NCBI GenBank assembly: GCA_051294905.1
Contig: CM119372.1
Coordinates: 5,024,001-5,088,000, forward strand
DNA length: 64,000 nucleotides
Reading direction: 5' to 3'
Origin: Botryllus schlosseri
Taxonomy: Eukaryota
In this document: piece after piece, positions 1 to 64,000 of the stretch
Layout of the letters: the number at the start of each line of letters is the position of its first letter
Position numbering within the stretch: position 1 is the first letter of the stretch
The notes under the pieces: model-generated
The model's database searches: none
Told to the model about the DNA's origin: nothing
What the model saw: the letters and a program-made list of their open reading frames with translations, nothing else
Made by a program: the position numbers and the translations under genes

Positions 1-3000
1 CGCCGCGTGAAGAGACACCTTCAGAGGATAGCGAAGAGGACTGGACGCCGTCGGCCTTGAAAACGGTGAAAAAACCAATAACCATCAACATAAAACTTCC
101 TGGTGCGCAGACGGAGAAAACTAACGATCCAGCAAGCCATAAAGCGCAAAATAACGGAAATGAGAAGGTTCGTAAACGTAAAAAGAAGAAGAAACGTCAC
201 ACCAATCCCGGCGATTCTGCTATGTCCTTGGAAATGTTAGGAAAGACGTTGAAGCGGTGCCGCGAAAAAGCCAACGTGACAACTGAAAAACCCGCAGACA
301 ATACAAAGACGAAGGAGCATACCGTTGACACTGATTCCAAACTAATCGGTGGAGCCTCCGGCACTGCGATGGCGCCGGAAAAGAAAATCGATTCGCAATT
401 CAACAACCAATATCACAACGCAATGTGGTATCCCGCGCAGAATCACGCCATGATGAATAGGTGTCGGGCGCAGGTGGTGAGGCCGGTACGCGGGTATCAT
501 TACCCGTACGCGTACCAGGCCATGCGCACGGCGAGCATGCGGTATCCTATGCATCCGGGGATGCTCGCGATGACGAGCATGGAGCCTCCGCCGTTGCCAG
601 AAGACGGTAAGTCACGTTGGCCACAATAGTGAATAATATATTTGTATTGAAATGAACCCGAATATTTTTGACTGACACCCGTCAGGGGTAATTGTCAGCA
701 ACTAGTAGAGAATTGAAAAGGACATCGTATATTGACAATCGTATCACTAAATATGATGCCGCCTGCGTGAAAATTCAGGTTTATTTCAATATGATTGTAT
801 TATTCAATCGTGCATTGAAGTTCACTGCATCCGAGAGCCTCTTCGATTGTGTGCGTGTTGTGTTTCTGTTGTATTTTATTTTTGTTCTATCAAAAAACTG
901 GCAACGAACTATTTCTACTTTTTCCCAATACTAGAGTAGGTTTTTCCTACCCTCGCTACTTACTCCAGTGGTTGTGTTATGTTAGAACACTTCGCTTCTG
1001 CTTGATTGATTTTTTACGCAAAACAGCTTGCTTTTTAGACTTTGGATTTTGTAAAATACAAAGTAGTAGTGTTTGGGTAGGTTTGCACACCTATATGGCT
1101 GATATTATCATACCAACTGGGCCAAATACACCGTGCACCATGGTATCTGAATGTACTTGCGAAAATTGAACCTATTGTGATGTCGTTATTGACAATTAGC
1201 GGCTACAAGTATGCGGCCGCACGACCAAATCAACTTTTTTGAACCACCTACCCGGATATCAAAATATGGTAACCCTATACTATTGACCACTGCTGTAAGT
1301 ACGGCGCCCTTGCCCCTTCATTAATAGTTACGTTCTTGTATTTAGAATTTCCTGAACGACCACCGGAGCCTAAAGAAAGTGAGTGGCTTAAGTTGTAGTT
1401 AGTGTTTTCGCAGCCATGCAGTGATGTGTTTCCAAGTTGTTTGATTCCGACATGACATGAGATACACAAGTAGCTTGAATTACACTTTGCCCGTTCTAGG
1501 GAAGAAATTGACCGACAAACAAGTGATGAATCTCTTCAAGAAGAAAAACATATCTGCGGAAACACTGCCTGTAATACTTCAAGACGATGAGGAGTACGTC
1601 CGCCAAACGCATAGTATTTATGCAGAGTAAAACGGTATTTTCGATACAGAAAAGAGGTGAAATTGCCGTCGCCCGCTCGATCCTTTGGTAGCGACCATCG
1701 CCGAAAGAGGAAGAGATCTTATCGCTCGAAGAGACATTCCAGCTCAGACTCGTATTCGTCTTCACGATCAAGGAGCAGCGATAGGTATTGTTGTCATCAG
1801 TTGATCTCTTGAAAAAATGTTATGATTCTGTGCAATATCGAATCATTGATCAGTATGGAAAATTTTTAGCAGAATATGTTTCTTGAGTTGAAAGTAGTAG
1901 TAATCGCGGCGAGGTACAGTAACATGCAAAAACTATTTGAAGCAGAAGTACAAATTGAAGGTAGGGATATCATTCGAGTAGTTTCATTATGTAGATTTGG
2001 TTACATTAAGCAGGTAAGTGAAGCTGGCTACTTTTGAAATTGCAATACTCACAATGAACGCAACAATACTAACGAGTATGACATTGCAAACAGTCGGTGG
2101 TCGGATTCAGCCTGTTTTCGCTGGTTCTGCAGAACTGTGTCACGAAATTTTATGAGATCAATGAACCTGTTAGAATTATTGGTTACTGTCGACGACTTTT
2201 TTTAATGGAGCTGACTTAAGAATATGACTATTTTGATTGAAAAATTGAACACCACCAACGCATGCAGGTGCAATTATTGAAAATATATTCAGTTGTAATG
2301 ACAATTTCACTCATAAAACGATGCAAATATATCCAAAAGTTACTTTCTACTACAAAATCCAAAGTCTAAAGCCTGTAATCTGGGAGCATAAACACTTCAG
2401 TTGCTAGTACAATTCGGAAAAAGTACTCAGTACTGTACATGATCATCATCATTTTATTAAAATTTTTATCAAATCAATCCACCACAAGATTGTTATACAA
2501 TGAAAAGATAGGAAGGTGCCGAAACGATTTGGGGTAGTCTTTGGAATCGGACACCCACCTCGGCCTACGTAATGTGAATCAGAGGCATGCACGCTGGAGT
2601 TGTAAAAGGATGACATAAAAGGAAGCGACAAAAATAAATGCTGCATGTGTCGGTAGGCGAGGCTGATAAGTCAGATTGTGGTCCTGTAATCTTCCAGGCT
2701 GACTAGTGTTGGTTCAGTAGAAATTGCTTGTATTTCCGATTGACAACAGATTTCGATTAATTATAATAATTGTCAACAGTATATAATGGCATGCGCGTTT
2801 GTGACGGATGCTTCTTCACATTCAGATCATCTCATTCGTACACGCATTCCCGATCTTCGTCGAGGTCCAGTTACAGCAGGTGACCATATCCGCTAGAATT
2901 TCTTCTTGCAAACTCACATTGAGTGAATTTTTTTCCTTTTTTTAGTTACTCGGAGGATTCTGACCGCAGTCGATCAACTTCCTCCAGGTAGAACCTGTTA

Positions 3001-3886
3001 TGTTGTACCGTGGTGGAATAGCCAGCAAAATTTATTTTGTACTCATGTAGAAGCATAGCCGTAAAGTTTTACTCAATTTGTAGTAGAAGCAGTAATTTAG
3101 AAGACGTGTCAAACTTCTTCAGGTGAAAGTAGAGAATGATGGTATAAGTATTAGAGTAAGTCGTAGTTATAAAAAGTGCACTTGGTTGATGGTTTGCTTA
3201 GATTTAGCAAGGTAATCATAGTTGTCTGCTTAGGAATTTGCCAAATCCATCCATCGAAGGACTAATGATGCTACAAATAGGTGAGATTCTTGAATATATT
3301 AACATGTTTCATGGAAGTTTCTGCCGATTTCTATGACGAACATATCCCAAAAACAAAAGGATATAGTTTTTCCGACAAAGTTGTCAAGTAGAAGTCCGAG
3401 TAATTCAAAAAGCACAACGACTTGAGTAAGTTGTTCAAGTAGGCAAAAGCTACTTCAGCTCTCCGAAAAAAGTAGAAGTAATTTGTTTCCGAGCGCCTCT
3501 CTGCTCTCTGTCGGTTCAATGCATCCACCAAAGTGCACTGTGCCATTGCGGATGCTTTAACCCACACCATCCTTTTAGATCACGATATTCGACATCACGT
3601 AGCAGGAGTAGAAGCCGATCGAGAAGTGATACGTGCGTATTGTACTTGTTATTTTATTGTTTTACTCGGAAGATGCAAAACGTTTTTATTTCAAGGCGCC
3701 GGGGTCGAACAACAAGCGTGGATTCATACAGAAGTGATTACTCCACGAGGTGACTTGTTTTGCTGATTGGTTATTTCTTATATATTTACGCAAGTTGAAT
3801 GTTGCAGATCACGAAGCGTGCGCAGAAGCCGCCGTAGAAGCTGGTCTAGAAGGTCCTTCGATTCGAGATCGGATTACTCTTATTGA
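1..3886 (+). CDS. RS-domain (Ser/Arg-rich) protein, 3' part; 5' end lies outside the window
   Basis: Frame-consistent GT-AG exons <1-606, 1500-1593, 1650-1784, 2826-2879, 2946-2987, 3579-3632, 3696-3749, 3808-3886 (TGA). Translation includes an NLS-like KRKKKKKR, PPPLPED, then RSKRHSSSDSYSSSRSRSSDRSSHSYTHSRSSSRSSYS...SRSRSRSRSRSDT...RRSWSRRSFDSRSDYSY*. AATAAA at 3929-3934. Family not identified. Confidence 0.85.
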
Positions 3887-4418
3887 TGATGGTTTCAAAA
3901 TGTTTGCATTCATAACCCTCTTTTTTGCAATAAAAGCTAATCATTTCAACGTTGTACCGTTCACTTGTATAGGTGACTTCATTCAATGTTCCATGGCCCA
4001 CGTGCCAGTCATGCTCAAAATAGGGTAGGAATTCTGAACTCGCGGTGTAATGATCGCAAGCTATCACACTTCTGAAGACTGTCAGTAAACTGGACGACGT
4101 GATTATGGTAACCTGGTTTTGTAACATTTTAGAAACAAAAGTTGCATATGTATTTTGATGATGATAGATTAGCCAGCATTTCGTAAACGTCACTTAGTCG
4201 CTGTGTTTCCCGAGTAAATCACGAGTCCACCCGCCATTTCTATTCCGTGACGGCGAAAGATGCGCATTGTAATACATTGATTCCAATTCATTACTATCAT
4301 CATCATTCGTTTATTAGCAATTTTTATCAGTTCAATACACCACAAAAATGCAATACAAGGAAGGTGTCGAAGCGGCTTGGAGTAGTCTATGGAATCAGAC
4401 ACCCACCTTGGCCTAGGC

Positions 4419-5998
4419 CAGGGGCGGGCAACTTCTCCAAGTCGGCGGGCCGGATATAGGAAAATTAAGTACTTGGCGGGCCGGATTGCTGAATCGACAC
4501 ATTATTCGCCCATTTATCCACGTATACAAGGAATTAATCGTATTTAATGAATGTATTTTAACGACAGCAATGCAACTTCAAAGCCATTTCTCGCCAATAA
4601 TGACGAAGACAGTGTGGATTTGAGAACAGCACTGTCATATAGCAGGCGTGGCCAATCTTTTTGCCACTCACGGCCGCATTTCGACTACTCATGTAGCCTA
4701 CGGCCGCATTCCAGGGAATAGTCGTAATGAACTAGCAGGACGCCAAATACTCATGTTAAAGTGTCTATGTCCATTTCCGGCGAACTCCGTACTAATCTAT
4801 TAAATAATGTAGGCTGTTCATAGTCGCGCAAAGCGCGAAAATTTTTTCAGATTCATTCATGAATTTCGTCATTAAAATTAGTAGTCCTACATATTATTTC
4901 TCATCCCATGTGATCAGATTCACCGGTACAGTTGGTGGAGGGTCGGTCAGGGCAGGCCAATTATTATTATAGTCACTTTGTTGCATGCTGTTCTTTGCAT
5001 GTCTTGACCTCCCGTCAGGATTGTCGATATAGTGAGGAGAACACGATTCCGAGTTGGTATTTCTATATGCGGCGCATCTGTTCGCAACTGTACTGTGGGA
5101 CTCTGATTGCAAAGTGCGCAACTATATTAAAATCGAAAAATAAAGTCACATTGAATCGCGCGCTGCTGCGCGAACAAACTTTCAAGAATAATTAAAATCT
5201 TCCAAGAAAATCGGGAGTCAATTCGTAAATTCAAATTATACGTCGACGGCCGCCAACACCTACTAATTGAATTACGTGTCCACGGCCGCACAAATTTGCT
5301 TCTACGGCCGCAGGTTGGCCACCCCTGTCATACAGGTACCACCATGTCTGCTTTTCTCTGATCAATCAACACACGGTGCAATCGTTCATTAAGATTTCAA
5401 GGCATTCAATAAGCCCGGTACCCCAAATTTACCAAGATATCAATGCATTAGGGTTAAGTAGGTGGCGAGATAGCGTGGTTGTTAAACTGTGCGGCCTGTC
5501 TATCTCGATATTGAATTCATGCGGGCCGCGGCCTTGAAATTTGAAATTGGCCCGCGACCCGTTTTCAGTTGGCGACACCTGGCATACTCGGTGTCTTACA
5601 AAAGCCTAGAAGTGTGCGCCGTGCTACAAGTCGGCGGTTACGGAATCAAAAATAAGAAATATCGGCCTGGTGTATATGACCATTGTCGTCGACAAACACC
5701 ATTATTACCACAAATGACATTAGGGTTCAGTACATCGTAAATGCCGATAATGCAAGTCTTCTCACTTCGACGAACTTACGCGTAAGCTCCACCCTCGCTC
5801 GCTGTACGTACAGTCGTACATACATATGTATAAAAACATAAAATCACTAAAATGTATGTGAGCAAGTATAGTGGGGAATCTCGAAAGACTGGGGCCGGCG
5901 GGCCACATTATCATGTAAGACGAAAAACTGTCCGCGGGCCGGACAAAATCCCTTCGCGGGCCTGATCCGGCCCGCGGGCCGTATGTTGCCCACCCCTG
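4419..5998. mobile_element. hAT (Buster/Charlie-like) non-autonomous element containing nested insertions
   Basis: TIR caggggcgggcaac / gttgcccacccctg; perfect 8-bp TSD gcctaggc (4411-4418, 5999-6006). Confidence 0.88.
4643..5327. mobile_element. hAT-like MITE nested in the 4419-5998 element; related fragment at ~49929-50110
   Basis: TIR caggcgtggccaa / ttggccacccctg; TSD tcatatag / tcatacag. Confidence 0.85.
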
Positions 5999-8254
5999 GC
6001 CTAGGCGATGTAAAGAGGGGGCATGCACAGTTGCACACTGCATGAAAAGTAAAAGAAGATAGTATAGAAAAAAGCAAGCGACAAAAAATGGGGTGGTAAA
6101 ATGGGTAGTAACAGCAAAAAAGAAAAGGACTCTTGGCTCGAGTTCAAAGTATCACGATCGCGATGTGTTCAAAATAACTTAATTTAACATTACCGAAGCC
6201 AAACAAAGTATAAGTGGCTATCCGGGAAATACTTGACCTATATATTTGTCAAGCGCAAGTAGAGATGCCGATGTTAGCGATTCATGACTACAATACACCT
6301 CATCCCTGAGCAAGGATGCGAGATACTGGTGAGTATGTAACAAACGTGAATGCGCTGACGATGGCTAATGTAAATAAAGGGAGTATATTATTGATCCCTT
6401 TCAAAAATCAAATCACCCTATCGCGTTAACTGTAATTCGAACAACTAAGGCAAGACGTAAAAGCTGAACAAACATTTCATGCAATGTTTTGGCTGATCAA
6501 TCGATCATTCTTAAAAAAAATCAAATAATAACACCACAAGATTGCGATATATTGAAGAGTTAGGTGGGGAGCAAAACGACATGGAGCCTATTTTAATCAG
6601 ACACCCGCCCCCTTCGGCCTCTTGGCCGCCCTAGAACACGTAAATAAGTGGTATACACGTTGGATTTATTAAAGGATAACAAAGCGACTAAAATTAATAC
6701 GGTATATGTCGGTAGGCGGTGACGTTGTCAGTTTGTGGTCGGGGAAATCTTGAGGTCAGATCGATTCATTCAGCAATAACTGCTGGTATTTCGACTTGGA
6801 TGTGGACACCGATATATTAAAATTGTACGATTCATTGATCTCTGCGTCGCTACCGTATTTATAACCCACAACGATTGTACCATATTCGAAAATTAATATC
6901 ATATACAGGACCTCCTATGCTTGAATTCATTTGTTCAGCACAGCCATAAACTGATTTTATTAAAACGAGATATGCTTGGAACGCCGAAAAAGGGCGTGAC
7001 GCGGTTCCCCACCTTCTGTTGTTTGCCGCAAAACAGTGTTGCAGACCTTCTCTCTCATTGGTCGATGGCTTGTTATGCCGGCGGTGCAGTAAACGGTAGT
7101 AGTAGATTCACTGGCTTGCCTGACGCTGACAGTATGTATTACAGACAGACAATGGCCTGGGAAACCGCTGGGGATTTCTTTTCTAACAGCTTGTGCGAAG
7201 TGACAGGTGATAGGTCGGTAGAACTACTATATGGCACAACTACACCGCCGCCGTATTCTGTAATATTTAACGTGATCTGTCATATACCGGTAGGGCTTGT
7301 AATTCGTATACAATAAGGTTTGAGTTGCGTGATGAATGGCAAATATTTCTTCAATGAACTGACGTCACGATTTTGCGGGGATATTGCAATATCGAATATT
7401 GAGTCCTTCAAGTTTCTGACCTCCCTGACTGTTATCGCCCTCGAACAAACCGCTTCATTTTCCCAATTCATTCGATACGATTGATAAATTATTGAATTAT
7501 CAATTTTTTTTTTGGCAGTCGTAATGTATCATTTATTGAAAATTTTCTCACTCCCCTAATATGCAATTGGCACATTAATTAATAGGCACTTTTCCGATTG
7601 TTCCCAGGCAATTTTGAGTGACCTAGGGTTAGCGTCGAACTTCGATTATGTTAGGGTTAGGTTAGCTTCGGTTACTTAGGGTCTGTGCCAGTGGTCGGGG
7701 TTAGAGTTAGCTTAGGTGCGGGCTAGGATAGCTTGGATTAGGTTTGAGAGAAAGGATTTAAAATTGACGCGTGTTAGTCAGAATATTCCTTACACTGAGC
7801 ACAACCATCCAATCTAACTCTAACCCGCAACCGAACAAGGGCCCATCCGCCACATGCCACCTTATTTTGTCTCTGGCCCTTTTATGTTATCTCGTATTTC
7901 TTTTTGTTCGATTTGCATGCGTGCTCTTTACATAAATTAGGCCCAGAGGTGGGTGTCTGATTTCAAAGACTACTACAAGTCGTTTCGACACCTTATTTTT
8001 CATTGTATCGCAGTCTTGTGGTATATTGATCTGATTAAATTGTTAATGATTATTATTCAAAACCTCTTCAATACCATTTTTATGAATTTTTTCACTAAAA
8101 TTTATTATAATATATTTCAAGGTGGCATGATTTGCTTTCAACATTGCATGAGTGTATCAACATGGGTGGCTGAAGCTACTACAGCCTTATGATAATTATG
8201 ACATTATCTTTGTGTTGGGTTTTAGCTTCGAGTGAGTCTAATATACTGAACAAA

Positions 8255-11200
8255 ATGTCACAAGTTGTCGGCGAAGAGCCCATGACCGATATCTGCAAAT
8301 TCTCAATGCTGATTGGGGCCATCTTGGCTTCTGCCGTATACCTACAAGTCCTTCGCAACAGGCAGTATTGGGTCATCATGGAAACACTATTCGGAGTAGC
8401 GTCGGTGTTGTGTCTGCCATTTGCAGATAAAATGATTGCCAGCTATGTGAGTATTTATCAATTTACGCCAATTGTAATCGTGCAGGATTGGAACTGTTGA
8501 ATTTTTGTATCGTTACAGCAAACTACTGGCAGAAACAGTCTTGCGCTGTATCTGTTTAGAATAATGATATGCGCAAGAGTGGCTCAAGCGTCCGTTATAT
8601 TTTTGACGAGAAAATCTCGAGACCCGACTGTTGCAATTGGAATATCAATCAGCAATATCTTGGTAGGTAATAATGTTTTATGATGTTCAAGCGTTCATAA
8701 GCGACTCTTCGATGTACAGAACTTCAATATGCAACCGAAAATTATATGTTTACATAAACCCGAATATTTTTTGGCTGACACCTGTCAGGGGCAATTGTCA
8801 ACAGCTACTCCAAGTCGTGTTGACAGTGTCAAAATACAATGAAACGATATAGGGGTGTCAAAATTTGACAGCAATCTTGATCGCAATCTTGTGGTGCATT
8901 GATGTGATGAATAACAATAAACTGAACTCAACTGGTAGAGAAAAAGACCTTTTAAATTCACTACTAGTTGATGACAATTGCCCCTCCCTTCTAATAATGT
9001 CAGCTGAAAATATATGGGTTTATTTCAATATGAATATACTATTCACTATACTGTAGTAACCATCTCGAAACATAGTAGACCTTACTTTATTAACCATCTA
9101 CAAACATAGTAGACCTATATGCAGATCCGATCCAATAATATTAATGTTAGATTATCCTATATTTTGACTCAGTAGCACTGTGCAATAAGATAGCGCAATG
9201 GTGGAGTGGAGTGTCTGGCTTTTTGATCGGTAGGTCGGGAGCTCCATCCCCGGCCGGGTCATACCACAGACCCGATCAGTAAAACTGGTATTTTCGGCTT
9301 CCCCGCTTGGCGCTCAGCATTTCCGGGTGTTGCAAGACTTGAGAAACCTTACGAGGATATACCGTAATTTTCCATGTATAATCCGCAAAATTTTCACGAT
9401 CTTTTGCCCTAAAATCGGGGGTGCGTATTATACATGGGAACAACACGCTTGAAAAAAATCTCCCTCGATAAAAAACTTGAAATCACACCTTTCTTCATGT
9501 TTGTTTCCAATCGCGCATCACTTTCAGCCATCGTGCCCAGTAATTCGTATTATCAGTGTAACGCGTTGCCAATTAGCAAAAAGCGTGTTGCCAATTAACG
9601 AGAGGCGTCTGCGCAGCACGCAATCTCCTGCTGAGTTGGTTTGCCGTTTGCACGCGAGCGAAATTAGGTCATTCATTGATTGCTGAACGCGCGCGCGACA
9701 ATCCTCGCTAATTCATCGACAGTCCATGTGCGCAAAAGGTAATCGCTTGCGTAATCAGTCACATCTCCAACAGGCGTGGTGCGCACGACATAACCGTTGG
9801 CCTGAGCAATCGCATCTGACCTCGTGCGCAAGATGTCGCGTCGCCGGCCTCGCAGACTTTGGCTGCTATCTACTATCGTATAGAGACAATACCGTTACTT
9901 GTATAATGATTAGCAATCGCATCTGTAATAGGCCTCGTGCGCAAGACGTCGTGTCGCTGGCCCGAACTATCGCGTCGCCAGCCTCACAGGCTTTGGCTGC
10001 TCTCTACTATGACAATGCCGTTAATTGCATAATGATTAGTGATGGTCATGTCATGATTGTTCGACAGTGACATCGCAAAACAAAACACCATCGTGTACTA
10101 AAACACAACTATTCATGTACTGCGAATGCAGGGTGCGTACTATACATGAGAACAGGCTTTTTCCCAGAATTTGCATGCTATTTTAAGGGTGTGTATTATA
10201 CATGGGGGCGTACTATACTTGGAAAATTACGGTATGTACACCTTCCTGGTCCAGCGACATCTGCACATTATGCACTCATGGTATGCATATGCACAGGTCG
10301 TGTGTATGAGTATGTATATCATGAGTCGGTGTATATGCCGCAATAACGTCGAGGATTAAAATATGTAACGTCCTATCTCTAATACAATTTTCCTGTACGT
10401 TTTCTTTCATTCTATTTTTTGTTCAATTCAGTCAAGAATGGCCTTGGTGATGTGTGCCTTGCATGGGATTTACCATACATCGACAATAAATGAAGTGAGT
10501 GATTGAATCAAAGTTATTTACGACTAAGTAATGAAAGCCTGTGTAATAACTTATTGCAGAAGCATCTGAAAGTAGACGCCTTCGTTTGCTCACTTCTGAT
10601 TGTTGGAGACTTGTTCCAAATATCCAAAGTAACGACTCGAGAGGGCAGCCTGACTATCGGCGACCCCGTTAGCTTCCATCTTTCTGTGGATGGTCTCCTA
10701 TCGTTCGTGTTCGCTTCGTGGATTTTTGGATTCCCTGATATGTTTCTGTATGCTGTGGTAGGTGAACGTATATGTGAATTTATGCTCCCCTAGTAAGCGT
10801 CACATGATTCCGGAATTGTCTAAAATAGCTTTACTGTCTTGTGAATGCAGGCCTGTAATTTGTAAGTTCTTAGAATGTTTGTGACAGCCACATTGAGTGC
10901 ACCGCGCACGTGTACAAACTACTGGATTTTCAAAATGTGCTACTACAACTAGAACTAGTCACTTTTCAAATCTCGCAACCAAGGTTGTAATGACTCAAGT
11001 CACAATTTTTTGATGACTCGACTTGACTCGAGTCATTTTCTCAAAATACGGAAATGACTCGACTGTGTATCTGTGTATGGACTCTACTTGGACTCGAGTA
11101 ATTGCGCATGACTCGAACTAAGTTATTTGTCTCGAGACTCAGACGGCTAAGACCGACATTTCATTGTAATTTCGAAGAATAGTAAAGTAACCCTCTATTG

Positions 11201-12834
11201 GGATTTCGTCTATTGGTACTGGTACTTGAAAATTTGACCAGAAGCTACTAAAAGTGAGGAAAATTTGTATATTATGAATGCGAACCATTGGATATCACCA
11301 AACAGAGGTATAGAAAGTGGGTTTAACAAGACTTTGACTGGAAACTAAGCGGTCAACACAATGACTTGTACTCGGACCCGAGTCACAACTCTATGACTTG
11401 GAATCCACCTTCTCCTCGATGACTTGGACTCGGACTTGACTCGGTGGTGAATTGAAAATGACTCGACTTGACTCAAAACTATAAAAGTGAGATTGACTCG
11501 TGACTCGGAGCCTTGTGACTTCGTTACGACCCTGCTCGCAACTAGAACTAGAACTAACGACATTTAATATTCTGCATATAACTAACTAAATTGCAAATGA
11601 ATTGAAACATTGGAGTTAGAATCGGCATTTCAAAAGGACGGCGGTTTCGAGTTTGAAATGCGAGAGGTCCCGACCCGAAAACCCCTGGGCTATGCCACTG
11701 TTCGTAGTGAGCCACTGAACCAGACTTGGACAACTAGATAATTCTAGTTGGATCTAATTAGACAATTTGAGCAATATGCCGGTACTCTGATCTAATCTAA
11801 TTTATGAAATGCTTCCTTGCCCAAATTTTGATACAATTTTTGGTTTTACTGAGAAGGCTGCAGGAGATCTGTTTAGTGCGGAACGAGTCAAGCTTGCTAA
11901 ACAGACATTTGCCATTCTCATAGCTTGTGAGGATGAACTCCAATTTGATATGTTCAGTACTTCTAAAATCAAATTTGGAAAGCACAGTGTGGCTGTAATT
12001 CTAATTCTGATCTAATTTGAAAAAGCTGAAAATTTTCTAGTCCAACTCTGCCCAGAGCTAGCAAATATTTTTTTGATGCAAAAGTATAACTGGCACTAGG
12101 ACTACTCACAAAACCAGTAGGCCTAGTTAATTGACCGCGGTTTGAACAGTCAGCTTTGAACACTGTTCACTAGATTTCTTACATAGCCTACTCAAAATCT
12201 TCACTGATCGATACAACAATTACATAAATGCGTGTATTAGATCTGAAGATTTGCGCTGACAATATGACGTTCAGTTCTTTGACAGCACCATCGTCAAAAT
12301 GTGTACCAAAAATATAAAAACTTTTGATTTTAAGAATCCCAACATCACTCCAAATGAAGGCCAGGTGGCACTTGCAAAGGTGATTGGATGCATGGTGTTT
12401 GGTCTCGCCTTGCTGTCCTTTGCCGCTCTATGCTTCAAGAAAAATGATGATGGTGTGGCTGTATTACAAGCCAAGCTGATGGTGAGTAAACCACTTTATT
12501 GAGTTAATCTTGCCTTTCTAATAAGATACCGGTATGCAACTTGGCTAAATTTCGGTGTTGTGTTTTGCGAATCGATAGGCATTCATGCAATTGTTGCTGT
12601 ATGCATGAATGTCTTTTGATTTGGTTTGCAGGAGGCACTGATAGCTTTTTCATTAAGTTCGTAATTCTTTTGCAGTTCTACCTGCCGACATTCCTTTTTG
12701 GAACCTTGATTTGCATTACTGATGCTCAGTACAGAAGCCAGGGACATGTTTTCATGTTCATGACAATTTTTGCAGCACTCGGAGGGAATGCTCTGTATTC
12801 TGTTTGGCAAAACAGGAAGGAGAAGGAACGTTAA
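8255..12834 (+). CDS. Multi-pass membrane protein, paralogue A (300 aa), tandem TP53I11-like 4-TM repeats
   Basis: Exons 8255-8446, 8519-8662, 10432-10494, 10560-10757, 12335-12481, 12676-12834; all introns phase 0 GT-AG; open throughout. Motifs YLQV, TRKSRDP, GDLFQ, TIGDPVS, GFPDMF, LLSFAALCFK; ends RKEKER*. AATAAA at 13844-13849. Confidence 0.88.
9189..10375 (+). mobile_element. tRNA-derived SINE interrupted by the pogo-like element
   Basis: Degenerate A/B-box head followed by ccggccgggtcatacc...ggcgctcagca core shared with the copy at 56903-57160; 3' boundary approximate. Confidence 0.7.
9362..10232. mobile_element. Tc1/mariner-superfamily (pogo/Tc2-like) non-autonomous element inserted in a SINE
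   Basis: TIR ccgtaattttcca / tggaaaattacgg, TA on both sides, subterminal gcgta(t/c)tatacatg repeats. Confidence 0.85.
10980..11534. mobile_element. hAT-like MITE with GACTCGAGTC subterminal repeats
   Basis: TIR caaggttgtaa / ttacgaccctg; perfect TSD ctcgcaac. Confidence 0.88.
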
Positions 12835-14114
12835 GACCAGACAATAACTGATTCCAAATTATGGTGTCTGCTGTCAGAATGTTTTGAATATTTCCAAGAC
12901 TTCAAACACACTGACAAAATTTTTTGGAATTCATTTTGTACTGAGGCTGTACTCTGGCTGGTTGATAGGCCTGCTATTTTTATAAGCTTTCTCCTTTACA
13001 TAGAGTACTATTGCCACAGTTCCAATACCACATACTGTACACATGTTCGTTTGTGTATTGAATTCAATGGGTACCTGCATTTGATTTTATGATTGAAATT
13101 GGCATGCTGTTATTGCATTTTCACCCAAAATGTTTCTTTCTTTGTTACTGTCTATTCAGGTCATTTATTATTTGCATTGCCGTTATCGTGATGGTATCTT
13201 CAATACTTGTACAAATTATGTGTCTGCTTTTCTACCTAGCATCCATTATTAACGGAAATAGCTTTTTTCTATAGCTATTCAAAGGCCATGTCACATCTGT
13301 TGCATTAATCAATCAGAAAGCAGCTGCTGGACGTTAATATTGACAATGCTGTCACATATGAGACGTACCTTACCACTAGGAATCGGACATGTTTGGATTA
13401 TTGGACACATTTTTAAAGCTACTAAACATTTCCACTGATTGAAGTCAACTTTTTTGATATTGTCATGTTCCAATGTTGACATTTTTTAATGGATTTGTTG
13501 AAAACTTTTGACATGACTGGTTTGTGCTGAATTTTAACAAGCTCTTTTTGTGGGAATTGTTTGCAGCAAGTTCAGCTGATAATTCGCTAACACTTTTATC
13601 AATATTGTATGTATTGCTTTTAACTCTGTACGCGGCATTAACTACACTAACTACTGTTTGAATGAATTTGAGGCTATTTCCAAACCGGTACCATGGTATA
13701 TGAATATACTGAATGACAAGGAGAGAAGGACTTATCCATATATTGGATTACTAATGTCTTTTACTGGACATAAGCATAATCATTGCAGAAGGTAGCATGT
13801 TTGAGGCCCATTGTCACTGCCGTTCTTCCCAAATGTGTCACCAAATAAACGAGAAGTGTTTTTATGTGCTTCAATTGCAAATTTTTTATTTTGTAGCTAG
13901 TGAATAACTTGAAAATTCGCAGTTTCTCATGTATGTAGCTGGTCCCAGCCAGTGAAGTTGATTATATGTGAAAAATTATTTCATACACAAGTAATCATGG
14001 TAGCATTTTTCACAGTTAGAATTTCGCTCATTGTGTTAATTCGCCACTAACACTTGTTATTCGTTGCTCGATTTAGAATAGTTTCTTAATCAAGTAGAAA
14101 AATATCTCATCGAA

Positions 14115-17100
14115 ATGGCTGGCGACAAACCTACCGACTCGAAGAGTATCGATGTCCGGAAGGACTATATAAATATGTGCTTAGTTGGTGTCGCTGTCAT
14201 ACTTTTGTTTGTGTATGCGAGGATTGTGCAGAACAAGAAGCACTGGATTTACCTGGAGTGTGCCGTAGCTGGCCTTTACGCAGCGGCCAGCACTTTGCTT
14301 GGCAGATGGGTGGGTCTTGTTATTGCATTGGTGTTGAATTGATTTCTTATAAGTGTAACACCGAAGTGAGAAAATGGACAATTTTTTCCACAGATTTGTA
14401 TAAGGACCGGATCACGTCCTGACATATCAATCTTGCCTACTGTCACATGCCACCTCATTTTGTCGCTTGTCTTTTCATATCAACTTATACTTTTCATTCA
14501 GTGTGCATTCCCCTTCTTTACATCGTGTAGGCCCAGGTGGGTGTCTGATTTCAAAGACTACCCCAAGTCGTTTCGACACCTTCCTATCTTTTGATCGTAT
14601 CGCAGTCTTGTGGTGTTTTGAAATGATGAAATTTTAATAATAATAAACTGAAGGAACAGGACTACCTGACAGCAATGGTTGCTTAAATCAGGTGCGCAAG
14701 GCTGAATTCTCGCTGTTACGTAATTAATTGGTCCAAATGCAAATGCACTGTTTAATAATCACCAGAATGTTTTCTTACAGTAGACAATACCGTTTATATT
14801 CTGATTTTTGATGTCATGCAAGATGGGTTGTCAGCAAGTCCTTAACACTGAAATTAACAAATTCAGACATGACTTGAGTCAAGTCGAGTCATGTTAAAAT
14901 TGGAAGTCTAGTGATTGTAAATATAAGCATACTGCACGTGGGGTCGGTTGAACATTTAGTAAATATGGTCATTATATTCGGTACTCTCAAGTCTCAATCT
15001 CGGTAATCTATGCTAATGCTGGGCAGTGTCTTATTAAAGGAATGCATTTCAGTCGAAATTACTGATTTGTTACTGTTAAATGAATCTTTCCCATTTTTTT
15101 GTTGCTTCATGTGGTTTATAATAACTTGAAATATATTTTCAGGTTGGTGAAACCGGTTCCATTGCAGTCTATTTTATTCGACTTCGAGCTGCAGCTTTCG
15201 TTTCCCATGCCATGGCCACGTACTTCACTGAACACACATCAGATAAAACAGTGCCGATCGCAGTGTCTATTTCCAGCCTACTGGTGAGCTCTTCGCACAT
15301 CGTATTGATATTTTATTCAACCATCACAATATTTCCCATTTCTCTGTTCCTTAGATGAGATCTTCCTACGTCATTGCATTGGAATGTGGGTTATATTTGG
15401 ACAAATTCGGGACGGTATGAGTTCTGAAAATTCCCAGATCTTGGTATAGTAAAATTCATTTTTTCCTGTACAGTCGAAGGGAATTGTTTGCTGGGAAGCT
15501 GCGATTGTGTTTCTCCTTGCCCTTGGAGATCTGTACCATGTTCTCGCGTCGAAGACAAGAATCTACTCTCACCGCACCGTGGGCGATCCAATCAGCTTTC
15601 ATGTTTCGATTGATGCGATTGTGTCATTCTGTTTTGGGATTTTCGTACTTGGTTTCCCCGATGTTCTGCTGAAGGCCATTGTAAGTATTTACATCTTGAC
15701 CATTGTTAAGTAGGTCTAGGTCAGGAGTGTCAAACATACGGGCCATGAAGCAATGCTTAGTATATGAAAAAATGCTTGTATTATCCATCTCATTACCATC
15801 ATAACTCGAGGTTTTTAGTAAGGAGCTTTTCCATGTAAATAATACTTGAAGACGGCTAATGTGGAAAATGTTTGTGTGCCACATTAGAACAGTCCGAGGA
15901 CAATGTTGGTTTTCATTCTGATCACCATCAGTCACAAAAATGTAACATAGACACAATATTCCAAGAATGTAAAGAAGTACACATCCGGTTTTAAGTGTTC
16001 TGGAAAACTGGCCAAAAGTTCTATGGAGGCGAAAATACCGAAACCGTTGTATGCAAGTTAGCAGTATTCAAATAATATGCAGATATCTACAGTCAGCAGC
16101 ATTTCCCTGATACAGAAAATCGTTTACAATACAATTATGTGATCACCTGCTCACCACATTCGCGAGTGTACGGTGTAGAGTAGACGCTCTTTCAAGACAG
16201 CATTATTTAATGGTATATTCATATGTTCGGCGGACACTCGTCAGGGGTAATCATTAGGGCTGGGCAAAATGATTCGAGTACTCGAATCTGAATCGAGTAG
16301 TAATTCTAATGATTCGAGTCGAGTAGTAAAAGACGATTTTTTCGAGTACTGAAATTATACGGTCCTCGCAACTGAAAGTTAATTTACTGACGAGAATTAT
16401 AGTTTTGATACTATTTTCCACTGAGGAAGCCGTGAAACCTTGATTGGCCGTGTTTCAGCATACCAGGCACGGTACAAAGCTACGAACGTTACAGGAAATA
16501 GCACATTTTCGAGGTCATTATCATCCAAAAAAAATGTTAAGAAGTGCTATGACATCGGTATGGTCGAAAATATACCAAAGCATCATTAATGTGATGGATA
16601 ACAGGCATTACGTTCTTTGTGGTGGCATAAAAGGTTCATATTTGGACTTCGACATAGTACATCCTGTTGTGACGTCATAATAAGTGATACTCGATTACTC
16701 GACTCGACTCGAAGCATATTACGTGATTCAGAATCGAATCACTCAGGTACTCGATTTTGCCCAGCCCTAGTAATCATCAGCAACTGGTAGAAAATTGGAA
16801 AGAACACTGTATACGGTAACAACAATCTTATCGGGTTCATTTTCATATGAATATACTATTCAAGTGTATATTGAAGTCCTGTACCTCCAAGAAGCTCTAC
16901 AGCAGTGGTTGTCAAACCTTTTTAGACACGCCCCTCCTTTATGATAGCGAAAAATTCCTCGCTCCCCTTATCGTCATATCACAAAACGCTACCAGGATGC
17001 TCGCAATCCCAACGAATGGTGGCATGGAAGGTTATGACTGTTGATGAGAGAATTCTCAAATATGAAATTTGGACCGTGCACGAAGCAATAACCATGAATT

Positions 17101-18638
17101 GGAGATGTTATTTTCAGCTGACCGCAGCTTCGCGCCCCTAATCAGATGCTTTCACCCCCCCCCCCCCAGTTTGAGAACCACTGCTCTACAGCATTATTTG
17201 TTTAATAGTATTAGGCCTATTTCTGTTATTAGAATATGTTTAAAATATGGTTGTTTCATATAGTCCTATTCAAATCGCTTGTGACTCAATTTTTGCCCGT
17301 CCCTGAATGCATATTCATCACCGTCTAATTGAGAATGTTTATTCAGACTTCGAACTCGGCGAATGATACTCATCTGATAATTGTTCAATTGTGGGGCATC
17401 ACACTTCTATCCGGTGCTCTCTTGTCGTTCGCTTCACTTTGCTATAGAAACGATGAAGACGCTCTCGGCACATTGAAAGCGAAGCTTATTGTAAGAACAA
17501 ATTTTAATTTTCTCACTAATATCACCATTCACCATACTGTATTTTGGGTTTGCTCAAACTGACTTCTATAGTATTACTATATTCTTGCAATTGCTCATAA
17601 ACGCCTATCTTATTTCAAAATTGACGTGACCATGTCATGAAACATGAAACACTCGCACCTGATATTTTGTGCGAATTGCTCTGGCTTTCTAGACTACGAT
17701 TTTGTAATGTGATGTGATATTGGTACCATACATTTCATTATCTTGCAACAAAAATCGAGCATGCATTCCTCCGACTTGATAGGCTATATACACCACTAAC
17801 ACCAGGGTTGTAAAGACTGGAGTCACGATTTTTTGGTGACGATTTTTCAAATGCGTGAAATGACTTGAATCGAGTCATTGTGCATGCCTTGAACCAAGTC
17901 ATATGACTCGAGACCAGGACGGCCAAGACAGACGTTTTCATTGTAACTTCGAAGAATAGTAAAGTTACCACATTATTGGTGTTTCGTCTATCAGTCCTGA
18001 CACTTTGAGAATAGGGCCAGAAAATGTTAAAACTGAGGATAATTACGATATTATGAATGTGAGCCATTCTATATCACTCGAGCAGAATTGAAACAAGTGG
18101 GTTGAACCGGATTGATCTGAAAACTGAATAGTGAACATAATGACTTAGACTCGAGTCAAAACCATGAAAGTGAGATTGACGGAAAGTTGTGACTTGGTTA
18201 CAACTCTGTGTAATCCCCTATTGTAATGGGTTAATTTAACCATAGAAATCATTCTCCGATAAATTTTTAACCCGCTTATCAGGAAAACACATGCCAATAA
18301 AGTGTTCATTGTATGAATATCATTATGTTATACCGGCCGGCAATATCAAATCATCAATCTCAGCCTCTCATTCATTATATGTCATTGTCTTTAAAGGATT
18401 GTTTGTTGCCTGTATTTATGATGCATTGCTGTTCGCCTATGAATCATGATGGTTGATTCATGCTGTCACATTCTTTGTTTTTCAGGTCTATCTGACTGCT
18501 GAAGTGCTCGCTATCACTCACCTTATTGTTGATAGTAGTTTCCGTACCTACTGGCATTGCGGTATCATGGTCGGCTTGATGGGCGGGTTGGCGTGGAACG
18601 CCGGACACGTTGTTTACCAGCATGAGAAATATGAATGA
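14115..18638 (+). CDS. Multi-pass membrane protein, paralogue B (~299 aa)
   Basis: Exons 14115-14309 (donor GTGGGT, least certain boundary), 15143-15283, 15355-15414, 15474-15680, 17347-17490, 18486-18638; phase 0. Motifs GDLYH, TVGDPIS, GFPDVLL, LWGITLLSGALLSFASLCYR. Confidence 0.86.
16255..16769. mobile_element. hAT (Ac-type) MITE family 'tagggctgggca', copy 1, inserted in a foldback element
   Basis: TIR tagggctgggcaaaat / attttgcccagcccta; perfect TSD gtaatcat. Confidence 0.9.
16903..17183. mobile_element. hAT-like MITE family 'cagtggttctcaaac'; partial copies at ~31972-32230 and ~46900-47190
   Basis: TIR cagtggttgtcaaac / gtttgagaaccactg; perfect TSD ctctacag. Confidence 0.88.
17803..18208. 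mobile_element. Second copy of the 10980-11534 MITE family
   Basis: Colinear similarity (e.g. ttttcattgtaacttcgaagaatagtaaagt); termini cagggttgtaa / ttacaactctg; TSD not preserved. Confidence 0.82.
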
Positions 18639-18699
18639 GACTGAGTTGCTTTATAAAATTTTCGCCATATGCTTTTGTGTAACTTTGTGTATTCCCTAA

Positions 18700-19492
18700 T
18701 CTAGATTGTGGTGGATTTTATAAGCTGTTTCGAGTACATACGCAAATTGACATTTTGTTTTTATACTTCAATGATTTGTCATTTCCAATTGAGCTTTGTG
18801 TAATTTTTCATGTAGATTATGGTGAATTTTTTATGCTGTTCCTTGTCTATGAGCCAGCAGTTATGAAGTAGTCTGGTACTGGTATGTTACGTATACCTGA
18901 ATGCACAGTTTCATCGTACCGTTTTGCTGTCCATTTACAGTTACAATCATCATGGCTTTGGCAGCTTCAGTTATAAAAATTGTGTATTCTCTGATGTAAA
19001 TTGGGGTGGATTTTGTAAGGTAGAACACTATACAATGAAATTAGCATTTTATGTTTTATACTTCAATGCTTGTCATGTATCTTTTGCTGATTGAATTTTG
19101 TTTAATTTGTCATGTAGACTTCGGTGAATTTTATGTGCTGTTACTTGTACATGAGCAAGCAATTATGAAATATGTTACTTATGCGTGAAGACCGTCTTGG
19201 AGGTACAGAACTTCAATATACAATTGAAAAATATATTTCCATATTGAAATACACCAATTGTTCAGGGTGATCGTCAGAAACTAGTAGAGAATGATCTTTC
19301 CAATTCTCTACTAGTGGCTGACGATTATCCCTGACGAGTGTCAGCCGAAAACATTCGGGTTTATTTCAGTATGAATACATTATTCACTTGAAGTCGTATG
19401 TATAGTTTCATCGTGCCGTTTCGTTGTCCATTTACAGTTCCAATCATGGTTTTGGCACTTTTCTTCAGTTATTAAAAATTGTGTATTTTTGT
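18700..19492 (+). repeat. Diverged ~290-bp tandem duplication between paralogues B and C; second unit interrupted by a foldback element
   Basis: Colinear pairs: ggtggatttt (~18710/~19005), ttttatacttcaatg (~18759/~19055), agtttcatcgt (~18907/~19404), cagttataaaaattgtgtatt (~18968) vs cagttattaaaaattgtgtatt (~19466). Confidence 0.85.
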
Positions 19493-19626
19493 AGAGGGAT
19501 AAGTAGACGACTTCTTATATTCGCTAAAATGGCGCTTGTAGGAATCTGTTGCACTGATTGTAATCCGACGCTTTTATATTGTCTATTTAGATATTACTTG
19601 AATTGTAGAATAGGTCAGCAGTGAAA

Positions 19627-22600
19627 ATGGTGGAACTGAACGAGAACAATGTTACCCTGATCGTCGCAGCGTCTGTACTTGGACTCGTTGGGTACTTGCA
19701 AATCGTCAGACGTAGACAACATGTAGCCGTGATGGAGCTGGCTTTGGCTGTTGGCTTTGTTTTCTTCCTGATTCCAAAAGGAGCATTTTTCAGCTACGTC
19801 AGTATCTGATATTCCGTTTGTGTGGAACCATTGTGATTGTGTGAGATTTTAGGTCAATGCACGCGACGGGACAGCACCCAATACGGTGCTGCAGCTTATC
19901 GTCGCATGTCTCGTGTCTCACTGCGCTTGTCTGCACTTCACGAAGTATACAGAGAATCTGGAGGTTTCTCTTTGCACAACTGTAACCAATATTTTGGTGA
20001 GTAGGGTTGCTGCAGTACTATGTTTCGATGACTTTTAGGCTTCTGACGGTTTCTCTGTAAGGTAAAAGAGCTATCTTGAAAATTCTTCCTGGGATACAGC
20101 CAGATGCGGTAAAAGTCGGCGGCGTTCCAACGCGACTAGAAATAATGCCCCAAAATTTTACTCAGTTACATGTAGAAGTTGCTACTTAGCAATTCCCAAT
20201 ACCCGTGAAAACTAATTCATGGGAGAGCAGAAAAAAGGTGTGTAAACTGAGTGGTATTAAATGTGGATTTGGTGGGGGTCCTAATGCACCATCCACCATA
20301 TATGTATATATGTTAGTCCGCCTTTCATTTGTCAGCTGTTTTATGTTTTATTTAAGCTTATAATCGGTTTTGGTTGATTTTTTTTGTGAAGACACGTAAT
20401 TCTGGTATGATCAGACATACCTGAAACTGACTAATACTTTTGTCATAAGTTATTGATGACTTGGTAATCTCATTGTTTCAAAATTTAGTGATGGTTTTAC
20501 TATAAGCTAATGTGAAAAGGTGTGGACGAGACTCAAAACAATTCAGTTTAGTGACAATTAGGTCCATGGCGTTCATTTGAGGAACAAAAAGTTCAGTCGG
20601 GGTCAAAATTATTCTGTCACATGAATGATTTGTCACTTGCACGATTACAAGGACACTTTTCAATGTATCACTCAAATGATTGAAGCGACACTTTTCAAAT
20701 GGGAAATGAGCTGATACTCTGGTGGTTTGTCACTCAGTTGATATAAAACTGTCAATAGTATATCTATTCCATGGTGTTGTAACTAAAATTTACAGTTGTA
20801 CCGGTGTAGAACTAGGCCATGACCTGTGTAGAAGGTTGAGCTGATTGGATTTAGGGCAAGTTTTTGCAACGTTTTTTTTACAGCTTCCGGTAGCTTCCTA
20901 AATACTCGTAAGATATGTAGAATGCTGTTGAGCTGTTTGAAGGAATCTTATAGTGCAACTTTTGTCCATATTTTTCATGCAACTTTTTCGATTTTTCATG
21001 AAAGTATTTTCGATTTTGGTGAAATACACGGCCAAATTCGACTGAAACACCGTGAATCAGGACCGAAGTAACGCTTTTACGGGAGCTGAGCCTGAAAATT
21101 GACCGTTTTTTTTTAATCAACCGAGCAAAATGTGGTCAAAATGCAACTTCTGCAACTTTTTTCGAAAATAAATAAATAAATGCAACTTTCCACGGATTTA
21201 ACTGCAACAAAAACTTGCCCTAGATATCATTCATTGATAGCAATTGGCCACCTACGTCATTAACCTATGTTATGTTTATCTTATGTACCTAACGATGTTG
21301 CTTTTCATACCGTATTACAGACTCGAAGTTCTCTTGCTCTATGCTCTGTTCAAGGGATGATCTATGTGAAATCGTTGTCAAATGTAGGTGAAAGTCAATT
21401 TTCTGTTGACATGTCCTTGTTGAACTATTGCAATTGAATAATTCTGTTACTGGCTCTTTTCCAGGTCTGGTGTCTAGTGTCGTTGGCGGTACTGATCCCT
21501 TTGATCATTGGGGATCTCTTTCATGTGTTTCACATGAAAATCAAATATTCCGGTACTGTCGGAGATCCCATCAGCTGGTACTTGACAAACGATGCCATGC
21601 TGACGTTCGTCTTGGGAATGCTCGTGCTGACGTTTCCGAATATCTTTGGAAAGAAACCGGTGAGTTTGAAATTTTCGTATCGTTCAAAATGTTGAGTAAA
21701 ATTGATGGCTATACCGTTGGTCTCGTAACACAGAGGTCGTGGGTAAAATCCTCCCCGATGTCCTTCTCAATCCAGCCCCTGGTGGGCCTACCTGGCCTGG
21801 TTGTTTTGAGTAAAAGTAATGCAAACCTATCCCCAAACTACGTTCTACTTTGCAATAGTTGTAATGCAAAAAATCTGGTAGTTTTTCTTCTTCATTTTGA
21901 CCTGGCCTGTCCCAAGCCCGAATACATGAACAGTAGTAGGGGTCTTTAAAAATAAAATTTGAGAATTTTCTGTTCACCCCATGAAAGTGTTAGGTTGTCT
22001 ATAGAAACGATGTTCACCAAATTTGGTTCAATTCCAACCAGTGGAAACGGAGTTATTGCCGTTGAAAAATTTGAATTTGAATAAAATAGTATTTACGGTG
22101 GGCCCCACTATAATAAATAATTGAAGAATCGGTCAACGACTCACCATAAATACTATTTTATTCATAATCCACTTTCATGGGGTGAACAGAAAATTTTCAA
22201 ATTTTTTGTCATTTATTTTTATAGAATAAATAGAAACTTTCTTCTCCTGTAGCAATGCGGCTACAGGTTGGAATTGAACCAAATTTGGGGTGCAGGCTTA
22301 AATTAGGTAACCTAACAATTTTATCGAGTAGCCAGTACGATTTGAGAGGAAAAGTCATTTTTGAAGACCCCTAATGAACAGTGTTGTGGCAAGAAAGGCA
22401 CTTGGCCTTGAACTTCATAAACTTCACTGATGCAGCCTCTTCATTTTTTATTCATTTTCTGATTAGAGTCTCTTACTTGGTAACATGCTGACATTGGTAA
22501 AGCGGCTGTTCTAGTTTGACTTTTGCGTTTTCGCAAAGGACGAAGCAACGAAGCTGTTTGTGAAAGGTCTCGGCTTCATCATTATCTGTCATGGCCTTCT

Positions 22601-23031
22601 ATCGTTAAGCGGTGTCTGCTTCAGAGATGAACAGGACGCAACGTCTCTCCTGAAGTCCAAAGTGCTGGTGAGTCAATTCAATATGAGACAATATTGAATG
22701 AGTATTATTGTTAGAATTTTCTGCCTGGTTCTTACATATAGCCCCATTTGTCACGAAGACCACAGCTCTGCATTCAAAGCTTTCCTGTCATCCTGTTTAT
22801 CCTGTGACTACAAATCATTATATCATATTTTCTGTTGCTCAGCTCCAATATTTGCCACATTTTAAATATGACATTTTTCAGATGTATGTCCTTTGGTGTG
22901 CCGCTGGTGCTTCAAGCTACGTTACCGATAGCGCATTTTGGACTGAAAGTCACCCTTACTGTCTCGTCTTTATCTCCGGAATGCTCTTGTATAATGCTAT
23001 TCATATATTTATCGATAAGGCAACTTCGTAG
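19627..23031 (+). CDS. Multi-pass membrane protein, paralogue C (283 aa)
   Basis: Exons 19627-19797, 19853-19996, 21321-21383, 21465-21659, 22539-22667, 22882-23031; phase 0. Motifs YLQI, GDLFH, TVGDPIS, TFPNIF, LLSLSGVCFR. AATAAA at 23804-23809. Confidence 0.87.
20852..21222. mobile_element. MITE family 'tagggcaagtttttg', copy 1
   Basis: TIR tagggcaagttttt / aaaaacttgcccta; reverse-complement match to 41549-41812. Confidence 0.85.
21705..22410 (+). mobile_element. Degenerate tRNA-like SINE split by a MITE
   Basis: Head gttggtctcgtaacacagaggtcgtggg; tail gcctgtcccaagcccg resumes after the insertion; boundaries approximate. Confidence 0.5.
21937..22373. mobile_element. hAT-like MITE
   Basis: TIR taggggtctt / aagaccccta; 8-bp repeat atgaacag at 21926-21933 and 22374-22381, with 3 extra nt on the left; internal inverted segments. 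Confidence 0.75.
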
Positions 23032-24042
23032 AAGTATTGGTACGATTGTGCAATGTGTAGCCTGTATATGCCTGGAAGTAATTATATTTGTGTGTTTTGA
23101 TGTGTTAGATTCACTCCATTGCCTCTCCGTAACCTTTTATTCATATGCATTTTTACTATGAGTGTATTGCATACTCTATTATAATCATTTTGAAAGCCGG
23201 TTGAAGCAGATCTCTCTTCAGTGTTGATTCACTATGTCACCATCAAGTGAAATTAAGACTATTTTCCTTAATTTGACAAGCTTATATTCTTTTATGGTAG
23301 ATTTCTTCAAACTGCTACTCACATATTTAATATTCAATTACAGTGCGGTCACCTTGGAGCTTATTTTCTATGTTTACTTTTAGGACATATTCTGTAAATA
23401 TGATAGCCACAGTGTTTGCTACCCACATTTTGTAGTGACATGACAATAACCATGAATAACATGAAATCAATCATCAGATCAACTTCAAATTCCTCAGAAC
23501 CCTGATGTCATCTTCAATTAGTTATTGTCAACTTCTTCTGAGTCGGTATTGCGCTTGTCACCTACAACCTGTGTTGATGTGTAGTTAGACGATTCAATGC
23601 TTGATATTTATTATATTTGTTTGCCCATCATTCGTTCAATTGAAAAGCTTTTTTGGTATCCTTGAAGCAATTGTCGTTGATAGTGTTACCGTATGCATGC
23701 AATAATCCTGTGCCTTTCTTTTACTGCACTTCATCAAGTTTTAGTTAAAATAAGCCTGTTTTATTTGCCGTCTAACAATAATCATTCTTTCAGTGTAACG
23801 TGGAATAAAAACTTGCTCGTTTTTTGACTTGTGTAATGGGTTGTTTATGTGATTAATGTTAGTCTTTTCGTGTAGCACATTGTACTGTCATTTATCTTAT
23901 ATATTCATTGTATCATGTTTTGTCACTGTCGCATTGGTACTGATGCTTTGCCTGTTATGTTAATCATGGTCCTTCTTCATAATCTTTATGTATTTAGTTT
24001 AGATCTTTTTTACTTTAATGAGCAGTGACTAAATCTACCAGA

Positions 24043-26028
24043 ATGGATGCATTATTCGAGGTATTGAGCACATATCCCAGTTTAGTTTACGCCAGTGCTG
24101 GGTTGGCGTTGTTGCTTTACTTGTCTGTCCTCGCCAATGAAACGCGTTGGTGTAAATTTGAAGTGCTTTTAGGGATCTCCTATGTGTTTTCTCTGCCATT
24201 CTCGGGACATCTGCTTCGAATATGGGTGAGTGATGTCATATGCTTCATGGTTGTAGTCGTCTATTCAACTTGTTGCACTTCTAAAATATGACAGAAGGTT
24301 CTTAATTCACAAGATACACGAGCCATGTAAGGGTAGGCTTGCCTTACACAATTTTAAGGCTTGTGTCTTATCCACTCATGTCACATTTTGATTCGTCGAA
24401 ACTCCACCAGAACTTACATCTGAACTAGAGCATACCCTGAATAATTTTCAGTATAAATTTAAGAGCAATCGTCTGTTGTAATCACATAACATGAAATTTG
24501 TTTGTGGTATTTGTGGCATATGACATTATTACTATTTCAGTTGGACGGCAAGGATGGTGATGATGCTGCAAAATTTGTGTTTGCCTTAATACTGCTGGGC
24601 ATGACATGTTTAGCTTATCAAATACACTGGACGAAATCTACACGAGATCCAGTGGTGATAGCATCTCTCCATATCACTTGCATCCTCGTAAGGAGTCTGA
24701 ATTTGTCATCTACTATGTTTCCTTTCATACTTCTGCATTTTTCAGTCTAGAGTTGGACTTTTATTTGCTGCTGTTAAAGCAATGCTATTTTCAAGCGGAT
24801 TTTCTCGGGTCAGTATAAGCATTATTTCAAGTTATCGCCGTGAAATAGATCGGCTGACTACTTATTATTACTGCAGGATGCATTAATGGGGGACTGCGTA
24901 TTCATGGCACTGCTGATCTCAGGAAATATGTGTCATCTTAAAAAAGTATCAACAAAAGATGGTGGTTTGAGGATGACAGGATGCGTTCGGAAATATGTTG
25001 TCAGCGATGCGGTGCTATGCTTTCTGATTGGACTTGTTTTAGTCGGATTCTCAGACATTGTAGCCGACATTTCTGTAAGTGTTGAATGTCATAAATGTAG
25101 AAGATTCTCCGTGTAGCTTACAATTGGCTAGTCCTGTATTTGTGCTAATCAATTTTGGATATGTAGAAAATGTTAAGTGGCTTGTGTCCGATTAGGTTTG
25201 GATTTTTTTCTGCTACTGTGTGGCTTACTCTTGTTATAATTCACTTTATCTAATCTAGCAGATTATAAATTTATGTAATCTTGGGGTAAACATTAGAGCC
25301 CAACCGATATATTCACCTGTCATATTCGCCTTCGTGGAAGGCTATTACCAGTGTTCGGATCAGGTCACTACCTTCGAGTCACGAGTCATTGCACATTTGG
25401 ACTCGAGTCAAGTCAAGTCAATCGACTTTCAAGGGTGACTCGCGTCTAGTAAAGGTGACTCGAGTCAAGTCAAGTCATATGAAAAAGTTGACTTGAGTCA
25501 TCCCAACACTGGCTATTACTACTGGAAGCTACTGTCACGTGAGAAGTCCCGGTAAGCCAAAACATTGCCGTGTTCACATTATTATGCATAATCAGGTATT
25601 AACTGAAATGGTATATTCAATAGATAACGTTAATTTTTATATTAATAATATATTCAGTAACTTTCTTCATAGGTGAATAAGAAATCTGAAATTCACACGA
25701 TGCTGATCAAATCCTTTGGATTTCAAGTTCTGGCATTTTCCGTGCAGTCATTTGCCTCACTTTGTTATAAAGAAGATCAGGAGATAGCAAAGATCTATCT
25801 GCCCAGACTGTGGGTAAGCTCATTTTATAATGGTATCATTCATGCTAAATATTTAAGAACATTTTTTGAATTCAGATGCTGCTCCCGATTGCGGTTTGCA
25901 TCGCATGGAACGTAAACATTACCAATGCAACAATTTGTGAATATATCTTCCTATGCACTTCAATCGTTTTTATGCTGCAAAACTTACGGATATGCTTCCA
26001 CACACCGTCCACTACTAAGCAAGATTAA
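24043..26028 (+). CDS. Multi-pass membrane protein, paralogue D (294 aa, most divergent)
   Basis: Exons 24043-24225, 24541-24687, 24746-24808, 24877-25074, 25673-25813, 25876-26028; phase 0. Motifs YLSV, TKSTRDP, GNMCH, GFSDIV, SFASLCYK. Confidence 0.87.
25349..25511. mobile_element. Short hAT-like MITE with gactcgagtcaagtc repeats; related copy at ~28530-29080
   Basis: TIR cagtgttcggat / atcccaacactg; perfect TSD gctattac. Confidence 0.85.
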
Positions 26029-26473
26029 TAGTTTATTGTGACCGCTGACCGTCCTTCCTTCCTACACTTCACTACTGTCTCAATTTTAGCTTAAACTGCA
26101 ATTGTGCATCTAATTTCTGTGTTTTCAATACTGGTACCTACACTGTTAATAGATATATTTGTCTTGAAATCTTGCGGTATAAAATACATGGTGTGAATTA
26201 TGCAAACTCCTGTGTGGGGTCATTTCATCCATTTGGGTCAACGACATGTGCGTGGTATAATTGGGCCATTTTTTTACCTATAAAGGCAAGGTTTTGACCT
26301 GAAAAATCGAAATTTTTACATTTTTGGCCTTGTGTATGTGATTAAGTTGTTTTCCCACATAATGTTAGAATTGTATATTGTAATTGAAATGAACCTGAAT
26401 ATTTTCGGCTGACACTCGTCAGGGTTAGGTAATCGTCAGCAACTAGTTGAGAATTCGAAAGAACGTCGTATAC

Positions 26474-27709
26474 CAGAGGTGATCAAAGAAGTCGAGAAAG
26501 CTACTCAAGTAGAAGTAGAAGTAGCGACGAAAAAATCTACTCAAGCACGAGTAGAAGTACTTCTTCCATAAGCCACATAAAACTACTTGAAGTAAAAGTA
26601 GAATGGACAGACTTTAAATCTACTCAAGTAAAAGCAGCAGTCTTAATTCGTTCGCATGGACTGTCAAAAGCTGCAAATTGAGCTATGCGAAAGATGCAGA
26701 GAGCTTGATCCGCATTGATGCATCCCACGAGGTATCAATTTTCGACAGAATAAGCATTCTTTCGCATCATCGGATGCAAATTATAGTATTGGTATGAAAA
26801 TGCGATACTAACCCTTTGTTTACTAGAAGACCACGTTTTAGAGAACATCATGGCATGGCGCCCTACCCCATATTAAAAGGCCCCAAGTTTACGCGAAGAG
26901 CAATACGGAGAAGTTGTATTGGAAACGGTTTCAACACTTTGCGCGATTAGTATACGTTAATAACAAATATTGTGGATCGTGAAATTTATAATTAGTGTTT
27001 TCGGAAAATAAAGTCATTACTACAGTTGATTTTATGCTGCAACGTGTATGTTCTGCGACAAAAGAACTGAAGGTAATTAGAACTCAAAGTATGATACTCG
27101 GAATTGAAAGTGAAATACAAATACCACTTCTAAAAAGCGGAAAATATATTTCATGTCTCTTGTCAATAAATCTTCCAAGGTGATCTTCTAAAACAGGTGT
27201 AACGTTAAAAAAGTCGGATTTCCCAGATTAGCAGGACACGTCATTGGGTGCTAGATTGCGAAACGGTAGTTTCAAACGTTATGTATGGGTCACATTTACT
27301 GTGATGAAATATTTGATATGGGCGACAATGCGGTGTGAGCGGAGCCAAGCAATCCGGTAGAGGCTACCTAAATTATATTCACTGATACTTTTGTGAAAAC
27401 ATATTTGTCACTATAACTACCGTGCACGAAGCGCAACAAAATTTCTGGGCTTTACTTGACTTTTATGAATATGAAATGTTGGTACTCCGTGAAAACAGTC
27501 CCGAAATTCCTCAGGCTATCTTTCATATTGGGGGATTAAACTACTTCTACTTGACAAACTGAAAATAGCGAAAAGTGAGTAAGTAGATCACAAAATATTA
27601 CGAGGTAGAAGTAGAGAAAATCAGATCTAATTGAGTAAGTACCAGAACTAGAGGAAAATTATTTGAGTACTTCCAAAAAGTAGAAGTACTTCGTTACTGA
27701 CCACCTCTG
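26474..27709. mobile_element. hAT-like element with AGTAGA-rich subterminal repeats, inserted in a foldback element
   Basis: TIR cagaggtgatca / tgaccacctctg; flanks cgtatac / cgtatatc; the host element resumes after it. Related fragments at ~905-1085, ~3040-3485, ~56420-56510. Confidence 0.82.
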
Positions 27710-28619
27710 CGTATATCAACAATCGCATCACGAAATATGACGTCACCAGCATGAAATGTCAAGTACGAGAGCGTTAGATATGCTATTTCTAGATGGTACA
27801 CGAACTGTTTTGTTGACACAGCCTTGGTTGCTATATTTTGATAAAAGTCGACTCCAAGGCTCACAAATGAAAGTGTTAACGGCCCCTTCCGACGACGCAA
27901 AATCTGTTTTCTCGATAATTTTTCGCACATCACAACATTAAGTGTTTGCCAATTGAAGAATTTATGACCTTTGATTCATCATTGGTTTATTAGCAATTTT
28001 ATCAGTTCAATACACCACAAAATGCGATGCAATGAAAAGATAGGAAGGTCTCGAAGCAATCCGCATCAATCTTGGGCGGATGACTCGAGGGTGAGCTTTT
28101 CACCGAGCGTGATGGGCGTTTTCTAATATATCTAGGGACATGCTGACTTACGCGTTCCTGCAAACGCTTTCACGTACCCACAATCCCCAGAGGCACTTAA
28201 AATTCGGAAACTGCATCACTTTATTGAAGTGCAGGAAACACGTGTTTAAATGTTGCAGGGAGCAGTTGCGCTGTCGTTTATGTAATGACTGTGGTCAAGT
28301 TTGCAGACGTTTGGGGTGAGATATTTGACTTGTTTTAGGGGAATGGGGGGGGGGGGAGTTATCGTTATGTTGTTTTCTATCATAGTAACAAAATGTAGCA
28401 TGCAGCTGTACAGTTACTCCCGTATTGTATTAGCAGTTCTGCGTATGCGTGAGCGATACAACGCATTTTGCGTTCGTTATTTGATTCAAGATAAATGGCT
28501 AATTAATCTGTCTTAAACAGATCTGGCAAAATTTGACTTGAATTGTGACTTGACTTGACTCGACTCACCTCCAACAACAAGTAACATGAATTTACTCGAG
28601 ATGACTCGTGACTCGAAGG

Positions 28620-29049
28620 TAGGCTTACCATATTTTGGAAATCTAAAAAGAGGACACTTTTTCAGAAATTTCAGACTTGCAAAACCGGAGAAGAATTCAG
28701 AAAAACCGGCTAACTTTACCCACTTTGTGGTCGGTTGACTAAAAAAAAAGGTCATCTTTCCGCTCAGAGCTCAAAATACCGGTTTTTGTCAGGTGGATGA
28801 CTAAAAAAAAAGGTCATATTTTCGCTCAGAGCTTAAAATCAACGTTTTTCACTCCGAAATACCCGCCGGAGCGTCACTTCTGTGCTATTTTGCGGCATAT
28901 CACTCGCAGTTTGCTCTAAATCTGACCTAAATTTTCAAAAAGAGGACAAAATCTCAAAAAAGAGGACAAAAGGGCGTCCTCCGAGGACACTTTCAAAAAA
29001 GTCAAAAAAGAGGACAAATCCTCTTAAAAGAGGACGTATGGTAAGCCTA
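28620..29049. mobile_element. MITE family 'taggcttaccata', copy 1, nested in a gactcgagtc-type element
   Basis: TIR taggcttaccata / tatggtaagccta; perfect TSD ctcgaagg; aaaagaggaca repeats. Confidence 0.9.
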
Positions 29050-31477
29050 CTCGAAGGTAGTGACTTGATCCCAACAATGCTACTACATACTACTTATACG
29101 ATACGACAACGTAAGCTGTGATCATTTCGTTTGCCATCAATTTATTTGTGATGAAACCGTGGGGGATCAGTGAAATGTACAATCAGTAGTAAAATAAAAT
29201 TCGAAAAATGTTACTACCACAGTTTCCTTCTGCTGGGACTTGCCGTCACGGTTCTATACCTATACACCAACTTTTGTACTAGGCCGATTCAGTGGCAGTG
29301 CTCGTCGTCGTCATTGCCGTACTTACTACTCAGAATAGTGGAGTGCCGTAGGCACGTCCGTAGTCATCGCGAAATGCAGATGGACTAGTGGTGTGATTCA
29401 AGGTGTAACCAACGACGTAGGAGTTTCGGCCGTCGGTTTCTTCCACAGAGGGACAGGGGATTTTTATTCAGTATACTTATATAATTTTGTGTTTGAAGGG
29501 AAACAGTAGGGCAAGCCAAGCCGGTGGTGTTGTGTTTCTGTTCAATGCTATATTTGTTGCTTTACGAGATCTTTATTTAACAGTATGTGTAACGAACAAT
29601 GCCTCCTATATAGGAAACAGTACCAGGGAAATGTGAAAATGTCTTTGCTCCGTTTGTTCTATTTTATTATTATCATGACATTTTGTTTCGTTAACTGTAA
29701 TTCGTTGCATAGTTAGTGGACCTAACATCAGCCACGTCATAGATTGTAGAAAGTTATGCGATATAATAACAATGAGCCAGAAGTTGAGTACCGCAATTGC
29801 CTTACTGGAATTCACCATCATGGTTTTGAATCAGAATATTACCGATACGGCGATACCCGGTAGATATAGGCTATTTCTCATGATGCCAGATTGTCAGGTC
29901 ATGACCCGTGCCAGCATTAGATCTGCTATTTTCAACCTGTGACAAATGATAAAATATATTAGATATAGGCTAACGTACCTCATTTATATACAGCCAATGA
30001 ATTGACACCACTGCTATAAGCATTGCATAGGCGCCGCCGCGCCGGACTCTTATTTTACTTGAGATATGCGGGTTCGATTGCATCAAAAATGGTTGGTATC
30101 ATAATATGGCATGATTGATGACTAGGTATAGTAAATGCTCTCCAAGCCTCTCTCAAAATCCCAGTTTTCGCAGAGTACAAAAGCAAAATTCTACCGCATT
30201 GCAAATTACAATAGATTATGGAATAATGATCCGCAAAATGAACTGTGCAATGTGCATTAGCAACAAACACGATTCTCTCACAAAACAAAATATTACAATG
30301 AGTATTCAGGCTATTGCCAATCAGTGTAACTTCAGTATGAGTTGGGTGTATTCCGGCACTTGAAGAAATCATGGTTGCGTTCTTATATTTTCCCGATGCT
30401 TCTCCTAATTACTGACGCTCGATCAATGGGTCGTTTCAGTAATTCTCTGACATAAGCAGTTAGCAACTAACGGAAATACCTTGCGCATATTTTCTAAATT
30501 ACGCCCGGGCTGTTGTTATGCCGCATAGCCCCAAAACAATTCTAGGTATTCGCAGCATACCCATGTCCAACGCCTATGAATGAAAGTCGAAACCCTGTTG
30601 AGTTATTGATTAAGGATGATCGGGCAATGATTTTACATGTGCCATGATTTTTTTCATGCAAATATGTGAAATTAAGTTATTCTATTTGATAGAGAAATTG
30701 AAAATTTTAAAAAGTTTCAATTTGAAAAAGACAGCTCTCAAGATATTCTTGTGAATGTTTTATAATGAATATTCTTGCCAATTCCTGATGTGGTCAATAT
30801 GAGAAACTCCCAAAACTGGTGTTTTTGCACACTGAGTTGGTATCTTACTGTCCTCGCGGCGATTGCAGATCAATAGAGTGCAACATATTTCATGCTTCGA
30901 GAACCAGAGTTGCCGTTTGGCTGTTTTCATGTCTACAAATCTGGCTGTATTTTCCGACGGATGGCCCTGAAAAAAGTATATTACTGCCAAACTATAACTG
31001 GTCATTAAAACACAAAGGTTAAAGGCCAGGGCCAGGCAAACTTGAGCATCTGGGTGATTAATTTCCGTGGGAAGAATGTATTGCAACTCTAAAGTATATA
31101 TACTTTTCTTTGATAAATTAACGTGAAGGACTGGAGGTAGAGCGTGTATCGTATGTATATTTTCGTTAGGCCTACTTAAAACAGTCCACCCACGCCATTC
31201 GGCTTGAATCCTCAAAACTGATAGTCAACTCTAATGGTGGTACCCTGCCCTATTTACGCCCAGCATATTATACATAGATTAGGCACTGAACATCACCAAA
31301 CAAATATGTAGCCATGATATTAATAATAATTTACTACTACCACTTCCAGAAAAAGCCATGCTCAAACAAGAAATAACAATGCAATGGCCACGATTCCGAT
31401 TTGTGATAAGACTGAAAAGCTAAAATTTGGCTGTATTTAAGTTCGTTTGGCTGTTGAAATAGCGTGTTTGGTCGGAA

Positions 31478-31674
31478 CAATGTTCCCCCTAATTTTTGAC
31501 TAGTCTGCGCACACTCACCAACTTACTCCGCATACTCCGCATATTCCGCAGTTCGTAACGACTAAAAAAAGGTCATCACTTCGGATTTTTTTGTGCGCAA
31601 TTTAGATTTTCTGTGCTCAGAGACCGTGTCAGCACTGCGCATTTGCGCACGTGCGAAGCTTAAAGGAAACATTG
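31478..31674. mobile_element. Short hAT-like MITE with tgcgca repeats
   Basis: TIR caatgttcccc / ggaaacattg; flanks gtcggaa / gtcgtgaa. Confidence 0.75.
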
Positions 31675-32556
31675 GTCGTGAAGGCTTCTTTTATAAACTG
31701 GTATATTTCTGGGACCCTGACGGTGGTTATTGGGGCAAGTTTTTGCTGCGGTCAAATCTTTCGAAAGTTGCACCTATTTTTCACAAGAGTTGCAGTAAAT
31801 TTTAACAAAAGTTGCATTCATGGACAAGTTCGTTGAAATTATTAGGGTATAAGATACTCAAATCGTTCCGCATCCTAGGCACTGTAGCAAAACTCAATGT
31901 TGGTGACTTCTACAAAATCAATAGCCTGAAAAAATTGTCCTAGTGAAAATATAATATTTGACGGTCTAGCCCAGTGGTTCTCAAACTTTTTTAGCCATGT
32001 CCCCCCTTTATGATAGTGGAAAATTACCCCCCCCCCCCCCCCCTTACCGTCATATCACAAAATGCAACCAGAATGCCAGCAATTCTAACGGATGGTTTGA
32101 TGGTATAGAAAGTTATGACTGTTGATGAGAGAATACTGAAATATGAGATTTAGACTACACACAGAGCAATAACTATGAAATGATGGTAAATCGGATCGGA
32201 TTAATTTTCAGTTAACCACAGCATCGCGCCTTCAACCTGTTGTCATTGTTATTCCAACAGTGGCAATATGAGCTATGAGCTATCATTTTCAGAATTAACA
32301 CAGTGTTATGATTTATGAGATCTCTTTGTGTAATTTTGCAAACACTTATCATAGCTAGTTTGTGGATTTGGATGCAAGCAGTATTGTCAACTAATGTCTA
32401 GTTCACATTTACATTGAAGCTATTTTTCTTTTCATTCCGTAGATTAATGCCTAGTGGATTGTCCACTGATGTAAACTAGTCTGCTGATTTAAGGATGCAA
32501 CCTATGCCAAAAGTGTATCAATTCATAGGTTTGTGAGTCGTTAATGCTGTATAAAG

Positions 32557-33359
32557 CAGGGGTGTCAAACATACGGCCCGCGGGCCGCATCCGGCCCACG
32601 AAGCAATTCTGAGTAGATTAAAATTGTCTTATATCTTCCAGCACATTTCTAACAAATGTTGAGATATTTTGCAGGCAATTCTTCCACGTTCATAAGCCCC
32701 ATTATACGTCGCTTTGGCTTCACTGTAGTTACCAATCTTACCACTAATAACAAGTCGGTGAAATCGACATCATTTTCGAGAAAGAAAAATTGCACACCAA
32801 GTTCAGAGTTTTATACAAATATGGGCCAGAAAGTAGTTATTCACAGAAGCGAAAACGCTGATGCGAAGCCGTCATATGCAGTTTAAATGTAAAATATATT
32901 AGTGCTACAAATATATCATTGAAATATCTATTGTCGAACTGCGGTGTCCCTTTCGACCCAATAGATCCCCAGACATGAGAGAAACTGGACCAATTTCCAA
33001 TGTCCGCATTTCCAATCAAAATCTGGTATTGGTCACAACGAAAATGCAGGGCTAGCGCCAGATTACGTCTAAATCAAAGGTAGCATAGAATATGCCAACT
33101 TATATCGTCGTTAACGCCACTGATTTATCGTTGGTTATCTGTCTTCAATCATACAATCATCGTATTTTTGCCAATTGTATTGTTCGCGTATAAAGGCGTT
33201 GCATCTCGCTACTTGTAAAACCCTATGATCCGTGCATTGTCTATATAAGTGAACAGCAAGAGCACGGGGGAACATTTTGGAATCAGTTCACTAGTCCGGC
33301 CCGCGAGCGATTTGAAGGCTTGAATCCGGCCCACGACGCAATTTGAGTTTGACACCCCG
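32557..33359. mobile_element. hAT (Buster/Charlie-like) non-autonomous element; related fragment starting at ~15722
   Basis: TIR caggggtgtcaaac / gtttgacaccccg; perfect TSD gtataaag; cggccc subterminal motifs. Confidence 0.9.
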
Positions 33360-34445
33360 GTATAAAGACAGACAACTACAAAGTATATGTTATGAATAGA
33401 TCCTAACCTGATTGATGTAGCTGTATTGGTTGCTGAAGTAATTTACATTAGTATTTGAGCATTGCAGTTGGCAGGAGGAAGCTGAAAGTACAAGGGTTTA
33501 TTGCATGCACATATTGCAAAATGCACTGTGTCTAGTTATGAATGAGATGGTCATAATCCTTGTATGAATCCCATAATCAGATGTGCTGATTTACCATCGC
33601 AAATTCCTGGTTAAACAATGACTGACCCATCCATCTCTTTTAAGTTATTGTTTGTTTGAGCTCTCCTATATTTTCGCTCAGTCATTTACATCCTTTGACA
33701 TAGGTTACTCTTTTAATAGGCTTGACATGTTTATAATAAATTATATTGTATTTGTGTTACTAGTGGCGATGCCTTGATTAGTTTTTGAATATTCTGATTT
33801 GAAGAATGGCGGCATTAGTTTCAGTGCAAAACATGATATGGATTGGCAGTCTGAAATAATATTGTCTAGATATTAAGAGTGCCTTACTGGGTGGAAGATC
33901 ATGAAGGAGTTGCAAGCAAACTTGTAGTCAGCCCTTGATAGCTTGATTGTTTGTTGGTTGTGGAAGAAGAAGAACATCTTACATTATATTGGCAACTTAA
34001 ATACGTGACTTCAGGGTGATGTTCAAGTCTTTCAGATGATATCTGTCGGCATATTGCGTACATGTATCATGAATCCAAGTCATGATATATATTTCCCTGT
34101 TTAGCCAATATGTCAACATTAGGTGAGATCTACTACTGCTTGTGAGTCACATCACAATATTTTGCAGGCTGTGATGGTTCAAATAAACTGAAGTGGATTT
34201 ATATACCTATAATAGAAAGTGAGACTGTATGCTATGACTGCACACAAGTTTTGTTTGTTGAATCAACATCGTTGGCCTTCTTTTTATATGTTATTTTATG
34301 TTCTCATAGGCGTGACCAGTTTTTCAACTGCCCGCCTACATGCATTTTGACATAACTTTTGACATTGGATTTTGTTAGACAATCATTAACCAGAGACGAT
34401 AAGTTTTATTACTGTGTCCGCGCTGCATGTTGAGTTGTTCAAGAA

Positions 34446-37400
34446 ATGTCCAAAGGAATGTTTAAGCAATTTCACAAAGCGAGTCAGGTATGATCTAATG
34501 CTTCACCTTTAATCATTAGGAGGATCGAATGTATTGACCTTTGCTTTGTCTGCAGTATGTGTCAGAAAAAATCGGCAGCGAAAATGACAAAACAACTATG
34601 GATAAAGAATTTGTTGAAATGGAAAGGGTAAGTTATTATCATTTCATATATAACATGGTTACATGGCAGTGCTGTTAAATTCGATGCAACATCGTTATTA
34701 CATTGATCACAAGCCATGATCATATGCTGTGTCCGCCTCTTGAATATGATTAAGGACTGATCTGCCAATTGAACGCGATTTCAAATACAGATATTTGCGT
34801 CGAACGTAGCTGGCTGAGGAAGTACTTCACCGCCTGGTGTACCTGTCACCGGTTTCGATTATTGTTCTTTTCCAGAAAGTGGACATCACAAATAAGGCCA
34901 TACAAGAAATCATGCAGTACACCAAAGAATATTTACAGCCCAATCCCGCGTCTCGTGCCAAACTCGGCATGATGAATACGTATTCTAAACTTCAGGTGAC
35001 ATTGTCCGTTCTATTGCCTTGCCCTGAGTTGATTGGTGGAAATTTCGTAATCTGATTGAATCGGTTTCGTTCGTTGCATTGGCGTTTCCGTACTGACCTC
35101 AGCATTTTCTTACCGATTGTATTAGCTGCTCAGTTTTGTAACTTGGACTACATTGTGATATAGTCACAAGTGGATGAATCACAATTAATGCTTTTCTCCA
35201 CAATCAGGCTTGTCTTTTGTTCAGCAGCCTACATTGTATAACCCGACTAGTGTACTGCGGGTACTGTTTCACAATGACTCTTTTCTCAATGCCTTCATGA
35301 CTGGCTGTGTTTAACTTTTCTTCCTACATCAGGGGAAGCAGAGGGACATAAAATACCCGCAGCCAGAAGGCACGCTCGGTGAATGTATGCAGAAACATGG
35401 TGAAGAACTAGGGCCTGAATCCCGCTTTGGTAAGCCCCAGGATCGCGTGTGTGTTGCTGTATTGAAGTCTATTTGACTGTGTACCGAAAATAGCTACATC
35501 TTCGTTGATATCAATGTATGGAAACTAAAACTACGTGCTGGCGAGTGTTGTCCAAACCAGTTTCCGTTTTGATTGCAAACATTAGAAGCATAGATGGCTG
35601 AAGTGGTCAATTAACATTCCACCTTTTAAAGCCAATCGCCACGATAGGTATATTTTGCATCTGGTTATTAATTTCTCTGGTTGTAAAGGTGCGGTAGTGT
35701 AATCACCCACTCGAGTTCCTTGAAATGCATTCATTTGACCTTTGTGTTACATAATGTTTTGAAACAACTATTCTTGAAACTTCCGGTGTTGGTAATAGAC
35801 CTTTGTTGGTTTCTGCACACATGTCCTATCGATCATTGCTGTCTGAGGCGGAATTTGTGTGATTAGCAGGGACTTGCTATGTGTTTTGGTGTTTAATACC
35901 TAGTATCATGTCTAATGTCTATTAATTTAAATACCCCTGTCTATTATGAACGATTGCGAGTCGGAAGGTGGTACGAATAAGGGTAAGGATTTGCTGGGTC
36001 ACACCAGCGCATTGTTCATTAACTTTCATCAATGTCTTGTTTATCAAATATGTTACCAGCGTAACGAATAACTAGTTCTGTAATTTATACTAGCCTGCGG
36101 GAAGCCCCAATGATGATGAATGCGAAAAATACTACAATTCGTGTTGTAATTCACATCCATCTCCTTGTGATTACTTAACCCACTTTAACACACACCCCCT
36201 GTTGCCATCGCAATGTGAAGGGTGCTCATGTGAAAGTCACGATACAATCCATCTTCGGTGATATTGGATTTGGATGTATTGTGGTATGCTGAACATTCGA
36301 TTGTGGAACTCCATCAGAGTCCGTGGGGAAAATGAGTACTGCAGTCGTCAGCAATACGATTTGTTTTGCTTGCAGGCACTGCGTTGTGCGAAGTCGGGGA
36401 GTCGTTTTCACAAATGTCCGAAATCAAGGACTCTCTCGATATCAGCGTCAAACAGAATTTCATCGATCCTCTACAACAACTATGCGACAAAGACATCAAA
36501 GAAGTCATGGTTATCCGCTTTCACATTTTTCACCGAATTCAATCCAGACACTGTGTGGTTCTCAAACTTTTTGTCCCGTCTCCCACCGTATTTTAGTCAT
36601 CGACCCCTGAAATTTTGAGGGTACTAACAGCCACGCACAAAACTCGAAGGGAACCCCGTTTTAAAAACCGCTGGCCTGTATAGTATGCATGTTTGATACC
36701 CCTGTTCCTGTTTCAGGTGAACCGAATCACCGTAATATGAACCCAACCCAACAACAGATAATACGAAATAATTGTGACAATAAACCGTGATGTGGCAAGG
36801 CATTTAAAAGGGCTAAACATTTGATCCGTCCTCCGATGAAAAATTCATGAATGGGTTGATTAAATATAATGTAATCAACCTTTAGCATTTTGATCACCTA
36901 CCATGTTCTTGCCACTGTCCTCCCCTAAGCACCCCAATCCCGCAATGATGATTTTTGTGCACTTGTCTTTGCCGACTTGAAGAGTCACTGTTATGAATAG
37001 TTGGATCGTGTTTCATTTTCTTTGTTCGTCCTGGTTGATGACCATTTTACAGAGAGATGAACAGTATGAAAGTTTCATTATCATGGTCGGTCAATTAGCA
37101 TTGAGTTCAATATGCTATAGTCTGTGGGGGCTTGGTAATTACTTCCAAAAAGACTTTTGTTGAAATTTTAGGTTGCCAATGTACACTCCTGTGATACTTT
37201 GCTATGGAATTGTACCCTTGATATCATGTTTCATTCCCCGTAATCTTTTTCAGCATCATCGTAAGAAGTTGTCTGGAAACCGTTTGGATTATGACTACAA
37301 GAGAAAACGGGGTAATTATATCCTTTTCTGCTTTCCAATGAGTCTGGGGATGACTTTTTAAACCAGACTTTACATCGAATAAGAATACCAAATACCCTTA

Positions 37401-40400
37401 GTGCAGGTACTCAATGTACTTGGCCACAAGTGGGACTATTACCGTGTATGCCAGCTTTTGAAATAAATTTATTAAGGTGTGATATTTCAACTCGTTGACA
37501 ACGCTGCACATCCGGTGGCAATGTCGGCTTTTTCTGGTATTCAAAGTTTGAGGAAAACAAACTGTAGCTAGTTATTTCGTGTACATGTTTTATTGTGGTC
37601 AGCTCCGGTATAGCCCCCATATTTTTCCGTATCAGTTAATTATCTACTTGCTATGTGCCGTGTGCATCTCTCTCGCTCCGACTCACCACTTGGCTGTCTC
37701 GTGCAATGTATTCCTTTACGAAGGGCAAAAAATTTCAAGTAAAGAACTTCAGCTTGCCGAATCCAAGCTGTCGGATTGCTATGACATGGCCGACAAGGCC
37801 ATGTTCAACTTCTTGCATCACGAAGTGAGTCTGCGAGTGGTCGGCGGGAATGGTTTCATACGGAATGGCTATGCGTCTTGCACTGGAATTAGATGATTTG
37901 CATTGATGCAATGTTTGGATGTAGCTCTGCCGCAGATTGTGATTAACTTGATTTGGAGTGAAGCTAACTTTACTATTTAGCTCTCAACTGCTGTTTTCGC
38001 GTCAATCATAGTCGGAAGTAATCACGTTTCATGTCTCTTAACGTTGGCCTGGTGATTTCCGCGTGATTACGCAAATCGTGCGGTAGTTGCCGGGTATTGT
38101 GTAGCTCTGCGATTGATTGTGCTTGAGATTCATTCGGGCACTGGTGGCGTCGTGTGCCGTGCACACTTGTCGCTGGCAAATATGTGATCAGGTGTGCTAA
38201 TGTGTTACGGGGCACAGGCGTGATTCTGTGATAATGCCAAAATCATGTTGATCTATGAGATTTGCTTGGCACGGTCGGTAATGTTAGTAATGTAGTAACA
38301 TGAAAATATTTGTCATCACTGATACGGCATAGTTTTGAAGTGATAGTAGTATATTGAGAATGAAAATATCGTCAAGGTACACACATACATCTACAGTACT
38401 TCGAATACGGTAATCTGAATTCGTTGATGGTGCCATTCAGTTTGTTTGTTGAGGATTGATGTGGGCCTATTATGTACAATTGTGTACATGTTACCCTGCA
38501 CTGGCTACTTAACGCTCGGGCGGAAATTTCGAACTGTTTTAATTTTCACCCTTCGTAGCAATGATTGTAGCCTTGCCGAACGAATCTCTTTTAATTTTTG
38601 GCTTGAAGTAGCCTTTTCCGCTTTGTCTAACACCCCCAAGCTAACTTCAGGTAGCAAAGTGTCCCAGGAGGAGCTGAAAACGGCTGAAGAAAAATTGCAG
38701 GAGTCTCTCGATCGCGCCGACACCAGCATGTTCAATTTGCTATCAGGAGATGTGAGTTTGGCGCGTCCCGTGTATTATATGAGATGTCCCAAACTCTCTT
38801 TCAATGCGATGTCTGTCTAACCGGACGTTGATATCAGCTGGTTGAAGGCAAATGTAATGGGAGTGTTTGAGACGCACACATAAGTCAAATTGAGGGCAGT
38901 AGTTGTTGACTACACATGCCAGAACAATCTTGTTTCCCTTACAAGGAAACTTTTGGCGCATTGACAAAAGCTTGCATTAAATTTCTTCCATTGAGCTGTT
39001 GTGCCCCTGAGACCAAACAACCGTTCTGCAGTGGCTCTGTAGGATATGAAACAACGTCTTTCATCCTGAGAAGGTAATGTTTGACTTTGTTCTGAATCAC
39101 AGAGCATTGATGGATATGTAACATGATTCATAAATCTGATGAGGTAGTCGCTTCATTCCTGCAGTCCAATGCCCTTGCCCCGTCTGTTTTTACAAAGCAT
39201 AGCATTGAACAACACGGCCTGTTTGTTACGTATTGAGCACTTAGCTTTAGAACCGTAGTGAATGCACGACCACAATGAAAATTGGGTAGCAGGTGTGATT
39301 TTGTATTTTTGTGATTGAGCGTTGCGTAGATCGGGTGATTCATTGTATGATGACTAGATGTTAATACCTTCTTTAATATCACGTTACTCAGACGGTAGCT
39401 ATCTAATGTGTCTCTTACAGTTTAATGCTCAAATGTTTTGTGAATCTGGCCAGATGGTGTTTTAGAATTTGAGACTTTTATTATATATGATTTATAGGGA
39501 ATGAATTTCATATCCAATTTTACATGAACCATGTGTTTCTTGATTAAGATTGGATTTCCCACGTATGTTTGACCATGTCAGTAATGCCACAATTTCTAAC
39601 TTATTGGCAAAGATCTGTTACCATGAATTCAGAGCCTTGATTAAGACATATAAACACTATGTAAACCAAAGTAAAGCCAAGCCAGTATGCGTTGTTCAGT
39701 CTTGAATATATGATGACGAACAGTGTCATCAAAATATCAGATTCAGTGATGCTGCCACTTACAGGTGGAACAAATAAGCCAATTAGACACACTGGTCGAA
39801 GCGCAATTGGAATACCATCGTCAGTCTGCCGATATTCTGGAATCACTGCACGAGCAACTACAAAGGAAAATCGATGACATTAACATGGAACCATCTAAGG
39901 TAGCTGTTGTGCTGAGATTCCAACCATCATAGAGACTTGTTCCCTTGTGATAAATCTAAGTTATCTGTCTCTCTGCCCTAACCTGGTCTCACTTGGGGAA
40001 GATATGGTCAGGGTTTTATGACGTTGGTTACTTCATGGTATGGCAAGAATTTTGAGAGAAGATCAATTTCACATATGTATCAGCGGTGGCGCAGAAACTT
40101 TGCAGGCTATCTGAGTTTTGGGGTTCACTTATCCACTAAAATTGCGAATTCAATCTTCTCCCATGACCTGTTGGCGGGGTGCCTCTATATTGTCTGTGAG
40201 ATAACGTGCCACAATAACGATTGGTAATTACAGGAACGGACAAAGAAAACGTTGCGCACAAGGAGCTCGGCCAGCGGCAACGATTCCGGAAGTGGAAATT
40301 CATCCACCCCGCCGTCAGCCAGCCCGAGGCACTCTGGCGCGCCGCCACCGACACAACCGCCAAAGCCTCCGGCGAAAGGTATTTGTAACGTAGCTTTTGT

Positions 40401-42438
40401 GTCGGTGTTGATAATTCGCAAATTTGAACTAATGTTAGGCTAGTTAGGGGTTCGGTCAGGGTAGGTGTGGATTAGGATTTAGGGCCACGAATTCCACATG
40501 CCAAATTCACCAAGCGCAGAAGTGCTTGGCTTCGCTCGAGTCGATGAGAAAGATGGAGTGAATCGTAACTCCGAGACAAATTCTCGAGACAATTTTTCCA
40601 ACTCAACACTTTGCAAAAAACTTCTGAAGTATTCTCACAGTCGCACTAGAGGTGATCGATGCCATTCTTAAATTTTTGAGTTTCGTCCCGTGTACATTTT
40701 CAATATGGCCGTAGCTGTTGTCAAAATGGCCTTCACTGGAATCTGCATCGCATCCACGGATTTAAAGAAACAGCTCCGACTCAAATGTTTGATGGCTTGA
40801 GATTGACCAGAGTCATGATTTCCAGCGATTCAAAATCACTCGAAGGTAGTGACTTGAAGCCAATTCCTGATTGGAATGAAACCCAACAGAAATCAAGTAT
40901 AGTTCATATCAAACCAGAGTTCATTCTCGTGAGCGTGAGATTGGAAAATGTGTGTACATTGAGCTCGACTCGTTTTGCTCTATACCTGGAGTGGCCAACC
41001 CGTGGACCGTGGGCTACATTTGGTTTTGAGTGGCCATCGAGGTAATTCTCAAAATTAGTTACATATCAAAAAATAAATTATCCAGGTAATTTATGATGAT
41101 CTTGCGAGGCCAACCAAAAGTTTGATTAGCCTGACCGTGAAATTTGGGACATTGCTGACTAAAATATCAGTTCCGACGCGTTCGCCGTGAAGTAGAATAT
41201 TTCGTGGCAAATTTATTTGACTTAATGTTTTTCTTATCGCTTCACGCGATTTATTGTCACTCGATTTCTTGCTTTCAGTATTGGTGCCCACTCCCGAAAA
41301 TTAAAAATACGCATGATTTACAGAATTGAGTCAACTATATCCGCAATTATAAGAGAACTGTTGTCAAACATACGAATTAGCGTCTGCACGCGCTGAAAGA
41401 TCGTCGGCGACGCAACATTTGCACAAAATGACAGAGACGCATGTTCGCCAAAATCTTCGATATTGATATGTCCGAGCTCAGAATCATCCTGTCCTTTATC
41501 AAATAGGAACAGCGGCATACAAGGCGACCCAAAATATATGCTAATAACTAGGGCAAGTTTTTGTTAAAAGCATTACTTCGGTGCTGATTTACGGTGTTTC
41601 AGTCGAATTTGGCCGTGTATTTCACTAAAATCGAAAATACTTTCACGATAAATCGAAAAAGTTGCAAAATGTTGCAAAAAGTTGCATGAAAAAAATGGAC
41701 AAAAGTTGCACTATAAGATTCCTTCAAACAGCTTAAAACAGCATTCTACATATCTTACGAGTATTTTGGAAGCTGCCGGAAGCTGTAAAAAAAGTTGCAA
41801 AAATTTGCCCTACTAATAACATTGTTTTTGACCGAATTCATTCATTACCTTTTAATAAATTTAGCGCTATACGCGGCTAGGAGAAGAATGAATGCTCACA
41901 GTTTCGATGTCATCATTGTTATCGATTTTGATGTGTAATAATATATATCTTGTTCTCACCGTTACCTAGTCCGGTTCGCTCCTATCGGACGTCAAAAAAA
42001 AGGTCATCCACATTAAAGTGGCCCGCGCAATGATTCGGAAATCTCATGTGACCCTTTGGCCGAAAAGGTTGGTCACCCCTGCTCTTGACAGTTTTCTTGA
42101 AGCATTTTCAGGAAAACCGGGAATTGAATTCAAATTAAAATCTTGAGCATCGATACATTTATAAATAGACTATTCTAATTAGTAAAGTAATTGCTGCTGT
42201 CCAAATACGTAGGTAGTCGACCGATATTTATCATTTTTATTGCGTCTCGACAGAGCAACCTTGCTGCAAAGCGCTCTACGACTTTGAAGCGGAAAACGAA
42301 GGCGAACTCGGTTTCGAAGAGGGCGACGTGATCACGCTGACGTCGCAAATCGATGACAATTGGTACGAGGGTATGCTGAAGGACAAGCTCGGCTTTTTCC
42401 CGGTCAACTACGTCGAAGTCGTAGTGCCTTTGCCTTGA
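34446..42438 (+). CDS. SH3GL2: Endophilin A (N-BAR + SH3), ~362 aa
   Basis: Exons 34446-34487, 34556-34627, 34876-34995, 35333-35429, 36376-36509, 37254-37311, [37724-37824 or 38651-38751], 39765-39899, 40234-40378, 42254-42438. Diagnostic peptides [45 protein letters not shown] and SH3 [20 protein letters not shown]...WYEG...GFFPVNYV. The symbol stands for the SH3GL1/2/3 co-orthologue. Confidence 0.95.
37724..37824 (+). CDS. Endophilin A alternative exon 7a
   Basis: AG acceptor at 37722-37723 and GTGAGT donor; 101 nt, phase 1-0; encodes (G)[33 protein letters not shown]. Confidence 0.8.
38651..38751 (+). CDS. Endophilin A alternative exon 7b
   Basis: CAG acceptor and GTGAGT donor; 101 nt, phase 1-0; encodes (G)[33 protein letters not shown], the copy closer to canonical endophilin A. 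Confidence 0.88.
40986..42081. mobile_element. Old hAT-like element in the last endophilin intron
   Basis: Termini ctggagtggccaacc / ggttggtcacccctg; degenerate TSD ctctatac / ctcttgac. Confidence 0.7.
41549..41812. mobile_element. MITE family 'tagggcaagtttttg', copy 2, nested in the 40986-42081 element
   Basis: Perfect TSD ctaataac. Confidence 0.88.
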
Positions 42439-43421
42439 AGGAACCGGGCCGTGTCGAGTTTACATGGCGCTATCGAAATCTAGCAAGCTTATCTTCCAGC
42501 GTTTTCTAGACATTGGATTAACGGACTTCCGATAGTCAGAAAGTTACCTACGTACTCCACGATAATATACAATGCATTGAAATTTGGTCGCTCTGGTATT
42601 TGCGTGCTGCTCGCAAAGCGGGACACGCAACGAGCGGCCGTACGCATAGAGACATCGTTATCAACCATATGCTATCGCACTTGTATCTGTTCATTTTGTT
42701 TAGAAGATTTTTCCGATATTTACGATTGCCAGGCATTTGAGCAACAAGCATGCGGCCCAACGAAAATCGACAGTTGAGCATGTGACTATATCGGCACTGT
42801 GGACTGTGGAGTCAAAGTAGCTTATGACCCATTTTTACATTTTGAGGAAATTAACTTGTGTAAAGTTTTCACTTTCTTTTGGCCACCTCTTGGCCGTGAT
42901 TAACTTTGAAACAATGTGATAAACATAAAGCTATAAACATTAAGTTCATTTTACAAAAACTAGATTTTCTGTAATTTTGAAAAACGGACATTAGCTACTT
43001 CGATTCCTGCTACTGTGATGATAAAATCACCAACCCCGAAGTTATCCCAAACCCAACCCTATGACTGACCTAACCATATCTTGCATCCCCATGCCCAAGT
43101 GTCGGATGTTATTTTGCCGCATGCGCGTATGTCCGCATACCCACATACCATTTACAACACTAGCGGAATGTCAATACCGTGATGAATCCGCAATAATGCT
43201 ACTTTGATGTAGCGTACCTTTGTCGTATGGTTTCACGCGTGCAATTGCAAATAATCGTGTAAATCTTTTGTCTCCTCCGAGTCCGGTCAATTTTCGATTG
43301 CGGGCAGGCCCTCGGCCGAAGTATCATGTTACTCAACGCAGGGCAGCAGCCGCGGACATGGTAATTAGATGTGAATGCCTATGACATAGACACAGACGAG
43401 TGCTACTGTACAGTTTTATGC

Positions 43422-43880
43422 TAGGCTTACCATACGTCCTCTTTTAAGAGGATTTGTCCTCTTTTTTGACTTTTTTGAAAGTGTCCTCGGAGGACGCCCT
43501 TTTGTCCTCTTTTTTGAGATTTTGTCCTCTTTTTTAGGATTTAGAGCAGATTTAGAGCAAATTGCGAGTGATATGCCACATAGTAGCACAGACGTGAAGC
43601 TCCGACGGGTGAAAAACGGGGATTTTAGCTCTGAGCGAAAAGATGACTTTTTTTTATTTTTTTATTTTTTAGTCATCCACCTGGCAATGTGGGGAGAAAA
43701 ACGGTATTTTGAGTTCTGAGCGGAAGAGATGACCTTTTTTTTTTTTTTTTTTTTTTTTTAGTTAACCAGTCACAAAGTGGGAAAAATTAACCGGTTTTTG
43801 AGAATTCTACTCCGATTTTGAAAGTTGGAAATTTATGAAAAAGTGTCCTCTTTTTAGATTTCCAAAATATGGTAAGCCTA
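43422..43880. mobile_element. MITE family 'taggcttaccata', copy 2 (inverted); fragments at ~55191-55520, ~57624-57740, ~63714-63971
   Basis: Perfect TSD ttttatgc; reverse complement of 28620-29049. Confidence 0.9.
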
Positions 43881-45369
43881 TTTTATGCATATTCCGAAAG
43901 TATTCGCTCATACTGGAAGTGCCCCTTACTGCCTGGAATCTACCTGATATTTCTGTAGGAACGAGGTTGCTAGAAATCTAGCCTTGACACACGTACCTTC
44001 ACATCCTTTAATAGAAGTTTTGCCCCAATCCGCGTTATGCAATTCTCTATAGTCGTGTGTATTCATATAAATATATAATCACAGTAATTGGACATGAGTG
44101 TCTTGGTGAACCGTTCATTCCCACTTCTCTCATCTGGTAAATATGGCTCGACCGGTAGATGTGTTACTATGAGAGGAACCGTTTGAATTCATATGCCACG
44201 TGCACTATAGTTTGCGTTCCATGATTCTTCTCGTAATTTTACGCCTGTGTTATGTAATCGCATATGTAGCACTATTTCGACAACCTTCGTGCATTTTCAA
44301 CAAAGCGTAATAAAATCCTTCTATGTAAAACGCGACAATGTGACTTGAATGGTCTTACTGACGCCTTTGGTAAGCCTGCTGCTGTGGCCTAGTGATGATT
44401 TCCTGTCTCTTAGCAAGCAAGCTCTCCGTTGAATTCTGTTCGGCATTGTTTTAAATAGGCAGCACAATTGAATTTTGACTTTCTGAGTCATGCAGTGGTC
44501 TCGTGACAGCGGGAAAGGCGAAGCCTCCGTCACTTACGGACGAAATGCAGCTATTGCTTGATTTGCCGACCAAAGAATTAAGCCAAGTCTGTATTATGCG
44601 AGGCCGTGCGAAAATATACCGACCAAAGAGGCGGCACCGCTCTCCAGGTGCTATGCCTTATCGGAGCAGGTCAATAAATAATATATTTGGTATTTGAAGT
44701 TGCTGTGACCATTGACTAGTGGTGGAGCTAGGGTGGCGATACTATCATTTGCCTCGGAGAAAACGAAGAAAATGTTCACAATGAATCTGTGACAATGTAG
44801 CCTACGACTGTCCGACGTACGTAGGCTACATGTGCTTGCCGACAAAATTTCACACACAGCCAAAAAAAAATGATACCGACTCTTGACTATGGCGTTGACA
44901 ACGTCGGATGGATACATCCATCAATTCGGTTTACCCATCGTATCAAGGGTCGGTTCTTTAGGCAGTAAATCACGCAGTGAGGTAGATGGACGTTTGATCT
45001 TGAATCGGGATAAATAATTAGAAGTCAAGTGAGAGAGAGCATGTCATTCTGATCTCATTTACCGCATTGAGGCACCAAAATCATCAGTATCGAGGCTTTT
45101 GGGGTAGGCGGTCGCTTAGGGCTCCTGGTTGATTTGCGCCCTTTCGAAGGCCCCCTTCTCGGTTTACTCGCTATCATCATCTCGCGAATAACCGTTCAAC
45201 TTATGGTGTAGGCCTACACATGAAGAATGGTACCGTAAATAGGGTTCAAACCTCTACAAGTCTAGATCCGTCCCAAATAACCCTTATTACTTGTTGTTTG
45301 TATGCTATGTAGGCTACATTTTTCGATTTGCTAAATTCCCCTTCTTAATTTTCGCGATTAGCTGTAGGC

Positions 45370-45671
45370 CAGTGGTTCCCAACCTTTTTCGACTCATCGG
45401 CCCCTTTTCAAGCTCAACGCCGATCATCGCCCCCCAGATTTTGTGAACCGAAATATCGGTATACAATCTGTAATCATCGGCGGGTTGACTAAAAAAAAAG
45501 TCATGTCTCCGACTTGACTCCCATATAGCCGTTTTAACGCGTCATCGCCCCCCTCGCTATTTTCGCCCCCTTTGTCCATTTTCTCCCCCTATCGCCCCTT
45601 CGTCATTTTCGCCCCCCCTAGGCCGCCAAATCGCCCCCTGGGGGGGATATCGCCCACGTTGGGAACCACTG
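45370..45671. mobile_element. hAT-like MITE with internal tcgccccc repeats
   Basis: TIR cagtggttcccaac / gttgggaaccactg; perfect TSD ctgtaggc. Confidence 0.9.
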
Positions 45672-45699
45672 CTGTAGGCTAAGGCATCTGAATGCTCAA

Positions 45700-45985
45700 G
45701 AACGCCCCCGGTCAATTTACGCGCTTTTAATAGACCCCCTCCTGAATTTTACACGTGAATTGGTTGTTATACCCCTGAAGAATGGCCAATCCTCAAATCT
45801 CTGCGTCGGTTACGTTAGAAGTAGCCTACCCCTAATTACTTTGTTTTTATGGGCTCTATTCATTTCGATATCAGCGAAACGGCCCTCTTCCTGCATTTAC
45901 GCGATTAGCGGAAGCTTTGGAAGGCTCCCTTGGTTGATTTACGCGCTTTTAAAGGCTTCCCTGCATTTATACGCTATTTTTGTTC
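45700..45985. repeat. Degenerate minisatellite (atttacgcgctttt ... cccctcctg units)
   Basis: Recurrent atttacgcg(c/a)tt at ~45716, ~45896, ~45937, ~45965. Confidence 0.55.
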
Positions 45986-48555
45986 CTATAATTTTGCGAA
46001 CGAGCGCAAAAGTTCGTGTACCCATTAATTAAGAGCTTTGTTTTGATTTAGGACGAGTATAATACCAAGTTAGTAATGTTTGGCCGAGAGCGGGGTCTGG
46101 GCCCTCATAAGTTTATTTAGATACCCCGCCCCCAATCGCAGGGCCCCCACTGGCGATTATATCAAGCTGCCATATTCCGAGTCAAGTCGTAGTACTGGAC
46201 TGGGCCCACAATCTAATAAGGCGACCTGATTGGCCTACACAGTTGGGTTGCATTAAAACAAAAATCAATTTAAAACAAACGTGTCCCTATTGTTTAAGAC
46301 ATGTTTTTGTTGCTTTTTTTCGTTCTAGCCATGACGTCACGAATCTTTAATTGTAATGTCATAGTCGATTGACATTGATAATTGAAAATATAAGATAAAT
46401 AATATGGCTCCTCCGACAACTGTCATAAACAGACAAAAAATATCTTTAACCAGGACTACATCGTTCTGCAGCATTTCTACGATCGGCGGTCAGCATAAAA
46501 AAATACATTCCGTATCAATTATTATCTATAGCCTATATACTTGCTATAACTGTCGAACCATCGATGATTTCGAAGGTTCCAGCCGCTCCATATACGTCGA
46601 TTGTATTGGGTGCTCATTGCTCATATTACATGTTGTTTGAAAGTACTTGCACAATCATACGTTTGAAAAAATTATATCGTTTTTTCAATAAGGCATAACA
46701 TCATTTTTTTAATGCAACCCTACAGATACAGTGTCTCAGACCTTTCCCCGACGGTTCGTACGGTTCACGAATTGCAGGACCAGCCACAGTCACAAAAGAT
46801 GTAGTTGCGATCTTGGACGCTCGCCATTTAATAACACCTTGCTATCCGTCACACCGGATCGCAATGTCAGGACCATTTTCGTCTGTGTCATCGTTTAGAG
46901 CAGTGGTTCTCAAACTTTTTTTAGACACGCCGCCCTTTATGATAGTGAAAAATTTCGCCCCCCACCCCTCCTTATTGTCATATCACAAAATGTAACACAA
47001 TGCTAGCAATCCCAACGGATAGTTTGAAGGCATGGAAGGTTACGACTGTTGATGAGAGAATGCTCATATATGAAATTCGGACTATATATAAACAGAGCAA
47101 CAACAATGAATTTGAGGTAAATCGCGCAAATAAAAAATTAAACCGCAGCTCCGCGCCCCCTATAGATGCATTCACGCCCCCCCCCCCCCAAGGAGGATCA
47201 CTGGATTAGGACGCTGAATTGTAGCAGCCAATTCTCCTCGATAAGTATCAAGTAGTATTTCGTCAAGATTCCCGGTAAGAATGTATTGGCAACAGCATCA
47301 TACGTCTCATACGTCAGTCGTTTCCTATATATTGATTCGGTAATGTATCGACCTACTTCAAACCAATTTTGCCTCGCGGATTACCTCGCCTATCGTGTCA
47401 CGAACAATTCGACAATCGATGCCCGCAACTCGCCGTCACTGCCTTCGTGTTCATTGTTTGTGCCGCAAGTACTTCATTCCGATATCAGGGCGGCGCTATT
47501 TACCAAAGAGGCAGGATTGTGGAAACGCCTTGCTTGGCAAATGAAACTTTGACAGCTGTACCGTTGCGTCTCAAAATCATACCTACAGCAGTGTTGTGTA
47601 ATCTAAATCACGGCAAATCAGAGACATCTCTATTTTGTTACAGTCGGACTCGGCGGTAATTTTCCATCCCGTCCGATCGATATTTTGCCAACCGCACTGC
47701 GTATCAACGGTTTCGCTATCGACCTATTTCCTCAACCATGTATTATTCATAACCGACGAAGAGAAATAAGACAATGAGCAGGGGATAATACGAAACCGTC
47801 TCCATATTTTGACATGTCGTGAATTCTCTGTTAGCTGCCATACAGGAAACATATGCCTACGCTCAAAATATCGCTATGCTACGCATCTTCACGTATTAAC
47901 CACGAACACTTATGTCATTACTTTGACACGTAAAGTCACATACACAACAGATCGCTTTATTCTATTGTAATGCATGACCGGAATGTAACATACAAGACAC
48001 GCATTCGGGTACGGCAGCTGCTTGTCTGGCACGTTTTTACAATCCAAGTACAAGATAACAATAAATACGATTACACAAATTGCGAGACGAAAAACTAAAA
48101 CTAGTATTGCACAATGCACGGTATCCCATAACCCTCAAATGAAGGTAAGTTATATCTGTCAGCTACATCACTAATTGTTAATTGCAACTCCCCGCGAATC
48201 AATCATAAGGCGATACTGAACAGACAGGACGAAATTGCATGCAAATAAATCCTACAGAACATACAAATTTTATGCTACCATGCCGCCATACGACAGCGAG
48301 GGAACCATGACTGGAGGGAATTTTCGCTACAAATTCACCTGACTGAAATAAAATTTTAGGTCATACGGAGAAGGCCAAGGAAACGCATCTTAATAAACCA
48401 ATGATGCAAAGTAAGTTGCCTCTGGCTTGAGCATTCAGGGTGAGCACTGGGCAATGGGTATGCTCAGTTCATTCAACACTGATGGCATCACTTATCAGAA
48501 CACAAACAGCCGTTCCTGATGGGTGCTATGAAGTGATATCGCCACATCAACCCAG

Positions 48556-48960
48556 TAGTGCGGAGCATGGACTGGAGCCGGATTGGATATCCGGCCGGAT
48601 TTTTTCAATTTTGGCCGGACCAGATTGGAGCCGGATCAGTACTTTTTCTGATACGGCCGGAGCCGGATCAGTACTTTTTTGATAAAGCCGGAATCCTTAT
48701 GGATAAGCATGACGTTTGTAACTAAATAACTACCAGCCAACAACACGCAAGTAACCGCCAAGCCAGTGCGAAAAGAAATGAACCATATTTTTAAATTCAC
48801 CGAACCACCGTTCCGTGTTGGGCCGGATTTCCGGCAGGACTTTTTCATTTTTGGCCAGAGCCGGATCAGTACTTTTTCCTGATACGGCCGGAGCCGGACC
48901 AGAGAATTGGCAAACCGGATCGGAGCCGGACCAGAGAATTTGTCGATCCGCTCCGCACTA
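48556..48960. mobile_element. MITE with gccggagccggatc repeats
   Basis: TIR tagtgcggagc / gctccgcacta; perfect TSD caacccag. Confidence 0.9.
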
Positions 48961-50206
48961 CAACCCAGTCGTATGTAGGCCACAAGTACATTACGCACAA
49001 TTACATTAATACTACCATGAAACAATTGAAAAGCATTTCAGCATAGTGCATACAACTGAAGATCAAGCACAGACACAAGAGAACTTGGAGATTGTCAAAA
49101 TATAGCATTATAGCCTATAATACAATAGGAATCTCTGTATGGTACAAAATGTCACACAATCAACTGATGCTGAGACGAGTATGAATGCAATTAAAACCAA
49201 AAAAATAGCCGAACATTTACACAGTCCATAACAATGCTGCAAATATAGAACGTATCCAAGGTCGATTCAAGAACTGAAGCTACGAGAAACAATATGCATT
49301 GATTAGAATGACCACATCCAGCAAAAAGATAATTAGCTGGCGTGTCCCACTGCTGATACACATGTGCAATTCAAGGAATTGAAAGTTCAAAAGTGAAAGA
49401 ATAGTATCAGGTTCATTTCATGCGTTTTGTGAAAAATTTCTAGCATGTCGCAAACCTTGAGCAGCTGAGAAGTGTATCGAATCAAGCACCAATTTCCAAA
49501 TTCTAGAATATTTGTGCAAATTTTGGAAAGTGAGACTTTCAAGTAACCTATGTAAGAGTGTAACGTTTACCATATCGTAAATAAATAGTCGTTGATGCTG
49601 TGCAAATATACTTCAATCAATCATAAATAACGTGTCGTAACCAAAATAACAGAATATTTGTAATTGTTAAAACGCTGATGGATAAGTGCCTATTACTGAA
49701 TCCGGCCACAACTACTTGAGTACTCCCAGTCGAGTAGTGAGGGTCGATGGTTTCGAGTAACAAAAATATACAGATATGTTCGCAACAAGAGTTATTTTAT
49801 CAACGATAAATCTAGTTTCTACTGTGTGATCCTGAAAACTCAATCATTTTAAGCTTGGCATCCAAAAGACTGCACAGAGCACAATGCACACACTTTCACC
49901 GGCGCTATGAAATCGACATGATCTAGAACAGAGGAGGGCAACCTTTTTGCTATTCACGGCTGTATTTCGATTACTTAAGCAGCCTACGGCAGCATTCCTA
50001 GGCATAGCTGTCATGAGCTAACTGGATGCAAAACATGTTAAACTGCCCATGTACATTTCCGGTGAACTCTGGACTGCTATACTCTTCATATCAGCCTGTT
50101 ATACGCACCCAAATCATGAGCGTAATGTTATGAATAGTTACTGGGATCGGTTAAGGTTCACGAATCACCCAGTTACACGATTTTTCCCAACCCTACCTGT
50201 TAGCCT

Positions 50207-52318
50207 TCAGTGCCGCAAAGTCTTCAGTATCGCGTTTACCTCATCAGCGACAGCCGTCAGGGCAAATTCAAACTGATCCTTATTCGCAACCATGCCCACA
50301 CGCTGATCTCTAATATGCTCCAAAGTAGCGGCAATATCAATCTCCTTCGCACCCTTGAGCATTCGATTGATAGCGAGATCAAGAAGTATGTAAGTGCCAG
50401 TTCTACCGACTCCGTCGCTGCAATGAACCAACACAGGAGAGTTATGAGCTTTGCTGCATTTTGTAACTTTACGACGTAACTCCAATAGAGGTTTCGGTGT
50501 CGAAGGAACACTGTCCTTGGGCCAGGAGAGAAAGTGGAATTGTGTCACCGTGCGAGTTTCCCCCGTCACCAAATGTTTGAGGTACAGGCTTCGCACGAGG
50601 TAATCATCACACCAAATATGTTCAGACACGAGATTGATTTCAAAGTTGTGATATGTACAGGAGCCTTCATCGGGCCAGTATCTAGCACACTGGCTGACAC
50701 CTTCCTCAACCAAAGCAGTTAGCATGACTACAGACACGCAGCCCTGTTCCCAAATCATCTGCCAAAAATCTGGGACGGTGGAGAGAAGAGGGCCTTGTGC
50801 GGCGATATACAAAGGTCGTTTTCTGTCATTGTCGATAATCTTACTGGCGTTGATGTAATCGCTGCCAATATGATTATCAGAACTCGACAGTTCAACGCGG
50901 TTAGCGTCATACGGAAGTGCACTGTGTGAACAATTTTTCAAGCTGTTTTCCGAAGAGTTTGCTACATTCGTAGTGACATTATCAGCTTCGTAACTACAAA
51001 TCTCCTCCCATTCTTCATCAAGTCTGTTCAATATCAGATGGTCCTCCATGTAAGACAAAAGGACATGCGCCGTGGTAATATCTAAGTTTGCAGTCACTGG
51101 TTCTTCACTCCAAGATACGGATGAGACACTTGAATTCCTGGTGGTGTAGTCACGGCTCATGTTTTGCTCTGCGCTGCTTGGCATTGATCTCTTTTTCAAT
51201 GATTTAGACGCAATGCCATCGTAATCTTCATCAATAAGATTAGATTCCGCGTCGATCTCGGAATTCTCATTGGCGTACCGCTGTCGGCAGAGATCTTCAT
51301 AATCATCGCCGTTAGGGTTAGTCATGCTTTCGAGAAACTTCAAATCTTGCTGCTTTTTTCTCCGACAGGCGTAGTAGATGCAGCTTACGATTGTAACTAA
51401 AATTATCAAGATTACGGTAGTACCTACAATGATAAGCACGATGTATAAGGTATCTTTTTGTATCTTCGAACTGTCTGTGGAACGGCTGGAGGTCGAGAAG
51501 TCTGAAGCTACGCTTTTGGCAGTTTTGGGCAATACTGGAATCTGCTCCTGCGCTTCCAGCTCAGTGTTTTGAGATTCTGAGGGAACCTCTTCTATTGCGT
51601 CATCAGAAACATCAGAGTCATGGAAATGCCTCGATTTTTTACTATCCTGTTTGCTCGACAACATAGATTGTTGTGCATTGGGCATTATATTGCTGTCGCG
51701 AGGTTTTGATTCAAGTAAAATCCCTTGCTTAAATTCTTTAGGATGTGCACGATTGTTGTGCTCAATCTGATCCTTTCTTATGACGTTTGCCAAATATTCG
51801 ATCAACATGTCAATTTCATCTTCACGCAGATCTTTCAACTTCTTTCCTTTCTTCGCAAGCGCATCTTGAACTTTATCTAGTAATTTGATGACACGTTGAT
51901 GAATTTCTTGCTTGTGTTTCTCTTCTCTTATCTCAGCATCTGATATTAGACCCATGGAATCTGCACTAGCGTCATCGAGTGCAGGCACGTCATGGTTGCT
52001 ACTGGAGCGATATTCTCGGCGTTCCGGCCTCTTCAAGTATCTGTCATTGTATTCCATATTACTTGATTTTGGAGCATCGTCACTCTTGTACGAGTCCAAG
52101 GCTCTCAATATTGGCAGTTTATATGCTTCCAAATTACCATCAATGGAGCTGCTACGTTGTCGGGCCGGTGTTTGGCAATATCCAGTGACGCCGTCACAAT
52201 CCTCAGGGGGGACGCAAACACTTGGCGTGAATATGCATCCGTACCGTCCGCTGTTGTAATTTGAGTCTACTTCTGAAGCCAGCGGCAGAAGCAGTAATGC
52301 TACGTAAAGGAGCATCAT
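50207..52318 (-). CDS. PTPRN: Receptor-type PTP-like N (IA-2/phogrin family) pseudophosphatase, single coding exon, 703 aa
   Basis: Signal peptide; N-terminal Cys motif GCIFTPSVC...CDGVTGYCQ; one TM helix; [38 protein letters not shown] domain with [15 protein letters not shown] and [11 protein letters not shown]-terminus [10 protein letters not shown]. The symbol stands for the PTPRN/PTPRN2 co-orthologue. Confidence 0.96.
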
Positions 52319-53210
52319 GACGATGTTATACTTTTCTGCTCCACAATTTTACAATTCGGTAGGCAGACCACAAAACGGAGTAAAATAATCCGCATCGCCG
52401 AACGGTAGACAGCGCGAACGCGATATTACTACTGCCAAGATCAAGATGGCGAACCCACAGAAATCATAATACTAATATCGAAGAAGTTCGGAAAATCTCA
52501 AGAGAGTCGATATTATTACGACATCACGCGGATGCCCCATCGCAAATAATGAAGTATGTCGTGCGGTAATATTATATATTGATTCGTCCAACTATAGTCG
52601 TTGCTGTAATCAGCTGTGATCCAACCGAAAAGAAAATTACATCAGCGTATGACAATCATACCAAAAGAAGCTTGACGGTGTAGGACAGGGTGTAATCGAT
52701 ATGTCTCTGGGTAGGGTCAACTGCTGAACACGTTCTGCAGTGCTCTGCATTAAAAAATGGAAATGTTATTTATATATTTGGTTGTGGTTGATTGGAGAAA
52801 ATATCGCCATTTAACTCTCGAAACATGCACGAACGCCGAACAGGTTATACGTCCGGGGTATATGATGTCGACCAGTTGCTCTAAAACCTAACAAAAGTGG
52901 TGCAAACATCTTTTCTACTTACAAAAAAATCGAAAATGTGAAACTTATGAGCCCTACTATAATTTTTCATGTTAAAAAAATATATCAACAGCAATTTATA
53001 TCGAAGCAGACCATAACCAAATTGCGGCGAAAATTGCCTCGGAGCTGACTTTTATTAAAATACGCCAACCAAGTCCGTGCCAACAGAATAAGGAGTTCGT
53101 GTACCATCCAAGAATAGTAGGCCTACATTGAAGTTAAAGCGCTCTCATTTCGCCCCGATTCTTCGAAATTTCATGCAGGTGACGTCATATTTTGTCATAC
53201 GATTGTTGTT

Positions 53211-53520
53211 GATCATCATCATCATTGGTTTATTAGCAATTTTTATCAGTTCAAACACCACAAAATGCGATATAATGATAAGATAGGAAGGTGTCGAAGC
53301 GACTGGAAGTAGTCTATGGAATCAGACACTCACCTTGGCCTAGGTGATGTAAAGAGGAGACATGCACACTGAATGAAAAGTAAAGGAAGATAGTAAAAGC
53401 AAGCGACAAAAATTGGGTGGTATATGTCACGGAAGGCGAGATCGATAGGTCAGGTCGTGGTTCGGTAATCATGAGGATTGACTAGTATTTAGGCTATTTA
53501 GTAGTATTTTGACTTAAATG
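53211..53520 (-). mobile_element. 3' tail of a LINE (or LINE-dependent SINE); copies ~2441-2790(-), 4296-4418+5999-6100(-), ~6503-6830(-), ~7848-8056(+), ~14400-14647(+), ~27975-28060(-)
   Basis: Copies share the 3' end (AATAAA plus (ATG)n or (ATA)n microsatellite tail) and are variably 5'-truncated; shared core ggtgtctgattccatagactac...tcgacaccttcctatc. Confidence 0.78.
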
Positions 53521-53727
53521 CTGTTGACATGCTCGTCGACTGTCGGATGGCCGGCGGGATACACTATTCCACACGTCAGGTCCGGCATAGTTTAGCGAGC
53601 GATTGATCGATGATATAAAATGTTATTTCCAATTCTCAGCTATAGCTGCTGGCGATTACCCTTGATGAGAGTCTAATTGCCTATAACCGGCGAGGCATAG
53701 CCTACATTTTTTGCCAACTATCTTTAG

Positions 53728-55796
53728 CAGTGGTTCCCAAACTTTTTCGGTGTGAGGGCCAAATTTAGAATTTCAGAGTAGGCTACGGTCGGGGCCACAC
53801 GAATACTACGGCTATGAAACGGACCCAAACAGTCATCATGGCTATTTCGGAGTAGTTTTATTGCCCTGGCGAGATTTCAAAACTGTACACTTTTACCGCT
53901 ACTTCTCTGCTGCATTGGGTGTCCGTTGAGTGAATCAGCTTTTCTCGCCTAAACGCGCGAAGCGCGAGAAATTTCTTTAGTTTCATGACTGAATCGGTCA
54001 ATATGATCGGGAATTGCATGTTTTGCTATTAATTTTCATCCTGCCTCTGTTCACGTAATCTGATTTACCGGTAGAGCTGAGTGAGGTGTGTTTGAAAAGG
54101 TATAGACATTAGACACCCTCAATAGTAATTATACATCTCCTGGGGTATACCCGTTGGCAGGAACGTAGCAGCACTTCTTCAAGAACCCCGGGCTCCGATA
54201 GGGTGATAAACTGACCCCGCATCACGTTGTTCGCTTTTGCCACGAAATTCAAGTAGTGCTGTTTAGTGAGACAGCGTGGCGCGCGAATATTTCTATAATT
54301 CATGATAAAATTGGTGAATAAGATCGGGAATTGCATGGTTGTCCGCTTTGCCCACGTGATCAGATTTACCGGTAGAACTGAGTGAGAGGTGTCTTTGAAA
54401 CTACAGACCCCGTAAAATTAAACATCTTCGGGCGGGTGAACCATAGGTATGACTTCTTTACATGATGTTATTTCGTGACCTCCTGTCTATGCTATATCAA
54501 AAAATGTAGAATTGCCCAGACCTACTAAACTGAAAGATCACACGATTTCAGATTGGCATTTCTTCACTGGCATACAATTTTCTTTCCTGCGGGATGGTAT
54601 TTGTCTTGTGAGGTTCAGATTGCCAAGACAAGACCATTCGGCGCCAGTCATTTAGGCGCCTATATCGACAATTAAACCTATCTGTATTTTGTATATATAA
54701 CGAAGTTTTTCGTATTTCGAAGTTTTTGGTCAGCATAAAAGCAGTCCTTTACGGCCAAGGCTTTCTCGCTACCGATCGTTCTGACACACTTCTTGGAGTC
54801 CCATGTTTTATGGCCTTAAACTTTATATGTCTTGGTGCGTTGTGGTGCCGTCATGGCCAACGCTGGTATGCCCATTTCTATAAATCTTGCGTATTATTTT
54901 GGGGGGAAGAGTACCCAATAATCAAGATATGTTGCGAATTGAAATGGCGCATAGCGCGAAATTTTTTTGAAAAAGTTGCATAAATTGTCAAAAAATACTC
55001 TATAATGTATGCTAATTCACGAAATTATTTTTGGCCCCCTTCGAGCTCGGCCCCCCTCAATAGGGGGGTTTGGGGTGCGGCAGTTACGGCCCTGACTAAT
55101 GGACTACCAATTATGCTGCTTTTAGCCGTTTAAGCAGTATGCATCTCGGCGTATTCAGCCGCGAGCCACGTGTTGCACATCTAATTATCATAGGGTAACC
55201 ATACGTCCTCTTTTAAGATGATTTGTCCTTTTTTTTGATTTTTTTTTAAAGTGTCCTCGGAGGACGCCCAAATGTCTTCTATTTTAAGGATTTTGGTTAC
55301 ATGTAGGGCCAAATTCGACTGATATACATTAAGTCAGCACTGTAGGAACGCTACGGCGGCTATTTCGGGAGCTGGACCTTTTTTTCAGTCGACCACCTGT
55401 TAATGTGAAAGAAAAACTGTATTTTCCGAGAAATGAGCCTCTTTTTCTTTTTTATTCAAGCGACCACGAAGTGGGAAAAATTTACCATTTTTTGAGGAGT
55501 TTTCTTCGGTTTTGAAAGTTATCAATACCTCTTTATATCTATAGCTACTGCTCGTTCAACTTGAAAGTTAGGGCACATTGCATTGAAACAGCAGTGACGT
55601 AACGTTAGCAGTCTATACTCGCAACTTTTCTGCAATTCCATAATTGAAAACTACAGAGGCCAAGCCAAGCAAGAGTATTTTATAAATATGAATTTTATTT
55701 TTTGTCATAAATCGATTTCTTAATATATTTTTGGGGCCGCAAGAAGGTTATCTGGGGGCCGCATGCGGCCCTCGGGGCTGCGCTTGGGAATCACTG
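53728..55796. mobile_element. Composite hAT-like element with an internal duplication and nested MITE fragments
   Basis: TIR cagtggttcccaa / ttgggaatcactg; perfect TSD atctttag; internal repeat ~54003-54120 vs ~54320-54410; taggcttacc-type fragment from 55191. Confidence 0.85.
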
Positions 55797-56152
55797 ATCT
55801 TTAGGTTACTTTCTAAAAGCTGCTACCATTGTTTAATTTTTTTCTTTTACTTTTTTAAAACTTTTTACAGCCAGACTGTAAAGAGACAAGTGTACCTGTT
55901 TGATGCGGGTGTGATTAGACTAATTGACCTACAAGCTCGTATCGATCTTTCCTATCTGATACCGAATACTGAACAATGTACAATGTACATGCATATTTTC
56001 TGTATACCACCATCATTGCCGTCTGTTTGTTATGTATTTTGGATGGATGAAAAAATAAAAACTCTCTCTCTCTCACACACACAATAAAAAAATCTCGAGA
56101 TCTATTCAACCCAAGTTCATGAAGTAGTGATTTCCAAGTACATAATCTAGGC

Positions 56153-56390
56153 CAGTGGTTCTCAACCTTTCTTTTGACACGCCCCCCTTTTTGATAGTGA
56201 AAAATTTCGCGCCGCCTTTATCGTCATATCACAAAATCCAAGTGGGATGCTAGCAACCCCAACAGATTGTTTGGTGGTATGGTCGGTTATGAATATTGAT
56301 GAGAGAATAAGAAATATGAAATTGGGTCTATATAGAGAGAAACACGACTGCATTGGAGGTAAATCGCGCCCCCCAGGTTGAGAACCCCTG
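56153..56390. mobile_element. Copy of the 'cagtggttctcaa' MITE family
   Basis: Similar to 16903-17183; TSD atctaggc / ttctaggc. Confidence 0.85.
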
Positions 56391-56902
56391 TTCTAGGCTA
56401 TCTGTCTAGAAAATTGAAAAATGTGAAGTAGAAGTAGCATGAAATCCTAACCATCTGCGTTAGCATAGGTAAACCCACGCTACTTGAATACTTCGAAAAA
56501 GTAAAACTACTAGGGATGGTGTGAACGTGAGGTTCACGTTCGCGTTCTGTGTGTGAACCTCAGAAATTTAGATGTTCACCCTCACAAAGGAACCTTGGTA
56601 GGTTCTGCACTGTGAACCTTTCTCAAGTATTACGATTTTTCACGTCATCATAAACATCTTTTTGGTTTAAATTCTTTGTATTAAACATCGGACCACTATG
56701 TGCAAGGCGCTGGCAGCATAAAAGAATCAACACCAAACGAGCACGCACCTGCACTCAAAAATTGTACTTGTTTTGTTACAAAGGTTTGATAGAAATTTCA
56801 TCTGTTCCCTAGTGAATATTAGCGACTCATTGCTGGGAGCTTGACCGGCAATCACACAACATCAAAAATTAAATGCACTACACTCTACATGTATAGGTAG
56901 TC

Positions 56903-57160
56903 AGCGAGAGAGAGAGAGAGAGAGAGATGATATTCTTTTTCGTTTGCACCATGGAGATGCTTTGACGACGGAGTTGCAATACGGCCGTGTGGTGATAGTC
57001 TGCGCCCCCGTTTTTATCTCCTCCATACTATCCGTGATTGCTGAGCGCCTACCAGGATAGCTGCGGATACCAATTTGCGAGTCTTTGGTATGACCCGGCC
57101 GGAGATCGAACCCACGACCTACCGATCGAGAAGCCGGACGCATAACCATTACACTATTTC
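56903..57160 (-). mobile_element. tRNA-derived SINE with (CT)n tail
   Basis: Minus strand reads tagtgtaatgg (A box), ggttcgatctc (B box), core ccgggtcataccaaagact...ggcgctcagca, and a terminal (ct)n microsatellite. Confidence 0.82.
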
Positions 57161-57867
57161 GTCGAATTATGCTTATTCAACCAATCATTGAAATTGATAT
57201 AATAGTGATTACGCCGGTGTCTAATGTAAAAATTCCAGCAGTTCCATTCCCTTCGAAATTCTCCGAGAATATATCCACCAGAACAGATTCTCGGAGGGGA
57301 GGTAAGTAGGCTACTTTAATATACATTTGAAAAATATAATCACGACAAAAATGTACCGACAAAAAAGACCCGATAAAGAAAGAAAAGAGCAAGAAATAGC
57401 TTCTAAAAAAGGACTGACGAAGAAAGATTAACATCGAAGAGCATTGTGACATCGGGCACTTAGGCCGACGTGGATGCCAGATTAACTGGTCGTTTCGGCA
57501 TCCCCCTGTCTGTTCATTACATCGCATTGTGTGTCTGGTATATCTCATTGTGCTGTGCTGCAGATGAAAATATTATCTGACGATTATTATTCTGACACTC
57601 GTAACCACCAATAAGGATAATTATAGGACTACCACACGTCATCTTTTAGGAGGATTTGTCCTCCTTTGTCAGTAAATCGAAAATGTCCTCCGAGGGAGCC
57701 TAAATATCCTCCTTTTTGGAAATACGTCCTTCTTTATAGATTTGTCAGTCAGGGTAATGGACAGACTGAACTAAAAAACGCCAGAAATGACACAAAATCT
57801 GTAATGCAGACGTTCGAACGGGTCATCCGGGGGCAGGACGGGAAAAAAGACTTTCTTCTAGTCAACC

Positions 57868-58384
57868 TAGGGCTGGGCAAAATCGAGTACCTGAGTGATT
57901 CGATTCTGAATCACGTAAAATGCTTCGAGTCGAGTCGAGTCGAGTATTCGAGTATCACTCATTATGACGTCACAACATAATGTACTATGTCAAAGTTCAA
58001 ATATGTACCTTTTATGCCAGCACGAAGAACATAATGCCTGTTATCCGCCACATTAATGATACTTCGGTATGTTTTCGACCATACAGACTTCATTGCACTT
58101 CTTGACAATGTTGTGGAACGATCATGACTTCGGAAATGTGTTATTTCCAATAATGTTCGTAGCTTTGTACTATGTCTATCATGCTACGACACGGCCAATC
58201 AAGGTTTCAAGGCTTAATCAGTGGAAAATATTATCAAAACTATAATTCTTGTTAGTTCATTAACTTTCAGTTGTGAGCGTACAATTTCAGTACTCGAAAA
58301 AATCGTCTTTTACTACTCGACTCGAATCATTAAAATTTATACTCGATTCAGATTCGAGTACTCGAATCATTGTGCCCAGCCCTA
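57868..58384. mobile_element. MITE family 'tagggctgggca', copy 2 (inverted)
   Basis: Reverse complement of 16255-16769 over its full length; flanks gtcaacc / gtcaacac. Confidence 0.9.
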
Positions 58385-58560
58385 GTCAACACCACAATAG
58401 GATCGTTAAAAAGTGGGTAATTCAGGAGTCGTGATGGTCTTTTTTAGTCAACACAACAAGATTTCCAGTACAAATTTTAGAATCAGCAGTTTTCTGGTCC
58501 GGTAATCTGACTTTCATGATTTGCAAAAATTGTTCTCCTTTCCGGATTACAAAGTATGGT

Positions 58561-58815
58561 AATTGAATAGTATATTCATATTGAAATGAACCCGAGGGCT
58601 GACACTCGTCAGGGGTAATCGTCAGCAACTAGTAGAGAATTGGAAAGAACATTGTATATCAATAACCGTATCACAATGTATACAATGTTCTTTCCAAGTC
58701 TCTACTAGTTGCTGACGATTACCCCTGACGAGTGTCAGCCGAAAATATTCGGGTTCATTTCAATAGGAATATACTATTCAATTGTATATTGAAGTTCTGT
58801 ACCTCCAAGAAGCTC
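58561..58815. mobile_element. Palindromic foldback element; other copies ~635-850, ~8700-9055, ~16208-16897 (split), ~19190-19400, ~26370-27750 (split), ~53615-53670
   Basis: Long near-perfect inverted arms (gctgacactcgtcaggggtaatcgtcagcaactagtagag...ggaaagaacattgtata and its reverse complement) around a short loop. Confidence 0.88.
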
Positions 58816-59890
58816 TTAAAGTATGTTAACCCAAACATTTCACATATGGTACTAGACGTGCTACCACTGATTCTGAGGTATGTTCTTATAATTGACTTCG
58901 AAAATTACCATAATTTGGACTCTAACAATAAATCAGTGATCAATATGCAAAATTCAGCACTGATCGCTTCGTGAGTTGAAATAAATAAATTGTTGTTGTT
59001 CGAATGTATCGAGTCGCGTGCTGGCGCATTTGAGTTGATTATTTTAGTTTCAGGGGATGACTAAAGCATATAGGAGAACCAGCGAAGCGTAGTATCGCAA
59101 AATCCTCAAAGAACGTGCGTATGGAGGCCACATGACATCGCGAAATGTAAATCAAATAAGCCGGTCTCAGAAGATGCGGTTGTTTGCATTAGGAATTCGT
59201 TGGCTCAGGCGATTATGTGTAATATAGGCCCGTATATGTTTGTATTGCCATTTGATTTTGGGATTAGGGATGTTGATTTATATGTATGAACATCTTCTGG
59301 CGTCTGAGTTGTGAAGAAAGAATTAATTAACGATGATATGTACATTATACAGAGCAGTGCTACTGGATTACTAGTTGCGCCGCGGCTGATTTTGCGCGAA
59401 AATTGTGTTAGCAATTGGCCTCTATTTAGCTGGTAACTTTACTACGAAATGTAGAAATTCAATGATCACCCTGTGATCAATAAATCCTTACTTAGCTGAG
59501 GTGCTTGCATTAATCCGTCACATGAGTACTGCGCTGCGAGTAGTGTTATTGAAACGAGAGATGTTTCCGGGAGACTTCGGAAGTGCGGGATACTAAAGGC
59601 GTAAAAAAGATAGCACGATTGAGAGACCAGATTGTAAATATGCTTTGACAATTAACGAGCATGGGAACGGAGGCAACGTTGGTTTTGTACTTTTGTAGTA
59701 AGCTTTGTCGAGTTATGAATGGTGTGAGAGTATATATTGATGGTAGAGAATATATTAATCTCTCTCTATCGGATCCTGCAGAACCATTATTTACTTTCTT
59801 GAGCGGTTGTCCGACCCGTATATAAGTCATGCGCGCGTTGGAATTTTTAGAACCTTACTTTTATTCCGAGTGCCTGGAATCCGCTGAGTT

Positions 59891-62263
59891 ATGGACAGTA
59901 GAGATTGGCTACAGCCGCAGCCTACTACGTCTTGTACCTTATGGCTTCTACTGCAGACAACCGTTATTGTACTTGGATCAAGTTTTCAATTTGGCTATAA
60001 CACCGGTGTCATCAACGCACCGCAGGCCTACATTGAAGGCTTTATTAATGAGAGTTATCGTGACCGGTAAGTTTAAGCACCTCCAGTAAGTTATACTACC
60101 CATGGCCGCTATAATTTGCTACAAATCATCACCATATCATTGGTACGTTATGGCACCATAAAACTTTCTCGTACTGCACCGGTACGTTATTATGTAATAT
60201 AGATTGTCACAATAGATGGGTGACTTCTTCGAATTTTTGTAAAGTCTTCCTGGCTACGCGGATGTGCATATGCTATATAGCTCTATCGTCTCCTTAATAT
60301 AGAGTCTATAATACACATTCTATACAGACATCAATCTATAAGGAGTCTTGGCGATGCAGGCATAGAAAATCGGGCTTCCTCCAAGCTGCCTCGTTTCGCG
60401 TAATGGCATCAATCGTTATATTTGGTGCAACACTTTACGGAGTATTCTTCAACTGTACGTGGCTTTGTCTCTCCCGCGAGTGGAGTGATGTCATAATAAC
60501 TTGGTAAATTGTGATCGGGTTTTGGCAAAATCGATGAGTAACTGGGTGATTCTGTTCGAGTAGGGCTGGGCACAATGATTCGAGTCGAGTAGTAAATGAC
60601 GATTTTTTCGAGTACTGAAATTATAGGCTCCTCGCAACTGTAAGTTAATTTATCAACGGGAATTATAGTTTCGATACCAATTTTCACTGTTGAAGGCTTG
60701 AAACTTTGATTGGCCGTATCGTGGCATACGAAACATATAGTACAAAGCTACGAATGTTACTGGAAATAGCACATTTCCGAAGTCATGATCATCCCACAAC
60801 ATTGTCACCAAGTGCAATGAAATCGGTATGGTCGAAATAATACCTAAGTATCTTTAATGTGATGAATAACAGGCATTATATATTTTGCGGTCGTATAAAA
60901 GGTACACATTTGAACTTTGACATATTGCATACTGTCATGACGTCATAATGAGTGATACTCGATTACTCGACTCGAAGCATATTCCGTGATTCAGAATCGA
61001 ATCACTCAGGTACTCGATTTTGCCCAGCCCTAGTTCCGAGTCGAATATTTCGAATCGAGTACGGCATATTATGACGACATGGCAGTAGTAATGACTTTGA
61101 ATGTTGGTTGCAGTCACAAGGAAGATGATACCAGTGACCATTCGCACATCATTCAAAATAATTTCGATTTGTCGTTTCATGAATATTCGTAGTCTTGTTG
61201 CAACATGGTTGGCGATGCTGAGCTACGTTTTACGGTTTCGGGTATTCAACAGTAGGAATAGAGCATTGAATCTATATTTTTCGCTGACAAGATATTACTC
61301 TTGACTCGAAGGCGTGCGTTTTCGTTACTTGAAAGTAACTACTTTCGCCACACCGCTGGAATCTTTACAATTGATCGGACCCATATGTCCAGCTCGAATT
61401 TTTATGTAGACATTCGAGGATACTGGAGTAAAATAACTATACGCAACGCACTAGTTCTGGTAACAATACGGTTTCGAAATCCACATCAACAAGCGCAAAA
61501 CAATACGGTACAGTACGATAAAAATATCGAAATTACGCAACGAACGATACTTTAGCGTATGTGATCCGTTAATATTAGCAAATTTCCATGATTCCCAGAG
61601 CAGTTATCATTAAGTTTTGTAGCTACATTTCCTATGCTTTCAAGATGTCCTAGGACTTCGCGGTATGATGATCAATTCGACTCATCCGACTTCACCATCA
61701 CATTGCATTACTTCTTAGTCGGATTCTACTGAGGATACGCTATAAATCATATTTCAAGACACTTTGGATTTGATAGTCCACGCGACTTACCCGTCTCATC
61801 TGTTAATTGGTTAACTTTCTTGCGACAGGTTTGGCGAGGTTATAAGTCAATCGTCTCTGACTGTTCTATGGAGCTCGACAGTCGCGATATTCGCCGTCGG
61901 CGGAATGATCGGGTCGCTGGCGGCTGGACCGCTTTCGCAAGTTCTCGGCCGTAAAAGGTCGCTGCTATGCAACAATTTGATCGCCCTCGCGGGCGCATGT
62001 CTGATGGGGTTTTCTAAGCTGGCAAACTCCTATGAGATGCTCATGATCGGTAAGAAGCACATATTCGATAATCACACACTTTGTATGGTTTTGCGGATTT
62101 GTTACATCATCGTCATACAGGGCGCTTTGTGATCGGCGTAGACTGTGGGATCAACACTGTAATCGCGCCAATGTTTTTGACCGAGATATCCCCCGTTCAG
62201 CATCGCGGCATGCTCGGAACGCTTAACCAACTTGGAATAGTATCGTCGATCCTGATATCACAA
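59891..62263 (+). CDS. SLC2A1: Facilitative glucose transporter, class I GLUT-like; 5' part, presumably continuing beyond the window
   Basis: Exons 59891-60066, 61829-62049, 62121-62263; in-frame TGA at 59885-59887 precedes the ATG. Motifs [57 protein letters not shown]...[13 protein letters not shown]. Exact SLC2A1-4 orthology unresolved. Confidence 0.92.
60561..61032. mobile_element. MITE family 'tagggctgggca', copy 3, in GLUT intron
   Basis: Colinear with 16255-16769; flanks gttcgag / gttccgag. Confidence 0.9.
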
Positions 62264-64000
62264 GTAAGAACTCCCTATACATTGTACGCCAGATAATTCA
62301 AATACATTTGGGAGTTTGAGATAAAATATAATTGTATGCCGTGCTAGTGGGCAGTGGGCACTTCCATTCACCATACACAGAAAGTACTTCCTACCTTGCA
62401 AGAGTGTACTTGTACGTTTTATGTGAAGTATACCGCCAAATGTGCACCAAATGTGACGGGGTAATGATATAAATCTCAACAAGTTGCTAGTACTACCACG
62501 GCTTACGTAACTAAGTAGCTATTCAATGAACATTGTTCATGTTTTACTACGTATGGTCAATAATGGAGTAATTTGATTTGGCACAACTATATACGGAACA
62601 TAAAAATAAGGTACTGAAACGCCACGGATATTTCCTTGTTGTTACGTGATTATATGAACTAACGCCGGATGCTTCAACTCATCGACACACGACTTGTTTT
62701 AGTGCTATAGTTGACCGAATTCACGAAGACTATTACTATACCGGCTCGCATATAGTCGCACATCCACGACCTAACCATGACCAGACCAGACACTAACACA
62801 CAACACAGCGCAGATCCTTTTGCGATTGCTGGGTAATGTGTATGTAGTAGTTTAGATTTCAACCACCGACAGCACCCTATGTATTTAACATTCCCGTGAA
62901 CGTGATCAACACAGAATGCGGAGTTAACGGTCACGCGTATCAGATGTGTTCAGAGTGTGACAGGATGCCGTCCCGTGTGCGACGTGTGCGACTGTGCGTG
63001 CATCGAATCAAACGGCTCACAATATTTAAAAGGCACGGCGCGAATCGGGCTGTATTTTTCCGCACTTTGATACGTTACATAACTTTCGGCGTTTCGTAAT
63101 GGTCATCTCTGAACACCTCACTCCAATAGTTATGTAATGAGAATTCCTGGCTGTAAGTCATTGTTGTACAACATCGCAAGGGGTGGTATGTACAAAGCTC
63201 ATCTGCAGCTTAATCTGTGTTTGAGTCGGAGTCCAGAACAACAGATCTTCAGCATCGTCACGGCTATTGCGACGATGTCTAAGTTTAAGTGCAATTTTGG
63301 TAATCGTCATGCGTGCGTAACTGATCCCAGGTGAAATTTATTAGCGCTTGATTTGAAACTCGCCAAGTCACAGTGATGATTGAGAATAATACTTATGCAT
63401 CGCAAAACGTACCACCTGGTGTAATTCTCCAAACCTTATTCGGGACTAGGTTACAGGTATACCGGGAGATGATTAGTGTGGTCACGTGACGGATAGGTTT
63501 TCCATTCGGCCGCTATCGATTAGCTGATGGATTTGTTCAATAAATTTATGTGCATTCCAGTTATTTTGATGCGTCATTTTCCCAGATACCGTGTAGGAGT
63601 TTGGGTCCTCGTTTAGGATATCTGGACAAAGTCTCGGTTTCAACATGCAGGCCAACAACTGTCTTGACAGAATGGCCTAGGCCTTAACTGCGATAGCGTT
63701 AGTGCTATATCTGTAGGATTACCGTATTTTGGAAATCTGAAAAGAGGACACTTTTTCAAAATTTTCAGACTTACAATACTGGACTAAAATCCTGAAAAAA
63801 TGCGAAATTTTTCCGGACTTCGTGGTCGGTTGACTAAAACAAGACAAGGTCATTTTTCTGGCTCAAGTCCCGAAAACCGTTATTTGGCCGCTGATTTCCT
63901 ATATCTCTGCCAATTTCCACGTACATTTGACAAAAATTCTTCAAAAAGAGGACATTTAGCCGTCCTCCGAGGCGGCGGTCTTCCGATAAACTAGATTTCA

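Follow-up and report, generated by a model that had tools for sequence, protein, structure and literature searches.

Four diverged DUF8292 membrane-protein genes in a tandem array of Botryllus schlosseri: gene structure, predicted two-repeat layout and probable ER residence

What is encoded by a run of four multi-pass membrane-protein genes within about 18 kb of Botryllus schlosseri DNA, and are its four diverged copies genuine genes of a recognisable family? Models rebuilt from the window (the whole 64-kb stretch of DNA analysed) comprise four same-strand genes, A to D, of six exons each, with 20 of 20 introns of GT-AG type and in phase 0 and with no internal stops, bearing out what an earlier note had read from this DNA. 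Gene A (8255-12834, plus strand, as are all features below; 300 aa, ending in KxKxx) has exons at 8255-8446, 8519-8662, 10432-10494, 10560-10757, 12335-12481 and 12676-12834. Gene B (14115-18638; 299 aa) has exons at 14115-14309, 15143-15283, 15355-15414, 15474-15680, 17347-17490 and 18486-18638. Those of gene C (19627-23031; 291 aa), which has the weakest RNA support of the four, lie at 19627-19797, 19853-19996, 21321-21383, 21465-21659, 22515-22667 and 22882-23031, and those of gene D (24043-26028; 294 aa), the most deviant copy, at 24043-24225, 24541-24687, 24746-24808, 24877-25074, 25673-25813 and 25876-26028.

The near-identical exon sizes claimed earlier recur at the same values in the rebuilt models: for A, B, C and D respectively, exon 2 encodes 48, 47, 48 and 49 aa, exon 3 21, 20, 21 and 21, exon 4 66, 69, 65 and 66, and exon 6 52, 50, 49 and 50. 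The upper end of the range of lengths first proposed, 283-300 aa, stands, whereas the range is now 291-300 because the model of gene C takes the exon 5 acceptor at 22515, a choice backed by the reading of a relative (P0011). Pairwise identities among the four proteins are 24-32% (E values of 1e-18 to 1e-45). A hydropathy scan and the helices of predicted models are consistent with about nine hydrophobic segments per protein, as had been supposed.

RNA bears directly on the splicing. Joints in raw RNA runs were found for at least nine of the 20 introns, namely all five of gene B and introns 2-5 of gene D (at least four of five), while for genes A and C no joint occurred among the matches listed (15 of 637 and 15 of 83, respectively). 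Six further exon borders are marked by the ends of RNA contig pieces: the donors of A at 8446, 8662 and 10757 and its acceptor at 12676, the acceptor of C exon 6 at 22882, where pieces from three RNA runs stop, and the donor of D at 24225. Bulk exon depth is highest for D, and read depth is low for C. Ten exon differences among those listed in the RNA comprised six silent and four residue-changing ones, a sample too small and too selective to carry weight. A-D are supported as real, expressed and deeply diverged paralogues.

The family to which they belong is already catalogued, as Pfam PF26941 (DUF8292), and remains uncharacterised. Membership is assigned because full-length homologues carry PF26941: the annotation is present on all six of the full-length homologue representatives returned (P0001-P0005 and P0009), including that from Styela clava (P0003; XP_039266462.1, LOC120341927), and the best full-length matches of A-D are 32-72% identical (E <= 1e-34). 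Other tunicate data hold counterparts of A (P0001 and P0004, 66-68% over the full length) and B (P0002, 72% over the full length), as well as single-exon counterparts of C (exon 5, 78% to P0011) and D (exon 4, 85% to P0010). Word-indexed searches returned tunicate-type proteins only; mollusc and nematode members are known as Atlas clusters, the feature matches there (score 0.90-0.93, with 209-223 features in common) all being DUF8292 from Mollusca and Nematoda. The array is the sole DUF8292 locus found in this genome: an exon-by-exon search, which distant copies could escape, placed 12 of 12 genome matches inside it, and a homology search revealed no further paralogue elsewhere in the window or in the 20 kb upstream.

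Other searches added no relative. With a Pfam copy that does not contain PF26941, 11 single exons gave no match above the cut-off and three homologues nothing significant, and five homologues likewise gave nothing significant in NCBIfam. The best hits of sequence searches of the PDB (E values of 0.082 and 0.016) were partial and were discarded. None of 171 pattern matches in metagenome contigs was confirmed, the family was not matched in plasmids, and a profile search of 301 genomes from one bacterial phylum gave no match. A literature search, for which subscription journals and supplements lay outside its reach, found no paper on PF26941, DUF8292, LOC120341927 or XP_039266462, and the open literature yielded nothing relevant on DUF4345 or on DoxX together with SURF4, TMEM35 or Erg28. 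The earlier description of the proteins as uncharacterised holds as regards function, none being attached to the family, but the family is not an unrecognised one.

Despite the divergence, polar residues are fixed, as had been noted from the four copies. Counted over ten full-length sequences in gene A numbering, E43, R114, G149, D177, G217, S227 and C232 are invariant; D150, the G167-D168-P169 motif, Y250, H272 and N286 are kept in nine, D being the exception; and N110 and H173 are kept in eight. Gene D has neither the GDP motif nor D150, H272 or N286. No His pair of heme or metal type is conserved throughout the ten sequences. W39-x3-E43 and H173-x3-D177 occupy equivalent places of two predicted repeats.

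The predicted layout consists of one N-terminal helix followed by two four-helix repeats, and it is supported because intron positions match between the halves: in gene A, introns 1 and 4 are spaced by 135 residues and introns 2 and 5 by 136, while exons 2 and 5 encode 47-51 aa in all four genes. In an Atlas model (pTM 0.79), residues 40-160 (TM 0.76) and 167-300 (TM 0.81-0.84) separately match proteins of 116-132 aa, and residues 45-306 match a bacterial protein of 256 aa (TM 0.79). The C-terminal half modelled alone gives four long helices and a short one (pLDDT 76); a full-length AlphaFold2 model from five sequences was poor (pLDDT 50.7), and fold searches made with it were set aside. An internal repeat was not significant by sequence (probability 0.09%, the best offset of 136 tying at z 1.96). 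We infer that the repeats are parallel rather than inverted. Foldseek with the C-half model found no PDB match at E <= 0.001, and the best match of that model in a viral library was an uncharacterised Mimiviridae protein (E 0.003, TM 0.66). There is no clear solved structural relative, and as modelled the repeats are similar to small bacterial membrane proteins of DUF4345-like kind, themselves unstudied.

Residence of A-D in the ER is likely, judging from their C-termini. KxKxx ends four of the ten proteins and is the tail of the A-type ones, where it points to an ER location; dilysine motifs are described in PMC5166505 as the main ER retrieval signal. A Lys stands at -3, -4 or -5 in all ten, six tails having one lysine only; these counts are not independent, because the ten sequences are related. 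SURF4, as presented in PMC9929512, has eight helices, both ends in the cytosol and C-terminal lysines.

Our preferred reading, to which we would give somewhat less than an even chance, is that A-D are intramembrane helpers of the ER, of the NACHO or SURF4 kind. Each protein, built of the N-terminal helix and two parallel four-helix membrane repeats, would have its N-terminus in the lumen and its C-terminus in the cytosol; Lys and Arg are richer in odd-numbered loops than in most even ones, the bias being weak in loops 3, 4 and 6. COPI retrieval would hold the proteins in the ER, where client membrane proteins might be bound through polar faces formed by E43, N110, R114, D150, H173, D177 and N286 and then assembled or escorted, as by NACHO or SURF4, the clients perhaps being divided among the four paralogues. 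NACHO (TMEM35A, PDB code 9h9e) was matched structurally at rank 12 (Z 9.2, rmsd 4.4, 117 residues aligned), level with tetraspanins, sarcospan, MS4A and designed bundles or behind them, and in a range, Z below about 13, that the tool warns is generic for helical bundles. Counting against a helper, catalysis or transport would be served equally well by the invariant Glu, Arg and Asp of the helices.

Those same residues had led the earlier note to suggest an enzyme, lipid-handling protein or transporter; the conservation of polar residues within the membrane is genuine, yet a non-enzymatic helper accords at least equally well with the ER-retrieval tail and the neighbours in fold, and we prefer it. 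An ER membrane enzyme or lipid- or sterol-binding protein, in which Glu, Arg, Asp and His form a single site between the repeats and D is an inactive or re-specified copy, is a reading that we consider doubtful. It would account for the conservation of E43, R114 and D177 in all ten sequences and of D150, H272 and N286 in nine, for the equivalent placing of the W39-x3-E43 and H173-x3-D177 pairs, and for the loss of several conserved residues by D alone. TM6SF proteins, with their tandem four-helix EXPERA repeats, offer an analogy, and EBP was matched structurally (Z 7.8, rmsd 4.2, 131 aligned). This match lies, however, below the generic bundle level; Pfam gave no EXPERA (EBP, TM6SF) or other enzyme match on three homologues, nor NCBIfam any on five; and the missing His pairs also weigh against an enzyme. 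Less probable still, we think, is a carrier or leak of the ER for small solutes or ions, with its pathway at a pseudo-two-fold interface of the repeats. The two predicted repeats and buried charged residues would suit it, as might TP53I11 (PIG11, PF14936), a possible look-alike of one repeat, the C-terminal one, that serves as a lead only. The human protein is reported in PMC11719883 to raise ER calcium. Against a carrier or leak, the repeats probably run parallel instead of being inverted, searches of Pfam, the PDB and structure libraries matched neither a transporter family nor a transporter fold, and the link to TP53I11 finds no sequence support, the PF14936 HMM matching neither the three homologues searched nor this locus (a search of 201 genomes of a second bacterial phylum, with no match, was uninformative, its control being blank). 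Finally, C and D might be decaying duplicates with no role of their own. They have the longest branches (1.4-1.5 substitutions per site), D has lost conserved residues and C is shallowly covered by reads; yet each retains six intact exons with clean splice sites, D has the greatest bulk exon depth and exons of the two are 78-85% identical in related data, and we regard decay as very improbable. The old, retained expansion proposed earlier is borne out in that the copies are deeply diverged, intact, expressed and matched by counterparts, whereas its age is constrained only in part: the tree has no root, and under one possible root all four copies arose after the split from Styela.

How the array is expressed is a separate matter. 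Gene D is likely to be trans-spliced to a spliced leader, as a single diagnostic position suggests: bulk RNA reads, 14 of 14, depart from the genome at 23995 and show there the base that the published chordate leader has, a leader that occurs 331 times in this genome. The probable acceptor (23989-23997, with AG at 23996-23997) lies 45 nt before the ATG. Candidate acceptors, proposed from sequence only, lie 29 nt before the ATG of A (8225), 38 nt before that of B (TTTAG, 14068-14076) and 36 nt before that of C (19590); the leader was not seen in reads for B or C. Because the 3' end of each gene lies near the start of the next, an operon is possible. RNA contigs cross two of the spacers, one at 12675-14308 (depth 54.9, free of differences) linking A exon 6 with spliced B by way of the spacer and another at 22881-24225 that takes in C exon 6 and continues as far as the last base of D exon 1, a contig spanning two genes not being proof of a single transcript. 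We would put at about an even chance the alternative that A-D are four independent units, each with a promoter in the 3' UTR upstream of it and each possibly trans-spliced, the contigs then representing overlap or read-through. Each upstream gene has a hexamer of poly(A) type, 119-232 nt ahead of the candidate acceptor that follows, and its own 3' peak of single-cell reads: AATAAA at 13844-13849 for A (spacer of 1280 nt; peak bin 13599-14209), ATTAAA at 19471-19476 for B (988 nt; bin 19098-19708, which also contains a repeat) and AATAAA at 23804-23809 for C (1011 nt; bin 23375-23985), an RNA contig ending at 23839 within the last spacer. Trans-splicing is also common among Ciona genes that lie outside operons, PMC11155486 giving 9850 of 12397 as trans-spliced, and a study of Botryllus fuhc was, by the account in PMC3691228, misled by read-through. 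Against independence stand the spacer-crossing contigs and the mere 160 nt or so between the 3' end of C and the acceptor of D.

The DUF8292 array overturns nothing established. What is new is the predicted helix-plus-two-repeat layout, the ER-type KxKxx tail of the A-type proteins and the probable trans-splicing of D. To an animal family so far unstudied, which tunicates share with nematodes and molluscs, the locus brings a validated gene structure, a predicted two-repeat architecture backed by introns, invariant residues for mutation and a probable ER address; with four old paralogues and D as a natural 'mutant', function becomes testable, most easily through a nematode member. Should the array prove to be an operon with spacers, the range of operon types known from ascidians would grow. 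The most far-reaching picture is a speculative one that we think unlikely as a whole: DUF8292 proteins would be invertebrate ER assembly factors derived from a doubled four-helix unit of bacterial type, in Botryllus as four specialised paralogues of one operon resolved by the spliced leader, with nematode-like spacers of 120-230 nt, unlike Ciona.

Among known proteins, neighbours of the predicted fold include bacterial ones. A cluster with 27% DUF4345 (PF14248) matches one repeat at TM 0.81 and a DUF1304 cluster at TM 0.70, both below the Atlas bar for naming a family; DoxX clusters reach TM 0.44-0.50, and the mostly bacterial 256-aa cluster, itself of two repeats, spans both at TM 0.79. All these have one repeat or are without the extra N-terminal helix, and TP53I11 likewise has a single repeat against two in DUF8292. 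Sequence similarity to DUF4345-, DUF1304- or DoxX-type bacterial proteins was not significant: the DUF4345 HMM matched none of three homologues and nothing in this genome, and although a profile of 17 bacterial members aligned with the repeat in the same register, its probabilities of 0.3% and 0.6% were within those of shuffles (for the latter, a score of 15.0 where shuffles reached at most 17.7). NACHO, SURF4 and Erv29 are, as predicted for DUF8292, ER membrane proteins of four- or eight-helix units, but NACHO and SURF4 have no sequence match to DUF8292, which has the extra N-terminal helix, and no SURF4/Erv29 family was found by Pfam at E <= 10 on any of three homologues.

Within the family, the Styela protein XP_039266462.1 (about 300 aa) is 52%, 32%, 34% and 30% identical over its full length to A, B, C and D, respectively; compared with it and other DUF8292 members, Botryllus has four diverged copies in one array, one of them devoid of the GDP motif and of several polar residues. 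The array resembles the operons of Ciona that are resolved by the spliced leader in its close same-strand neighbours, a downstream gene that is probably trans-spliced and contigs that cross the spacers. Most Ciona operons, as described in PMC1488885, have neither spacer DNA nor AATAAA, whereas here some 120-230 nt separate the poly(A) signal from the acceptor and A(A/T)TAAA is present, as at the junction of C and D, where AATAAA at 23804 and the contig end at 23839 precede the acceptor at 23997.

Four membrane-protein genes, A, B, C and D in that order on the + strand, were rebuilt within 8255..26028. Each has six exons, all 20 of 20 introns are GT-AG and phase 0, and the products of 300 (A), 299 (B), 291 (C) and 294 aa (D), free of internal stops, share 24-32% pairwise identity. 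The array claimed in the earlier note is therefore real and was well described, and its exon sizes and motifs are recapitulated by the rebuilt models. Public RNA bears out the predicted splice junctions of every intron of B (five of five) and of introns 2-5 of D; among the RNA joints listed, which are crowded by intronic repeats, none belongs to A or C. RNA contig pieces end at donors 8446, 8662 and 10757 and acceptor 12676 in A, at acceptor 22882 in C and at donor 24225 in D. In other sequencing data, A matches full-length 300-aa proteins at 66% and 68% identity and B one at 72%, with single-exon matches for C (78%) and D (85%). The long introns of the array are occupied by dispersed repeats (10990-11540, 16255-16770, 17800-18210 and 25350-25510) in which GACTCGAGTC-type words abound, and these attract most RNA reads.

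A profile built on the exon-4 sequences of A-D retrieved three proteins, including the 'uncharacterized protein' XP_039266462.1 of Styela clava, and further searches added the tunicate-type homologues P0004, P0005 and P0009. PF26941, DUF8292 by ESM Atlas naming, is annotated on 6/6 homologues found and, judged by full-length homology to these proteins, A-D are members of the family. Since Atlas clusters of DUF8292 comprise 153 members (mostly Mollusca) and 145 and 87 (mostly Nematoda), with scores of 0.90-0.93, the family is already catalogued and common to protostomes. The homologues also identify the host as a tunicate, likely from the Styela side. In the library searched, the identifiers of PF26941, DUF8292 and the Styela protein led to no paper. 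The array is thus a tandem expansion, to four copies, within a Pfam family that is known yet unstudied, to which we add a predicted two-repeat architecture, a likely ER address, a list of conserved residues and a trans-splicing/operon lead. All 12 of 12 genomic matches to a full-length query lie inside the array, and the 20 kb upstream held no further family copies. In an unrooted tree of 10 sequences, a division with support of 100 puts A, P0001, P0004 and the Styela protein on one side and B, C, D, P0002, P0005 and P0009 on the other. If the Styela protein is orthologous to A, the first duplication would predate the Styela split; with a root on the Styela branch, all four copies would be younger than that split.

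The Styela protein as modelled in the Atlas (pTM 0.79) is matched by proteins of 116-132 aa in two places, residues 40-160 and residues 167-300, and a mostly bacterial cluster of 256 aa covers both repeats (TM 0.76-0.84, depending on target, predicted model being compared with predicted model throughout). Independent support for an internal duplication comes from the introns: in A, introns 1 and 4 follow residues 64 and 199 (offset 135) and introns 2 and 5 follow residues 112 and 248 (offset 136), while exons 2 and 5 encode 47-51 aa in all four genes. At the sequence level the repeat falls short of significance; offsets of 135-137 rank top or near top per segment, but with z of only 2-2.8. Fold neighbours of the C-terminal repeat, all below the Atlas tool's family-naming bar, include a cluster with 27% DUF4345, DUF1304 (TM 0.70) and DoxX (TM 0.44-0.50); sequence comparison with DUF4345 was not significant. 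NACHO and SURF4 presumably belong together with DUF4345 and DUF1304 in a single DoxX-like clan. Our own model of the C-terminal repeat (pLDDT 76) has four long helices, with one short helix after the first, and yielded no Foldseek match in the PDB at E <= 0.001. Among solved structures the best Z, 10.9, fell to generic bundles, none standing out, with NACHO (Z 9.2, rmsd 4.4) and EBP (Z 7.8) below them. TP53I11, which we had presumed to resemble the DUF8292 protein, was searched and the relationship was not upheld. The C-terminal repeat has predicted-fold likeness to two uncharacterised giant-virus proteins in BFVD, A0A5B8IGT5 and A0A6N1NMT7 (TM 0.66 and 0.69), and the N-terminal repeat is matched by an Atlas cluster containing Nucleocytoviricota members.

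At 23995, 14/14 bulk RNA reads differ from the genome. The last nine letters of a published chordate spliced leader (PMC3795323) agree with 23989-23997 at every position but 23995, and there the base in the reads is that of the leader; only 5 of the window's 3280 AG sites are as leader-like. Trans-splicing of D, 45 nt upstream of its start codon, is therefore likely. A plain variant at this site to that base has a chance of about 0.5%, a post hoc estimate from the 281 differences listed across 18,301 bases. Similar TTTAG sites are seen, in sequence only, 29-38 nt upstream of A, B and C. Between the likely acceptor and the start codon of D lies a short upstream ATG frame of four codons (24018-24034, +). 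The leader 21-mer occurs 331 times, dispersed over contigs of this genome, against 0 for the control; GT comes next in two of the four copies read and not in the other two, so that the copies may be a mixture of leader genes and the ends of retro-copied mRNAs.

An operon and independent transcription units appear about equally probable for A-D. RNA contigs cross the A-B and C-D spacers which, with the likely trans-splicing of D, allows an operon. That reading is held back, however, because Ciona genes outside operons are commonly trans-spliced (PMC11155486), Ciona operons mostly lack spacers and AATAAA (PMC1488885), and read-through was misleading in an earlier Botryllus case (PMC3691228). Here, by contrast, stop-to-start spacers of 1280 (A-B), 988 (B-C) and 1011 nt (C-D) carry AATAAA at 13844, ATTAAA at 19471 and AATAAA at 23804, respectively. 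Strand-specific peaks in three single-cell runs occupy the bins just before B (83.6/23.8/51.1), before C (158/67/114, a bin that also contains a repeat), before D (16.4/6.6/10.9) and after D (35/14.6/18.7); these are read as 3' ends, the 3' chemistry being judged from the pattern.

Upstream of the array, 1-3850 (+) contains the 3' portion of a spliced gene whose exons are rich in Lys/Arg and RS. A gene at ~34480-42440, which from its translation we take to be endophilin-A-like (BAR-SH3), contains paralogous 101-nt exons of matching phases at 37724-37824 and 38651-38751 (+); these look mutually exclusive, since joint use shifts the frame. An open frame of 713 codons (50207-52348, -) is intronless, which is unusual beside its neighbours. 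It begins with a signal-like stretch, has a single membrane helix, carries a tyrosine-phosphatase domain (PF00102, E 1e-71) and presumably resembles IA-2/PTPRN. One exon at 61815-62050 (+) belongs to a transporter gene, presumably GLUT/SLC2-like for sugars from its translation.

Loop charge bias, weak in three loops, suggests that the array proteins have their N-terminus in the lumen and their C-terminus in the cytosol. The tail is KxKxx in A and in the three homologues nearest to it, and the remaining six of ten proteins have a single lysine at -3, -4 or -5. Across the tunicate-type sequences covered, E43, R114 and D177 (numbered as in A) are invariant and D150, H272 and N286 near-invariant. 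Despite lacking several conserved polar residues, D is well expressed, and a changed role therefore seems likelier than decay.

On the reading we favour, DUF8292 proteins would reside in the ER as intramembrane helpers, binding client membrane proteins through their conserved polar helix faces; we infer each functional step, and hold the proposal tentatively, at rather less than even probability for residence and client binding taken jointly. The same six residues would fit nearly as well an enzyme or lipid-binding site, which we consider somewhat less probable, or a carrier, a little less probable again. The case for ER helpers draws on the retrieval-type tail, described as an ER signal in PMC5166505, and on analogy to two known proteins. 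NACHO, taken as an analogue, is an ER assembly helper that shields an assembly interface of receptor subunits (PMC11565801), and SURF4 spans the membrane with eight helices, has both ends in the cytosol and carries lysines near its C-terminus (PMC9929512).

Follow-up and report, generated by a model that had tools for sequence, protein, structure and literature searches.

Homologous, probably alternative exons in the BAR domain of endophilin A in Botryllus schlosseri and other tunicates

The single-copy-like endophilin A gene of Botryllus schlosseri carries two adjacent homologous exons, 7a and 7b, each encoding a version of the first part of helix 3 of the BAR domain, and this exon swap is real, conserved and probably pan-tunicate. 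Both exons lie in the 64,000-nucleotide stretch of contig CM119372.1 analysed here (the window). We consider it quite probable that the pair goes back to an early tunicate duplication, with 7b as the default exon and 7a as a minor exon whose use would be restricted to certain cell types and whose product would have an altered BAR arm.

The gene and its duplicated exon

The endophilin A product consists of an N-BAR domain, a linker and an SH3 domain, and translation gives 362 aa with either 7a or 7b (Table 1). Pfam matches to BAR (PF03114) and SH3 were obtained with the close relative P0003 and six RefSeq isoforms, and the named matches among the 120 listed were all endophilin A or SH3GL, the others being uncharacterised or hypothetical proteins. 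A fold search with P0012 as stand-in gave 47–53% identity to endophilin A versus about 20% to endophilin B1. When the 495.5 Mb genome was searched with 7a, exactly two matches were found, 7a itself and 7b; exon 8 had one match, and exon 3 had one real match and one weak, stop-containing match. As exons 8 and 3 each have a single good match and 7a has two, the B. schlosseri genome appears to contain a single endophilin A gene. The exon 5 donor (36509-36510) is a weak-looking GTTATC, and its joint to exon 6 is nevertheless used in three of four RNA runs.

Table 1. Coordinates of the endophilin A gene and its exons in the window
Feature	Position	Strand	Description
Endophilin A gene, coding span	34446..42438	+	RNA joints, translation; ATG read from sequence
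Coding exons before exon 6	34446-34487, 34556-34627, 34876-34995, 35333-35429, 36376-36509	+	
Exon 6	37254..37311	+	58 nt, phase 0-1; last part of BAR helix 2 plus basic tip (KRKR)
Intronic interval from exon 6 to exon 7b, containing 7a	37312..38650	+	unspliced contigs in two runs
Exon 7a	37724..37824	+	upstream, minor duplicate; open frame, splice sites; a-type counterparts in 4 other tunicates
Exon 7b	38651..38751	+	downstream, default duplicate; RNA joints; b-type in tunicate cluster representatives
Exon 8	39765..39899	+	135 nt, phase 0-0; second half of helix 3, in both isoforms
Coding exons after exon 8	40234-40378, 42254-42438	+	

The original prediction described 7a and 7b as two homologous 101-nt exons, and its coordinates, lengths, phase, donors, open frames and peptide identity were all reproduced: each exon is 101 nt long and of phase 1-0, with an AG acceptor, a GTGAGT donor and an open frame, and the peptides are identical at 16/34 aa. 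This likeness is not due to chance: of the 82 101-nt AG..GT segments in the window that are open and in a compatible phase, the best one after 7a matched 7b at 6/34. First and second codon positions of the pair match at 40/67 and third positions at 9/34 (Fisher p=0.0018), and the 100-nt flanks match at just 29/100 and 33/100. The diverged third positions and unmatched flanks indicate that the duplication is old and that both copies are under selection at the protein level.

Elsewhere in the window, the minus strand contains a single 713-codon open frame (50210-52348), which begins like a signal peptide and includes a transmembrane stretch and a tyrosine phosphatase domain that we take to be of the PTPRN/IA-2 type; the lack of introns over this length suggests a retrocopy or intron loss. 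On the plus strand, several short frames with hydrophobic, membrane-protein-like stretches recur between about 8100 and 26000, and exons that look like those of a GLUT-type sugar transporter are situated near 61800-62300. Repeats in the last intron of endophilin A (40700-42160), where each of the four runs shows very deep read coverage and numerous loose ends, are regarded as mobile or dispersed elements.

Splicing of exons 7a and 7b

Translation of exon 6 joined through either 7a or 7b to exon 8 reads through, as opposed to inclusion of both exons, which leads to a stop at aa 216 (354 nt before the last junction), and inclusion of neither, which leads to a stop at aa 211 (167 nt before the last junction; residues numbered from 34449). 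Including both or neither exon therefore breaks the frame, as originally claimed. The RNA sample consisted of two raw runs, of which 6% and 3% were read, and two contig sets, with RNA status guessed. The joint between exons 6 and 7b occurs in all four (two reads, one read and contigs) and that between 7b and exon 8 in three of the four, whereas the 15 listed joints of the four runs (with four further joints beyond these) include none to or from 7a, at a joint depth so low (two reads per 7b joint in X23) that rare joints fall under the listing threshold. Counting junction reads by tissue had been proposed with the original prediction: in these shallow runs, which carry no tissue labels, the 7b joints (37311-38651 and 38751-39765) were recovered and no 7a joint was among those listed. 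Since the 7b joints are the sole exon 7 joints listed, 7b is the default exon, which agrees with the b-type segment of the tunicate representatives described below, and use of 7a in B. schlosseri is predicted. The X23 bins with 7a have a depth of 0.16 and 0.05 (about 47 and 15 bases), which could represent one spliced fragment but is given no weight here.

The interval between exons 6 and 7b, in contrast to most of the other introns, is itself covered by unspliced contigs, at a depth of about 9–17 in X1 and about 3–11 in X9, with a depth of zero in both sets in bins 35464-35754, 36046-36336, 36628-37209 and 40411-40701; the intron after 7b is also covered in X1. This coverage, in contigs without strand, probably means that introns at a regulated point of choice are spliced slowly or retained, with antisense RNA as the alternative. 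At 38398-38514, an X1 contig skips 115 nt with CT..AC ends, equivalent to a GT-AG intron on the minus strand, and the same stretch is kept in another contig; the skip reflects either an allele with a deletion or an antisense RNA that is spliced and spans the intron from 7a to 7b.

A further view of the splicing of the pair comes from the JGI tunicate protein P0133, which is the same as P0012 through exon 6, continues with an a-type segment and ends in an out-of-frame tail. This tail fits the P0012 7b exon in a shifted frame at 27/27 positions (2000 shuffles: mean 6.1, maximum 15), and P0134 is the remaining C-terminal part. The P0133 record is a transcript in which 7a and 7b are spliced together. 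This double inclusion means that exclusion is leaky and not strict, and it also places the exons in the order 7a-7b in a second lineage. A 7a-7b joint was absent from the 15 listed joints of the four B. schlosseri runs. The description of the exons as mutually exclusive thus holds at the protein level, through the frameshift, but not as strict exclusion during splicing.

With regard to how the choice is made, both exons have ordinary GT-AG ends, and the 7a donor lies about 770–820 nt from the branch-point-like sites of 7b, which makes a steric block unlikely. In Dscam-type exclusion the exons are selected by competing RNA structures, built from conserved, covarying docking and selector pairings. 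The best candidate duplex here, a helix masking the 7a acceptor (37717-37731 with 38543-38557, −16.2 kcal/mol), was matched in strength by 50 of 100 shuffles and is not put forward; its pair probability reached 0.94 in a fold window whose end lay close to both arms, and it was missing from the MFE structure of a wider window. Candidate duplexes in eight other splice-site windows were also at chance level. None of the splice-regulator motifs searched for around 7a (YCAY, PTB, CELF, MBNL, ESRP, RBFOX and QKI) stood out, with counts inside or barely over the range of the other eight exons. With the double inclusion in P0133, the simplest account is regulated competition favouring 7b, in which 7a and 7b would compete under the influence of regulators. 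In transcripts with both exons or neither, the frameshift leads to a stop whose distance from the last junction is sufficient for nonsense-mediated decay (NMD), by which such transcripts would be cleared.

Conservation, probable origin and possible consequences of the pair

Among named proteins, one of Styela clava is closest to P0003 (80% across P0003 residues 100-260), and the two group at 100/99 in the tree. Conservation of the exon pair in relatives, suggested as a check on the original prediction, was found in the RefSeq X isoforms of three ascidians, which are automatic models: in each species two isoforms of equal length differ exclusively within the 34-residue exon 7 window, with 15 differences in Styela (XP_077966542.1/XP_077966543.1), 16 in Clavelina lepadiformis (XP_076803690.1/XP_076803691.1) and 18 in Ciona intestinalis (XP_002120114.2/XP_009858316.2). 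These pairs also agree with the proposal of two isoforms differing at the start of helix 3, and the a-type segment of P0133 adds a lineage that lies inside the tunicate branch of the tree, apart from the named ascidians. The b-type segment is present in all ten of the tunicate cluster representatives that are unnamed or have a single isoform (P0003, P0006, P0008-P0013, P0017; also, with names, P0007 and P0016). P0128, from another tunicate, ends a few residues past exon 6. A third Ciona isoform (P0137, XP_078483948.1) has 13 extra residues at 170-182 in the tip loop, at the boundary of exons 6 and 7b, an insert reminiscent of exon 6 of endophilin B1, a short exon of 39 nt.

When 26 exon peptides were placed in a tree, the five a-types fell on one side of a branch with support of 87/80, which is unstarred and based on 34 columns with long branches. 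Five groupings representing separate duplications all fit worse (p-AU 0.025, 0.049, 0.057, 0.067 and 0.10), and two of the five were rejected at 0.05. Since the five a-type exons group together, one early tunicate duplication is likely the better reading. Exon 7a groups with the Styela a-exon at 86/83 (18/34 identical), on a branch of length 0.82, while by raw identity the a-types of Ciona and Clavelina are closer to Botryllus 7b (20/34 and 22/34) than to its 7a (16/34 each). Mean identity within classes is 16.9/34 for a-types and 23.5/34 for b-types, compared with 24.9 for the next 34 residues. A direct search with both exons gave P0003 as the sole match among 150 candidates, and none of the 230 proteins with a match contained two exon 7 segments. 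Likewise, none of 79 metagenome loci had two exon 7 matches of at least 8 bits, their best segments being 37–64% identical, and no close tunicate locus with the exon pair was among them. Two of these loci (L053 and L067) resemble P0154, a long-branch protein on the tunicate side, and L067 has a tip loop without an intron. The a/b pair was likewise not found among four Acanthaster and three hagfish cluster members; the Acanthaster isoforms X1 and X2 are of equal length and differ in the first exon, not in the exon 7 segment. The duplication was seen in tunicates only, in a sample that does not extend to amphioxus.

The original prediction also held that an additional, lineage-specific intron had made this module duplicable, which is not supported, the phase-1 tip-loop intron being present in non-tunicate loci. 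In L061 and L062 a phase-1 intron follows the basic tip in the same register, the exon 7 segment is encoded by a single phase 1-0 exon of 101 nt in L068 and of 95 nt in L083, and the tip loop contains a phase-1 donor in four further loci (L064, L066, L069 and L082); by sequence likeness these loci look arthropod-, rotifer- and coral-like. Vertebrate SH3GL genes presumably have one 159-nt exon here, equal to 58+101 of the Botryllus gene, and if this is correct, the presence of the intron in non-tunicate animals makes it more likely that vertebrates lost it. Two vertebrate endophilin A3 models, P0276 (Macaca XP_073852638.1) and P0192, leave frame at the tip loop and read on into the next exon out of frame (24/30 and 23/30 positions compatible with fish A3), and the phase-1 donor at this position may be left over from the old intron. 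In the tip loop, X1 and X3 of Acanthaster also differ by 2 aa, and the arthropod-like endophilin A loci L008 and L010 differ from L068 by a few residues, while the two phase-1 donors of L068 are separated by six bases; small splice variation at the tip loop may recur across animals.

The effect of the swap on the protein was viewed in AlphaFold models of stand-ins, P0012 for the b isoform and Styela X2 for the a isoform. Both models have helix 2, a two-residue turn, a helix over columns 6-32 of the exon, a break at column 33 and the rest of helix 3. In the models, exon 7 spans the turn at the tip and the arm-side half of helix 3 as far as the kink, which agrees with the proposal that it encodes the start of helix 3 just after KRKR; 7b aligns to where helix 3 begins in endophilin A1 and A3. 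We take exon column n to correspond approximately to rat endophilin A1 residue 174+n, by our own alignment and partly assumed numbering. In a comparison of five a-type and 15 b-type sequences, columns 1, 3, 12, 13 and 15 do not vary at all. Column 5 holds Ser/Thr in 5/5 a-types and 2/15 b-types (Pro in 10/15 b-types, Ser in 2), column 11 is Leu in 5/5 and 1/15, column 4 is Val in no a-type and 14/15 b-types, and column 33, at the kink, is Gly in 0/5 and 14/15. The net charge is −2 for 7a, which has one Cys and two His, and −4 for 7b. Of the original characterisation of 7a as less acidic and carrying Cys/His, the lower acidity is found in four of five pairs (equal in Ciona), but Cys/His is not shared among the a-types and was rejected as an isoform trait. 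Judging from position, column 5 may be a helix cap or a kinase site and column 11 may be exposed. A published study places L187 at the tip and describes an acidic arm joined to the dimer core by kinks, with the tips unfolding first (PMC8374900). The likely effect of 7a would be a change in how stable the arm is, in how it contacts the membrane or lattice, or in its control by phosphorylation; the different membrane-binding or lattice properties proposed originally are thus a prediction.

The account we favour is that an ancient 101-nt exon, covering the tip turn and arm half of helix 3, would have been duplicated once in tandem in an early tunicate, after which 7b as the default exon would have kept the slower-evolving form. 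The minor exon 7a would be turned on only in a particular cell type or at a particular stage, for which nervous tissue or muscle is the prior expectation. Its product would keep its length, fold, H0, H1 insert, basic tip and SH3 domain, and have a re-surfaced arm with Ser/Thr in column 5 beside the basic tip, Leu in column 11, a kink without Gly and usually fewer acidic residues. One point against this account is that the a-types are less alike than the b-types, which also fits relaxed constraint. Alternatively, 7a and 7b could both be used and yet give nearly equivalent proteins, 7a being weakly constrained or having arisen by separate duplications in several tunicate lineages. The faster divergence of the a-types and the same secondary structure of both isoform models agree with this, as does, for separate origins, the failure to reject three of the five groupings at 0.05. 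However, the a-specific columns 5, 11 and 33 are shared, and the pair has been kept in a further tunicate clade and in Styela, Clavelina and Ciona, which we take to represent three ascidian orders; we consider this reading improbable.

A regulatory role for 7a has to be weighed as well. It could mainly act as a poison element, with co-inclusion or intron retention leading to NMD and lowering endophilin A, and the 7a-only protein being minor. The only unannotated transcript-type record with an a-exon, P0133, does have both exons, unspliced contigs pile up between exons 6 and 7b in two runs, and P0128 stops where intron retention would be expected to end it. A poison element needs no conserved amino acids, though, whereas in five lineages 7a has retained both the core of the helix and residues specific to the a-type, with third positions saturated, and in-frame a-only isoforms are annotated in three RefSeq species; we give this explanation little credence. 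We also find it very hard to believe that 7a is a pseudo-exon recently silenced in B. schlosseri and functional in other ascidians: its long branch and the lack of a listed 7a joint in the four runs would fit, but its frame, AG acceptor and GTGAGT donor are intact, its resemblance to and grouping with the Styela a-exon are retained, and the reads are too few to reveal a minor isoform.

Comparison with known systems

The product matches endophilin A (SH3GL1/2/3; 1ZWW, 1X03, 2C08, 2Z0V) in having the same N-BAR and SH3 domains, and the best fold matches of the b-isoform model are endophilin A BAR domains. The original prediction knew of no such exon pair in endophilin A, and our literature search did not find a description of one either, although subscription papers and supplements on ascidian splicing could hold one. 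SH3GL has no match in the supplement of the human catalogue (PMC8373072), neither SH3GL nor endophilin has one in the main text of PMC9741552, and the supplement of PMC10573349 (719 characters) has no match. A 2025 review, as far as accessible, states that the human endophilin A genes each have multiple splice variants and says nothing further on them (PMC12457278). Ciona endophilin is required for expansion of the notochord lumen according to PMC10007804, in the main text of which 'isoform' and 'splic' have no matches.

While vertebrates have three endophilin A paralogues (PMC12457278), the Botryllus genome shows one gene with an internal exon swap. A tentative and, we think, rather doubtful extension is that tunicates reached by splicing what vertebrates obtained by gene duplication, with 7a specific to certain cells (neural or muscle) and giving a different membrane lattice or curvature. 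If true, the 7a arm would place a phosphorylatable residue by the basic tip, an extra surface Leu and a kink without Gly, cells expressing both exons would form asymmetric a/b BAR dimers, and nature would have provided, in the pair, a replicated experiment on the function of distal helix 3. Studies of endophilin function have mostly dealt with H0, the H1 insert, the linker and SH3 (PMC12457278). The 7a/7b swap alters the arm half of helix 3 only, with both versions kept across tunicates, and points to specific residues testable in a tractable chordate (Ciona).

Alternative splicing within an N-BAR domain is also reported for Bif-1 (endophilin B1), with neuron-specific exons 6 and 7 (PMC10269655), and within the BAR domain of BIN1, with an additional exon 7 (PMC5039012). 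However, these are cassette insertions which lengthen the domain, whereas 7a/7b replaces a homologous helix segment at unchanged length.

Replacement of one homologous exon by another is a known class of event, and the 7a/7b isoforms are members of it that are already in automatic annotation and were not found described. A point of reference is dynamin, the binding partner of endophilin. Human tandem duplicated exon substitutions include DNM1 and DNM2, with the dynamin internal exon event dated to Vertebrata (PMC8373072 and its supplement). The human events (PMC8373072 and PMC9741552) are like 7a/7b in involving exons that are old, adjacent, homologous and of equal length and phase, and in giving isoforms of the same length with core residues kept. 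Such events are mostly old, and three quarters of the human isoforms in this class are tissue-specific, mostly in nervous and cardiac tissue (PMC9741552). To these homologous exon swaps the 7a/7b pair adds a BAR-domain case.
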